Below, piece by piece: positions 1 through 33,749 of a stretch of 33,749 bases of DNA. Location: contig JAZFUS010000348.1 of NCBI GenBank assembly GCA_036447315.1, positions 1 through 33,749 on the forward strand, read 5' to 3'. Both the position numbers and the translations under genes were made by a program. The notes under the pieces are model-generated. The model saw only the letters and a program-made list of their open reading frames with translations, made no database searches and had not been told where the DNA came from. Source of the DNA: Dehalococcoidia bacterium (GTDB taxonomy: Bacteria > Chloroflexota > Dehalococcoidia > JACVQG01 > JAZFUS01). The stretch's first letter is position 1. Each line of letters begins with the position of its first letter.

Positions 1-1
1 G

Positions 2-106
2 TGGTTCAACCCCTGCGGCGTCCGGACTGGCCGGATGCAGAACGGCCACCCCCGCGACAAGTACGGCAGCATCGTGATCGAGAAGGCCGAGCAGGTCGCA
101 GCGTAG
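2..106 (+). CDS. 3' end of an upstream gene, function unknown (partial at window edge)
   Basis: Frame 2 is open from the window edge to TAG 104-106 (...RDKYGSIVIEKAEQVAA*). Third codon positions are G/C-rich. It is too short for the ORF track and is followed by a GC hairpin. Confidence 0.3.
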   Translation, partial: WFNPCGVRTGRMQNGHPRDKYGSIVIEKAEQVAA

Positions 107-112
107 AACCCA

Positions 113-137
113 GGGGGGCCCCAGCCCGGGGCCCCCC
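113..137 (+). terminator. GC-only stem-loop, putative intrinsic terminator without U-tract
   Basis: GGGGGGCCCC (113-122) pairs with GGGGCCCCCC (128-137) around a 5-nt loop. It lies directly after the stop at 104-106. No T-run follows, so terminator function is inferred. Confidence 0.4.
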
Positions 138-160
138 ACCACCACCAGGAGGACACGACC

Positions 161-415
161 ATGACCTACGCCAATTTCGAAGAACAAGAACGGGCCGACG
201 CCGAGCGGGAAGCTGACCAGGAAGGCGAGCGCCTGCGCCTGGCCCGGCAACCTGGGCGTCATGACCGCCTGGCAGGCCTGGAGGCCGAGACCCTGCGCCG
301 GGCGGCCATGACCCAGGACGCCAGGGACGTCGAGGACGCCCAGGCTGACAGCCTGTGGCGGCTGCAGCACAGCAGACGGTGGCAGGACCTGGGCCTGCCT
401 GGTGGTGGGTCATGA
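161..415 (+). CDS. hypothetical protein (84 aa, charged and helical-looking)
   Basis: SD AGGAGGA sits about 7 nt upstream of ATG 161. The stop overlaps the next start (ATGA at 412-415). Composition looks like a real protein. Confidence 0.7.
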   Translation: MTYANFEEQERADAEREADQEGERLRLARQPGRHDRLAGLEAETLRRAAMTQDARDVEDAQADSLWRLQHSRRWQDLGLPGGGS

Positions 416-708
416 TCCGGCGGACTGGCGGAGTCCGCCGGAAGGACTGCGTCCAGGGCGAGGACTACCTGAAGGCCCTGGAGCGCCTGGCCCAGGAGGC
501 CGGGGCCCGCCTGGACGTCCTGGACCCGGTCGAGGACCAGGGGCCCACCAGGCTGGGGGCGGTCCTCCAGTTCAAGGACGGGATCAGCAGGGAGCTGGCC
601 GAGGGTGTCCTGCAGCAGCTGGTGGACTGGGGCCTGATCCACCACGGGGCCACCCCCGTCCACGAGTACAACCCGGAACACGGGGGCCCGGCCTGGTACA
701 TCCCCTGA
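412..708 (+). CDS. hypothetical protein (98 aa)
   Basis: ATG 412 lies in an ATGA overlap with the upstream stop. The part of track ORF 355-708 upstream of 412 is low-complexity. The stop overlaps the next start (TGATG 706-710). Confidence 0.7.
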   Translation: MIRRTGGVRRKDCVQGEDYLKALERLAQEAGARLDVLDPVEDQGPTRLGAVLQFKDGISRELAEGVLQQLVDWGLIHHGATPVHEYNPEHGGPAWYIP

Positions 709-1172
709 TGGCCAGGAACCCCAGGGTCACCATCAAGATCGAGGGCCTGGAGCGGATGTCCAAGGCCATCCGGATGGCAGGGCCCGCCATCCACCGGGCA
801 GTCCAGGACGCCATCCGGGCAGCTGGTGCCCAGGCAGTGGCGGAGGCCACCCTGGCCGACGCCCTGGACCGGAAGGTCGAGCCCGTCGAGCTGTCCGCCG
901 AGGACGTGGCGTTCCAGCAGATCAGGGAATTCCAGGAGAACGAGATCCGGCGGCAGTGCGGGGTCCCCGAGGGGATCAGCACCCTGGCGGCGGCCATCCG
1001 GTTCAAGCCCGGCATCGGGTTCACGACGGCCTACGAGATCCTGCACGAGCTGAACCGGATGGGGGTCCTGGAGGGGATCAGCCCCAGGGACGTGGAACGC
1101 TACGACCCCAGGCAGGGGGCGGTCCTGGCCCAGCAGGGCTGCAACCTGTGCAGCCCCACCCTGGGCATCTGA
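708..1172 (+). CDS. hypothetical protein (154 aa)
   Basis: ATG 708 is coupled to the upstream stop. Only the C-terminal part of track ORF 402-1172 (MARNPRVTIKIEGLERMSKAIR...) looks like real protein. Stop is TGA 1170-1172. Confidence 0.7.
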   Translation: MARNPRVTIKIEGLERMSKAIRMAGPAIHRAVQDAIRAAGAQAVAEATLADALDRKVEPVELSAEDVAFQQIREFQENEIRRQCGVPEGISTLAAAIRFKPGIGFTTAYEILHELNRMGVLEGISPRDVERYDPRQGAVLAQQGCNLCSPTLGI

Positions 1173-1174
1173 CA

Positions 1175-1290
1175 CCAGAAAGCCCCAGGAAGCAGCCCCT
1201 GGAAATAAACGCAAATAGGCCTTGCACAATCCAGCGGGTGGGTGTAGATTATGGGTGTCATGAGGCAGCACACAACCACCACGGAGTCCA
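1175..1290 (+). promoter_or_regulatory. promoter+leader repeat, copy 1
   Basis: A-tract AAATAAACGCAAATAGGCC is followed by -35 TTGCAC 1222-1227, a 17-nt spacer and -10 TAGATT 1245-1250. The invariant TGTCATGAGGCAG lies at 1256-1268, then a CA-rich leader and SD GGAG 1283-1286. The unit aligns with the four other copies. Confidence 0.7.
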
Positions 1291-1292
1291 AA

Positions 1293-1532
1293 GTGACCAA
1301 CGCCCAAATGAAAGCCCTGATCAACGTGGCCGACCTGGCAGTCCGGAACATGCCCTCCTGCACGTCCGCCAAGGGCTGCACCCTGAACGGCACCACCGTC
1401 CGGTCCAGCACCGCCGAATGTCTACAGCGCCAGGGCCTGGTGGTCCTGTCCAACCGGGAAGGCACCGACCTGCGGGACGTGGTCCTGACGTTCAACGGCT
1501 GGGACGCGGTCTGCACCGAGCGGGGATGGTAA
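1293..1532 (+). CDS. hypothetical small protein (cargo of repeat copy 1)
   Basis: GTG 1293 lies 6 nt after SD GGAG. In-frame alternative starts are ATG 1260 (leader AUG), ATG 1251 and ATG 1308. Stop is TAA 1530-1532. Confidence 0.65.
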   Translation: MTNAQMKALINVADLAVRNMPSCTSAKGCTLNGTTVRSSTAECLQRQGLVVLSNREGTDLRDVVLTFNGWDAVCTERGW

Positions 1533-1669
1533 TGACCAAGGCGGAACGGCTGACCCGTGCCATAGACCGGATCCTGGACGACCGCTACAACCGGCGGACA
1601 GACGACCGGGACGTCTGGCTGGACGACGAGGCCTACCAGAAAGCCCCGGAACCCAGCCCCTCAAAATAA
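1532..1669 (+). CDS. hypothetical 45-aa protein
   Basis: ATG 1532 overlaps the preceding stop (TAATG). The peptide is MTKAERLTRAIDRILDDRYNRRTDDRDVWLDDEAYQKAPEPSPSK. Its last codons are encoded by the 5' part of repeat copy 2, so it may be spurious. Confidence 0.4.
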   Translation: MTKAERLTRAIDRILDDRYNRRTDDRDVWLDDEAYQKAPEPSPSK

Positions 1670-1753
1670 ACGCAAGAAGCCCTTGCACAATCCAAGGGTC
1701 CGGTGTATATTCTAGGTGTCATGAGGCAGTCAACAACAACCCCGGAGGAAAGC
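1636..1753 (+). promoter_or_regulatory. promoter+leader repeat, copy 2
   Basis: -35 TTGCAC 1683-1688, 17-nt spacer, -10 TATATT 1706-1711. Invariant TGTCATGAGGCAG follows, with its ATG at 1721. SD GGAGGA lies at 1744-1749 ahead of ATG 1754. Confidence 0.7.
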
Positions 1754-2218
1754 ATGAACACGACAACCGACCTGAACATCGAGCCCGGCGACACCCTGCT
1801 GGTGACGTTCGGCCAGGGCACCCAGCTGTTCCGCGTGACCGAGGTCAGCGGCAGGGGCAAGCCCTGGGGATTCCGCTGGAACGCAAGCCGGGGCAGCTGG
1901 CAGCCTTCCAGCCTGGGAGCCAACGACCGGCGCGTAGTCCGGAACTGTGGCAAGTGCGACGGGTTCCCCCAGGAGACCGTCAGCGGCGCGAACCCCACCA
2001 AGGCCCTCCCGGCCTGGATCCGGATCCAGACCGTCACCGCCCAGGAGCTGCGGACCCCGACCAGCTGCTGCCACCCCACCGTCACCACCGTCAGCCAGCA
2101 GGCCTGGCCCCTGGACCAGCTGTCCGGAGTGACCGCGACGGTGGCCCGCATGAACAAGCTGGAGGACAAGACCTGGAAGGCAGGACGCAAGGCCCACAGC
2201 CTGGTGGTGGGCGACTAG
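1754..2218 (+). CDS. hypothetical protein (154 aa, cargo of repeat copy 2)
   Basis: ATG 1754 lies 4 nt after GGAGGA. The in-frame leader AUG is at 1721. Stop is TAG 2216-2218, followed by a GC hairpin. Confidence 0.7.
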   Translation: MNTTTDLNIEPGDTLLVTFGQGTQLFRVTEVSGRGKPWGFRWNASRGSWQPSSLGANDRRVVRNCGKCDGFPQETVSGANPTKALPAWIRIQTVTAQELRTPTSCCHPTVTTVSQQAWPLDQLSGVTATVARMNKLEDKTWKAGRKAHSLVVGD

Positions 2219-2242
2219 CCCGACCTGGCAGCCTGGAACCTG

Positions 2243-2264
2243 GGGGGCCCCATCGGGGGCCCCT
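2243..2264 (+). terminator. GC-only stem-loop (GGGGCCCC / GGGGCCCC)
   Basis: GGGGCCCC 2244-2251 pairs with GGGGCCCC 2256-2263. It lies between the stop at 2218 and repeat copy 3. The following sequence is TCTTGCGTT, which is only weakly T-rich. Confidence 0.4.
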
Positions 2265-2272
2265 CTTGCGTT

Positions 2273-2389
2273 AAAGCCCCAGGAAACAGCCCCTTAAAAT
2301 AAACGCAAAAAGCCCTTGCACTATCAGGCCAGGGGGTGTAGATTATGGGTGTCATGAGGCAGCAAACAAACAACCACCCGGAGGACGAC
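2273..2389 (+). promoter_or_regulatory. promoter+leader repeat, copy 3
   Basis: -35 TTGCAC 2316-2321, 17-nt spacer, -10 TAGATT 2339-2344. The invariant 13-mer follows, with its ATG at 2354. SD GGAGGA lies at 2380-2385 ahead of ATG 2390. Confidence 0.7.
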
Positions 2390-3157
2390 ATGAAAAAGGG
2401 AAACATCGACTGGAACGCCGTGGCCGAGAAAGCCCAGGCCATGACCATCTGCCAGCTGACCGGAGCCATCCAGGACATCCGGGCCACCCTGCAGGACGCC
2501 GACGACCTGGACCGCACCGACGAGGGCGACCGGGGTGGCTACTACCGGGACGAGGCCAGCATCTACCATGCAGAGATCGCCCGGCGGGAGGCCGCCGGGG
2601 ACGTGATCGACTCCGACGAGCTGGTCCGGATCGAGGCCATGCGGGACTGCGACCAGGTGGACCGCCACCTGACGGCCATGTTCCAGCGTGGCAGCAGGGC
2701 CGACGAGCTGACCACCAGGCTGTCAGCGTTCAATTCCTTCCGGGAGCTGATCGAGGAGACACACAGCGGATACCGTCCCACCCTGAAGGGGACCGGGGAC
2801 AGCGTCGAGCTGGCCAACCTGTACGACTTCGCCATGGAGCTGCGGGGCGACAGCCGCCGGGCCTTCCGGGGCATCCAGGTCCAGGACAGCCACCAGGGGA
2901 AGGTGACCGCCGAGGACGTGGACTTCGTGATCGAGCAGGCCAAGACCGCCGAGGTCTGCACCTACAGCCCGAGCCTGGAGGACCTGGGGGTCCAGACCCC
3001 GGACGAGCTGATGGAGCAGGTCAGGACCGACATCGCGGACGCCGAGGGGCACCACGTTGACATCCTGGAGCTGGCCGAGAAGATCCTGGCGGCTGACACC
3101 CCCCAGGCGGCGGCCATCCTGGCCGGGCAGATCGCGGCCCTGGTCATGAACGACTGA
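2390..3157 (+). CDS. hypothetical acidic protein (255 aa, cargo of repeat copy 3)
   Basis: ATG 2390 lies 4 nt after GGAGGA. The protein is visibly D/E-rich throughout. Stop is TGA 3155-3157, followed by a GC hairpin. Confidence 0.75.
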   Translation: MKKGNIDWNAVAEKAQAMTICQLTGAIQDIRATLQDADDLDRTDEGDRGGYYRDEASIYHAEIARREAAGDVIDSDELVRIEAMRDCDQVDRHLTAMFQRGSRADELTTRLSAFNSFRELIEETHSGYRPTLKGTGDSVELANLYDFAMELRGDSRRAFRGIQVQDSHQGKVTAEDVDFVIEQAKTAEVCTYSPSLEDLGVQTPDELMEQVRTDIADAEGHHVDILELAEKILAADTPQAAAILAGQIAALVMND

Positions 3158-3166
3158 CACCCTGAC

Positions 3167-3190
3167 GGGGGGCCGGGCAGCTGGCCCCCC
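3167..3190 (+). terminator. GC-only stem-loop (GGGGGGCC / GGCCCCCC)
   Basis: GGGGGGCC 3167-3174 pairs with GGCCCCCC 3183-3190 around an 8-nt loop. It lies between the stop at 3157 and repeat copy 4. Confidence 0.4.
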
Positions 3191-3200
3191 TTCCTGCCCC

Positions 3201-3317
3201 CAGAATCCCCATGAAACAACCCCCTGAAAATAAACGCAAAAAGCCCTTGCACAATCCACGGGTCTGGTGTAGATTATGGGTGTCATGAGGCAGTCAACAA
3301 CAACCCCGGAGAAAAAC
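3201..3317 (+). promoter_or_regulatory. promoter+leader repeat, copy 4
   Basis: -35 TTGCAC 3247-3252, 17-nt spacer, -10 TAGATT 3270-3275. The invariant 13-mer follows, with its ATG at 3285. SD GGAG lies at 3308-3311 ahead of ATG 3318. Confidence 0.7.
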
Positions 3318-3713
3318 ATGAACACCGCCACCCCCGCCACCATCACCGAGATCACCAACGACTTCGTGACCGTCACCACCGAGGACGGCAAGGCCTACAA
3401 CCTGAACCACTACAACCTGCCCGGCCACCTGATCGACAACGGTGTCGGCACCCCGGTCACCCTGATCCAGGAGCCCGTGGCCCCCGGGTCCTACGGCATC
3501 ACCACCTGGGCCGAGTCCGCCAACTTCACCCTGGCCATGGACCACGCCGCCATGGTCAAGGCCATCAACGCAGCCCCCGGATACACCGCCGAGGAGTGCC
3601 GGGCCATCGAGAACGGGGCCGACTTTGACGACGACGGGAACGTGGTCGAGGCGCAGCTGGAGCGGGTGGTCGAGGACGGTGTCTGCTACCTGCGCCCCAA
3701 GGTGTCGGCATGA
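3318..3713 (+). CDS. hypothetical acidic protein (131 aa, cargo of repeat copy 4)
   Basis: ATG 3318 follows the SD. The in-frame leader AUG is at 3285. The stop overlaps the next start (ATGA 3710-3713). Confidence 0.75.
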   Translation: MNTATPATITEITNDFVTVTTEDGKAYNLNHYNLPGHLIDNGVGTPVTLIQEPVAPGSYGITTWAESANFTLAMDHAAMVKAINAAPGYTAEECRAIENGADFDDDGNVVEAQLERVVEDGVCYLRPKVSA

Positions 3714-3817
3714 CAGCGGCGGAAGCCAAGGCCTGGCGGGCCGTCTGGGAGAGCCTGCAGCCTGCCAGCGTGAAGTGGCTGCGGGCCTGCCGGTTCACCC
3801 CCACGGTGAAGTCATGA
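3710..3817 (+). CDS. hypothetical 35-aa protein
   Basis: It is not in the ORF track because it is under 60 aa. ATG 3710 and stop TGA 3815-3817 both lie in ATGA overlaps with neighbours. The peptide is MTAAEAKAWRAVWESLQPASVKWLRACRFTPTVKS and third positions are G/C-rich. Confidence 0.45.
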   Translation: MTAAEAKAWRAVWESLQPASVKWLRACRFTPTVKS

Positions 3818-4095
3818 CCGACCGGCGGCAAGCAGCCCGGCGGGCGGACCCCCTGGGGTGCCCCGGCCAGGACCGGCGGGTCGAGATCGAGCAGCGTCAG
3901 GCCGAGCGGCGGGACGTGGCCAGCCCCAAGCGTGGCCTGCTGATCCAGGCCAAGCGTCGGATGGCCCCGGCCCTGTGGGAGGACCTGGTCCAGTCCATGA
4001 GGTCCGAGGGCCAGGAGCTGACCGACCAGGACATCGACGGCATGGCCAAGGCCATGGCCGGGGACGAGCTGACCACCGAGGACCTGGGACTATGA
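3814..4095 (+). CDS. hypothetical protein (93 aa)
   Basis: ATG 3814 lies in an ATGA overlap. This is the C-terminal part of track ORF 3625-4095 (MTDRRQAARRADPLG...DELTTEDLGL). Stop is TGA 4093-4095. Confidence 0.65.
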   Translation: MTDRRQAARRADPLGCPGQDRRVEIEQRQAERRDVASPKRGLLIQAKRRMAPALWEDLVQSMRSEGQELTDQDIDGMAKAMAGDELTTEDLGL

Positions 4096-4312
4096 AGAAT
4101 CGCCACCCCCTTCGGGCCGTATCCTTCGGGCAGCGTGTTCCTGCCCGGCCTGACCGGCGAAGCCAGACCGAGCGGTCCTGGCCCAGGGGTGGCGGGGGTA
4201 TCCATCATCGGGACCGTGTAGCAGGACACCGGTGGCCGGGGCACCGTCAGGGGGCTGTATGAAGCCCGCCACCCCGGCACCTTCCAACGTCACCAAAATG
4301 GAGGACGAGGAC

Positions 4313-4948
4313 ATGACAGTCGGACAATCAATCCAGAGCTATCTACGCCGGATGGCCACCAAGGCCAGGCGGGGAGAGATCAAGGACGACCGGCAGCAGG
4401 TCCGGTGGGCCATCGGGTTCCGGGAACACCTGGGCAAGAAGTGGCGGGGCCGTCCCGTCGAGGACCTGGTGACCAGCCCCGAGGGCCACAAGCTGCTGGA
4501 GGGCTGGGTATTCCGGGACCGGCCCAAGCTGCACGGGGTGCCCCCGACCATCCAGACCGTCTGCGTCGAGAACGGCAAGCTGCGGGAGTGCTTCCAGCTG
4601 CCCGACCTGACCCTGGACTGGCAGCAGAAGGGCCGACCGTCCGACCCCCGGCCCAGGGTCATGGCCCTGTCCGAGCTGCTGCCCGGCAGCACCGGAGGCA
4701 AGGAGGTCGAGACCGTGGCCGGTTCCAACGGCACGGGGGTGGAGGACAATCGGAAGTTCTACCGGCGGAAGGGCGACCAGCCCGAGCTGCCCCTGGAGCG
4801 GCCCATCGACGTGGCCATCCTGGCCCTGTCCGAGCTGACCGCAGCTGTGGCCGGGTTCGCGGAGAACGTCCACCGGGTGGCTGGGTCCCTGCAGGACCAG
4901 GCCAAGATGGTCCAGGAACGCCTGGACCGGGAGCGGGGTGTCAGGTGA
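4313..4948 (+). CDS. hypothetical protein (about 211 aa)
   Basis: GGAGGA 4300-4305 lies 7 nt before ATG 4313. In-frame alternative starts are GTG 4232, ATG 4259 (after GGGGG) and ATG 4298. Codon bias is good and the stop overlaps the next start (GTGA). Confidence 0.75.
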   Translation: MTVGQSIQSYLRRMATKARRGEIKDDRQQVRWAIGFREHLGKKWRGRPVEDLVTSPEGHKLLEGWVFRDRPKLHGVPPTIQTVCVENGKLRECFQLPDLTLDWQQKGRPSDPRPRVMALSELLPGSTGGKEVETVAGSNGTGVEDNRKFYRRKGDQPELPLERPIDVAILALSELTAAVAGFAENVHRVAGSLQDQAKMVQERLDRERGVR

Positions 4949-5418
4949 CCGGACCAGGACGACCGTCCGAGACCATCAAGACCACCGAGGGGTTCCGGCG
5001 GCAGAGGATCAGGGAGGGCCTGCGGGTGACCGTGACAGCGGTGGCCCGCAGGCTGGGGATCCTGCCGTCCAGGGTCAGCCGGTGGGAGCATGGGATCCAC
5101 GCCCCCAGGGGTGACATGGGCGAGAAGTGGGACGCCGTCCTGGCCGACCTGACCCACGAGAAGCGGGACACCACTGCCAGGATCAAGGCCGAGCTGATCG
5201 ACCCCGAGACCCCGGCTGTGGCCATGGCCCGGATCCGGTCAGCCCTGGGCGTCAGTGCCCTGTCCATGTCCAGGATCATGGGGATCGACCATACGACCCT
5301 GTGGAGGTGGGAGACCGGCAGATACATCCCGGAGAACATCGACGCCTGGCGGGCAGCCCTGCTGGTGGTCTGCCTGGGCATCAGGCGGACGGCCATCAGA
5401 CACGGGGGTGTCCAGTGA
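4945..5418 (+). CDS. tandem helix-turn-helix (XRE-like) DNA-binding protein
   Basis: GTG 4945 lies in a GTGA overlap. Two XRE-type HTH signatures are present: LRVTVTAVARRLGILPSRVSRWEHG and LGVSALSMSRIMGIDHTTLWRWETGRYIP. The N-terminal part of track ORF 4405-5418 is low-complexity and overlaps the previous gene. Confidence 0.75.
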   Translation: MTGPGRPSETIKTTEGFRRQRIREGLRVTVTAVARRLGILPSRVSRWEHGIHAPRGDMGEKWDAVLADLTHEKRDTTARIKAELIDPETPAVAMARIRSALGVSALSMSRIMGIDHTTLWRWETGRYIPENIDAWRAALLVVCLGIRRTAIRHGGVQ

Positions 5419-6317
5419 TGGTCATGGACCAGGTGGACCCGGCTGACGTGGACGACGCCATCGAGGCCCTGGCCAACCGGCTGGGCCTGGACGAGGCCAA
5501 GGTGGTCAGACAGTTCAGGGTCTGGATGCACGGACCACCCAAGGCCACCGGCCTGGAGACCAGCCTGGAGGCCGACACCATCCTGCCCCTGCTGGGCAAG
5601 ATCCAGGGGGAGCTGGGCCCGGTGGCCAAGTCCGGGGAGGACACGTTCCTGCACCGGACCTACGCCACCATCGGGGACGTCATGGCCGTGGTGGGCCCGG
5701 TCCTGTTCAACCACGAGGCCACCCTGATCCAGGAGCCGGAATTCCTGGGGACCGTCAGGGTGGGGCGGCCCTTCAAGAAGGGGACCGGCCACGAGATCCT
5801 GGAGGTGGACCTGGCCCGCTACGCCATGAGGACCAGGCTGTGGAAGGCCGGGCAGTGGGTGGGCAATACCTTCGTGGCGGACTGCGAGTCCACCGAGCCC
5901 AAGGCCGTGGGGTCCCTGGACACCTACCTGCGCCGCTACGGGATCGTGACCCTGTTCCTGCTGGTGACAGCGGACGACGACGGGGAGGCAGCGGGGCGGG
6001 AGCCAGCCAAACCCAAGCAGCGGCCCAGGGCCCGGACTGGTGCCAGGACCGAGCCAGCGGCTGCGGCTGCGGTGCGGGCAGGCACCGGGAAGTTCTCCGA
6101 CCACCAGGTCGAGGACGGCCTGAAGCGGGCCCAGGATGCCCTCTGGGACAGGCTGGTCAAGGCAGCGGACGGGGACGAGAACGTGGCCAAGGACATCCTG
6201 GTGGACGTCAGCAGGGACGCCCAGGGGCTGGGAGTCCGGAGCGTCTACCAGCTGCGGGACGACCAAGCCATCGACCGGGCCAGCCAGGCCCTGGAGGGTT
6301 CGAAATGGAGCGGCTGA
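5418..6317 (+). CDS. erf: ERF-family single-strand annealing protein
   Basis: ATG 5418 lies in a TGATG overlap. KSGEDTFLHRTYATIGDVMAVVGPVL and GSLDTYLRRYGIVTLF resemble the P22 Erf motifs (KYKYRSCEDILEGVKPLL, SSYARKYCLNGLFGI). The C-terminal tail is acidic and disordered-looking. Confidence 0.8.
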   Translation: MVMDQVDPADVDDAIEALANRLGLDEAKVVRQFRVWMHGPPKATGLETSLEADTILPLLGKIQGELGPVAKSGEDTFLHRTYATIGDVMAVVGPVLFNHEATLIQEPEFLGTVRVGRPFKKGTGHEILEVDLARYAMRTRLWKAGQWVGNTFVADCESTEPKAVGSLDTYLRRYGIVTLFLLVTADDDGEAAGREPAKPKQRPRARTGARTEPAAAAAVRAGTGKFSDHQVEDGLKRAQDALWDRLVKAADGDENVAKDILVDVSRDAQGLGVRSVYQLRDDQAIDRASQALEGSKWSG

Positions 6318-6478
6318 ACTACACCGAGAACACCCTGCGGATGGCCATGAACCTGGCCAGGGGGCAGGGCGCGGACGCAGGATACCGGCAGGGCGTCAGG
6401 GCTGGCCTGCTGTGGGCCCTGGCGGCAGTGGCCACCTGTGGGGCCACCGTGGGCCTGCTGACCTGGTGGGCCAGCTGA
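6305..6478 (+). CDS. small membrane protein (57 aa)
   Basis: GGAGGG lies 6 nt before ATG 6305, and the gene overlaps erf by 13 nt. The C-terminus is hydrophobic (LLWALAAVATCGATVGLLTWW). Confidence 0.5.
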   Translation: MERLNYTENTLRMAMNLARGQGADAGYRQGVRAGLLWALAAVATCGATVGLLTWWAS

Positions 6479-7266
6479 TGGGCAGACCATCCAGCGGCTA
6501 CTACCGGGAGGGGGACAAGCGGACCCCCAGGAACAGGAAGGCATCCGTGACCACCGTCCTGAAGCTGTGGGGCGACAAGGGCGGCCTGCTCTACTGGGCC
6601 AACGAGCAGGGCCTGGAGGGAAAGAACCTGCAGGAGGCCAGGGAGACCACCGGGGTCCACGCCGGGAACCAGGCCCACGCCTGGGTCGAGGCCGACCTGA
6701 ACGGCCAGCCCGGGGCCATGGTCACGACCATGTCCGACAACCTATCCGACGAGGACCTGGTGGCAGCCAGGGCGGGGTTCCAGGCATACGAGGACTGGAA
6801 GGCAGGCCTGCGGGGGTTCCGTGCCCTGGAGACCGAGCTGCCCCTGGTCCACCCCACCCTGGACTACGGCGGGACCCTGGACTGCGTGGCGGCCATCATG
6901 CGGCCCCCAAGGACAGGGGACCAGACGCCCAGGCAGACCACCAGCAGGGGCATGGGGGCCAGGCCATGGGCAGACCAGCAGGTCCTGATCCTGGCGGACT
7001 GGAAGCTGACCGGCGGGACCTACGCGGAACACGTCTATCAGGGGGCGGCCTACCTGAACCTGTACGAGGCCACCCACCCAGGGGAGCGGATCGAGGAATT
7101 CCACGCCCTCCGGTTCGGCAAGCCCACCAAGGACGGGCTGTCCAAGGGCGGGGACTTCCATCACCACCGTTTCACCAGGGCCCAGATGGACGTGGCATTC
7201 GAGGCCTTTGTACATATCCTGGAGGCCTACAAAATCAACAAGTCCGTCGAGCGGTGGGTCCGGTGA
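6478..7266 (+). CDS. PD-(D/E)XK (RecB/Cas4-like) nuclease, recombination partner of ERF
   Basis: ATG 6478 lies in a TGATG overlap. Motifs in order are GVHAGNQAHAWVE, GTLDCVA (D), LILADWKLTG (DxK) and QGAAYLNLY (QxxxY). Confidence 0.75.
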   Translation: MGRPSSGYYREGDKRTPRNRKASVTTVLKLWGDKGGLLYWANEQGLEGKNLQEARETTGVHAGNQAHAWVEADLNGQPGAMVTTMSDNLSDEDLVAARAGFQAYEDWKAGLRGFRALETELPLVHPTLDYGGTLDCVAAIMRPPRTGDQTPRQTTSRGMGARPWADQQVLILADWKLTGGTYAEHVYQGAAYLNLYEATHPGERIEEFHALRFGKPTKDGLSKGGDFHHHRFTRAQMDVAFEAFVHILEAYKINKSVERWVR

Positions 7267-7607
7267 AGCAGCGCATGACACCCTGCGGCAAGTGCCCGTT
7301 CAGGACTGACCTGGAGCCCTACCTGCGGGCAGAGCGGGCCCAGGAGATCAGGGAGGTCCTGGAGAACGGCGGCACCTTCCACTGTCACGAGACCGTAGAC
7401 TACCCCGACGACACCGACGAGGGGCGGGTGACCGACCAGTCCGAATTCTGTGCTGGGGCCATGATCCTGATGGAACACCAGGGGGGTGCCCACATGAACC
7501 AGTACATCAGGATCCTGACCAGGATCAGCGACCTGGACCTGGACAAGCTGAACATGCGGGCCCCGGTGTTCCGGGACTGGGACGACTGGGTGGAGGCCCA
7601 GGCATGA
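7263..7607 (+). CDS. Cys/His-rich hypothetical protein (putative metal-binding)
   Basis: GTG 7263 lies in a GTGA overlap, with ATG 7275 as an alternative. Cys/His motifs are CGKCPFR, FHCHET and FCAGA. Stop is TGA 7605-7607. Confidence 0.7.
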   Translation: MKQRMTPCGKCPFRTDLEPYLRAERAQEIREVLENGGTFHCHETVDYPDDTDEGRVTDQSEFCAGAMILMEHQGGAHMNQYIRILTRISDLDLDKLNMRAPVFRDWDDWVEAQA

Positions 7608-7960
7608 GTTACTGCAGGTGGTCCAGCATGGCCTGGAAGTGTGACGTCTACGCCTACGGGGACGTCAGTGGGGGGCATACCATCCACGTCGCAGGCAATC
7701 GGCACGTCCACCCCAATGGGATCCCCGACCTGCCCAACATCCTGGAGGTCAGCACCGAGGAATTCCTGGCAGCCTACAAGGTGCAGCACAAGCGGCTGGA
7801 CGAGGCCAAGCTGGTGCCCATCGGGCTGCCAGCGGACGGCGAGACCTACCACGAGCCCACCGAGGAGGCCATGGTGGAGCGGCTGCAGGAGCTGGCCAAG
7901 ATGGGCTACAACGTCCCCGAGGACCTGCTGGTCTGGCCCCTGGACGAGGGGGCGGGCTGA
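7604..7960 (+). CDS. hypothetical protein (118 aa)
   Basis: ATG 7604 lies in an ATGA overlap and the ORF is clean and protein-like. The stop overlaps the next start. Confidence 0.75.
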   Translation: MSYCRWSSMAWKCDVYAYGDVSGGHTIHVAGNRHVHPNGIPDLPNILEVSTEEFLAAYKVQHKRLDEAKLVPIGLPADGETYHEPTEEAMVERLQELAKMGYNVPEDLLVWPLDEGAG

Positions 7961-8700
7961 TGTCCGAGCGGCCCAAGGACTTCCTGGGGATCCACAACTG
8001 GGACAACCACCAGCCCCCTGAAGCGGACGGCGGGGTATTCATACGGGTGTACACCAAGCTGCTGGTCCTGGACAAATTCCGGTCCCTGACCATGGCCCAG
8101 AGGGGGGTCCTGACGAGCCTGTGGCTATACCGTGGGGTGACCGGGAGGAACCCACCACGAGACCCCGAGGCCCTTCGGAGGACCCTGGGGGGTGCCCGCG
8201 ACAAGCACCTGGCGGATCACATAAAAGCCCTGCTGTCTGCCCCCTTTGTCTACTTGACCAGCACACGACGTCCCGTCCAGAAAGAGAAGAAGGGCGTGGC
8301 TAGTCATGACCAGGTCAGAATAGAGCAAGGGGACAGGTCAGATCCGGATCCGGAACAAGCACAGCAGGACCTGGTGGATCTATCTACCAGCACCCCCACG
8401 ACCAAGGACAAGATGGTCCGGGACTGGGTCCGCCGGTTCCCCATGTTCTGGAGGGTCTGGCCCAAGAAGGTCGCCCGGGTCCAGGCAGAGGCAGCCTGGC
8501 GTCAGGTGGGCCTGAAATACCTGGGGACAGCCAACGGCAAGATCGGGCCCACCGAGCTGGCGGAGAACGTCGAGGCGGTCCTGATCCGGAGGCAGGAGGA
8601 CGACTGGTCCGAGCGGCCCAAGGACAAGCTGCCCAACCCGGCCACCTTCCTGCGGGGGGAGGCCTTTGACAGCCAGAGCAGGCTGGAGGTGACCACATGA
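7960..8700 (+). CDS. putative replication-organizer-like protein (function low confidence)
   Basis: The ORF codes 246 aa. The C-terminal FWRVWPKKVARVQAEAAW ... NPATFLRGEAFD resembles the FW..YP.K...A..AW / W...E.W pattern seen in phage replication and initiator accessory proteins. A central low-GC acidic linker separates the two halves. Confidence 0.7.
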   Translation: MSERPKDFLGIHNWDNHQPPEADGGVFIRVYTKLLVLDKFRSLTMAQRGVLTSLWLYRGVTGRNPPRDPEALRRTLGGARDKHLADHIKALLSAPFVYLTSTRRPVQKEKKGVASHDQVRIEQGDRSDPDPEQAQQDLVDLSTSTPTTKDKMVRDWVRRFPMFWRVWPKKVARVQAEAAWRQVGLKYLGTANGKIGPTELAENVEAVLIRRQEDDWSERPKDKLPNPATFLRGEAFDSQSRLEVTT

Positions 8701-8912
8701 CCAAGAGGGACGACGAGCTGCGCCTCATGATGGAGCAGAACGGCAGGCTGCTGCTGGCCAAGGCCAAGGTCCAGAAGCTGATCCTGGACAGAATCTCCGA
8801 GATCGAGGAGGACGACCGGTTCCAGGCCCGGCCCAGCCTGGAGCTGGCCCAGGTGCAGCTGCAGACCGAGCTGGACACCCTTCGGACAGTCCGGGACTGG
8901 ATGGAAACATGA
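8697..8912 (+). CDS. hypothetical coiled-coil protein (71 aa)
   Basis: ATGA overlaps occur at both ends. The sequence is helical and charged. Confidence 0.65.
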   Translation: MTKRDDELRLMMEQNGRLLLAKAKVQKLILDRISEIEEDDRFQARPSLELAQVQLQTELDTLRTVRDWMET

Positions 8913-9355
8913 CAGCCATCGACCCCTGGACCGAGGCCTGCGGCAGGCTGTGCAAGCGGATCCGGAAGCGGGGCTACCTGCCCGCCGTGAAGCTGGAGCT
9001 GGAGGACCCGAGCTGCCAGGAGGCCGGGCTGATGGTCCCCTGGTCCGCCATGATCAGCAACCTGCTGGCCCCGGAAGGGGAGCCCGCCGTCCCCCTGGTG
9101 TTCCCGGACATGGAGCCCAGGACGTTCGCCTGTGGCCGGTGCCAGGACCAGCTGTACCTGCTGCGGGAGGTGGACGGGGTGGTGTATTCCAGGAAGTGCC
9201 ACCCCTGCCTGGCCTGGGACCGGATCTACATCGAGGCCGAGCGGAAGGGCGGCAAGACCATCAGGGGGTCCATCAGCGAGGACCAGGACCCCACGACCGA
9301 CCGGGCCCCCAGGACCATGCCCCGGCTGGGGATGTTCTCCGACGAGGGGAGCTGA
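8909..9355 (+). CDS. hypothetical Cys-containing protein (148 aa)
   Basis: ATG 8909 lies in an ATGA overlap. It carries CxxC-like pairs (CGRLC, CGRC, CHPC). The stop overlaps the next start (TGATG). Confidence 0.7.
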   Translation: MTAIDPWTEACGRLCKRIRKRGYLPAVKLELEDPSCQEAGLMVPWSAMISNLLAPEGEPAVPLVFPDMEPRTFACGRCQDQLYLLREVDGVVYSRKCHPCLAWDRIYIEAERKGGKTIRGSISEDQDPTTDRAPRTMPRLGMFSDEGS

Positions 9356-10200
9356 TGCGGACGTTCTGCCCAGAGTGCGGGCCCATGGTCTCGGTGGACG
9401 AGGACGGATGCTGCGCCCACTGCGGAAATGGAGCCGCTGGGGAAGCGGTGGAGCGTATGTTCAGGGACCGGGACCAGCTGCGGGAGGTCCGGTCAGCGGC
9501 GGCCAAGTACCAGGCGGACCCGGTCAACCTGGACGACCGTCCAGAGTCCTGGGGGCTGCTGGCGGACCTGCTGGACATCATCGAGGAGGGGTCAGACCAT
9601 GGACGACCGGACCCTGCCGGTGGTGACCGAGCAGAGCATCAGGAACGCGGGGAAGGCAGCCAAGGCCGGGGCGGCCAGGCGGACACCGTGGAAACATCCG
9701 AGCCTGCCCAGCGCCAGGATCGAGATCCTGCTGGCCAGGATGGACGAGACCAACCGGGAGGTGCAGGACCTGCTCCGACGACTGGCCAGGTCACCATAGT
9801 CCTGGACCTGCCGTGCCCGGACAGGCGGCTGAACCCCAACACGGCCCGGCGGATCCACAGGCGGTCAATCGCCAGGATAGAGGCAGCCAGCAGGTCAGCG
9901 GTGGGCTGGGCGGCAGCGGCCTGGACCATGCAGCACAGGAAGCCCAGGCTGCTGAACGCCCTGGTCCAGTGTACGATATACGCGAAGAACCCCAGTTTTG
10001 TGATGGACGGCGACAACGCCCTGGCCCTGTCCAAGACCATGTTCGACGGGATGGCAGACGCCGGGATTTTTACCACCGACAGGAAGCTGGTCCACTGGCC
10101 AGTCCTGCAGCCGGTGGACAAGGCAAAAGCTGGCCGGGTCAGGGTGATCATCAAACCCATGGCCGACAGCTGGACGCCGATTCTGATGGAGGGAGCGTAA
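9355..10200 (+). CDS. rusA: continuous ORF: N-terminal zinc ribbon, odd linker, C-terminal RusA-family Holliday junction resolvase domain
   Basis: ATG 9355 opens a zinc ribbon (CPEC...CAHC). The frame has no stop until TAA 10198-10200. From about 9796 it encodes IVLDLPCPDRRLNPNTARRIH...MDGDNALALSKTMFDGMADAGIFTTDRKLV, which matches the RusA D-x-D-N-xx-K...D...DD pattern. Codons 9600-9790 in this frame have poor G/C third-position bias. Confidence 0.6.
   Translation: MRTFCPECGPMVSVDEDGCCAHCGNGAAGEAVERMFRDRDQLREVRSAAAKYQADPVNLDDRPESWGLLADLLDIIEEGSDHGRPDPAGGDRAEHQERGEGSQGRGGQADTVETSEPAQRQDRDPAGQDGRDQPGGAGPAPTTGQVTIVLDLPCPDRRLNPNTARRIHRRSIARIEAASRSAVGWAAAAWTMQHRKPRLLNALVQCTIYAKNPSFVMDGDNALALSKTMFDGMADAGIFTTDRKLVHWPVLQPVDKAKAGRVRVIIKPMADSWTPILMEGA
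9599..9799 (+). CDS. hypothetical basic protein (66 aa) overlapping the 9355-10200 ORF in another frame
   Basis: ATG 9599 runs to TAG 9797-9799 (MDDRTLPVVTEQSIRNAGKAAKAGAARRTPWKH...REVQDLLRRLARSP). G/C third-position bias is strong here, unlike the overlapping frame. Confidence 0.5.
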   Translation: MDDRTLPVVTEQSIRNAGKAAKAGAARRTPWKHPSLPSARIEILLARMDETNREVQDLLRRLARSP

Positions 10201-10547
10201 TGCCCCAGAAATCACTGAAGGGGTGCAGCCGTCCAGGCTGCCCCGAGCTGACCAGGGGCCGGTTCTGCAAGCCCCACGAGGAGGTCTATCAGCAGACCAG
10301 GGACCAGGGCCGACCGACAGCTGCGTCCAGGGGCTACGGCTCCAGGTGGCAGCAGATCCGGAAGGTGGTCCTGCGGGAGGAGCCGTTCTGCCGGTCCTGT
10401 TCTGCACCGTCCACCGAGGTGGACCACATCAAACCCATGTCCAAGGGCGGGGACAATTCCAGGGGCAACCTGCAGGGCCTGTGCAAGAGGTGCCACAGCA
10501 GCAAGACCGGAAGCGTGGACGGCGGATTCGGGAACGTGGCGTCGTGA
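10200..10547 (+). CDS. HNH endonuclease (terminase-associated type)
   Basis: ATG 10200 lies in a TAATG overlap. Motifs are CRSC...VDHIKPMSKGGDNSRGNLQGLCKRCHSSKT (HNH with flanking CxxC pairs). It lies just upstream of terS, as in HK97-like phages. Confidence 0.85.
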   Translation: MPQKSLKGCSRPGCPELTRGRFCKPHEEVYQQTRDQGRPTAASRGYGSRWQQIRKVVLREEPFCRSCSAPSTEVDHIKPMSKGGDNSRGNLQGLCKRCHSSKTGSVDGGFGNVAS

Positions 10548-10756
10548 CCTTCGTGGGGTCAGCCTACATCAAGATCCAGGGGGAGTCCTGGCGGCACGTC
10601 GCCCTATGTCTGGAGGCGGACGACGTCTGCCTGGCGGTCTACGGGTTCTGGCTGAAGGTGGGCCGGGAACACCAAGGCCTGGCGGTCCCCCTGCGGGTCA
10701 GCCATTTCCACCTGCAACCCCTGAACCCGGAGCTGGAGCCCCATGCCCAAGCCTGA
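10544..10756 (+). CDS. hypothetical protein (70 aa)
   Basis: GTG 10544 lies in a GTGA overlap. Third-position G/C bias is good. Confidence 0.5.
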   Translation: MTFVGSAYIKIQGESWRHVALCLEADDVCLAVYGFWLKVGREHQGLAVPLRVSHFHLQPLNPELEPHAQA

Positions 10757-10979
10757 ATTTGCCGACTACAGCCAGCCCTGCAGATCCTGCCAGGCTGTTC
10801 CATCTGTCAACCTGGGCGGCCTTTGCGTCCACTGCGTGGAGACCATCATGGAGTATCACAACCAGCACCTGATCGAGACCCTGGACCGGCTGATCGGCGG
10901 GGTCAAGATTGTCCTGGCCCTTCTGGCTGTCAACCTGGCCCTGTCCGGTGCCCTGGTGGTGGCCTGGCTGGTGGCCTGA
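10743..10979 (+). CDS. small membrane protein with N-terminal CxxC pairs (78 aa)
   Basis: GGAG lies 4 nt before ATG 10743. It carries CRSC...CVHC followed by a C-terminal hydrophobic helix (IVLALLAVNLALSGALVVAWLVA). Confidence 0.65.
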   Translation: MPKPEFADYSQPCRSCQAVPSVNLGGLCVHCVETIMEYHNQHLIETLDRLIGGVKIVLALLAVNLALSGALVVAWLVA

Positions 10980-11470
10980 TGGGCCTACCAGGAAGGCCAC
11001 CCAAGCCCAGGGAGCTGCGGGCCCTGGCCGGGAACGCCGGGCACAGGTCCATGGACGAGGACCCACCCAAGCCCAAGGCCGGGCGACCACCCAAGCCCGA
11101 GCTGGTCGAGGACGACCCGGTGGCCAGCCAGGAATGGGACCGGGTGATCCCCCTGATCGAGGCCATGCGGATCCTGGGCGAGGAGGACGGGACAGCCCTG
11201 GCGGCCTACTGCATCCTGTACAGCAGGTGGACCCAGGCGGAGAAGCAGGTCCAGACCAGCGGCATCACCATCACCGTGGTCACCGGGACGGGGGTCCGGG
11301 TGGTCAAGAATCCAGCGGTCACCATCGCGGAAAAAGCCCTATCCCAGCTGGCCGGATTCATCGCGGAGTTCGGCCTGTCACCGCAGGCCAGGAGCCGGAT
11401 CAACGTCAAGAAAGCGGGCAAGGCCGGGCAGGGCAAGGTCGCCCTGTTCCCGGGCAAGCCAGCAAATTAG
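10979..11470 (+). CDS. terS: terminase small subunit, P27 family
   Basis: ATG 10979 lies in a TGATG overlap. GRPPKPRELRALAGN...W...AAYCILYSRW...VKNPAVTIAEKALSQLAGFIAEFGLSPQARSRI matches the P27-family pattern. Confidence 0.9.
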   Translation: MGLPGRPPKPRELRALAGNAGHRSMDEDPPKPKAGRPPKPELVEDDPVASQEWDRVIPLIEAMRILGEEDGTALAAYCILYSRWTQAEKQVQTSGITITVVTGTGVRVVKNPAVTIAEKALSQLAGFIAEFGLSPQARSRINVKKAGKAGQGKVALFPGKPAN

Positions 11471-11481
11471 GAGGTACGAGT

Positions 11482-11985
11482 ATGCCGAGCAAAACGAGAT
11501 TTCACGCCTGGGCCGGGGCTGCCCTGGTCACCCTGTCAGCCATGGCCACCGTCAGCCTGGTGGTGGCAGGACTGTCACTATGGGCGGAGGGACCGGACGC
11601 CTGGTTCGACGCCCCCCGGGACGTCCTGACCTTCCACGAGGAAATGGAAATAGCCCGGCCCACCCTGCTGGAGAACAGCGGGCAGATCATCGGGATCTGG
11701 AAGGGGCCCGGACTCTCCTGGGACGTCCACAGGTGGGAGCCCACCGACGCCACCAAGCGGCGGGCCCCTGGGAACCAGGCCTGGCCGGTGGTCCCAGCAG
11801 GGGCCTGTGACAGCCTGCAGGAGTGCGAGGACGAAATGGACGACGCCTGCACCGACGCGGGCCACGGTGGCGTGGACACGGCCACCGTCCAGCTGGTCCA
11901 ACATGCCAACGGGTCCGTGACCTGCTCCGGGGACTGCAATCTGCACGGGGCCATCGCGTTCCAGATATGCGGGCCGGTTTCCTGA
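11482..11985 (+). CDS. N-terminally anchored or secreted Cys-rich hypothetical protein (167 aa)
   Basis: Strong SD AGGAGG lies before ATG 11482. The N-terminal hydrophobic segment is AGAALVTLSAMATVSLVVAGLSLW. Several Cys occur in the C-terminal half. Confidence 0.7.
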   Translation: MPSKTRFHAWAGAALVTLSAMATVSLVVAGLSLWAEGPDAWFDAPRDVLTFHEEMEIARPTLLENSGQIIGIWKGPGLSWDVHRWEPTDATKRRAPGNQAWPVVPAGACDSLQECEDEMDDACTDAGHGGVDTATVQLVQHANGSVTCSGDCNLHGAIAFQICGPVS

Positions 11986-12170
11986 TGTCCAAGCTGACGG
12001 ACAAGCTGTGCGGGATGGTCGAGGACAAGCTGGTGGACCTGTCTGACCAGGCCTACATCGACGCCTGCGACGAGTTCAGCAGCTGGTTCGACTCCAGCGC
12101 CGAGGCCAAGCGGGACCAGATGGAGAAGGCATCCGACGCAGCCGAAATGGACGACGAGGTGACGACCTGA
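11985..12170 (+). CDS. hypothetical acidic protein (61 aa)
   Basis: ATG 11985 lies in a TGATG overlap. The protein is D/E-rich. Confidence 0.6.
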   Translation: MSKLTDKLCGMVEDKLVDLSDQAYIDACDEFSSWFDSSAEAKRDQMEKASDAAEMDDEVTT

Positions 12171-12211
12171 AGCCCAAGCCCGTGGTCCTGTGGCCAGGTG
12201 TCAGGATCTAC

Positions 12212-12631
12212 ATGGAGGCCAGGATCGAGCGCCAGGAGTCCACGGGCTGCTGGCTGTGGACCGGGGGCGTCACCACAGGAGGGTATTCCGTGTCCTGTGG
12301 TGGGCTGGCCATCCAGTTAGCCCACCGGGTCATGTACGCGATTTTACTGGGGGACACCGAGCTGCGCCTGGTTCACCTGTGCGGTGTCTCGCTGTGCGTG
12401 AACCCCGACCACATGGAGGCGGTCACGATGGGGGAGATTATAAAACGTGGGCAGACCCCGCCAGCCAGGCACAGCAGAAAGACCTGGTGCAACAACGGCC
12501 ACGAGTTCACAGAGGACAATACCCGTAGAATCAAGGGGCACAGGGTCTGCAAGCGGTGCAAACTGGACCAGAGCAGGACGCCCAAGACCAAAGCCAGGCA
12601 AGCGGCTTACAGGCTGTCCCGCCGGGGGTAG
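12212..12631 (+). CDS. HNH homing-type endonuclease (HNH_3-like)
   Basis: The pattern is GCWLWTGGVTTGGY...LAHRVMY...VHLCGVSLCVNPDHMEAVT. ATG 12212 is my preferred start and GTG 12182 is the alternative. Local patches of lower GC occur. It lies between terS and terL. Confidence 0.8.
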   Translation: MEARIERQESTGCWLWTGGVTTGGYSVSCGGLAIQLAHRVMYAILLGDTELRLVHLCGVSLCVNPDHMEAVTMGEIIKRGQTPPARHSRKTWCNNGHEFTEDNTRRIKGHRVCKRCKLDQSRTPKTKARQAAYRLSRRG

Positions 12632-12636
12632 CGGCT

Positions 12637-14352
12637 GTGGTCAGCAAGGCAAAAACAAAGACAGTCCGGGCCACCAGGAAGTCCAAAAGTAGACACCCCA
12701 ACCCGGCCATCAGATACCACCGGGATGTCCTGAACGGGCTGGTGGTGGTGGGGGACCTGGTCCGCCTGGCCGTCGAGCGGCACGAGCGGGACCTGCGGGA
12801 CGGGCACAAGCGGGGCCTGCGGTTCTCCGAGCCCCTGGCCCAACATGCCCAGGACTTCTACCAGGTCTGCAGGCACAGCAAGGGGGAATGGGCCGGGCAG
12901 CCGTTCTCCCCGGCACCGTGGCAGGCCTGGATCGACTGGGTCCTGTTCGGGTGGGTGGTGGCAGAGAGCGGCATCCGGCGGTTCAGCACCGGGTTCGTGA
13001 CCGTGGCCCGCAAGAACGGGAAATCCACCGACGCGGCCAAGAAGGGCCTGTATCTGATGGGCCCGGACGGGGAGCCTGGGGCCGAGATATACACCGCAGC
13101 CACCAAGCGGGACCAGGCCAGGATTGTCCACAGCGAGGCCACCAGGATGGTCCAGGCCAGCCCCGAGCTGTCCAGCGTCATCGACGTCTGGAAGGACAAC
13201 CTGTCCATCCCCAGCATGGCCTGCAAGTACGAGCCCCTGGGGAAGGACGCCGACACCCACGACGGGCTGAACCCCCACGCCGTGATCATGGACGAGCTTC
13301 ACGCCCACAAGACCAGGGACCAGTACGACGTCCTGCGGACAGGGATGGGGGCCCGGCGGCAGCCCCTGATGTACATCATCACCACGGCAGGGGCGAACAG
13401 GACCAGCATCTGCTACGAGCTGGACAACTACAGCCAGCAGGTGGTCCGGGGGGTCCTTCAGGACGACAGCTGGTTCTGCTACCTGGCCAGGCCCGACGAG
13501 GGCGACGACTGGCGGGACATGGCCACCTGGAAAAAGGGCAACCCCAACCTGGGGGTGTCCGTGAAGCTGCGGAACCTGAAGCGGGACTTCAGGGAGGCCA
13601 CCGAGTCCCTGGCCTGCCAGAACACATTTCGACGCCTGCGCCTGAACGAATGGACCCAGCAGGTGGACCGGGTGATCGACATGGACAAGTGGGCGGCCTG
13701 CAGCGGGAAGCCCGAGATCCCCGACAACGCGGTCTGCTTCCTGGGGCTGGACCTGTCAGCCAAGATCGACCTGACGGCAGGGGTCTGCCTGCATGTTGAC
13801 GACGACGGGCTGATCCACGTCGAGGTCCAGTTCTGGATGCCCGAGGAGTCAGTGATCAGCAAGACCAGGCGGGACCGGGTGCCCTACGACGTCTGGGTCC
13901 GGGAGGGCTACATCACGGCCACCCCGGGGAACGTGGTGGACCAGGAGTCCGTCAGGATCTGGGTCAACGGGCGGAAGGCTGCGGGGCGGTACATCGAGCA
14001 GGTGGCGTATGACCCGTGGAACGCCACCAAGCTGGCCGTCGAGCTGCAGGACGTGGACGGGCACGTCACCGTCGAGGTCCGCCAGGGCTACAAGTCCATG
14101 TCCGAGCCCACCAAAACCCTGATCGGGGCAGTCCTGGACAAGCGGATCCGGCACGGGGGCAACCCAGTCCTGTCCTGGATGGCCGACAACTTCGAAGTCA
14201 GGCGGGACGAGAACGACAACATGGCCCCCAGGAAGGGGTCCGAGGTCTCGCGCATCGACGGCATGGTGGCCCTGATCATGGCCCTGGGGCGGGCCGAGCT
14301 GCACGAAGGACCCAGCCCATACGAGTCCAGGGGCCTGCTGTCCATCGGCTGA
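12637..14352 (+). CDS. terL: terminase large subunit (Terminase_1-like)
   Basis: Walker A-like VARKNGKST is followed by ...IMDELHAH... (Walker B-like) and a C-terminal nuclease region. GTG 12637 follows the HNH stop. ATG 12556 is an alternative but overlaps HNH by 76 nt. Stop is TGA 14350-14352. Confidence 0.9.
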   Translation: MVSKAKTKTVRATRKSKSRHPNPAIRYHRDVLNGLVVVGDLVRLAVERHERDLRDGHKRGLRFSEPLAQHAQDFYQVCRHSKGEWAGQPFSPAPWQAWIDWVLFGWVVAESGIRRFSTGFVTVARKNGKSTDAAKKGLYLMGPDGEPGAEIYTAATKRDQARIVHSEATRMVQASPELSSVIDVWKDNLSIPSMACKYEPLGKDADTHDGLNPHAVIMDELHAHKTRDQYDVLRTGMGARRQPLMYIITTAGANRTSICYELDNYSQQVVRGVLQDDSWFCYLARPDEGDDWRDMATWKKGNPNLGVSVKLRNLKRDFREATESLACQNTFRRLRLNEWTQQVDRVIDMDKWAACSGKPEIPDNAVCFLGLDLSAKIDLTAGVCLHVDDDGLIHVEVQFWMPEESVISKTRRDRVPYDVWVREGYITATPGNVVDQESVRIWVNGRKAAGRYIEQVAYDPWNATKLAVELQDVDGHVTVEVRQGYKSMSEPTKTLIGAVLDKRIRHGGNPVLSWMADNFEVRRDENDNMAPRKGSEVSRIDGMVALIMALGRAELHEGPSPYESRGLLSIG

Positions 14353-14446
14353 AAATAAAACGCAAAAAGGACTTGCGCTATCCTGCCGAGGGGGGTATAT
14401 TAGAGCTGTCATGAGGCAGCAAACAACAACCCCGGAGGACAGGAAC
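14351..14446 (+). promoter_or_regulatory. promoter+leader repeat, copy 5
   Basis: AAAATAAAACGCAAAAAGG is followed by -35 TTGCGC 14373-14378, a 17-nt spacer and -10 TATATT 14396-14401. TGTCATGAGGCAG follows, with its ATG at 14411. SD GGAGGA lies at 14434-14439 ahead of ATG 14447. Confidence 0.65.
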
Positions 14447-14806
14447 ATGACCCGACTTGAAATGATCGCTCGCATCGACTTCCTGGTGGCCCGCGAGGAT
14501 AATCCCAGCGAGGGCATGGTCGCTTCCATGAGCCGCGAAGCAGACGCCGAGGAGTGCCTGGCCCTGGAGGAGGACGTGGACCGCCTGGACGCCGAGCAGG
14601 CGGAAGTGGCCCACGAGGCGGAAATGATCGACCTGGCCGACAATTACCCCACCCTGGACGACGTCGAGGGGAAGCTGCAGGACGCCGTTCGACCCCAGCC
14701 CGGGACGTTCGCGGACACGGCCCGCCTGATGGTCCAGCTGGGCGTAATGACCGGCGACGAGGCCGACACCTGGAAGGACGACATGAAGGACGGCCTGCTG
14801 TTCTAA
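14447..14806 (+). CDS. hypothetical highly acidic protein (119 aa, cargo of repeat copy 5)
   Basis: ATG 14447 lies 7 nt after GGAGGA. My hand count gives about 31 D/E against 10 K/R. Stop is TAA 14804-14806, followed by a GC hairpin. Confidence 0.75.
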   Translation: MTRLEMIARIDFLVAREDNPSEGMVASMSREADAEECLALEEDVDRLDAEQAEVAHEAEMIDLADNYPTLDDVEGKLQDAVRPQPGTFADTARLMVQLGVMTGDEADTWKDDMKDGLLF

Positions 14807-14813
14807 TCCACCA

Positions 14814-14836
14814 GGGGCCCCAACATCTGGGGCCCC
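14814..14836 (+). terminator. GC-only stem-loop (GGGGCCCC / GGGGCCCC)
   Basis: GGGGCCCC 14814-14821 pairs with GGGGCCCC 14829-14836 around a 7-nt loop. It lies 4 nt upstream of the annotated portal ATG. Confidence 0.4.
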
Positions 14837-14840
14837 CAAG

Positions 14841-16283
14841 ATGGACACCGCAGGATATTGCGGTATACTCCGGAACATGCAGCTGAATTTGGCCCACAAC
14901 GCCAAGGTCCTGCTGGGCATGGTCCAGGGCATTATGGGCGGCGGCGGGAAAACAAAGGGCGTTCTGACCACGTCCGACTTCCCCGGCATGACCTTCAGCA
15001 CCTGGGCCGGGCCTGTGATCCTGGCCACCAACGCCCACAAGATCGCAGCCGTCAAGTGTGCCGTCAGGATCCTGTCCGAAACCATGCTGTCAGCATCCTG
15101 GCAGCTGAAGATCAAGAAGGGCCAGGGTGGCAGGGACTCCGAGGAGGTCACCACCCACCCCAGCAGCATCCTGACCAGGCAGGCCAACGACCTGATGGAC
15201 GACGGGGTGTTCCGGGAGACCGGGACCGCCATCATGACTCTGTGGGGGAACTTCCACGCCAAGATCGAGCGGGACCGGCTGGGGAACGCCATCCAGCTGT
15301 GGCCCTACCCCGGCGGCCAGGTGATCCCCAAGGAAATCATCAGCGGGCCCACCGGGAAGGTCCTGATCTACAGGACCACCGACCACCTGGGCAAGATGGA
15401 GGACGTCCCGTCCACAGAGATGTTCTCAATCCACGGCCTGGGGTTCGACGGGATCCAGGGCCGGTCCATGATCGAGGACCACCGGGAGACCCTGGGCCTG
15501 GCAGTCAGCATGGAGCAGCACCAGGCCACCATGATGGGGAAGGGCGCAGCCCCGGCTGGTGTCCTGGAAACGGACGGCAGGCTGAAGGACGCCAGCGTCA
15601 TGAAGCGGCTGGTGGACAGCTGGGAGGCCACCTACGGCGGGGCCAGGAACGCGGGGAAGGTCGCCGTCCTGGAGGACGGCCTGAAGTACAAGCCCGTCAC
15701 CGTCCCCGCCAAGGACATCCAGTTCCTGGAGTCCAGGAAGTTCCTGCTGGCAGAGGTCGCCAGGATCTTCAGGATCCCCCTGCACATGCTGGAGGAAATG
15801 GACCGGGCCACGTTCAACAACGTGGAACACCGCAGCCTGGAGTTCCTGCTGTACACCATGGTCCCCCACGTCACCAAATGGAAAAAAGAGTGTGCCAGGA
15901 AGCTGGTCAACAAGCACGACCGGGAGGGGCTGTTCTGGGACTTTGACCTGTCCTGGCTGCTCCGAGGTGACCGCAAGACCTTCCACGCGGCCCTGGCCAT
16001 CGGACGCCAGTGGGGCTGGCTGTCAGCCAACGACTGCAGGACGGCCCTGGGCATGAACGGAATAGGACCGGACGGGGACATCTACCTGCAGCCCGGCAAT
16101 ATGATCGTGGCCGGGGACGAGATCGACCCCGCAGCCACCAGCCTGATGGACGACGAGGACGGGGACGGGGAGTCCACCGGGCCCCCAGAAAAAGAGGACA
16201 CCGAGGACGGGGAAAAAGCCAGGGAGTTCAACAACGCCCGGCAGACCCTGCGCCTGATCACGTCGAGGAGGGAGGTAGCGTAA
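14841..16283 (+). CDS. portal protein, HK97 family
   Basis: The ORF codes 480 aa in the canonical position after terL, with an acidic C-terminal tail. In-frame alternative starts are ATG 14877 and ATG 14919. The stop overlaps the protease start (TAATG). Confidence 0.9.
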   Translation: MDTAGYCGILRNMQLNLAHNAKVLLGMVQGIMGGGGKTKGVLTTSDFPGMTFSTWAGPVILATNAHKIAAVKCAVRILSETMLSASWQLKIKKGQGGRDSEEVTTHPSSILTRQANDLMDDGVFRETGTAIMTLWGNFHAKIERDRLGNAIQLWPYPGGQVIPKEIISGPTGKVLIYRTTDHLGKMEDVPSTEMFSIHGLGFDGIQGRSMIEDHRETLGLAVSMEQHQATMMGKGAAPAGVLETDGRLKDASVMKRLVDSWEATYGGARNAGKVAVLEDGLKYKPVTVPAKDIQFLESRKFLLAEVARIFRIPLHMLEEMDRATFNNVEHRSLEFLLYTMVPHVTKWKKECARKLVNKHDREGLFWDFDLSWLLRGDRKTFHAALAIGRQWGWLSANDCRTALGMNGIGPDGDIYLQPGNMIVAGDEIDPAATSLMDDEDGDGESTGPPEKEDTEDGEKAREFNNARQTLRLITSRREVA

Positions 16284-17050
16284 TGGCCAGGACTTCAGAC
16301 ATCAGGGCCCGAGCGGCCCGGCAGACCCGGGAGCTGGGGGTCTACAAGGCCCTGTTCGAAAACGGGCGAGCTGTTCCGGCCATCACCAGGGACGTGGACG
16401 GCGGGCTGGCGGCGGACGTCGCCGTGGTCCGGAAGGCCTGCGGGCTGGTCACCAAGGCGGAGGCCGACGAGGACGGCATCCTGCGGACAGTCAGCATCGT
16501 GGCGTCCACCCCCCTGGCGGACAGCTACGGGGACATCATCGTGCAGACAGGCTGGGACCTGGGCCGGTTCAAGGCCAACCCGGTCCTGCTGATCGACCAC
16601 GGCGAGGCCACCGGCGGGCTGTTCGGGGGCCGGATGGCCACCATCCAGTCCGTGGTGGGGAAGGGCGTCAAGGGCACCATCCAGAAGACCAAGGCCGAGC
16701 TGACCATGGACGGGCGGCTGGACGACGAGTCCAACGAGACCGCCAACCTGATCAGGTCCAGGCTGGCCAACGGGTCCGTGAAAACCGTCAGCGTGGGGTT
16801 CGTGCCTCTCGCCTGGGAGGAGATCCTGGACGAGAACGGCGAGTGGACGGGCGGCTACAAGTTCCTGAAGTCCGAGCTGCTGGAGGTGTCCTTCGTCGCA
16901 ATTCCTGCGAACACGGAGGCCGTGGTGACACCGCAAAAAACCACTGCTCCGGAAAAGCCTGGACCGTCAGCCGAGGAACAGGCTATTATGGTCAACGACC
17001 TGGCGACCAGGCTGTACCTGAACCGGATGGCCAAACGACTGAACCAGTAG
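16283..17050 (+). CDS. prohead (head maturation) protease, HK97 family
   Basis: GGAGG lies before ATG 16283. Motifs are DSYGDII...LLIDH... and SVGF...ELLEVSFVAIPAN. It lies between portal and capsid. Confidence 0.85.
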   Translation: MARTSDIRARAARQTRELGVYKALFENGRAVPAITRDVDGGLAADVAVVRKACGLVTKAEADEDGILRTVSIVASTPLADSYGDIIVQTGWDLGRFKANPVLLIDHGEATGGLFGGRMATIQSVVGKGVKGTIQKTKAELTMDGRLDDESNETANLIRSRLANGSVKTVSVGFVPLAWEEILDENGEWTGGYKFLKSELLEVSFVAIPANTEAVVTPQKTTAPEKPGPSAEEQAIMVNDLATRLYLNRMAKRLNQ

Positions 17051-17069
17051 CCCGAGGAGGGCCCGCCCC

Positions 17070-18509
17070 ATGAACGAGGAACTTCGGAAAGCCCTGGAGG
17101 CCATCGAGGCCGGGATCGGTAGGACGGAGAAAAGCCAGGGGGAGCTGGAGGCGGCCCAGGCCAAGGACGCAGTGATCCGGCAGGAGCTGCTGGACAAGAT
17201 CAAGACCCAGGACGGCAGGCTGGAAAGCCAGCAGGAGACCCTGGTGAAGCTGGAGGCCGACCTGGTCAAGTCCCGGTTCGGCACCGGCCAGGGGATCCAC
17301 GAGACCGACACCCTGCGGAATGCCCTGCCCGAGCGGATCCGGCGGTTCTCCGGTGACCTTCACCGCAGCACCGGGTTCAAGATGATCCAGCGGAACGCAG
17401 CCGGGTCCCCCCTGGCGGACGCCATCGTGGTGGCAGGCTGCATGGGCTGGTTCCAGGCCAAGATCAATTCGGTGATCTGCATGTCCAAGGGCAACCCCAA
17501 CGGGGCGAGCAAGTGGGCCGACGAGGGGCGGACCATCGAGGACGCCCTGAACAAGCTGGCCCCCAAGCGGATCATGAAGGCCGACCTTCAGGAGGACACG
17601 GCAGACGAGGGCGGGGACCTGGTTCCGGTGATCCTGGAGGCAGTGATCGGCTGGCTAATGAAGGACGCCAGCGTGGTCCGTCAGTCCGGTCCCACCATCA
17701 TCACCATGACCAGCAACAAGCACGAGCTGCCCAAGCTGGCCAACGACTTCACCGTGGGGTGGTTCTCCGAGGAGGGCACCATCACGGACAGCACCCCGGC
17801 CAGCCCGTTCGCCAAGGGTAGCCTGGTCGCCCACAAGCAGGGCGGCCTGGTAACGATTTCGAACGAGCTGCTGCAGGACAACATCATCAACATCATGGAC
17901 TTCATCATGGTCCACCTGACCCAGCAGCTGGGACGGGCAGAGGACACGGAGGCCCTGGAGGGCACGGGATCCAGCCCGGCCATCAGCGGCCTGTTCACGG
18001 TGTCAGGGGTCAACGCCATCGCGGGCGGTTCGAACGCCCTGACGTTCCAGGAGCTGGTCAAACTGATCTACGGCGGGGAGGAGACCCCGACCATGGACGG
18101 GGGCGTGATCTACGCCCACCCCTGGATCATGCGGGACGCCCTGCAGCTGACCACCGGAGCGGCGGGTGGGCCGTTCTTCATCCACCCCACCATCGACCCG
18201 GTTAATGGGAACTTCGTGCCCCGGAACATCCTGGGAGTCCCGACGTTCCTGACCACGTCCATCGACCGGCTGCGGACGGCCAACGACACCACCGTGTACC
18301 ACGGGAATCCCCGTTTTATCGTGATCGGGGACCGGCAGGCCACGACCTTCGTGGTCAACCCGTGGGGCGGCAAGAACACGGAAGGGACCCCCAACATCAC
18401 GTCATTCGAGAAGGACCAGGTCCTGCTCCGCCTGACCAGGCGGGTGGGCATCCTGATCTGGGTCCCGGAGTATTTCACCAAGCTGAACGCCGTCCTGGTG
18501 GTCGCATAG
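17070..18509 (+). CDS. major capsid protein, HK97 fold, with N-terminal coiled-coil delta/scaffold domain
   Basis: GAGGAGGG lies before ATG 17070. An N-terminal region of about 100 aa is heptad-rich, followed by a capsid-like body. The position after the protease fits. Confidence 0.9.
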   Translation: MNEELRKALEAIEAGIGRTEKSQGELEAAQAKDAVIRQELLDKIKTQDGRLESQQETLVKLEADLVKSRFGTGQGIHETDTLRNALPERIRRFSGDLHRSTGFKMIQRNAAGSPLADAIVVAGCMGWFQAKINSVICMSKGNPNGASKWADEGRTIEDALNKLAPKRIMKADLQEDTADEGGDLVPVILEAVIGWLMKDASVVRQSGPTIITMTSNKHELPKLANDFTVGWFSEEGTITDSTPASPFAKGSLVAHKQGGLVTISNELLQDNIINIMDFIMVHLTQQLGRAEDTEALEGTGSSPAISGLFTVSGVNAIAGGSNALTFQELVKLIYGGEETPTMDGGVIYAHPWIMRDALQLTTGAAGGPFFIHPTIDPVNGNFVPRNILGVPTFLTTSIDRLRTANDTTVYHGNPRFIVIGDRQATTFVVNPWGGKNTEGTPNITSFEKDQVLLRLTRRVGILIWVPEYFTKLNAVLVVA

Positions 18510-18525
18510 ACCAAACCAAACCGGA

Positions 18526-18556
18526 GGCCCCGGCAGGCTGACCGCCTGCTGGGGCC
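18526..18556 (+). terminator. stem-loop after the capsid gene
   Basis: GGCCCCGGCAGGC 18526-18538 pairs with GCCTGCTGGGGCC 18544-18556 (13 bp including one G:U). No clear U-tract follows. Confidence 0.45.
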
Positions 18557-18577
18557 ACCTTCAAAAGGGGGAACCAG

Positions 18578-18826
18578 ATGGCCAAGTCAGACGAGACCAA
18601 GCAGGCGGCCAAGGCACCGGACCCGGACAAAAATTACGTCTGGTGTCAGTTCACCAAGGACCAGGGGGACTACAAAGAAGGCAGCACCTGGAGGCTGGAC
18701 AGCAGCCTGGCCAGCCATTTCCTGAAGGTGGAGAAGTGCTGCAGGAAGGTCAAGCGTCCGGACCCCAAGGACCGGATGGGCCCCCAGGCTGGCAGGTCCC
18801 TGTCCAACCAGACCATGAGGGGTTAA
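18578..18826 (+). CDS. hypothetical small lysine-rich protein (82 aa)
   Basis: AAGGGGGA lies before ATG 18578. Third-position bias is good. Confidence 0.65.
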   Translation: MAKSDETKQAAKAPDPDKNYVWCQFTKDQGDYKEGSTWRLDSSLASHFLKVEKCCRKVKRPDPKDRMGPQAGRSLSNQTMRG

Positions 18827-18849
18827 ACCCCTCCTGATAGGGGAACCCC

Positions 18850-19449
18850 GTGGCCGACTTCAACATCAGGGCCGACGTCAAGACCCTGCTGAACATCACA
18901 AGCACAGGGGACGACGCCCACATCGACCTGCTGATCCCCCAGGTGACAGCCCAGATCGAGTCCATGCTGGGGCGGCCCTATTTCCTGAACGGGGGGGACG
19001 TCACCGAGTACCCCAGGGTGCGGGCGTCCCAGAGCCACCGGCTGTTCCTGCTCCGGTGGCCCATCGAGGGCGTCAAGCCCACCAGCGTCCACGTCAGCCT
19101 GGACGTGCCCAGGGTGTACGACGCCACCACCCTGCTGGTCAAGGGCGAGGAGTACATGATCGACCCGGAGGAGGGCGTCCTGGTCCGGATCGGGGCGTTC
19201 TGGCCCCAGGCCATCAACGCCATCCAGGTGATCTACGACGGGGGCATCACCGACCAGACGACAGCGTCCAAGGACCTGGTGCGGGCCGGGACCATCATGA
19301 TCGCGGCCATGCTGCAGAAGGGCAAGGACCGGCTGTACCACGCCACCCAGGAGCGCCTGGGGGATGCCGAGCTGCGGGGCGTCCGCTTTGACGACGTCCC
19401 CCAGACAGCCCGGGAGATCATCAGGGCCCACCGGGAGGTGGCCAGGTGA
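18850..19449 (+). CDS. head-tail connector/adaptor (gp6-like N-terminus)
   Basis: The start is GTG 18850. ADVKTLLNITSTGDDAHIDLLIPQVTAQIESMLGRPYF matches the gp6-like connector pattern. The stop overlaps the next start (GTGA). Confidence 0.75.
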   Translation: MADFNIRADVKTLLNITSTGDDAHIDLLIPQVTAQIESMLGRPYFLNGGDVTEYPRVRASQSHRLFLLRWPIEGVKPTSVHVSLDVPRVYDATTLLVKGEEYMIDPEEGVLVRIGAFWPQAINAIQVIYDGGITDQTTASKDLVRAGTIMIAAMLQKGKDRLYHATQERLGDAELRGVRFDDVPQTAREIIRAHREVAR

Positions 19450-19940
19450 TCAACCTGCTGCTGCGGACTGCTGGGATCACGTCGCTGGCGGGCATGATCC
19501 GGAAGGACGTCAGCCGGTTCCGGAAGGACATCAAGGTCAAGCTGCGGAAGGCCGGGAACGTGGTCAGGAAGCGGGAGCGGTCCCTCCTGAAATCAGGGTT
19601 CGGGCCCAGCCTGCGGCGGATCGAGCGGACATCCAAGTCAGGGCGGAAGCGGAAGTCCAGCAAGCTGCTGTCCCACCACAAGGTGATCGTGCGACCGGCC
19701 AAGGGCGGCCTGAAAAAGACCGGCCAGCAGTGGGAGGTTTTCGTGGGCCCGACCCCTGGGGGCCAGGCCTTTTACGGCAAATTTTTCGAGACCGGCACGG
19801 TGCGCCGCCAGTCCAGATATGGGAACCGGGGGGCCATCCGGGCCAGGCCCTGGATGGGGCCAGCCCTGGAGCAGGAGCTGTCCAACGTCGAGGCCATCCT
19901 GGGGGAGACCTTCACCAAGCTGCGGATCGTGGGATCATGA
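19446..19940 (+). CDS. HK97 gp10-family head-tail joining / tail completion protein
   Basis: The start is GTG 19446. YGKFFETGTVRRQSRYGNRGAIRARPWMGPAL resembles the gp10-family F.E.GT....ArPfl motif. The central region is very basic. Confidence 0.7.
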   Translation: MINLLLRTAGITSLAGMIRKDVSRFRKDIKVKLRKAGNVVRKRERSLLKSGFGPSLRRIERTSKSGRKRKSSKLLSHHKVIVRPAKGGLKKTGQQWEVFVGPTPGGQAFYGKFFETGTVRRQSRYGNRGAIRARPWMGPALEQELSNVEAILGETFTKLRIVGS

Positions 19941-20933
19941 ATGCCCAACTGGATCACGGACGGCGGGTTCGAATTCCAGAGCAGCGCCTGGGTCCTGGCG
20001 GACGCCGGTTCCTTCTTCGTGAACGACCCAGCGAGGGCCCGGGAGGGGTCCTGGTGCCTGGAGTCCGGGGGCAGGTGGAACGGATTTACAGGGGCCTACG
20101 CCTACCTGGGCTGGTTCCAGCAGCAGTTTACGACCAGCATAGCCCGGCAGCCCAGGCGGCTGCGGTACTCCATCCGGCGGGAGATCCCCACGTCCGACTT
20201 CTGGCATACCAGCGTTCTGCTGTTCGACGGGCACTACCCACCCGAGGGGCCCCACCTGAACCAGATATACCTGAAGGCATTTCCCAGGCTGTTCGGCACC
20301 CCCGAGGTATATCAGGACATTGTGTCCGACATCATCGTGCCAGCTGGCACCGAGCTGACCCTGGTGGTCAGGAACACCTACCAGCCCCCACCGGGGCCCA
20401 CCGAGCTGGTCCCCATCCACGCCAATACGTTCGACCGTATGATTTACGCCTCCGACGACGAGCTGGACGCCTTGACTAAGCGGCAAGAAATCAGGGACGC
20501 CATGGTCACCAGCATCCAGGGGGTGACCATCGCAAACGGCCACGCCCTGGACGTGGGCGAGGTGGTCACCGAGTACCGGCGGAAGGACAAGATCGTGGAC
20601 TGGCCTGCCGTCCAGGTGATCTACGGGGAGGAGGACCGGGCCCACCACGAGCTGCACCGGAAGCGGGCCGAGCTGCTGATCCACGCGGTCTGCTGGTGTA
20701 AGGGCGTGGGCGACACCTTCACCCCGGAGCAGGAGGCCGACGAGCTGGCGGCTGCCGTCGAGACCAGGGTGGAGACCCACGCGGGCGGCCAGTACCTGGG
20801 CCTGGGCTACGTTGACAACGTGACCGTGGAGGGCATCAGCCCGTTCGAAGCGGACACGGACATGACCGGCGGAACGCGGCTGTATATACTGGACATCCGG
20901 GTGGTGTACCGCTACGAGCGGGGGGCCCCGTGA
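19941..20933 (+). CDS. neck / tail-terminator-like protein with N-terminal CBM-like jelly-roll module
   Basis: The N-terminal ITDGGFEFQSSAWVL...EGSWCLESGG is a carbohydrate-binding-module-like signature. The C-terminal half (EIRDAMVTSIQG...YILDIRVVYRYE) resembles tail terminator or DUF3168-type neck proteins. Function is tentative. Confidence 0.7.
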   Translation: MPNWITDGGFEFQSSAWVLADAGSFFVNDPARAREGSWCLESGGRWNGFTGAYAYLGWFQQQFTTSIARQPRRLRYSIRREIPTSDFWHTSVLLFDGHYPPEGPHLNQIYLKAFPRLFGTPEVYQDIVSDIIVPAGTELTLVVRNTYQPPPGPTELVPIHANTFDRMIYASDDELDALTKRQEIRDAMVTSIQGVTIANGHALDVGEVVTEYRRKDKIVDWPAVQVIYGEEDRAHHELHRKRAELLIHAVCWCKGVGDTFTPEQEADELAAAVETRVETHAGGQYLGLGYVDNVTVEGISPFEADTDMTGGTRLYILDIRVVYRYERGAP

Positions 20934-20949
20934 CCTGGAGGACTTCACC

Positions 20950-21177
20950 GTGGCAGTGAAATATGTCAGCGTCAAGTACAAAGGCGGGGCTGTGGTGGTA
21001 CTATCGAACCGCCAATGGATGCCCGACCTGACACTGAAGCCCGGCGAGAGCTACGACCTGCCCGAGGAAGTGGCTGCCCAGCTGGCAGGGCGGGGGGATT
21101 TCGAGGTCAACCCGGCGGGACTTCCGCCCCAGGAACCCAAGAAGAAAAGACGACGCAGCACAGCGGGAGGTGACTAG
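20950..21177 (+). CDS. hypothetical protein (75 aa)
   Basis: GGAGGA lies 7 nt before GTG 20950. The C-terminus is basic (KKKRRRS). Confidence 0.6.
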   Translation: MAVKYVSVKYKGGAVVVLSNRQWMPDLTLKPGESYDLPEEVAAQLAGRGDFEVNPAGLPPQEPKKKRRRSTAGGD

Positions 21178-22170
21178 ATGCCGGGGTATGATCAATATCT
21201 GTGCTGGGGGATCGAGACCGTCTGGGGGACCGAGGTCGCCAGGACCAAGTTCGCCAAGGTCTACGAGGACACCCAGCTGATGCACGAGCGGCCCCAGCAG
21301 GGCCACGAGTTCCTGGGCAATCGGGACCCGGACTTCATTTTCGACCAGATCCAGAAGGGCACGGGGAACCTGGTGATCCCCATGACCTACGACGCCGGGC
21401 CCGAGCAGCTGCTGCAGGCTGCCATGGGGGTCCTGGTGACCACCGGGTCAGGCCCCTACGTCCACACGTTCACCCTGGACAACAACCCCTACACCAGGGC
21501 GGCTGCCCCCCTGATCGGCCTGTCCGTCGAGAACCACCTGGCCCTCCCGGACGCCTCATTCGAGTCCATGCTGGGGGTGGGCGGCAGGGTCCGGTCCATG
21601 TCCGGTTCCTTCGTGACCAACGAGGAGCTGAAGCTGGTCCTGGACATGGTGTTCAAGCGGTGCGACCTGGAGCCGGTCACCGGCACCCCGGTCTTTCCGG
21701 CCTACAGCGGGGTGGCGTCCAGCCTGGTCAAGTTCACCCAGATCACCGTGGACATCGACACCGTGACCACGCCGGTCTATTCCTGCGAGTTCAGCCTGAA
21801 CAACAACCTGAAGGACGACAACGCCGAGCTGGGCAGCGCCTACATCCGGGCACCCAGGGCCCAGGGACGTCGAGAGATCACCGGCAGCCTGTCCAAGGAA
21901 TGGGTCAACAAGACCCTGTATGACAAGTGGATCGCCGGGGCTGCCGCCAGCATCCTGGTCACAGCCAGCGGCCCGGCCCTGCCGACAGGGCCCGGGAATT
22001 TCGTCATGACCTGGCGGTTCGAAAATGTCCGGTTCACGGGCGAGAACCCCAAGAACGCCGAGACCGAGGAGCAGGAGAACGTCCTGCCCTTCACCGCCTA
22101 CGACGACCCCACGTTCGGGGCCATGCAGGTGGTGATCACCAACGACACCGAGTTCCCCCTGGCGGCATAG
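21178..22170 (+). CDS. major tail (tube) protein
   Basis: GGGAGGTGA lies before ATG 21178. The 330-aa ORF sits between the neck genes and the chaperone/TMP genes and is followed by a strong hairpin. Confidence 0.8.
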   Translation: MPGYDQYLCWGIETVWGTEVARTKFAKVYEDTQLMHERPQQGHEFLGNRDPDFIFDQIQKGTGNLVIPMTYDAGPEQLLQAAMGVLVTTGSGPYVHTFTLDNNPYTRAAAPLIGLSVENHLALPDASFESMLGVGGRVRSMSGSFVTNEELKLVLDMVFKRCDLEPVTGTPVFPAYSGVASSLVKFTQITVDIDTVTTPVYSCEFSLNNNLKDDNAELGSAYIRAPRAQGRREITGSLSKEWVNKTLYDKWIAGAAASILVTASGPALPTGPGNFVMTWRFENVRFTGENPKNAETEEQENVLPFTAYDDPTFGAMQVVITNDTEFPLAA

Positions 22171-22247
22171 CACAGACCGCAGGGGCTTAACCGGGTGTAT
22201 TAGAAAGCCAATCCACCCGGCACGACAGCCAGACCTAACACCCTGAA

Positions 22248-22276
22248 CCCCCTGGTGGCAGACAGCTGCCAGGGGG
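22248..22276 (+). terminator. strong stem-loop after the tube gene
   Basis: CCCCCTGGTGGC 22248-22259 pairs with GCTGCCAGGGGG 22265-22276 (12 bp including two G:U, 5-nt loop). A second weaker hairpin is CCGGGTG 22191-22197 with CACCCGG 22214-22220. Confidence 0.5.
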
Positions 22277-22307
22277 CGACGGGATCCAAACACAAAACGG
22301 GGGAGCT

Positions 22308-22904
22308 ATGGATCGACAGAAGATCCAGGACCAGGCCACAGCCCTGCGGGCCAAGGTCAGGGCCATGGACGACGGTGCCCTGGTGGGGCCGGGGCTAATA
22401 CGTTTCGACGTCGAGGTGGGCAAGGACGAGCTGGAGCTGGTGTTCCGGATCCCCGACCTGCAGGACGTGGCCGAGCTGGACATGGAGCTGCCGGTCCTGC
22501 CGGTGGAGGGGGCCAGCGAGGAGTCCCTGGTGGCCATGGTCGAGGACGGCAAGCAGGTCGAGGCCATGGAGCTGCTGCTGGCCAAGCCCGAGGGGATCAA
22601 AAACTTCATGCAGCGGGCCAGCAGGCTGCTGACCATCTGCAGCTACAAGCCCAAGCTGGTGGACGAGCCCGAGGCACAGGAGGGCAGCTACCCCGTCCGG
22701 GCCCTGCCCAGCCAGACCCGGGTGTATCTATTCATGTCGCTGATGGGGGCGGCTGGGTTCACGGCTGCAGCGGCCAAGGAAGTGGCCCCTTTTGCAGGAG
22801 CAGGTCCCTCCTCCGAGCCTGCGACACAATCGCCAGGAGGTACGGCGGATACCCCGACGACATCATCGACCCAGGACACAGGTGGACCGAGTTCCAGCGG
22901 CTGA
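22308..22904 (+). CDS. tail assembly chaperone (G-like, zero-frame product)
   Basis: GGGGGAG lies before ATG 22308. It occupies the canonical slot upstream of the tape measure. The last roughly 36 codons are S/T/P/G low complexity. Confidence 0.8.
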   Translation: MDRQKIQDQATALRAKVRAMDDGALVGPGLIRFDVEVGKDELELVFRIPDLQDVAELDMELPVLPVEGASEESLVAMVEDGKQVEAMELLLAKPEGIKNFMQRASRLLTICSYKPKLVDEPEAQEGSYPVRALPSQTRVYLFMSLMGAAGFTAAAAKEVAPFAGAGPSSEPATQSPGGTADTPTTSSTQDTGGPSSSG

Positions 22905-23017
22905 CGTTCCGAGTCTACGCCCACAATGCCGGGGTGGCGGCGGAGAACAAGGCCAGCAGAGAGGCCACGAGGAAGGCCAGGAGTAGAGGCGGAACGGGGG
23001 GAGGGAGGCTAGGTTAA
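22308..23017 (+). CDS. tail assembly chaperone, -1 frameshift fusion (GT-like)
   Basis: After slippage at 22787-22793 the -1 frame reads CRSRSLLRACDTIARRYGGYPDDIIDPGHRWTEFQRLTFRVYAHNAGVAAENKASREATRKARSRG.... Its G/C third-position bias is better than the zero frame's. It ends in TAATG with the TMP start. Confidence 0.6.
22787..22793 (+). promoter_or_regulatory. -1 programmed ribosomal frameshift slippery heptamer C CCT TTT
   Basis: This is an X XXY YYZ heptamer in the zero frame of 22308-22904. The -1 frame stays open to TAA 23015-23017, which overlaps the TMP start codon. Confidence 0.65.
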
Positions 23018-25575
23018 TGGCCACGCGGAACGCCAGGGTGATCCTGACGGCCCAGGACAGGGCCAGCCGCAAGATCCTGCGGGTCAGCGGGGCCCTGAAG
23101 GGCCTGGGGGCCCTGGCCGTCATGGTGGGGGCGGTCCAGATCGGGCGCAAGATGGTCCGGGGCATCACCGAGGGCGTCAAGGTGTTCGCGGACTGGGACG
23201 CCAAGCTGTCCGGGACGGCTGCAGTCCTGGGCAAGAACCGGGGCGAAATGATGGCCCTGGAGAAGCAGTCCAAGCTGCTGGGGCGGACCACGCAGTTCAC
23301 GGCCAGGCAGGTGGCGGAGGCGCAGTTCACGTTTGCCAAGGCCGGGTTCGACGTCCAGAAAATCTACTCCACCATCCCCGGCACCATGAACCTGGCGGCG
23401 GCTGCCGAGATCAGCGTGGGGGAAGCGGCTGACATCACCGCCAAGCTGCTGGCAGGGTTCAACCTGGAGGCCAGCGCAGCGGCGGACGTGGCCGACCTGC
23501 TGGCCCTGACGGCAAACAGCGCCAACACCACCATCACCGAGCTGGCCGAGGGGTTCAAGTTCGCGGTCCCGGCATCCAAGTCCCTGGGCGTGGGCATCAC
23601 CGAAATGAACGCGGCCATGGCAGTCCTGTCCGACCGGGCCCTGGGCGGGTCCATCGGCGGCACCGGCCTGGCCAAGACCTTCACGACCCTGCTGGGCAGC
23701 ATCAACAAGGTCGAGGGTGCCATCGGCCTGGACGGCGGCCTGCGGGAGCAGCTGTTCAAGGTGGGCGCGGACGGGAAGTCCACGTTTATCGGCCTGGTCC
23801 CGGCCCTGAAGCTGCTGCAGGAGAACGGGGTCAACGCCGGGAACGTGTACAAGATTTTCGGGGAGCGGGCGGGCAAGGTGGCCGACACCCTGCTGCGGAA
23901 CATCGACGCCCTGGAGGCCATGACCACAGCCCTGGGCAAGCGGAAGGGGGTGGCCAAGGCCGTGGCAGAGGCCAAGCTGGACAACTTCAAGGGGGACGTG
24001 ACCAAGCTGAAATCGGCATTCGAGGGCCTGCAGCTGACGGTGGGGGAGAAGCTGAACGAGGGCCTGCGGATCCTGGCCCAGCAGCTGACCCTGGTGGTCC
24101 AAATGTTCACCGAGTCCACGGAGGGGGGTAACACGTTCGCCAGCCTGCTGGAATTCCTGGCCAGCCTGCTGGCCAACCTGGTCAATGCCTTCCTGTTCGT
24201 GGGGAAGTGGGCGAACATCATCTGGACCGGGATCGTGGTGGGGGTCAGGGAGCTGGTGGCCATCATGATCGAGGTGTTCGCCACCATCGTGGACCAGGTC
24301 ACCGGCCTGATGCGGGCCCTGAACTTCGGCGGGATTTTCGACGACGCCATCGAGAGCGTCAACAATTTCGCCAAGGCCAACTGGGACGCAGCGGAGTCAG
24401 TCCGGGACGGCAGTGCCGACATGATCCGGAACACCATGGCCACCAGTGCGGCCATAGACGAAACCAGGGCCCAATTTGACGCTGTGGCGGAAGCCGTCAG
24501 GGCGGCAGCCGACGAGACCGAGCGGCTGGCAGAGGCAGCAGCGTCAGGGGAGCAGGTCGAGGAGGACGCCCAGACCAGCGCCGACGTGGACCAGGAAGGC
24601 ACCGACCTGGGGCCCACCACCGACGAGATCGAGGAGCAGCAGAAGGCAGCGGCGGCCATCCGGCTGTCCGTCAAGGAACAGACCCTGGCCCACGAGCGGG
24701 AGCTGGAGAAGCAGGCATTCCAGATCCGGATGCAGGATCTGATCGTCCAGCAGGAGGAGGAGGCAGCGTTCGGGGACCAGGGGGCACAGGCCAAGTTCGA
24801 GCTGGCCCAGCTTCACGCCCAGGAGCGGCTGGAGATGGAGCGGGAGTTCGCCCTGATGACCACCGGCCCCGAGGCCCTGGCCGAGGACCTGATCCTGATG
24901 GAGGAGCGCCACCTGATGGAGATGGAGGCCCTGGAGGAGAACGAGCTGGAAAAGACCGAGCTGCTGCAGCTGCACCTGCTGGAGCGCAAGATCCTGGAGG
25001 ACCAGCACAATGCGGCCAAGCTGAAGGCCATCAGGACCCTGGCGGCAGCCGAGAACAAGGCCATGCGGGGCCAGCACAAGTTCCAGAAGAAGTCCAACAA
25101 GCAGGCAGTGGGCGAGGGGCTGCAGCTGATGCAGCAGTTCGCCGGGAAGTCCAAGACCGTGGCCATCGGCCTGGCCCTGATCGACACCTTCAGGGGCATG
25201 GCCCGAGCCTTCAACGACTATATGTTCCCGGCCAGCGCCATCATCGCGGCCCTGGTGGGGGCTGCCGGTCTGGCCCAGGTGGCCAACATCCGGAAGCAGA
25301 AGTTCGCCCACGGCGGCCAGGTCCAGGGGATGGGCGGGATCGACAGCGTCAGCGCAGGCCTGACACCAGGGGAGCTGGTGGCAGACACCACGGCCCAGGA
25401 GGGCAGGGACATCCTGGGCGGCAGGGCGTCCATCGTGCCAGCGGGCGGCGGCGGCGGCGGGAACACCATCATCATCGAGGGGGACGTGATCGACCCCGAG
25501 GAGTTCTTCAGGCGGAACAGCCAGGGGATCGGCCTGGCCCTGGAGCAGCTGCAGGCTGACGGAGGCACGATCTAA
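23017..25575 (+). CDS. tail tape measure protein
   Basis: The ORF codes 852 aa. It has a TP901-type core signature (LGRTTQFTARQVAEAQFTFAKAGF), hydrophobic segments and long coiled-coil stretches. Confidence 0.95.
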   Translation: MATRNARVILTAQDRASRKILRVSGALKGLGALAVMVGAVQIGRKMVRGITEGVKVFADWDAKLSGTAAVLGKNRGEMMALEKQSKLLGRTTQFTARQVAEAQFTFAKAGFDVQKIYSTIPGTMNLAAAAEISVGEAADITAKLLAGFNLEASAAADVADLLALTANSANTTITELAEGFKFAVPASKSLGVGITEMNAAMAVLSDRALGGSIGGTGLAKTFTTLLGSINKVEGAIGLDGGLREQLFKVGADGKSTFIGLVPALKLLQENGVNAGNVYKIFGERAGKVADTLLRNIDALEAMTTALGKRKGVAKAVAEAKLDNFKGDVTKLKSAFEGLQLTVGEKLNEGLRILAQQLTLVVQMFTESTEGGNTFASLLEFLASLLANLVNAFLFVGKWANIIWTGIVVGVRELVAIMIEVFATIVDQVTGLMRALNFGGIFDDAIESVNNFAKANWDAAESVRDGSADMIRNTMATSAAIDETRAQFDAVAEAVRAAADETERLAEAAASGEQVEEDAQTSADVDQEGTDLGPTTDEIEEQQKAAAAIRLSVKEQTLAHERELEKQAFQIRMQDLIVQQEEEAAFGDQGAQAKFELAQLHAQERLEMEREFALMTTGPEALAEDLILMEERHLMEMEALEENELEKTELLQLHLLERKILEDQHNAAKLKAIRTLAAAENKAMRGQHKFQKKSNKQAVGEGLQLMQQFAGKSKTVAIGLALIDTFRGMARAFNDYMFPASAIIAALVGAAGLAQVANIRKQKFAHGGQVQGMGGIDSVSAGLTPGELVADTTAQEGRDILGGRASIVPAGGGGGGNTIIIEGDVIDPEEFFRRNSQGIGLALEQLQADGGTI

Positions 25576-25958
25576 TGGCAGCGGACTACAACTTCACCCC
25601 GGACCACGGATACAAGGGCAGGATCAAGGTCGAGAAAACGACCATCAACGACCTGGAGGACCACAGCGAGATCCGGCTGGAGGCCGGGGAGTCCCTGGGC
25701 GGGGAGTACAGCGAAAGATACCGGCTGTCCGGGGCGGACCTGGTCAGTATGCTGGCGTTCTTCAAGACCAGGAGGCTGGTGGTGCCCTTCACCAAGCTGA
25801 CCTATGACCCCGGGGACGTGGGGTTTGACCCGGACGACCCGGCCAGCGTCACCGGCCCCATCGAGACCGTCCGATTCATGGCCGAGCCCACCTGGCGGAT
25901 GTCCTTCGTGGACGACTACAGCGTCACCTGCAAGTTCAAGAAGCTGGTCAACGAGTGA
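25575..25958 (+). CDS. distal/minor tail protein (lambda gpM-like position)
   Basis: ATG 25575 lies in a TAATG overlap. The 127-aa ORF follows the TMP directly. Function is assigned from position and size only. Confidence 0.7.
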   Translation: MAADYNFTPDHGYKGRIKVEKTTINDLEDHSEIRLEAGESLGGEYSERYRLSGADLVSMLAFFKTRRLVVPFTKLTYDPGDVGFDPDDPASVTGPIETVRFMAEPTWRMSFVDDYSVTCKFKKLVNE

Positions 25959-28900
25959 ACACCCACACCGAGGCCGTCAGCCTGCTGCTGGCCAAGCGGG
26001 CCCTGGACGGGGTGCCCGTGGTCGAGGTCTACCCGCCGGGCTACGACCGGCTGCGCCCCGTGTTCCTGAACGGCAACCTGGACGCCTGGAGCGGGGGCGA
26101 CCCGGACAGCTACAGCATCAACGAGGCAGGCGGGTCCATCGTGGAGGGGACGGCAGACGCTGACGTCCACACCCTGGGCGGCAGTTCTGCCATCTGCACC
26201 AAGACCAGCCAGCCCCTGGTGTCATTCATTCAGGACATCAAGAACATCAACACCCCCTTGACCAGCACCCAGGGGCTGACCCCGGGGAAGTGGTATCACG
26301 CCAGCGGGTGGACCAAGGTGGACGGGGTCATGACCGGCCTGGGGCCCTACCTGCGGATATTCAACCAGACCACGGGGACGGAATACCTGCAGCTGGACGG
26401 CACCTGGTCCAGCGTGGTCACCAACCACCTGATCAACCCCACCATGTCCACGGACTGGGTCAGGTTCTCCGTCTGGTTCCAGATCCCCACCACGTTCGGG
26501 TCCACGGACGCCGTCCGGTGGACCATCAGGGAGAACGTCAGCACGGTGGGGATCTACTACCTGGACGACCTGAACGTCCAGGGGCCGTTCGAACGGCCTG
26601 CCCTGTTCTACTCCAAGCAGGCCCTGACGTTCCAGGGTGACACCTACACCAGCAGGATCGTGAAGTCCGGGCCCTACCGTGACAGCCTGAAGCCCATCCA
26701 GCCACGCGGGACCGTGGATCTGGCCAACGCCGACCGGCCCCTGCGGCCCTACATGGAGCCCGAGGACCTGATCAGCGGCGGGCGGATCTATCACCGGCTG
26801 GTGTTCCTGGACGCCAGCAGCGGGTTCGCCCCGACAGGTGACAGCCAGATATTCTGGCAGGGCGTGGCCAAGCGGCCCAGGCGGGGGACCGACAAGTCCG
26901 TCACCATCACGGCAGTGGGGCGGCTGAACCCCAGGAAAATCCCGGTCCCGGGGCGGCGGTTCTCCCACCGGTGCCAGGTCAGGAAGTTCGGGGACGGGGT
27001 GGATTGTCTGTACACCACCACGACCACCACCACCAACGGGAACGAGGCCCCGGCGGCACCCAGTGCCCTGCCGTCCGTGACGGACGGGACCCTCCTGGTG
27101 GACGGCCAGACCATCGAGATCGGGAACAGCGGGCCGGTCACCATCGTGTCCGGTGGTGGCACCGGGGCCCTGACCGTCACCCCCGTGATCAACTGGAAGG
27201 TGGGGGACATTGTCCGTTACACCCAGTGCGACCGGACATTCGAGTCCTGCACCAAGCGGGTCCGCACCCAGGAGTTCCAGGGGTTCCGGCTGGTGGACGT
27301 GGTGACCGGGATTTACCTGTCATCCCTGGGGTCATCAGTGAAAGCGTCAGACCTGGAGGCCACAGGCAACCCCCTGGGCCTGGACATACTGGAGCATCTG
27401 GCGGGCTATCCTGGGATATTCGGCACCCCGAAAGTCACGGCAGGCAGCAGGGGGGACCCCAGCAAGGTGGTCCCGTTCCTGATCGGGCGGAGGTGGATCG
27501 AGGGCAAGCTGGTCGAGGAGATCAGCGTGGTCCAGAGCGGTGCCGAGAAGGTGAACATCAAGATCATCGTGCTGTCCGAGGGCGGACCAGCCGGGATCGG
27601 GGACGTCCTGCGGGCCAGGGACGACGAGGAGCCGTTCCCCAACGACCTGGACACCGGGCGGCTGATCAGCGGGACCTACTGGAGGGCGGGCGGCATCGGG
27701 ATCACCGGGGACGAGGACGACGCGGCCTATGATGGAGACCCCGGCGGGGCAGTCCCGGACGAGCGGCCCCAGAACATCGACCTGGCCACATCCACCGGGA
27801 CCACCATGTCCAGGACGGCCTACGCCATCGTGTACCGCAAGGCCGACGAGGACAGCGGGTCCGGGGACGACGGCAAGTATAGGTTCGACACCTTCGGCAT
27901 TAAGCTGCAGAAGTACCTGGCCACCGGGGCCGTGGACGGCAGCCCCCTGACCCTGCCCAGCGGGATCTGGGGCTGCGTCATGCTGGCCACCACCAAGCGG
28001 TTCGGGTTCGACCTGACCCCTGGCGACATCGACATGGCCGTGGCCAAGCCAGCGGCGGACTACTGTGCCACCGAGATCACCAGCCTGCTGGCTGTCACCA
28101 GGACGTCTGGAGGGTCAACCGGCACCGAGGTGACCGTCCTGTCAGTGCGGGGATTTTTCCCCGGGCAGAAGGTGGACGTGGGCGGGGACACCGGGCTGAC
28201 CATCCTGGACGTCCATCAGCAGGTCAACCAGATCGTGCTGACCACCAGCATCACCTACGCCGACGACGAGGTGGTCCAGGGCTACCCTCTACGATTCGAG
28301 AGCCACTGGTCCAAGAGTGACAGCGGGGACGGCCTGAAGGCCATCAACCAGCTGCTGGCGTCCTGTGCGGGCTTCATGGCCCAGGACCACGGCAGCGGCA
28401 AGGTCCAGTTCGACACCGAGCGGGACACCGTGTCCGACATCATGCTGAACGGGGATTTTGACATCTGGGGGGGTGGGGTTCCACAGAATTGGGCAGCAGG
28501 TACGGGCGGGACCAACACCATCACCGAGGAGACCACCATAGTCCACACGGCTGGGGGCAGTTCTGTCCTCATGACCAGGAATTCAGCCGGGGAGCTGCGC
28601 CTGATCCAGTCGGCCATGGCAGCCAGGTTCCAGGCAGCAGGGGCGGGGTGGTATCTGGCCACCTGCTGGGTCCAGGTCAGCAGTGCCAGCACGTTCGGGT
28701 TCGGGCGGTTCCCCACCAAGCTGCCCTTCGAGCTGCGGGTCCGGGCCAACCCGTTCGGGACCGGACTCTACTGGGACGGCGAGGCCAGCCCACCGGACTG
28801 GACGTCCTCGAATTCCCCGGCGGTCAGGGTGGCAGGCCGGGTGGGGGAATGGGTCAAGCTATACGCGGCCTTCAAGATGCCCCAGGCCTACCTGGACGAG

Positions 28901-31504
28901 GGCGGGCTGACCGTCCAGGTCGAGTTCCACAATCTGGGGGACGAGACCATCGGGGAGGACCTGCTGACCTATGTTGACGACTTCAAGATCGAGGGCCCCC
29001 TGGAGGGCTACTACCGGGACACCGACGACAACTGGCCAGCGGCGGAGACCATCACCGGCGGGGACATGGAGACCTGGGCGGCGGGCGTCCCGACCCCGGG
29101 CTGGGGCAAAATCCAGCTGAACGGCGGCCTGGTCGAGGAGGACCTGGTCACGTTCAAGACCGGGGCCGGGGCGGCCAAGTGTACCAGCGGGACCGGCACC
29201 TACCTGCAATTCAATTTTGCCGAGCTGATGCCCGGCAGGGAGTACGAGCTGACTCTGTGGCAGTTCTACCCCACCCAGGCGGCTGTGTTCAGCGGGGCCC
29301 CAGACGTCCAGATATTCAGCCACCAGACCAACAATTACTGCGAGATGGACGGAAAGACCTGGTCCGGGGGGCGGAAGTCCTGCTACCAGCCTGGGCTGCA
29401 GGGAGACCACCGGCGGGACCTGTGGACCTTCCACACGGTGCGGTTCACCGTCGAGACCGACCACGAGGTATGGCAGTCCATCCAGATCAGGATCCGGTTC
29501 GATGAGCCAGGGGCCCAGGTGACCTACCTGGACGACATCAGCATCCGGGGCCCCATCGACCGGATCCCCCTGTCCCAGCCCGGCATGGGGATCCTGAAGG
29601 GGTCCTTCAGGTGGCTGAACGACGACGACGAGCGGCGGGACTTCAACCAGTTCGCCGTCAGCTACTCCGACGAGGCCAAGGGCGGGAAGGACGTGATCCA
29701 CGAGGTCAACGACTACGCCAGGCAGGACCGGGATGGGGTGGTCAAGCGGCACGAGGTCACCCTGGACGCCGTGGCCCACGAGGTCCACGCGGCCAGGATC
29801 GCCAAGCTGAACCGGGACAAGCTGATCGCCAGCGGGTCAGGGGCCAAGATCCAGGTGCCCTGGTACGGGCTGCTGGCCCAGCCCGGCGGGGTGGTGGCCA
29901 TCCGGCACGAGGCCCCAGGCTGGACCGGTGCCCTGAAGCGGATCACCAAGCGGGACATCCAGGGCATCGGGGCCAGGGCCGAGCTGACCACCAAGCTGGA
30001 CGTCCAGGACTACCGGGAGGCCAGCTACCAGCAGGACGCCGACCCTGACGGGGACGACAGTGACCTAACACCAGGAGCGTCCACCCTGGACCTGATCATC
30101 GACAGCTTCAGCCAGGCGGGCGTGGGCATCATCGGCGGGAAGGCTGTCCATATGCACTGGGAGAACGCCAACCCCATCAGCCTGGGCACCTACACCACCA
30201 AGTGGTACAGGTCCACCGTCACCGGGTTCACGCCAGGCCCCACCAACCGGTTCCAGGGCGGGATCAGTGCCACCGGGCAGCAGGCCATATATCAGCCCAC
30301 CGAGGCCGAGACCGGGGGCAGCCTGTTCTTCGTGGTCAAGGTGTTCTTTCCGAGCGGCTACAGCCTGATGTCCGACGAGGAGGAGGTCCTGGTGACAGGG
30401 GTGACCAACCCGGGCCAGGATCCGACATCGACCGAGTACACCCCGGGGAACAATCTGATCATCAGGTCAGAGATCAACGAGTTCAACGGTTCGCCAGCGT
30501 CTGGCTGGTTCGGTTCGGGCCCAGTGGCCACCCTGACGTCCCTGAAGCCCACAGACCACGAGCCCGTGACCGAATTCGACAACGAGATGCAGAACGCCGG
30601 GAACGCCATCGACGGGGCCCTGGGCAGTGACGCTGGGACGTTCGCTGGTGCCTTCGTGACCACGCAGGGATTCGTCCACGGAAATGACTTCTTCTTCACC
30701 GGAACGCCTCCCGGCGTGTTCCGCAAGGGCTACTACGCCTGCAAAAGTGAGGTCACAGGCGGCCTGCCCGGCAAGAACGAAGGGAAGTTTATGTACTCCA
30801 TGAACGGCGCAGCGGGGCCGTGGTACGACTTCCATTTCGTGGTCAACCTGCCAGGTGCCAGCACCCTGCTGGGGCCGTTCCACGGTGGCGAATTTGACGA
30901 CCTGCGGATCCGGGCCTGCGGGTACAAGCTGGGCACGGCCAATATGACCTTCAGGGTCTGGGACATCGTGTTCAACGCCGTGGTCAACGCCTCCAACATC
31001 ACCTTCATGTACGGCGGGGCCCTGACCCTGTGCAGCGACGGGATCACAGCCCAGACCATCGAGCAGATCCTGCCCACGGCCACCATGTCGATGGTCCAGG
31101 ACGGCACGTTCTTCGTGTTCTCGTGTTTCGTCCGCAGCTGGGAGGACGTCCCGGACGCCCGGCTGTTCGTGAAGATCAAATCCGCCACCGAGGACTTCCA
31201 GACCATCCTGGCCCTGGACTGGACCGACCATATCCTGGCCACCGGGTGGCGGCGGTTTGCCACGCGGGTGAAGCTGTCGGACGGGTTCAAGCAGGGGCCG
31301 TTTACCCTCCAGTTCAAGACCGAGTCCACCAAGTACATCCAGATCGTGCGGCCCATGCTGACGGTGGGACAGCAGGTTTTTGCGTGGGGCGTCCACCAGT
31401 CCGAGTCCCACCCCCTGACCCCGTTCCCGTTCGGAGATGTCGCCAACTTTACGCCAGGACCGTGGACCGATACGATGATCCGTATAGCGGAGGTGACACC
31501 ATGA
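25955..31504 (+). CDS. giant tail tip protein: gpL/BR0599-like hub domain fused to gpJ-like host-specificity protein, with CBM-like insertions
   Basis: GTG 25955 lies in a GTGA overlap and the ORF codes 1849 aa. Cys motifs RCQVRKFGDGVDC and QCDRTFESCTKRVRTQEFQGF resemble the gpL/BR0599 pattern. VVPFLIGRRWIEGKLV is a J-like N-terminal signature. Three paralogous NG.(F/L)D.W.GG...YLDD modules are present. Confidence 0.9.
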   Translation: MNTHTEAVSLLLAKRALDGVPVVEVYPPGYDRLRPVFLNGNLDAWSGGDPDSYSINEAGGSIVEGTADADVHTLGGSSAICTKTSQPLVSFIQDIKNINTPLTSTQGLTPGKWYHASGWTKVDGVMTGLGPYLRIFNQTTGTEYLQLDGTWSSVVTNHLINPTMSTDWVRFSVWFQIPTTFGSTDAVRWTIRENVSTVGIYYLDDLNVQGPFERPALFYSKQALTFQGDTYTSRIVKSGPYRDSLKPIQPRGTVDLANADRPLRPYMEPEDLISGGRIYHRLVFLDASSGFAPTGDSQIFWQGVAKRPRRGTDKSVTITAVGRLNPRKIPVPGRRFSHRCQVRKFGDGVDCLYTTTTTTTNGNEAPAAPSALPSVTDGTLLVDGQTIEIGNSGPVTIVSGGGTGALTVTPVINWKVGDIVRYTQCDRTFESCTKRVRTQEFQGFRLVDVVTGIYLSSLGSSVKASDLEATGNPLGLDILEHLAGYPGIFGTPKVTAGSRGDPSKVVPFLIGRRWIEGKLVEEISVVQSGAEKVNIKIIVLSEGGPAGIGDVLRARDDEEPFPNDLDTGRLISGTYWRAGGIGITGDEDDAAYDGDPGGAVPDERPQNIDLATSTGTTMSRTAYAIVYRKADEDSGSGDDGKYRFDTFGIKLQKYLATGAVDGSPLTLPSGIWGCVMLATTKRFGFDLTPGDIDMAVAKPAADYCATEITSLLAVTRTSGGSTGTEVTVLSVRGFFPGQKVDVGGDTGLTILDVHQQVNQIVLTTSITYADDEVVQGYPLRFESHWSKSDSGDGLKAINQLLASCAGFMAQDHGSGKVQFDTERDTVSDIMLNGDFDIWGGGVPQNWAAGTGGTNTITEETTIVHTAGGSSVLMTRNSAGELRLIQSAMAARFQAAGAGWYLATCWVQVSSASTFGFGRFPTKLPFELRVRANPFGTGLYWDGEASPPDWTSSNSPAVRVAGRVGEWVKLYAAFKMPQAYLDEGGLTVQVEFHNLGDETIGEDLLTYVDDFKIEGPLEGYYRDTDDNWPAAETITGGDMETWAAGVPTPGWGKIQLNGGLVEEDLVTFKTGAGAAKCTSGTGTYLQFNFAELMPGREYELTLWQFYPTQAAVFSGAPDVQIFSHQTNNYCEMDGKTWSGGRKSCYQPGLQGDHRRDLWTFHTVRFTVETDHEVWQSIQIRIRFDEPGAQVTYLDDISIRGPIDRIPLSQPGMGILKGSFRWLNDDDERRDFNQFAVSYSDEAKGGKDVIHEVNDYARQDRDGVVKRHEVTLDAVAHEVHAARIAKLNRDKLIASGSGAKIQVPWYGLLAQPGGVVAIRHEAPGWTGALKRITKRDIQGIGARAELTTKLDVQDYREASYQQDADPDGDDSDLTPGASTLDLIIDSFSQAGVGIIGGKAVHMHWENANPISLGTYTTKWYRSTVTGFTPGPTNRFQGGISATGQQAIYQPTEAETGGSLFFVVKVFFPSGYSLMSDEEEVLVTGVTNPGQDPTSTEYTPGNNLIIRSEINEFNGSPASGWFGSGPVATLTSLKPTDHEPVTEFDNEMQNAGNAIDGALGSDAGTFAGAFVTTQGFVHGNDFFFTGTPPGVFRKGYYACKSEVTGGLPGKNEGKFMYSMNGAAGPWYDFHFVVNLPGASTLLGPFHGGEFDDLRIRACGYKLGTANMTFRVWDIVFNAVVNASNITFMYGGALTLCSDGITAQTIEQILPTATMSMVQDGTFFVFSCFVRSWEDVPDARLFVKIKSATEDFQTILALDWTDHILATGWRRFATRVKLSDGFKQGPFTLQFKTESTKYIQIVRPMLTVGQQVFAWGVHQSESHPLTPFPFGDVANFTPGPWTDTMIRIAEVTP

Positions 31505-32688
31505 GCCCCAGACGTCAGATAGACACCCGTCCTGCCTGCCTGGTGGGCCTGGGCCTGATCGCGGGCCTGCTGTTCGTGGCGTGGGCCCTGCAGGGGGAGA
31601 CCAGGGCCCAGCAGCCTGGCAGCCTGCTGGTCTGTGTCATGGAGAATTGGACAGACGAGGACGACCCCTGCCTGATCAATTACCTGGGCTGCGGGGCGTT
31701 CCTGATCACCGGGACCAACGCACCAGGGCGGGGCCAGATCATCTGGTGCGACCCCGGGGACGAGCTGAACGACACCATCGCGCCCACAGCGTCCACCCTG
31801 AAGGGGTCCATGCTCTACGCCATCGACATCGACACCAAGGCCAAGTTCGTGGCCCTGGTGACCGACTTCAACGGGACCAACGACGTCATGATGGGCGACG
31901 GGCGTGGGTTCACCTGGGAGGACTCCACGGACGTGGCCACCCAGACCAGCGACGAGGTGGGGAACACGTCCGGGACGGCCTTCCTGGTGTTCAACGACGA
32001 CCCCACGTTCACCGGCGAGACCCTGCACCTGGAGGGCATCGTGGTGGGGGACAACGGGGTGGTGGACCAGCTGGCCATGCGGGTGGACCTGGGCGGCGGG
32101 TTCGGGGACGACTGGTACGACGTCACCCAGTTCTACGACGCCAGCGCCGGGCAATACGTCATGTATGCAGCGGGGGCGGCCAACAACGGCCTGGCGGTCA
32201 GGACCAAGGGCGGCGGGCCCGGATCCGAGGGCCTGACCCAGCTACAGGTCAGAATGAACGGGATAGTGTTAGGGGACATCGCCAGGAACACCCCCACGAC
32301 CATGAACGGGGGCTTCATTTCGACCTACGAGGCCAATTTCCACGGCGGGTTCCGGAAGTCCGAGAAGGTGGGCATAGTCGCCAGCGTCACCCAGACCCGA
32401 GCGGCTGCCACCGAGTGCGTGGACGCCAACGGCAGCCCCATGAACATCTGCATTATCGCCACCAGCGCCAACGCCGGGGATGCCGTCAAGCTGCCCCCCA
32501 TGCAGGATGGACGGAATCAGTGCTGGTACAACGACGGGGCCCAGGCGGCCACCCTGTGGACCTTCGGGTCAGGGGAGGACCTGGGGAACGGCACGGGGAA
32601 CACCATGTCCATCGCGGTCGCCAGGCAGGTATGCTGTGAAACGGCGGCAAGTCCCCGCTGGTATTGTGTGACATCAACACCGGAGTGA
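31501..32688 (+). CDS. N-terminally anchored or secreted hypothetical protein (395 aa)
   Basis: ATG 31501 lies in an ATGA overlap. The N-terminal hydrophobic segment is ACLVGLGLIAGLLFVAWAL. The body is Gly/Asp/Thr-rich with scattered Cys. Confidence 0.8.
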   Translation: MSPRRQIDTRPACLVGLGLIAGLLFVAWALQGETRAQQPGSLLVCVMENWTDEDDPCLINYLGCGAFLITGTNAPGRGQIIWCDPGDELNDTIAPTASTLKGSMLYAIDIDTKAKFVALVTDFNGTNDVMMGDGRGFTWEDSTDVATQTSDEVGNTSGTAFLVFNDDPTFTGETLHLEGIVVGDNGVVDQLAMRVDLGGGFGDDWYDVTQFYDASAGQYVMYAAGAANNGLAVRTKGGGPGSEGLTQLQVRMNGIVLGDIARNTPTTMNGGFISTYEANFHGGFRKSEKVGIVASVTQTRAAATECVDANGSPMNICIIATSANAGDAVKLPPMQDGRNQCWYNDGAQAATLWTFGSGEDLGNGTGNTMSIAVARQVCCETAASPRWYCVTSTPE

Positions 32689-32691
32689 CCC

Positions 32692-33246
32692 ATGAAGCAT
32701 CAAAAGACCGTTCTGGCTGTCCTGGTGGCCCTGTGCGGCTGCGGGATCCTGACAGAGGCCCCAGAGGCTGCCGGGGGCGAGGTGATCGCAGGGCGCGTTC
32801 CAGTGGGCAGGGCGGCCAAGATCCTGGAGGTCCTGCAGGACACCCAGGACCATGGACTGACCCAGGAGAACGTCAGCCCGGCCCTACGGGGCCATATTCG
32901 GGACGCCCTGCTGTGGGCCCCGGCCCTGACCTTCGTGAACCCGGTCCAGGACCCTCCTGACCAGGCCCTGCGGGCGACCATGCAGAACCTGGGGGCACCA
33001 GCCATCTGCAGCGGAAAAAGCCCCCCAGAGGTCACCAGCTGCTTCATGCGGTGGAAGGACTCCGAGATCGGGCCAAACGCCTGCCAGGACCCCATCGAGG
33101 ACGGCTGCGGGCAGATCGCGGGGGATCTGTGTCGGACCTTCGGCCAAAACGGCCATCTGATGTTCCTGAAGGGGTCCAAAAGCGGGAATTCGTGTACAGC
33201 GGTCTGCTACGCCCCCAGGGTCCACCTGCGGATCAAGTGTCAGTGA
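32692..33246 (+). CDS. putative Cys-rich lipoprotein (184 aa)
   Basis: GGAG lies 6 nt before ATG 32692. MKHQKTVLAVLVALCGC resembles a signal peptide with a lipobox-like LCGC. The mature part contains many Cys. Confidence 0.75.
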   Translation: MKHQKTVLAVLVALCGCGILTEAPEAAGGEVIAGRVPVGRAAKILEVLQDTQDHGLTQENVSPALRGHIRDALLWAPALTFVNPVQDPPDQALRATMQNLGAPAICSGKSPPEVTSCFMRWKDSEIGPNACQDPIEDGCGQIAGDLCRTFGQNGHLMFLKGSKSGNSCTAVCYAPRVHLRIKCQ

Positions 33247-33734
33247 TCCACCCCCTGTATGGGGTCGAACCGTCCCCCACCGTCCGGTGGCCGGTCAGGA
33301 CGGGGGGTTCGACCGGCAGGGTGGGGTCCTTCGGACTCACAAGGGTCAATTCTGACGGGTCTCCCAGGGACCACCATGGGATCGACTGGCTGGCCCCCCT
33401 GGGGACGGTGGTCTATGCAGCCCACCACAGCAGGGTGGTCCTCTGCGGGGAGCAGGGGGGCGGCAGGGGCTATGGGCAGCGCCTGAAGCTGCTGACGCTA
33501 CCAGGAGAGGGGGAGCAGATCCTGACCCTGTACGCCCATTTGTGTGTGCAGTGGGTCACCATGGGGGAGGAGGTCAGGGAGGGCCATGCCCTGGGCCTGA
33601 TAGGCAGATCGGGCTACAACAACACCAAGGCCATCCCCACCCACATACACCACGAGGTTAGGATAGGGGGCCAGGGCAAGGACAGTGCAGTGGATCCGGT
33701 CTGGTACTACCACGAGGAGGGGGCTACAGCATGA
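33243..33734 (+). CDS. M23-family metallopeptidase (endolysin candidate)
   Basis: GTG 33243 lies in a GTGA overlap. It carries HxxxD (HHGIDW) and HxH (HIHHEV) motifs plus the GxxG..G.SG context (LIGRSGYNN). Confidence 0.85.
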   Translation: MIHPLYGVEPSPTVRWPVRTGGSTGRVGSFGLTRVNSDGSPRDHHGIDWLAPLGTVVYAAHHSRVVLCGEQGGGRGYGQRLKLLTLPGEGEQILTLYAHLCVQWVTMGEEVREGHALGLIGRSGYNNTKAIPTHIHHEVRIGGQGKDSAVDPVWYYHEEGATA

Positions 33735-33749
33735 TGGGCATGATCCTGG
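33731..33749 (+). CDS. start of next gene (partial, unknown)
   Basis: ATG 33731 lies in an ATGA overlap with the M23 stop. Only 6 codons (MMGMIL) are visible. Confidence 0.3.

Follow-up and report, generated by a model that had tools for sequence, protein, structure and literature searches.

Repeated promoter-like units with an invariant 13-mer head small gene cassettes in an uncultured high-GC siphovirus

Promoter-early stem-loop (PeSL) regulatory cassettes have been described in T4-type phages (Arbiol et al. 2010, PMC2839356; Comeau et al. 2014, PMC4122927). Each consists of an AT-rich region with an upstream stop codon, a sigma-70 promoter, a stem-loop, a Shine-Dalgarno (SD) sequence and a start codon (PMC2839356). 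They stand before ORFans in a variable region, with a few copies in virion modules beside genes whose function is unknown, and their GC-rich stem-loops, often polyG/polyC, terminate upstream transcription (PMC2839356). There are about 50 copies, for which promoter activity, terminator activity and mini-circles were demonstrated experimentally, and the motifs bound differences between close relatives (PMC2839356, PMC4122927).

Two other systems involve short asymmetric sites. The SAS of cluster K mycobacteriophages (consensus GGGATAGGAGCCC, 13 bp, with up to 2 mismatches; PMC3203893, PMC12699233) are placed 3-7 bp from the start codon and include the SD sequence (PMC3203893). ESAS are imperfect 17-bp inverted repeats upstream of SAS, with a lineage-specific consensus (PMC3203893, PMC12699233), and the function of SAS was still unknown in 2025 (PMC12699233). 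The operators and stoperators of cluster A mycobacteriophages are asymmetric sites of 13-14 bp with one orientation relative to transcription; the stoperators, of which there are tens, are spread across both genome arms, also away from promoters, and co-vary with repressor immunity type (PMC9283540, PMC6550527). They provide a precedent for an asymmetric 13-14-bp site recognised by a monomeric protein that has two DNA-binding domains (PMC9283540).

The locus analysed here lies in a 33,749-nt stretch of DNA (hereafter the window) from an uncultured high-GC (65%) HK97-type siphovirus with a genome of about 34-39 kb, whose virion module comprises Terminase_4, a portal, an S78 protease and Phage_capsid. 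No GenBank phage matched it at the nucleotide level, and its TerL is at most 41.5% identical to that of any GenBank phage. Genome contigs scanned with TerL and the capsid protein contained no close prophage, a tRNA scan gave no pointer to a host, and no integrase, repressor or immunity module was seen. The window holds a repeated unit that we read, with a probability of about 0.6, as a portable, self-contained head of early gene cassettes, made of a promoter and a 5'UTR with an invariant box at +1, and closest to PeSL. PeSL, which the first-pass annotation did not name, is a closer precedent than the cluster K SAS: its published features match point for point except for the box, with the stem-loop at some units only.

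Copies and anatomy of the unit

A search with nhmmer and an HMM of the copies recovered, at the positions given by a first-pass annotation, five units of about 120 nt (E 7e-32 to 2e-36), with exactly five matches in the window and no weaker ones; a repeat search likewise returned a single five-member family, of 133 nt. The 13-mer TGTCATGAGGCAG, which the annotation had found identical in the five copies by hand alignment, was confirmed by exact scan at 1256, 1717, 2350, 3281 and 14407, always on the + strand, against a chance expectation of about 0.001 in 2 x 33.7 kb. With up to 2 mismatches allowed, there were still exactly five sites in 33.7 kb, all inside units. The pattern TTGCRY-N17-TANATT matched only the five units (0.15 expected), and matches to AAACGCAANNAGNNCTTGC were confined to the same five positions. 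A computed alignment (MAFFT) agreed with the manual one: similarity extends from about -90 to 2-3 codons inside the gene and then ends sharply, which indicates that the flanks are unrelated.

The phage has at least six copies, not five. The sixth (c0), which is truncated, lies just outside the window at the start of the source contig (positions 1-60 of L085, a near-identical record of this contig with 4 mismatches in 11 kb, the window running from L085 position 253 onwards). This copy, inside which the contig starts, is probably the reason why the assembly broke at that point. Seven further copies were found in relatives, which are metagenomic phages: R1-R3 in L086, S1 in L089 and again in L096, S2 in L095 and S3 in L099, the last three records being metagenome contigs. 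The metagenome pattern scan yielded 3 true contigs of 11 matched, and exact-pattern scans of IMG/VR and GTDB genomes for the box or the promoter gave only chance single matches, as judged by nhmmer and inspection. Copies within one genome share their descent, which leaves about three lineages as the effective sample.

The anatomy is fixed in all copies: A-tracts at two UP-element positions, a -35 box TTGCRY, 17 nt, a -10 box TA[GT]ATT, 5 nt, the 13-mer, a tract of A and C only, GGAG, and a start codon 4-7 nt after the SD sequence. The units of the window, all on the + strand, are as follows.

1175-1295, +: unit c1, with the upstream block at 1183-1202 and A-tracts plus inverted repeat at 1204-1227
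1222-1250, +: predicted c1 promoter, -35 TTGCAC at 1222-1227, 17-nt spacer, -10 TAGATT at 1245-1250
1256-1293, +: c1 leader, 13-mer at 1256-1268, A/C tract, GGAG at 1283-1286, GTG at 1293
1636-1756, +: unit c2, -35 at 1683-1688, -10 TATATT at 1706-1711, 13-mer at 1717-1729
1744-1754, +: c2 ribosome site, GGAGGA at 1744-1749, ATG at 1754
2269-2392, +: unit c3, -35 at 2316-2321, -10 TAGATT at 2339-2344, 13-mer at 2350-2362
2380-2390, +: c3 ribosome site after an A/C tract with a 3-nt insertion, GGAGGA at 2380-2385, ATG at 2390
3200-3320, +: unit c4, -35 at 3247-3252, -10 TAGATT at 3270-3275, 13-mer at 3281-3293
3309-3318, +: c4 ribosome site, GGAGAA at 3309-3314, ATG at 3318
14353-14449, +: unit c5, beginning at the A-tract right after the TerL stop codon, without the far-upstream block
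14373-14419, +: predicted c5 promoter and start of leader, -35 TTGCGC at 14373-14378, -10 TATATT at 14396-14401, 13-mer at 14407-14419
14434-14447, +: c5 ribosome site, GGAGGA at 14434-14439, ATG at 14447

Two details of the first-pass description needed correction. The GGAGGA that it gave for all units is present in c2, c3 and c5, while c1 has GGAGTC and c4 GGAGAA; and the upstream AGCCCCAGGAAnCAGCCCCT block ascribed to copies 1-4 is degenerate in c4. The gene behind c1 probably starts at GTG 1293.

Like PeSL, the unit is a repeated intergenic composite motif with a sigma-70-like promoter (TTGCRY-17-TA[GT]ATT five times, in units only). An AT-rich tract upstream of the -35 box holds or abuts the upstream stop codon, the TAA of gene 1532-1669 falling within the c2 A-tract and the TGA of TerL abutting that of c5; in this 65% GC genome, the units rank with the most AT-rich 40-mers. 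The motif also ends in the SD sequence and start codon of an ORFan, and is found in a variable array region, with c5 between TerL and portal. In contrast with PeSL, the phage is an HK97-type siphovirus of 65% GC and not a T4-like myovirus, has about 6 copies instead of about 50, carries a stem-loop at some units only, and possesses, at the predicted +1, an invariant 13-mer for which the PeSL papers describe no counterpart (PMC2839356, PMC4122927). Moreover, activity was established by experiment for PeSL; here it is predicted from the sequence.

Predicted promoter elements and their conservation

The arrangement suggests that the unit would be a strong promoter for RNA polymerase with the host housekeeping sigma factor. 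Its sigma-70-type anatomy, proposed earlier, is supported by sequence and by comparison (hexamers and fixed spacing), and the A-tracts, AAAATAAA and AAAAA at -57..-48 and -44..-40, correspond to the two UP-element subsites. The hexamers match TTGACA/TATAAT only moderately, at 7-9 of 12 positions, and a generic promoter scan flagged c2 alone. If sigma-70-type recognition is assumed, geometry would place the transcription start seven bases after the -10 box, at a G (T at -1, G at +1) which is the second base of the 13-mer. The cassette mRNA would then begin with 5'-GUCAUGAGGCAG, followed by the A/C-only tract, which cannot pair with itself and would lead to a GGAG(G) SD sequence 4-7 nt before the start codon. 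Expression would presumably be early.

Between the three phage lineages, identity was 0.98 for the 13-mer, 0.79 for the -35 box, 0.70 for the upstream 20 nt, 0.69 for the -10 box, 0.64 for the A/C tract and 0.42 for the spacer. The spacer is thus exactly 17 nt with variable sequence, as first described, and the transcribed part of the unit, chiefly the 13-mer, is better kept across the lineages than the hexamers, in line with the conserved leader reported from the window. Neighbouring orthologous proteins are only 37-56% identical between the same lineages, which indicates that the box is under a constraint of its own. The 13-mer lies 5 nt past the -10 box in 12 of 12 copies, while its distance to GGAG is 14, 17 or 26 nt; being fixed to the -10 box and not to the SD sequence, it belongs to the promoter or the +1 region and not to the ribosome site. 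A positional homologue in L086 (R4, 9011-9080) keeps the upstream element, the -35 box, the 17 nt and the -10 box without having the 13-mer, showing that box and promoter are separable.

Other candidate control elements fared less well. An inverted repeat, ACGCAA-N7-TTGCGT, overlaps the -35 box; all four L086 promoters have it in perfect form, the window has imperfect versions, and the S lineage has lost it. With 4-6 bp only, it is shorter than ESAS. A palindromic operator over the -35 box was weakened as an explanation, because the S lineage lacks the left half-site and still keeps the A-tracts. An ECF-type promoter acting through the GGAAAC of the far-upstream block was rejected, its register being inconsistent between c2 and c3 and the motif being absent from the S lineage. 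Promoters for a phage-encoded RNA polymerase were rejected as well, as no such polymerase gene was found; an 821-aa early ORF of L086 had no informative match.

Cassette genes, hairpins and the insertion after TerL

The units are followed by small genes, none of which matched Pfam or PHROG; all are ORFans, and an exact look-up of the c5 protein returned no record. These genes, the hairpins near them and two neighbouring genes are listed here.

1293-1669, +: cassette 1, two small ORFans at 1293-1532 (79 aa) and 1532-1669 (45 aa)
1754-2218, +: cassette 2 gene, 154 aa, ORFan
2242-2263, +: GC-rich terminator-like hairpin GGGGGGCCCC-atcg-GGGGCCCC, then TCTT, ending cassette 2 directly upstream of c3
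2390-3157, +: cassette 3 gene, 255 aa, acidic, pI 4.5, ORFan
3167-3190, +: GC-rich terminator-like hairpin GGGGGGCCGG-gcag-CTGGCCCCCC, then TTCCT, ending cassette 3 directly upstream of c4
3318-3713, +: first gene of cassette 4, 131 aa, pI 4.2, ORFan
4945-5418, +: protein with two HTH_3/HTH_31 repeats, 51-56% identical in both other lineages
5415-6317, +: ERF-family single-strand annealing protein
14447-14806, +: cassette 5 gene, 119 aa, pI 4.1, ORFan
14814-14836, +: hairpin GGGGCCCC-aacatct-GGGGCCCC, after the c5 gene

The order and presence of the cassette genes differ among relatives, to which the flanking genes 708-1172 and 4259-6317 are common, and the differing cassettes appear to be bounded by units, as the first-pass annotation had anticipated. 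Homologous genes follow units in different phages: the cassette 2 homologue of L086 (7871-8290) stands behind a different unit (R3) at another place in the gene order, the cassette 3 gene has partial homologues behind R2 (L086) and S1 (L089), and the first gene of cassette 4 has a 68%-identical homologue behind S2 on the metagenome contig L095. At 37-56% amino acid identity, the relatives are too diverged for the junctions to be mapped at the base level. c3, c4, R2 and S2 each have a GC hairpin with a C/T tail directly in front, and one also follows the c0 gene; overall, a hairpin is directly upstream of 4 of 11 complete units, with none before c1, c2 or c5. The units, several of them with such a hairpin just upstream, would thus serve as portable heads of small accessory ORFan genes. 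Their homology over about 120 nt would permit duplication, swapping and insertion of cassettes, as in the PeSL cassettes of T4-type phages, and the ERF annealase, whose gene is present as previously noted, may be an agent of recombination between the repeated units.

In the late region, an insertion of about 458 nt, made up of c5 and its gene, separates TerL from portal; it is absent from L081, L083 and L084, where the gap measures 42-107 nt against about 490 nt here with the unit and the gene. The insertion begins exactly at the unit; with a unit at one boundary only, it did not arise by plain exchange of one unit for another. Between TerL and portal, L081 has a related CCCCAACAT..TGGGG sequence, so that the hairpin at 14814-14836 is probably ancestral and outside the insertion.

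Morons of lambdoid phages, reportedly described by Juhala et al. in 2000, are a further point of comparison. As with these, a promoter-led gene has been inserted between late genes that are adjacent in relatives. Unlike these, the c5 promoter is one more member of the early promoter family that the phage itself carries, the base composition is not deviant (GC of 0.634 for 14001-15000, within the genome range), the downstream hairpin is seemingly ancestral, and signs of lysogeny were not seen in this phage.

Candidate roles of the 13-mer

The resemblance to cluster K SAS put forward in the first-pass annotation proved to be conceptual only. Both are 13-nt asymmetric repeats in a single orientation, located in a non-structural region before unrelated genes and conserved across sub-lineages. 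The inverted repeat over the -35 box, which varies with lineage and is absent from the S lineage, may be a counterpart of the repeat upstream of SAS. Yet, the sequences differ (GGGATAGGAGCCC versus TGTCATGAGGCAG), as do position and SD content: the 13-mer is fixed to the -10 box, its ATG precedes the gene start by 33-46 nt, and the SD sequence is a distinct GGAG(G) 4-7 nt before that start, whereas not every SAS is part of a promoter. The unit was accordingly rejected as a cluster K SAS. With cluster A stoperators it shares an asymmetric 13-mer in one orientation and a two-HTH protein encoded in the window, but here the sites number 5-6, all at promoters, with a sequence identical across lineages, and the integrase/immunity module is not seen. 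A literature search with the motif string gave only two matches, both to unrelated human sequences.

We favour the view that the 13-mer is a '+1 box', a shared DNA control site at the start point, through which a conserved factor would switch all early cassettes together; a second control layer, as postulated in the first-pass annotation, may thus exist. The protein at 4945-5418, in which the two HTH domains predicted earlier are indeed present, might be this factor; it is a candidate only, without a link to the units or the box, and co-variation between its recognition helices and the DNA elements gave no usable signal with three sequences. Against an operator, a partner protein that has diverged to about 50% identity need not leave the box invariant at 13 of 13 positions, and this invariance may fit a host partner (ribosome, RNase or RNA polymerase) at least as well.

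The same argument would suit a box acting in RNA. With the promoter unchanged, the box would be the extreme 5' end of each cassette mRNA (GUCAUGAGGCAG, with an SD-like GAGG) and bind a host component, for instance an RNase, an RNA-binding protein or a 30S subunit, for which it would be a standby site or 5' stabiliser, the box and the unstructured A/C tract together conferring uniformly high stability and translation. It does lie downstream of the predicted +1, it is the sole G/U-containing part of an otherwise A/C-only leader, and c0, c2, S1 and S3 have a whole 33-nt leader that is identical between two lineages although their promoters differ. However, no RNA structure is conserved: a box hairpin reaches at most 3-4 bp (about -1.6 kcal/mol), the leaders of c1-c5 are less structured than shuffles (z +1.3 to +2.4; of 200 shuffles, 189-200 fold as well or better), the leader matches no Rfam family at E<=1, and UCAUG/CAUGA pairing between box and start codon was weak and not significant. 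In addition, the distance to the SD sequence is variable, the R1 leader after the box is quite different and structured, and GAGG is a weak SD core. We consider a role in RNA to be credible, if on the unlikely side. It is improbable that the ATG of the box is a real leaderless or near-leaderless start, from which the proteins would gain the N-terminal sequence MRQxTxT(P/T)E or which would be one of two starts, the A/C tract being a CA-rich downstream enhancer. This ATG would be at +4 of the transcript and is in frame with the annotated start, without stop codons, in 11 of 12 copies (33 or 36 nt), two independent indels being multiples of 3. Yet a T-free tract makes stop codons impossible, and with about three independent indel events, 2 of 3 would be in frame by chance in 26% of cases. 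The A of this ATG is the 10th base after the -10 box in 12 of 12 copies, where the 7th is usual; a strong, well-spaced SD sequence precedes the annotated ATG in every copy; and variation in the tract has no third-position pattern. In R1 (L086 2640-2761), the ATG is 46 nt from the start, out of frame, and opens a 19-codon ORF. An N-terminal extension was rejected as the main explanation because of R1 and the absence of codon periodicity.

That the units are not promoters at all, but recombination or mobility sites (attC-like junctions, homing targets) or antisense terminators with an incidental likeness to promoters, appears very improbable. Cassettes are shuffled and one is inserted, the combinations of -10, tract and post-SD types vary among copies in a way that suggests crossovers within units, the inverted repeat and T-run of the minus strand read as a terminator in c2 and c5, and HNH and ERF genes are present. 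Nevertheless, the 17-nt spacing, the A-tracts at UP positions and the fixed orientation are needs of a promoter and not of a recombination site, as are the SD sequence and start codon that end every unit and the terminator-like hairpins that precede some of them. The inverted repeat has just 4-6 bp and is absent from the S lineage, no recombinase gene was seen, and there are no minus-strand genes.

A wider extension of the +1-box reading is possible, though we advance it tentatively: the 13-mer would be an undescribed start-of-transcript control box that a whole clade of uncultured high-GC siphoviruses has in common, the factor reading it being conserved and coming from host or phage. With the lineage-specific upstream elements, it would form a two-part code like SAS/ESAS, but at +1, and with the units, PeSL-type mobile promoter cassettes would be known for the first time outside T4-like phages, bringing early anti-host genes even into the late operon. 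If the cassette reading itself is right, mobile cassettes of this kind are not restricted to AT-rich T4-like myoviruses but extend to a high-GC siphovirus lineage unrelated to them, which would suggest a general way for phages to gain, shuffle and at once express small accessory genes. The +1 box, with 13 nt, sharp edges, the same sequence despite half-diverged proteins, and absence from one homologous promoter, would offer a compact, testable handle on coordinated early-gene control. With an HMM of the unit, metagenomic relatives could be searched for early cassettes and for candidate anti-defence genes. In practice, units break assemblies, as in the contig that starts inside one, and lead gene callers astray: for one gene, the called start was an ATG overlapping the end of the -10 box.

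Repeated units of predicted promoter and leader

The first-pass annotation had described a five-copy promoter and leader module with an identical 13-mer, and this was confirmed by an exact scan, a repeat search and a profile HMM. The 13-mer TGTCATGAGGCAG (referred to below as the box) gave five exact matches in the window, all on the + strand (1256, 1717, 2350, 3281 and 14407). Matches to TTGCRY-N17-TANATT, of which 0.15 would be expected by chance, were confined to the same five places, and the upstream AAACGCAANNAGNNCTTGC matched in the five units alone. The repeat search of the window returned a single five-member family of 133 nt, and the profile HMM built from the copies found exactly five matches (E 7e-32 to 2e-36) and none weaker. 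In a MAFFT alignment, the similarity began some 90 nt before the box, reached 2-3 codons into the gene and ended there. The repeated unit is thus real, and its reading as promoter plus leader was judged reasonable.

1175-1295, + strand, unit c1
1636-1756, + strand, unit c2
2269-2392, + strand, unit c3
3200-3320, + strand, unit c4
14353-14449, + strand, unit c5

A sixth, cut copy (c0) was found in L085, a near-identical record (GCA_044232495.1, JAZHBU014703287.1, 34,001 nt; 4 bases differing from the window in 11 kb), which starts 252 nt ahead of window position 1, inside a unit (L085 1-60). This copy reads GGTGGTG TAGATT ATGGG TGTCATGAGGCAG TCAACAACAACCCC GGAGGA CAGGAAC ATG; its gene is a 99-aa ORFan (L085 59-358), followed by a GC hairpin, GGGGGGCCCC/GGGGCCCCCC. 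The repeat probably caused the assembly break at the start of L085. Since the assembly seems to be broken inside the repeat, the phage genome would be incomplete (that of a relative has 39.5 kb) and more copies are possible. The gene call deposited for the first cassette gene (1251-1532) opens with ATG 1251, its A coinciding with the final base of the predicted -10 (TAGATT, 1245-1250). A start at GTG 1293, 6 nt past GGAG, is more likely, the prediction having been misled by the repeated unit.

GenBank phages gave no nucleotide match to the window, and in IMG/VR and GTDB genomes scans for exact patterns produced nothing beyond chance matches. A search with TerL led to an ENA scaffold of 39.5 kb whose matching protein is 91% identical; the early region of this scaffold (L086) carries box-bearing units. 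A third lineage, with units S1-S3, is represented by L089 and the metagenome contigs L095, L096 and L099. The relatives come from the Logan and ENA assemblies ERZ23498480, ERZ23486238, SDBT01 and SRR22808013.

L086 2640-2761, unit R1, with box
L086 4454-4578, unit R2, with box
L086 7581-7706, unit R3, with box

Behind R2 and R1 (4790-7255; 2755-4335), L086 encodes an 821-aa early protein and an AAA ATPase; the former matches nothing but PHROG 33218, a family without assigned function. The window has no homologue of either, and their counterparts in the window phage may lie in the unassembled part.

Anatomy of the unit and constraint on the box

In-register alignment gave the following elements, listed from upstream to downstream.

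Far-upstream block, CCCCAGGAAACAG, carried by c1-c4, R2, R3 and S1-S3
AAAATAAA, then CGCAAAAAG-nnC
-35, TTGC[AG][CT], then exactly 17 nt
-10, TA[GT]ATT in the window, TAAATT in the S lineage, CATAAT, CATGTT or TATGTT in the R lineage
Exactly 5 nt, then the box, TGTCATGAGGCA[G/A]
A/C-only tract, (C)GGAG(G), 4-7 nt, start codon

Taking the -10 hexamer as -12 to -7, A-tracts lie at -57 to -48 and -44 to -40, the positions of the distal and proximal UP-element subsites in E. coli. They may be such subsites, if the E. coli rule holds in the host of this phage. From the geometry, transcription is predicted to begin at the canonical place, seven bases past the -10, on the G of TGTCATG with a T before it. 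Few 40-mers of the window are as rich in AT as those of the units. Their promoter halves are uniform within one genome and different between genomes: ACGCAA..GCCCTTGCAC in the window, ACGCAAAAAGGTCTTGCGT (a perfect 6-N7-6 inverted repeat) in L086 and ACAGGAAAACCCCTTGCA in the S lineage. In all three, the box is identical.

Conservation of the blocks of the unit in the 12 box-bearing copies (block; information in bits per column; between-lineage identity)
13-mer; 1.97; 0.98
-35; 1.68; 0.79
Upstream 20 nt; 1.49; 0.70
-10; 1.46; 0.69
5-nt discriminator; 1.29; 0.64
A/C tract; 1.28; 0.64
Spacer; 0.81; 0.42

Since the orthologous early proteins adjoining the units are just 37-56% identical, the box, at 0.98, is the most constrained sequence in the region, with sharp edges. 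It lies 5 nt downstream of the -10 in 12/12 copies, whereas its distance to GGAG is 14 nt in ten copies, 17 nt in c3 and 26 nt in R1, which assigns it to the promoter or transcript start and not to the ribosome-binding site. The promoter frame can exist without it, as found in R4 (L086 9011-9080), which stands at the position of c1 and retains the upstream inverted repeat and a -35 spaced 17 nt from TATATT, while the box is missing. R4 can thus serve as a natural 'box-minus' control. GAGGCAG, a string of the box, recurs in GGAGGCAGATCATG at the end of its short leader.

Several readings of the invariant box, which sits where transcripts are predicted to start, were weighed. Our leading reading, to which we give a probability of about 0.35-0.4, is that it would be a DNA operator or a control site in the initially transcribed region. 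A role as an element of the 5' mRNA is somewhat less probable. An Rfam search of the units gave no match at E<=1, and the leaders of c1-c5, folded from the predicted +1, were less stable than dinucleotide shuffles (z +1.3 to +2.4), 189-200 of 200 shuffles folding at least as well. Such low stability is expected of an A/C-only tract and fits selection for an open SD. The sole hairpin possible within the box has 3-4 bp and about -1.6 kcal/mol; the leader of R1 is different and structured.

It is quite improbable that the ATG of the box is a leaderless start or begins an N-terminal extension. In 11/12 copies (33 or 36 nt) this ATG shares the frame of the annotated start and no stop intervenes, yet in R1 it is 46 nt from the gene start and out of frame. 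Its A is the 10th base after the -10, and every copy has its own SD. The T-free tract between box and start is unable to hold stop codons, its variation has no third-position pattern, and the copies stand for just about three independent indel events. The probability left over goes to a box without separate function. A control site at the level of DNA or of the initial transcript, our preferred reading, is like everything said here on transcription, timing and binding of the units inferred from sequence.

Cassette shuffling and comparison with known systems

In both L086 and L089, homologues of genes 161-1172 and 4259-6317 flank the array and keep their relative order; between these shared flanks, the gene content differs among the window, L086 and L089. 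The homologue of the c2 gene lies behind R3 in L086, upstream of the 412-1172 homologues; partial homologues of the c3 gene stand behind R2 and S1, and a homologue of the c4 gene stands behind S2. The c1 genes had no homologue in the relatives compared. Unit c5 and its 119-aa gene make up about 458 nt, beginning exactly at the A-tract past the TerL stop, and are missing from the TerL-portal gaps (42-107 nt) of the relatives L081, L083 and L084. GC hairpins with C/T tails stand directly ahead of c3 (2242-2263), c4 (3167-3190), R2 and S2, and also after the c0 gene. The types of -10, tract and post-SD sequence combine differently among copies, a pattern consistent with crossovers inside units.

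The closest described system is the PeSL (promoter-early stem-loop) cassette of T4-type phages, in which an AT-rich stretch containing the stop codon of the preceding gene leads into an early promoter of sigma-70-like type, a stem-loop terminator of polyG/polyC and an SD with start codon (PMC2839356). PeSLs are concentrated before ORFans in hyperplastic regions, with a few in virion modules beside unknown genes, and mediate modular shuffling (PMC2839356, PMC4122927). The present units match the AT-rich stretch, the sigma-70-like promoter, the closing SD with start codon and the placement. They differ in that their phages are unrelated to T4-type phages, that the stem-loop adjoins some units only, and that the PeSL papers contain no description of an invariant +1 box (PMC2839356, PMC4122927). 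We infer that the units are a portable, PeSL-like early promoter/5'UTR cassette in a clade of uncultured high-GC siphoviruses.

The first-pass annotation had also drawn a likeness to cluster K mycobacteriophages, in which the start-associated sequences take in the SD and stand 3-7 bp away from the start codon (PMC3203893); the function of these sequences and of their upstream inverted repeats is still open (PMC12699233). The concept is indeed shared, both systems combining an invariant 13-mer with a lineage-specific upstream repeat, but the likeness fails on sequence and position, the box being separated from the cluster K elements by its tie to the promoter or transcript start. In cluster A, a monomer with two DNA-binding domains reads an asymmetric 13-14-bp stoperator (PMC9283540); this is a precedent for a two-domain monomer, although stoperators do not match the present sites in number and distribution. 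The motif string was not found in the searchable literature.

Genome context

The window covers most of the genome of an HK97-type siphovirus, with all genes on the + strand, a GC content of 63-71%, and no integrase, tRNA or RNA polymerase gene seen in it. Its gene order is as follows.

Small ORFans
4945-5418, + strand, two-HTH protein
5415-6317, + strand, ERF
HNH
10979-11470, + strand, TerS
12637-14352, + strand, TerL
Portal, S78 protease, capsid, tail genes, M23 peptidase

None of the genes behind units had a Pfam or PHROG match. Three cassette proteins are strongly acidic, with pI 4.5 (2390-3157), 4.2 (3318-3713) and 4.1 (14447-14806), the last, encoded behind c5, having 31 D+E in 119 aa. 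Early anti-host and DNA-mimic proteins typically show such acidity.

Two HNH endonuclease genes (10200-10547 and 12182-12631) flank the TerS region, an HNH-terminase arrangement usual in cos-type HK97-like phages; the second, which adjoins TerL on its upstream side, scores only 18.7 bits against HNH_3, below the curated cut-off of 24.8. Ahead of gene 4259-4948, a gap of 164 nt (4095-4259), GC-rich and non-coding, is a candidate origin, promoter of the HTH-ERF operon, or RNA; its L086 counterpart (9537-9839) has 300 nt and a GGGGGGCTGCTGGAAGCCCCCC hairpin. The best sigma-70-like match of the window (10/12), TGGACA-16 nt-TATACT at 14842-14869, just ahead of the portal gene, may be a late-operon promoter; TGGACA and GGTATACT also occur, at a different spacing, in the TerL-portal gap of L081 (~11630-11662). 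At 65% GC, the coding strand has a strong and uniform surplus of A over T (AT skew +0.04 to +0.30 for all 1-kb windows) and AGG and CAG codons are frequent, features that may help to name the host.

Follow-up and report, generated by a model that had tools for sequence, protein, structure and literature searches.

Systems with related features

A gene with two in-frame starts, and potentially two N-terminal variants of its product, is found in phage lambda, where the S105 and S107 starts lie two codons apart, are both SD-dependent and yield antagonistic products. Among antisense RNAs, the examples include the c4 RNA of phages P1 and P7 and the 3′-UTR/5′-UTR pairing of icaR in S. aureus. The CI RNA of phage P4 is a short hairpin RNA that is complementary to repeated sites, seqA and seqC, on the transcript of its own transcription unit (summarised in PMC4825925).

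Some E. coli mRNAs have an AUG at their 5′ end or no more than about 2 nt from it (5′-uAUG) in addition to a conventional SD-led start further on; 70S ribosomes bind to these AUGs, and translation from them is possible (Beck, Fleming and Janssen 2016, PMC4965119; ptrB). That study tested out-of-frame cases on purpose; for the translated 5′-uAUGs 0–2 nt from the end, its authors mention that in-frame cases could yield longer isoforms (PMC4965119). The PeSL (promoter-early stem-loop) cassettes of T4-like phages consist of short repeated terminator and promoter motifs that lie on either side of small ORFan genes and serve as sites of recombination (PMC2839356, PMC4122927). The Start-Associated Sequences (SAS) of Cluster K mycobacteriophages and the stoperators of mycobacteriophage L5 are asymmetric 13-bp repeats of the non-structural genome half, nearly all in one orientation. 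SAS holds the SD and lies 3–7 bp before the start; a lone reversed copy is present in several Cluster K genomes, and an RNA or a protein has been suggested as the binding partner of SAS (PMC3203893).

Organization of the repeated leader

In the window, by which we mean the whole 33,749-nt stretch of phage DNA analysed here, TGTCATGAGGCAG occurs exactly five times, always on the + strand (1256, 1717, 2350, 3281 and 14407). The features are as follows, with the distance from the leader ATG to the SD-led start given last.

1..106, + strand: 3′ end of the cargo gene of the eighth copy; the promoter and leader of this copy are on contig C171, minus strand, with the leader ATG at C171 306
1222..1295, + strand: copy 1; TTGCAC 1222–1227; TAGATT 1245–1250; tag 1256–1268 (ATG 1260–1262); A/C leader 1269–1282; GGAG 1283–1286; GTG start 1293–1295; 33 nt, in frame
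1683..1756, + strand: copy 2; TTGCAC 1683–1688; TATATT 1706–1711; tag 1717–1729 (ATG 1721–1723); GGAG 1744–1747; ATG start 1754–1756; 33 nt, in frame
2316..2392, + strand: copy 3; TTGCAC 2316–2321; TAGATT 2339–2344; tag 2350–2362 (ATG 2354–2356); 17-nt A/C leader; GGAG 2380–2383; ATG start 2390–2392; 36 nt, in frame
3247..3320, + strand: copy 4; TTGCAC 3247–3252; TAGATT 3270–3275; tag 3281–3293 (ATG 3285–3287); GGAG 3308–3311; ATG start 3318–3320; 33 nt, in frame
14373..14449, + strand: copy 5, between TerL and portal; TTGCGC 14373–14378; TATATT 14396–14401; tag 14407–14419 (ATG 14411–14413); GGAG 14434–14437; 9-nt spacer; ATG start 14447–14449; 36 nt, in frame

Each copy is part of a longer repeated unit, which runs from an A-tract (AAATAAAC) through TTGCAC, 17 bp, TA(G/T/A)ATT and 5 variable nt to an invariant block of 12–13 nt, TGTCATGAGGCA(G), which contains the leader ATG and is here called the tag. 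Downstream of the tag follow an A/C-only spacer, GGAG, 6 or 9 nt and ATG-A. The tag is present at a fixed position at 8/8 promoter-like sites of the phage, and its 12-mer has no other occurrence in the 2.1-Mb assembly. Across the 11 known copies (eight in this phage and three in relatives from the SDBT01 metagenome), GGAG or GAGG lies 5–9 nt ahead of an ATG or GTG start in every case. The A/C-only composition of the spacer may be explained by its effect on translation, because leaders rich in ACA or CA are known to enhance translation (PMC3879156, PMC9031893).

The array of cassettes extends upstream of the window start onto C171, a contig of the same assembly. The reverse-complemented end of C171 overlaps window positions 1–75 over about 75 nt with three mismatches, and a cargo reading frame runs on from C171 into the window, with its stop at about 104–106. 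C171 holds three further copies. In two of them the leader ATG is in frame, at distances of 36 and 30 nt; in the third, at C171 4818, it lies 44 nt upstream, is out of frame and opens a uORF of 23 codons that reads across the SD-led start of an AAA+ ATPase, the first early gene of the array. A second assembly of this phage is 34,001 nt long.

The eight repeats sit ahead of mostly ORFan cargo. The tag, -35 and -10 elements are identical in the relatives despite protein identities of only 45–79 %, and the leader variant AGGCAGTCAACAACAACCCCGGAG recurs without change in the two phages (at window 1721 and 3285, C171 306, L053 and L057). Repeat similarity extends beyond the SD-led ATG: L053 and L057 have their first ~19 coding nt in common, ahead of cargo that differs, and copies 2 and 4 have 8 coding nt in common. 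Homologous cargo in L052 and L053 is found with other neighbours or in other fusions than in this phage. A repeated promoter motif thus flanks small variable genes that are shuffled between relatives, as in the PeSL cassettes. The sequences and the host lineage are unrelated to those of PeSL, however, and the phage unit adds a fixed 5′ tag, an A/C-only leader, an SD and a start codon, while a stem-loop lies upstream of some copies only. G+C hairpins were seen upstream of copies 3, 4 and the C171 3024 copy; none was evident ahead of copy 2, where the stop of the preceding gene sits inside the A-tract, and a simple terminator scan of the + strand from 1100 to 4400 found none.

Searches for further relatives covered GenBank phages (megablast, blastn and tblastn), IMG/VR (by DNA pattern and by TerL, ERF, the RusA-region protein, the AAA+ ATPase and a 781-aa protein), the phylum (a pattern scan of about 400 genomes), the class (a protein search of about 400 genomes) and the seven genomes of the order, and no close relative was found in any of these. 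The single IMG/VR match (L017, TerL 47 %) is without the repeat. A promoter-only pattern returned nothing from metagenome contigs, and a pattern scan of GTDB genomes gave chance matches in low-GC genomes only. In the protein database, ERF had one homologue (48 %) and the cargo of copy 4 had none within its length band.

Three DNA sequencing runs contain the stretch, as low-depth fragments only, 90–97 % alike, and no RNA run appeared among the runs listed for it. A marine strain variant of copy 1 carries G1293A, converting the GTG start to ATG, with no indel across 1254–1354. Copy 2 is present in a 259-nt Logan contig with 22 differences; among the differences listed, one group falls at 1701 and from 1761 on, and none of those listed in 1702–1760.

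Reading frame of the leader ATG

According to the initial annotation, every copy keeps its leader ATG in frame with the SD-led start. This was reproduced for all five window copies: the ATGs at 1260, 1721, 2354, 3285 and 14411 lie 33, 33, 36, 33 and 36 nt before the starts (GTG at 1293; ATG at 1754, 2390, 3318 and 14447), in frame and without an intervening stop. The predicted N-terminal extensions were also as given before (MRQHTTTTESK, MRQSTTTPEES, MRQQTNNHPEDD, MRQSTTTPEKN and MRQQTTTPEDRN), and we could confirm both that the leader ATG begins at the 10th nt past the TAGATT/TATATT hexamer and that the two length differences, in the CA tract of copy 3 and after the SD of copy 5, are each of 3 nt. 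Phage-wide the claim fails, since the C171 4818 copy is out of frame. Among the 11 known copies the leader AUG is present in all, and two in-frame starts without a stop between them are found in ten, including 3/3 of the SDBT01 relatives, the C171 4818 copy being the exception.

A related expectation was that indels in homologous leaders stay multiples of three. This held for three of about four independent length changes among the copies (+3, +3 and -3), but the paralogous C171 4818 copy of the same phage differs by +11, which agrees in spirit with the frame-breaking indels named in advance as contrary evidence, although these were expected in other phages and not in a paralogue. The binomial probability of three out of four is about 0.11. 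Ten of 11 copies in frame and three 3-nt indels at different places amount to weak evidence, somewhat beyond a chance bet, yet four events neither prove nor exclude selection on the frame. The stop-free frame itself carries little weight because the leaders are almost T-free (0–1 T in 27–41 nt); at the composition of the window (T = 0.138) a 10-codon stretch is calculated to be stop-free about 78 % of the time. The proposed bias of leader substitutions toward synonymous changes was not borne out: the peptides differ non-synonymously, and the variable columns are spread evenly over codon positions 1, 2 and 3, without third-position bias. Pooled leader GC by codon position was 0.42/0.53/0.75, compared with 0.82–1.0 for GC3 of the cargo. 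The highest value, 0.75, falls on codon position 3 as read from the AUG, a faint coding-like periodicity.

These patterns suggest that the retained frame is mostly inherited. The frame relation would have been copied because the repeated unit contains both ATGs, which would travel with the unit whenever it was duplicated or recombined before new cargo. Triplet-like A/C repeats (ACA, ACC, AAC, GAC) would favour 3-nt slips, and frame retention may have been aided by selection against an out-of-frame uORF crossing the true start. Common ancestry of the repeats had been offered earlier as the alternative source of the frame conservation, and it fits better than dual isoforms.

Predicted mRNA start and leaderless initiation

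E. coli RNA polymerase prefers a purine start 7–8 nt after the -10 hexamer. From this promoter geometry we infer a transcription start at the G that is the 7th nt after the hexamer, which would leave a leader of about 3 nt before the AUG. The predicted 5′ end of the cassette mRNAs therefore differs from the A of the ATG; if RNA polymerase started at that A, the mRNA would be truly leaderless. A leaderless mRNA has a 5′-terminal start codon and no SD-led start, whereas here an SD-led start lies 30–44 nt downstream in every copy. In Caulobacter, short leaders lower leaderless initiation about 2-fold per nt (PMC8459731). Because the predicted start leaves about 3 nt ahead of the AUG, leaderless initiation would be weakened, by the Caulobacter fit to roughly a sixth.

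With a conventional SD and start downstream on the same predicted mRNA, the cassettes resemble the 5′-uAUG mRNAs of E. coli. They differ in that their 5′ end, about 3 nt before the AUG, is predicted only and in that the AUG lies in a 13-nt block at eight promoters. Compared with lambda S105/S107, the starts are separated by 10–12 codons, they would be used by different modes of initiation, and one and the same extension would stand before unrelated cargo.

The initial annotation had read the two starts as a source of two isoforms per cargo, with transcripts starting 0–4 nt before the tag AUG, leaderless and SD-led initiation side by side, and selection holding the frame. If the in-frame AUG were used in this way, the same short N-terminal extension would be placed on unrelated early proteins via a second initiation mode, a compact route to two forms of each host-takeover protein. 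The invariance of the AUG in 11/11 copies, its proximity to the predicted 5′ end, the 10/11 copies in frame, the +3, +3 and -3 length changes at different sites and the GC maximum on codon position 3 as read from the AUG are all consistent with this reading. So are the translation of E. coli 5′-uAUGs 0–2 nt from the end (PMC4965119) and the CA-rich tract directly downstream of the AUG, as CA repeats in that position are reported to boost both leaderless and leadered translation (PMC9031893). Against it stand the frame-breaking C171 4818 copy, the weak frame statistic (P ~0.11) and the weakening expected from a 3-nt leader (PMC8459731). The extension peptides vary non-synonymously and look like low-complexity by-products of the A/C repeats, in the binned genome (a MAG, the presumed host) the SD signal is strong and a leaderless signature is absent, and nine nucleotides beyond the AUG are also invariant, in a block mirrored by an antisense copy. 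We consider selected dual isoforms improbable. Low-level initiation at the tag AUG may give some MRQ-extended cargo, with no sign of a selected function, so that dual isoforms are possible but probably minor.

An equally improbable explanation is that the AUG is a 5′-proximal ribosome-recruiting signal, as for E. coli ptrB, or is simply tolerated, with the frame kept only because an out-of-frame uORF crossing the SD and start would lower translation of the cargo, and the extended protein being a harmless by-product. This would account for a frame that is kept without conservation of the peptide, and the sole out-of-frame copy precedes a different type of gene (the AAA+ ATPase), where the 28-nt overlapping uORF could be regulatory. 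5′-uAUGs do affect downstream expression in E. coli (PMC4965119; for ptrB, as cited in PMC9031893). The invariance over 12–13 nt and the conserved antisense copy are left unexplained by it.

A conserved hairpin with the reverse complement of the tag

The exact reverse complement of the tag, CTGCCTCATGACA (the anti-tag), occurs once in the phage, at C171 3183–3195 on the gene-sense (transcribed) strand, and once in the diverged relative L052, at 281–293. In both phages it lies 3′ of the AAA+ ATPase homologue and in the same hairpin-plus-terminator. The predicted folds of this element in C171 and L052 have dG values of -73.5 and -67.8 kcal/mol and z values of -4.4 and -3.4, and the loop CAUGACA has a predicted unpaired probability of 0.78–1.0. 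Between C171 and L052 the outer stem stays paired via two double (compensatory) changes, as read from the two predicted folds individually; RNAalifold on a MAFFT alignment of the two hairpins was set aside, the 3′ arm being misaligned. The position of the anti-tag at the tip of a conserved predicted hairpin is a new finding of this analysis.

A predicted hairpin RNA complementary to repeated sites on phage transcripts is the arrangement described for P4 CI RNA. Here, unlike for CI RNA, the putative targets number eight and would lie right at the 5′ terminus of mRNAs that each have their own promoter. No Rfam family was matched, and there is no sequence or Rfam relationship to the phage antisense RNAs. 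Long-range duplexfold energies were no better than those of shuffles, and for this reason plain 13-nt complementarity was used.

Alternatively, the reversed copy could be what is left of an inverted cassette, or it could be a ninth site for a binding protein. The latter would follow if the tag were a DNA operator at +1 of each early promoter, bound by a phage regulator such as the HTH_3 protein encoded at about 4950–5418, with the ATG incidental. The tag is indeed a 13-bp asymmetric element strictly linked to promoters at a fixed position, an Xre/Cro-type HTH gene adjoins the cassette array, and the stoperators and SAS offer a precedent for 13-bp asymmetric repeats mostly in one orientation, including the single reversed SAS site of Cluster K (PMC3203893). 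A DNA site would not need a flanking RNA hairpin with compensatory changes or a position at the tip just before a terminator, and HTH_3 dimers usually bind palindromes, whereas only TCATGA is palindromic in the tag. An operator is unlikely, though less so than either of the explanations based on use of the AUG. The tag also differs from SAS in that it does not hold an SD 3–7 bp before the start; it lies 30–44 nt upstream, right after the promoter, with an ATG instead.

Favoured explanation

We favour, with a probability of about one half, the reading that the leader AUG is part of a fixed 5′ RNA tag, that its frame is mostly inherited and that an antisense hairpin could pair with the tag. The ATG would be invariant because it is inside the 12–13-nt tag, whose first base lies approximately where transcription of the repeated early-promoter unit is predicted to start. 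The tag would then act as a common RNA address with which all eight early-cassette mRNAs begin. By pairing with this address, the AAA+ ATPase 3′ UTR, or an RNA of ~110 nt cut or made from it, could bind each of the cassette mRNAs and mask the AUG. Pairing could also take place with the 5′ end of the same mRNA or, where transcription reads through, with the tag that comes next. Two sequences and their predicted folds are the basis from which we infer the antisense relationship.

A stronger version, in which one conserved hairpin RNA pairs by its apical loop with the eight tags, switches, stabilises or shuts off the early ORFan set and gates leaderless-type initiation, is put forward tentatively. 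If the tag/anti-tag pairing is true, a single RNA would control the early genes of a phage globally, in a lineage without cultured relatives. The ordinary reading of the frame fits better, and the tag with its conserved antisense partner is the more testable outcome.

A shorter pairing, of 5′ UCAUG with CAUGA at the SD-led start, was also considered and rejected as too weak (5 bp, -2.6 to -5.6 kcal/mol).

For annotation, the SD-led starts should be retained as gene starts. For the cargo of copy 4, the gene caller of the protein database also places the start at 3318 (131 aa), and its homologue in L052 has a 36-nt leader.

Phage genome and contig join

The window, a complete 33.7-kb contig of a 2.1-Mb metagenome-assembled genome (MAG) of 374 contigs, is part of a tailed-phage genome. 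It encodes an HNH endonuclease and a capsid-like gene together with the following features.

Main phage features of the window
about 4950–5418: HTH_3 (Xre/Cro-type) domain (frame of ORF 4405–5418, residues 201–242), directly before ERF
about 5.1–7.3 kb: ERF-type annealing protein and exonuclease
12556–14352: TerL
14841–16283: portal-like gene

No close relatives of the phage were found among the GenBank phages or in IMG/VR. When a second contig of the same assembly (C171, 6.8 kb) was reverse complemented, its last ~75 nt (C171 1–75, minus strand) matched window positions 1–75 with 3 mismatches, and an open reading frame ran through the join. Because of this overlap and the continuous reading frame, the sequences place C171 directly upstream of the window, in the same phage or a near-identical strain, and the assembly break is probably due to strain variation. 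The phage as joined from reverse-complemented C171 and the window is ~40.5 kb, with an early array of seven promoters within ~8.5 kb and one further promoter between TerL and the portal gene.

The repeated promoter–leader unit

The 13-mer TGTCATGAGGCAG, referred to here as the tag, occurs five times in the window (copies 1–5), always on the plus strand and embedded in a 133-nt repeat. The 5' part of the unit consists of an A-tract AAATAAAC, TTGCAC or TTGCGC, a variable 17-bp spacer, TAGATT or TATATT and 5 variable nt, and the 3' part of the 13-mer, an A/C-only stretch, GGAG, 6 or 9 nt and an ATG or GTG start. The −35 and −10 elements were assigned from 11 copies, in which the hexamers are conserved and the 17 bp separating them vary in sequence but not in length; a strict sigma-70 scan scored copy 2 only. 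Consistent with the initial annotation, the ATG within the tag lies 33, 33, 36, 33 and 36 nt upstream of the Shine–Dalgarno (SD)-led start of the gene behind each leader (the cargo), in frame and stop-free in all five window copies, and the N-terminal extension peptides are as written there.

Within the assembly, the 12-mer core was found only in the window and in C171, which holds three further promoter–leader units in the same orientation as those of the window.

Leaders in C171
ATG at 306: 36 nt to the SD-led start, in frame; the end of the cargo is window 1–106
ATG at 3024: 30 nt to the SD-led start, in frame; 56-aa protein followed by a 781-aa protein
ATG at 4818: 44 nt to the SD-led start, out of frame; 513-aa AAA+ ATPase

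The ATG at 4818 opens a 23-codon upstream ORF with a 28-nt overlap at the ATPase start. Scanning metagenomes for the −10 hexamer joined to the tag yielded 10 matches, seven of them chance occurrences in low-GC DNA and three true relatives, the SDBT01 contigs L052, L053 and L057, whose proteins share 45–79 % identity with those of this phage and whose leaders (36, 33 and 33 nt) are all in frame. The statement that every copy keeps the frame thus stands for the window (5/5) but not for the full phage; with the relatives included, 10 of 11 copies are in frame.

Cargo order differed between the phages: the cargo 4 homologue in L052 comes after the ATPase, and in L053 (502–1297, reverse strand) a single ORF fuses the 56-aa cargo to a domain whose homologue is the C-terminal half of cargo 3 in the window (compared regions C171 2827–2994 and window 2390–3157). 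At the sequence level, this fusion is direct evidence for modules shuffled between cassettes.

Probable inheritance of the reading frame

The initial annotation had proposed comparing related leaders, to see whether indels are multiples of three and substitutions are biased towards synonymous changes. The relatives were all in frame, but an 11-nt frame-breaking insertion was present in the C171 leader at 4818, and synonymous bias was absent, the extension peptides differing non-synonymously. Several leaders are near-identical, and their alignment reduces to about four independent length changes.

Length changes among the leaders
+3: CA tract, copy 3
+3: after the SD, common to copy 5, C171 306 and L052
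−3: C171 3024
+11: C171 4818

Three of the four are multiples of three, with a binomial probability of ~0.11 at p = 1/3, and the leader is made of triplet-like repeats (ACA, ACC, AAC and GAC) that favour 3-nt slips. The stop-free stretch between the two ATGs is uninformative because the leaders contain only zero or one T; at the base composition of the window, ten codons were calculated to be stop-free ~78 % of the time. Variable columns fall at all three codon positions, and an orthologous cargo carries differing extensions (RQSTTTPEKN vs RQNKNTPEDQN). Pooled GC content by codon position was 0.42/0.53/0.75 in the leaders, and GC3 in the first 50 cargo codons was 0.82–1.0; the faint periodicity can be explained by the repeats together with two fixed blocks, AGGCAG and CCGGAG.

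The repeated unit extends into the coding regions, with the first ~19 coding nt common to L053 and L057 before unrelated cargo and the first 8 common to copies 2 and 4. Both ATGs lie within the unit, and the frame is therefore copied along with it. Retention of the frame is best read, from these comparisons, as inheritance of a unit containing both ATGs.

Leaders 1 and 2 recurred in marine contigs (low depth, 90–97 % alike), with no indels among the differences listed. One low-depth marine Logan contig carries G1293A, changing the cargo 1 start from GTG to ATG, which is consistent with position 1293 as a start codon; the same contig has 1287 T>A, losing the sole T of leader 1. The cargo 4 start in protein database gene calling is the SD-led start.

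Possible initiation at the leader AUG

In E. coli, RNA polymerase favours transcription starts at a purine 7–8 nt downstream of the −10 element. Downstream of TA(G/T/A)ATT, a T is followed by G as the 7th nt, and the A of the AUG is the 10th, so the predicted 5' end of the mRNA is likely GUCAUG. Leaderless-type initiation at this AUG alongside SD-led initiation, as proposed in the initial annotation, would give two isoforms per cargo. Against such use, leaderless initiation falls ~2-fold per added leader nt in Caulobacter, and in E. coli a single extra nt reportedly inhibits it (PMC8459731). In favour, translation occurs from E. coli 5'-uAUGs lying 1–2 nt from the end (PMC4965119), and CA repeats following an AUG boost initiation (PMC9031893). 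The E. coli 5'-uAUG mRNAs are the nearest described kind to the two-isoform idea, the 5' end here being one predicted from sequence. Among 1,340 long ORFs of the MAG, GGAG/GAGG peaked 5–10 nt upstream of the first start and TANNNT showed no peak at leaderless distance; the host, if it is the source of the MAG, is therefore SD-led. Low-level initiation at the tag AUG is plausible, whereas a major second isoform is not plausible from these sequences. The proposed mechanism is thus possible, yet unsupported and probably minor. For the A/C-only leader there is a simpler reading: it is incapable of self-pairing, and ACA motifs are known to enhance translation when located upstream of an SD (PMC3879156).

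A tag with a proposed antisense partner

Invariance spans 12–13 nt, beginning one base upstream of the predicted transcription start, and the 5 bases linking it to the −10 hexamer are variable. The tag is present at 8/8 promoter-like sites of the phage. Its exact reverse complement, the anti-tag CTGCCTCATGACA, occurs once, on the transcribed strand; by calculation, any particular 13-mer would be expected by chance ~6e-4 times on a single 40-kb strand.

Anti-tag elements
C171 3183–3195: anti-tag, 37 nt past the AAA+ ATPase stop and ~155 nt upstream of the next tag
C171 3125–3235, minus strand: anti-tag hairpin plus terminator (locus L064)
L052 281–293: anti-tag, past the ATPase homologue and ~147 nt upstream of the L052 tag
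L052 243–352: equivalent of the hairpin plus terminator

In both phages the anti-tag lies at the apex of a long hairpin, behind which comes a G+C hairpin; C171 also has a U-tract here. The predicted fold had a dG of −73.5 kcal/mol (z-score −4.4) for C171 and −67.8 kcal/mol (z-score −3.4) for L052, and the loop CAUGACA is predicted to be unpaired with a probability of 0.78–1.0. Four pairs in the outer stems differ yet remain paired; we read the two folds as showing compensatory double changes at two of these pairs and G-C/G-U changes at the other two. No Rfam family matched the hairpin. In both C171 and L052 the ATPase stop codon is overlapped by a conserved extended −10-like motif, TGnTAAnAT, that could be the element's own promoter; regardless of this, the element would be transcribed as a 3' UTR. 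It is a candidate RNA of ~110 nt or 3' UTR element.

The AUG is best interpreted as belonging to a conserved 5' tag that has an antisense counterpart. The tag would serve as an RNA address with which the anti-tag hairpin can pair, in trans with all eight cassette mRNAs or in cis (12/13 nt), joining both ends of the ATPase mRNA; in read-through transcripts, pairing would span the terminator–promoter junction. The outcome may be shut-off, stabilization or termination, among which the sequence gives no choice. Two live rivals bear on the same elements: the tag may act in the DNA as an operator for the neighbouring HTH_3 protein, which is a candidate for regulating the cassette promoters, or the anti-tag may be a relic of an inverted cassette.

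Read as an RNA address, the tag and anti-tag would work like the P4 CI RNA and its seqA/seqC targets (PMC4825925), the pair here being known from sequence. The SAS of Cluster K mycobacteriophages (PMC3203893) are likewise 13-bp repeats with a single reversed copy and are themselves unexplained; their defining feature, an SD inside the repeat 3–7 bp before the start, is absent from the tag. The T4 PeSL cassettes (PMC2839356, PMC4122927) resemble the array in the way it works, but the sequences are unrelated and the unit here carries more parts.

Further features of the unit

At the SD-led starts, the next base is A in 10 of 11 copies, and the context is C-ATG-A in 9 of 11. Weak pairing (5–6 bp) between the tag's palindrome TCATGA and the true start region is therefore possible, with marginal predicted energies. 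An extra ATG (ATTATGGGTGTCATG) occurs in four copies (window 1251, 2345 and 3276; C171 315), 9 nt upstream of the tag ATG and in the same frame, and ORF finders extend to it; it is probably outside the transcript, since its position is downstream of the −10 hexamer but ahead of the predicted start. In most copies, a second conserved block, approximately AG(T/C)CCCCAG(G/A)AA(A/G)CAGC(A/C)C, is found ~55–75 nt upstream of the tag and before the A-tract (window 1185–1205, 1646–1666, 2279–2299 and 3210–3230, with equivalents in C171, L052, L053 and L057), and could be an activator site or a portion of the recombining unit.

Follow-up and report, generated by a model that had tools for sequence, protein, structure and literature searches.

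We conclude, with a probability of roughly 0.6, that a RusA-like resolvase domain lacking a start codon of its own is made as the C-terminal part of a real 281-aa protein, in which a small N-terminal domain (N-domain) is joined to RusA through a linker, and that a further gene is nested in the +1 frame of the linker region. The sequence analysed (the window) is the 33,749-nt forward strand of Dehalococcoidia bacterium GCA_036447315.1, contig JAZFUS010000348.1, positions 1–33,749. The layout is unusual but, on sequence comparison, it is conserved in three lineages and is not an assembly error. Coordinates are collected in Table 1.

Table 1. Features of the RusA locus in the window and of the corresponding open reading frames in two related loci
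Feature	Position	Strand	Details
Shine-Dalgarno-like GAGGGGAG ahead of ATG 9355	9344..9351	+	from sequence and SD scan
Continuous ORF, N-domain + linker + RusA	9355..10200	+	281 codons + TAA, predicted 30.5 kDa; a single ORF also in L002 and L004
N-domain: CPEC...CAHC zinc ribbon, then two helices	9355..9597	+	without stop codon; GC3 0.77–0.93
GAGGAGGGG, E-E-G codons of the N-domain, doubling as SD of the embedded gene	9583..9591	+	7 nt before ATG 9599
Linker, fusion frame	9598..9795	+	66 codons; 94% G/R/D/Q/E/P/A/S/T; low GC3
Embedded gene, +1 frame	9599..9799	+	66 aa, basic (pI 11.1); own SD and ATG
GTG, lone canonical in-frame start in the linker	9688..9690	+	CTG in L002 and L004; no convincing SD
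ATA (Ile), first residue of RusA strand beta1	9796..9798	+	overlaps TAG of the embedded gene
RusA-like Holliday-junction resolvase domain	9796..10200	+	134 aa, 14.9 kDa; invariant residues of the family kept
GTG of the automatic gene call (99-aa product P0005)	9901..9903	+	start here deletes beta1 and the invariant P/L/N of LSPN
L002 continuous ORF	5506-6372		288 aa
L004 continuous ORF	166-1020		284 aa

Frame 1 of the window is free of stop codons from position 8950 to the TAA at 10198–10200, and the 281-aa product opens at ATG 9355, which follows a Shine-Dalgarno (SD)-like element and is overlapped, as TGATG, by the TGA of the preceding 148-aa gene. The original prediction that one frame runs continuously from a zinc ribbon into RusA was therefore borne out, as was its placing of an ATA within ATAG at the stop of the embedded gene (9796–9799). 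It had also held that RusA has no start of its own. From the end of the zinc ribbon to 9901, GTG 9688 is the only canonical start (ATG, GTG or TTG) in the fusion frame, and together with GTG 9901 it is the sole canonical in-frame start nearby. GC3 of the fusion frame is 0.77–0.93 over 9355–9535, falls to 0.43–0.70 over 9580–9760, where the +1 frame reaches 0.86–0.93, and is back at 0.83–0.90 from 9805. By this measure the best-coding frame passes from the fusion frame to +1 (9599–9799) and back, confirming the claim that third positions there are rich in G/C in the +1 frame and poorer in the fusion frame. No relevant Rfam match (self-splicing intron or known RNA element) was obtained in 9200–10400 at E ≤ 1. 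The window carries a high-GC phage that is uncultured.

Relatives were found through a protein database (L002 and L003) and, in a second scan, in JGI metagenomes (L004). The RusA domains of the window, L002 and L004 share 66–71% amino acid identity; the window and L002 are about 79% identical in nucleotide sequence, and the uncorrected synonymous difference (pS) among the loci is 0.33–0.53. In both L002 and L004 an upstream ORF with SD and ATG lacks a stop, RusA lacks a start, and the embedded +1 gene comes with an SD and a start of its own. The orthologue alignment that the original prediction had asked for was thus run, and the combination named there as evidence against it, a stop after the zinc-ribbon ORF with a canonical RusA start, was found in neither L002 nor L004. 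All indels among the three loci are multiples of three and both frames are kept. These comparisons bear on the possibility that assembly or sequencing indels broke three ordinary genes, which might be suspected because the window is a MAG contig on which gene callers gave truncated RusA models. However, the frame pattern recurs across three distinct sequences obtained from different samples, with length differences all divisible by three, and the RusA-proximal junction of L002 is repeated base for base in L003, a contig from a second sample. Assembly indels, one of the four options originally offered, are effectively excluded, and we give them a negligible probability.

Further relatives were not found among INPHARED phages, in IMG/VR (by RusA patterns, by the upstream 148-aa gene or by an embedded-gene DNA pattern), in GTDB genome contigs by RusA alignment search, or among 40 relatives and 400 genomes of the same class. 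The gene neighbourhood is a phage recombination/replication block beside HNH endonuclease and terminase genes. An HNH alignment search of GTDB contigs returned one distant HNH locus, L088, without RusA, and none of 80 IMG/VR loci with a 31–54% identical HNH had such a RusA within 2.5 kb. The three known lineages share ancestry, and a single origin of the layout, retained since, could account for its presence in all of them.

The RusA assignment rests on a phrog_34 match (E 5.5e-8) and on a profile of the clade and its homologues, which matched E. coli RusA 1q8r at E 2e-10 over residues 1–117 of 120. PF05866 was matched by 9 of the 25 aligned members, and the window protein itself gave no score against this Pfam model at E ≤ 1. 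The window retains each of the ten columns that are invariant in the family alignment, the DxDN, K and D residues among them, and the invariant D75, D77, N78, K84, D88 and D99 are kept in the window, L002 and L004. Tested against the E. coli catalytic residues D70, D72, K76 and D91, the DxDN block fell on RDLDN in the alignment to 1q8r, and the K and DD columns that come next were matched as well. In the AlphaFold model the RusA part has pLDDT above 90 over residues about 147–270, with beta1 at 148–153, and Foldseek gave target-normalised TM scores of 0.70–0.77 to 1q8r, 2h8c and 2h8e (E down to 1.8e-6). Alignment and model together show a RusA domain still under constraint, its predicted fold and catalytic residues intact.

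This conclusion runs against a reading in which RusA is a decaying or N-truncated remnant without resolvase function, beginning where the automatic calls start it, at GTG 9901 in the window and at ATG 6001 in L002. In the RusA frame, GC3 is 0.83–0.90 for the 35 codons upstream of 9901; these codons are 64–75% identical in amino acids across the three loci and include the family-invariant P, L and N. Downstream in-frame starts fall at non-homologous positions in the three loci, and RusA is free of stops and frameshifts despite heavy synonymous divergence. We therefore regard decay as very improbable. The absence of a start, on the other hand, is specific to this clade, because all 22 of the more distant RusA homologues aligned have a Met 0–15 residues (mostly 0–4) ahead of beta1; in several homologues the initiator Met occupies the very column of ATA 9796. 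Two N-extended homologues, P0028 and P0009, have an internal GTG adjoining beta1 and GC3 that rises only from there, and their long N-termini are probably over-called. Among the top 150 database hits no natural N-domain–RusA fusion was reported by gene callers or entries, and no specific description of a start-less or fused RusA came up in a literature search.

The embedded ORF (9599–9799) lies wholly inside 9355–10200 with start signals of its own, and the same holds in L002 and L004, where the SD equivalents are GAGGAG and AAGGAGG and the start codons GTG and ATG, respectively (ATG in the window). Its protein is 52–56% identical to the L002 and L004 counterparts. Within the overlap, pN/pS is 0.66–0.72 in the embedded frame and 0.86–1.56 in the fusion frame; by these ratios, amino acid selection in the overlap is shown to act on the embedded frame. 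Homologues of the embedded ORF were not found in Pfam, PHROG, Atlas or wider sequence searches, and as judged by homology the gene is an ORFan, found in the clade of the window, L002 and L004 only. The linker, by comparison, is maintained as an open frame with no detectable conservation of its amino acid sequence. Its translation includes ...EEGSDHGR... and ...TTGQVTIVLDLPCPDR, its codon usage is poor, and residues 82–136 are predicted to be disordered (AlphaFold pLDDT below 50). GTG 9688 was considered as a RusA start and rejected, the codon being CTG in both relatives.

How much weight should the openness of the fusion frame carry? In simulations with the codon usage of the phage, the fusion frame stayed open by chance across the 66-aa gene in 40–46% of cases per lineage; in the genes of the phage itself, the same offset was open in 62% of comparable windows. 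Joint chance openness would be ~0.08 if the lineages were independent, which L002, L004 and the window are not fully. Openness across the embedded gene is thus not unusual alone and has modest statistical weight. What chance leaves unexplained is the missing stop of the upstream ORF together with the missing RusA start, repeated in two diverged relatives.

In each of the three loci the best-conserved frame changes to +1 and then returns, and SD-like GAGGAG lies just upstream of the first switch. This invites a second explanation from the original set, in which two programmed frameshifts, +1 near 9595 and −1 back near 9796, would yield one polypeptide. Programmed +1 and −1 ribosomal frameshifting is established for prfB, dnaX and the phage tail chaperone G/GT, and prfB-type +1 shifts have an SD-like element just upstream. 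The locus resembles these systems in that the best-conserved frame changes along the transcript with an SD-like element near the first change; it differs from them in having an open zero frame, a second frame equipped with a start codon, and no conserved shift site that could be found. At both junctions the three loci have different sequences; a slippery heptamer, an in-frame stop or a hungry codon common to them is lacking, and a 12-nt indel falls in the first junction. Moreover, the embedded ORFs begin with canonical ATG, GTG and ATG at normal SD spacing in three of three loci, and in L002 and L004 the +1 frame continues for 36 nt beyond the point where RusA conservation begins. A frameshift is also unneeded, because the zero frame is open. 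The double frameshift failed on these points, and we rate it as very improbable, slightly more so than decay.

A more serious alternative is that the three genes are separate and that RusA starts at a near-cognate AUA (AUU or AUC in the relatives), possibly through ribosomes terminating on the embedded gene, so that little free 15-kDa resolvase is made by design and the read-through fusion is tolerated as a by-product. The beta1 Ile codon is ATA in the window, ATT in L002 and ATC in L004. An AUH codon thus stands in three of three loci at a position where several homologues have Met; in the window it overlaps the stop of the embedded gene, and in L002 GGAGG lies 10 nt upstream of ATT. In E. 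coli, initiation at AUA, AUC and AUU reaches about 1–2% of the AUG level, and infC and pcnB naturally start with AUU (10.1101/063800). Since all three loci have a near-cognate AUH at beta1, free RusA could also be made. An SD-like core before the beta1 codon, however, is absent in the window (25 nt upstream) and in L004, while the neighbouring genes of the window have SD and ATG by SD scan. The ATAG stop/start overlap is confined to the window; in L002 and L004 the embedded gene ends 36 nt past the beta1 codon rather than on it, so the coupling is not conserved.

The identity of the codon also argues against selection for initiation. The use of three differing Ile codons resembles synonymous drift, not the maintenance of one start codon by selection, and the codon has never reverted to ATG, though G makes up 42% of third positions. 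Synonymous drift at beta1 is what would be expected of an ordinary elongation codon. ATA and ATT account for 7.7% and 5.6% of Ile codons overall; rarity was tried as a signal and is uninformative, since 5 of the 9 Ile positions in the window RusA carry rare codons. Independent initiation would, furthermore, leave the stop-less upstream ORF in all three loci unexplained. Unlike infC and pcnB, the locus has no conserved SD at the homologous AUA, AUU or AUC, and its upstream frame is open, which makes initiation at beta1 unnecessary. Even if such initiation occurred, the fusion should outnumber any product of 1–2% efficiency, because the upstream ORF has a good SD and ATG. Of the originally proposed non-canonical initiation, the near-cognate codon stood in three of three loci, whereas an SD at usable spacing was present in one of three (L002) and the open upstream ORF was left unaccounted for. 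We judge initiation at beta1 to be unlikely, with about the weight of a secondary hypothesis.

The comparison with L002 and L004 best supports the first of the original options, a zinc-ribbon–linker–RusA fusion with an overprinted internal gene. ATG 9355 to TAA 10200 would then be one gene for a small N-domain, a disordered linker of ~65 residues and a complete RusA domain. RusA would have no initiation site; ribosomes would load at the upstream SD and ATG and, meeting no stop, continue through the off-frame of the 66-aa gene into RusA. As the upstream ORF is stop-less and no SD precedes ATA 9796, any translation of the upstream ORF must yield the fusion. Translation of the embedded gene would start separately, in the +1 frame and at an SD and ATG of its own, so that this gene is nested in the linker-coding part of the longer one. 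The fusion would be the form that supplies resolvase activity, with the linker serving as a spacer only; its product sizes are inferred from the predicted translation. It may have originated by loss of a stop and loss of a start around an intervening gene, which is possible because high-GC composition keeps off-frames open.

The window N-domain, a zinc ribbon plus a helical hairpin, is modelled by AlphaFold as folded, with pLDDT of about 68–86 and helices at 29–54 and 63–81. Its zinc-ribbon homologues are small proteins, mostly of 52–245 aa, without a RusA domain, and the closest of them terminates at its own stop. Identity between the N-domains of the window and L002 is 38%. In L004, no similarity of the upstream domain to the zinc ribbon could be detected (E 0.5), yet this domain is in frame and stop-less, with its own SD and ATG. 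A bolder form of the fusion reading, which we put forward only tentatively and consider rather doubtful, is a 'leapfrog' fusion under selection: RusA would have relinquished initiation and depend on an exchangeable upstream ORF, the off-frame would be kept stop-free and ATG kept out of the beta1 codon, and resolvase synthesis would be coupled to or limited by the upstream gene, a route to fusion across a whole gene that would be available in high-GC genomes only.

The domain has in common with RusA of the E. coli Rac prophage (1q8r/2h8c; PF05866; phrog_34) a full-length profile and fold match, the DxDN/K/D residues and beta1/LSPN. RusA proteins known or in databases are single-domain, of about 120–150 aa, with their own Met just before beta1, whereas here the domain is start-less and C-terminal in a 281-aa ORF. 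Nested (overprinted) phage genes are represented by lambda Rz/Rz1 and the embedded genes of phiX174. As in these, a complete small gene with SD and start lies inside a longer gene on the same strand, in the +1 frame. Unlike in these, it is the embedded frame that holds the codon usage and amino acid conservation, and the host frame codes for a disordered, unconserved linker between two domains that are otherwise independent. Here the long gene seems to have extended across a gene that was already there, and not the reverse, in which a new gene emerges within an older one. Engineered FokI–33-aa-linker–dRusA fusions are reported to keep junction recognition and targeting (PMC12120656). They likewise carry an N-terminal domain on a long flexible linker to RusA but, being artificial, catalytically dead and fused to another partner, they show tolerance of an N-terminal fusion only (PMC12120656).

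If the fusion is real, two independent proteins are naturally joined through the 'wrong' frame of a third, still-expressed gene, which would show how high GC content, with few off-frame stops, lets genes fuse across one that lies between them. The fusion would also provide a natural N-terminally extended RusA and a simple test system for nuclease dosage tied to an upstream gene. Such a fusion would probably escape gene callers that do not allow long overlaps on the same strand. The annotation failure at these loci would then be systematic: callers cut RusA to 99 or 123 aa, both calls lacking beta1 and the LSPN motif, and left the upstream ORF of L002 uncalled.

The window, an entire 33.7-kb contig from a metagenome-assembled genome (GC 65.8%), is phage-like, and the syntenic 39.6-kb contig L002 has genes for ERF, HNH, the small and large terminase subunits, portal, protease and capsid. 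The original prediction, that RusA has no start codon of its own and lies in a frame continuous with a zinc-ribbon ORF, was correct in every detail when the ORF, its codons and its third-position GC content (GC3) were examined. No stop codon follows the zinc-ribbon part in the long ORF's frame, and GTG 9688 is the only ATG, GTG or TTG from there until GTG 9901. The coding frame was inferred along the locus from GC3, which tracks it. In the long ORF's frame GC3 is 0.77–0.93 over 9355–9535, 0.43–0.70 over 9580–9760 (versus 0.86–0.93 in the +1 frame), and 0.83–0.90 again from 9805 on. Both the poor third positions described for about 9600–9790 and the strong bias of the 66-aa ORF in the next frame were thus observed. 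The fusion frame stays open for 416 codons (8950–10200), back over a preceding 148-aa gene in another frame, which shows how scarce off-frame stops are in this 66% GC genome.

Coordinates of the long and embedded ORFs in the window and in two related phage contigs
Feature	Contig	Position	Strand or frame	Product
Long ORF	window	9355–10200	+	281 codons open
CPEC...CAHC-bearing N-domain	window			first 81 residues of 281-aa product
RusA-like domain	window			last 134 residues of 281-aa product
Embedded ORF	window	ATG 9599–TAG 9799	+1	66-aa basic protein
Long ORF	L002	5506–6372		single 288-aa ORF: zinc-ribbon domain, linker, RusA
Embedded ORF	L002	start GTG 5756	+1	71 aa, homologous to the window 66-aa protein
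Long ORF	L004	166–1020		284 aa; C-terminal RusA 71% identical
Embedded ORF	L004	ATG 422 (SD AAGGAGG)	+1	75 aa, same family as the window's

Judged by sequence, catalytic residues and predicted fold, the C-terminal domain is a RusA family member. The window protein matched phrog_34 (RusA-like resolvase, E 5.5e-8); taken alone it did not reach E 1 against Pfam PF05866. Run against 1.8 billion representatives, phmmer returned hundreds of RusA-sized matches, whose own residues 2–5 typically align to residues 147–150 of the 281-aa product. An alignment of the window, two relatives and 22 homologues from these matches is invariant at ten positions (P, L, N, D, D, N, K, D, D, P), all kept in the window, and its profile matched residues 1–117 of the 120 in E. 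coli RusA (1q8r; E 2e-10), DxDN pairing with the catalytic RDLDN. In the AlphaFold model of the full product the RusA part has pLDDT >90, with strand beta1 at residues 148–153, and superposes on RusA structures with TM 0.70–0.77. All 22 aligned homologues start with a Met 0–15 residues (mostly 0–4) ahead of beta1, and P0010, P0015, P0024 and P0029 have their initiator Met in the column of window Ile 9796. From the Met positions, the profile match and the modelled beta1, we conclude that the RusA domain begins at 9796. GTG 9901, the start of the automatic 99-aa call, was rejected, as it would cut off beta1 and three invariant residues. The 36-codon segment from beta1 to 9900 is 64–75% identical in protein sequence across loci; with this N-terminal segment and all invariant residues conserved, a dead or truncated RusA is very unlikely. 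Of the 9 RusA Ile positions (9796–10197), 5 carry ATA or ATT, rare codons that make up 13% of Ile codons in the phage's other genes, a hint of a different codon-usage history for the RusA gene.

The RusA part has one close homologue in the protein database, P0006 (123 aa, 64% identical), which is N-terminally truncated as well. Orthologous loci were examined in L002 and in L004, a 1.3-kb contig recovered in a second metagenome scan with the alignment query. In both, the long ORF is continuous, with no stop after the N-domain and no canonical in-frame start from the N-domain end to well inside RusA (first at ATG 6001 and GTG 718, respectively); the position of window GTG 9688 reads CTG. The GC3 order, fusion frame to +1 and back, is the same in all three loci, and the loci differ in length by multiples of three, as in the 12-nt indel at the first junction. 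Assembly indels, one explanation originally offered, are effectively excluded by these three independent, different sequences. Programmed +1/−1 frameshifting is also highly improbable, as conserved shift sites are absent and the open zero frame makes it unnecessary. A second sample yielded contig L003, which reproduces the RusA-proximal junction of L002 exactly. From about base 35 its sequence is the same as that of L002; its first 34 bases (1–34 versus L002 5846–5879) are unrelated, the mark either of a chimeric contig end or of recombination with a breakpoint in the embedded gene. A Cys-containing helical 85-aa domain (L004 166–420) sits where the zinc-ribbon domain would, behind a 16-codon mini-ORF (ATG 115 to TAA 165) absent from the window.

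Independent initiation of RusA at ATA had also been proposed. The beta1 Ile codon is ATA in the window, ATT in L002 and ATC in L004, all near-cognates that can initiate, at 1–2% of AUG in E. coli (10.1101/063800), and ATA 9796 shares bases with the TAG of the 66-aa ORF. The overlap stands in the window but is not conserved: the embedded ORF in L002 and L004 ends at a TGA 36 nt beyond the Ile codon, the window having acquired an earlier TAG. An SD at useful spacing was found only in L002, the three Ile codons resemble drift, and the upstream ORF's missing stop is left unexplained. Such initiation is therefore unlikely, and it is compatible with a fusion rather than exclusive of it.

The preferred reading is a genuine zinc-ribbon–linker–RusA fusion with an overprinted internal gene, the same layout of N-domain, linker, RusA and embedded gene being present in L002 and L004. 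The locus would make a 30.5-kDa N-domain–linker–RusA protein and a nested 7.4-kDa protein (probability about 0.6). In 3/3 loci the upstream ORF combines a normal SD and an ATG with the absence of a stop, so ribosomes initiating there would run on into RusA and make the fusion by default. A separate SD, which doubles as E-E-G codons of the N-domain, serves the embedded gene, and the canonical start of this gene is normally spaced from it in every locus; most simply, the embedded gene would be initiated separately as a nested gene. An engineered FokI–33-aa-linker–RusA fusion keeps junction targeting (PMC12120656), making tolerance of an N-terminal fusion plausible. N-domain identity between the window and L002 is only 38%, and the first 85 residues in L004 are not detectably similar to the zinc ribbon (E 0.5); the latter suggests that partner identity may matter less than ribosome delivery.

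Selection was compared by pairwise Nei–Gojobori proportions (pS among loci 0.33–0.53). In the overlap, pN/pS was 0.66–0.72 in the embedded frame and 0.86–1.56 in the long ORF's frame, against 0.54–0.59 for RusA, values that are uncorrected and come from short, GC-biased, overlapping sequence. The linker is 94% G/R/D/Q/E/P/A/S/T, and its residues 82–136 are modelled as disordered (pLDDT <50). These results indicate that the constrained reading in the overlap is the embedded gene, the long ORF's reading being a spacer of free sequence. When synonymous codons of the embedded protein were resampled with phage codon usage (GC3 0.875, T3 0.056), the long ORF's frame was open in 40–46% of trials per lineage, and the same offset is open in 62% of comparable windows of the phage's own genes. 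Openness of the overlap thus carries little weight as evidence (about 0.08 jointly at best, for three lineages with common ancestry). Chance does not supply an upstream gene with a good SD and ATG and no stop, a conserved and evidently functional RusA lacking a start where all aligned homologues start, or the persistence of both through heavy divergence.

Nested phage genes are known, for example lambda Rz/Rz1. The layout here is similar, but the logic is inverted: the embedded gene looks primary and the long gene appears extended over it. The arrangement combines known kinds, domain fusion and nested gene, and has been seen so far in a single small clade of uncultured phages. The literature search turned up no RusA described as lacking a start or as naturally fused at its N-terminus, and there was no fused RusA among the best 150 database matches. 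P0028 and P0009 (L005 2001–2729 and L006 1683–2249), with N-extensions of 60–120 residues, were rejected as further examples; each has an internal GTG just ahead of beta1, GC3 rises only from it onward, and their annotated starts are probably over-called. Downstream, the HNH endonuclease gene begins within the RusA stop, in a TAATG overlap (10198–10202). HNH is 79–85% identical among the three phages, more conserved than RusA; no RusA of this kind was found in the 2.5-kb flanks of 80 IMG/VR contigs with distant HNH (31–54% identical). Fused RusA ORFs of the present kind would probably escape any gene caller that does not allow long overlaps on the same strand. Public automatic calls shorten RusA to 99 aa in the window (GTG 9901) and 123 aa in L002 (ATG 6001), and the L002 zinc-ribbon ORF was left uncalled (gap 5513–5756); the conflict of the long ORF with the embedded gene is the probable source of these truncated and missing calls.
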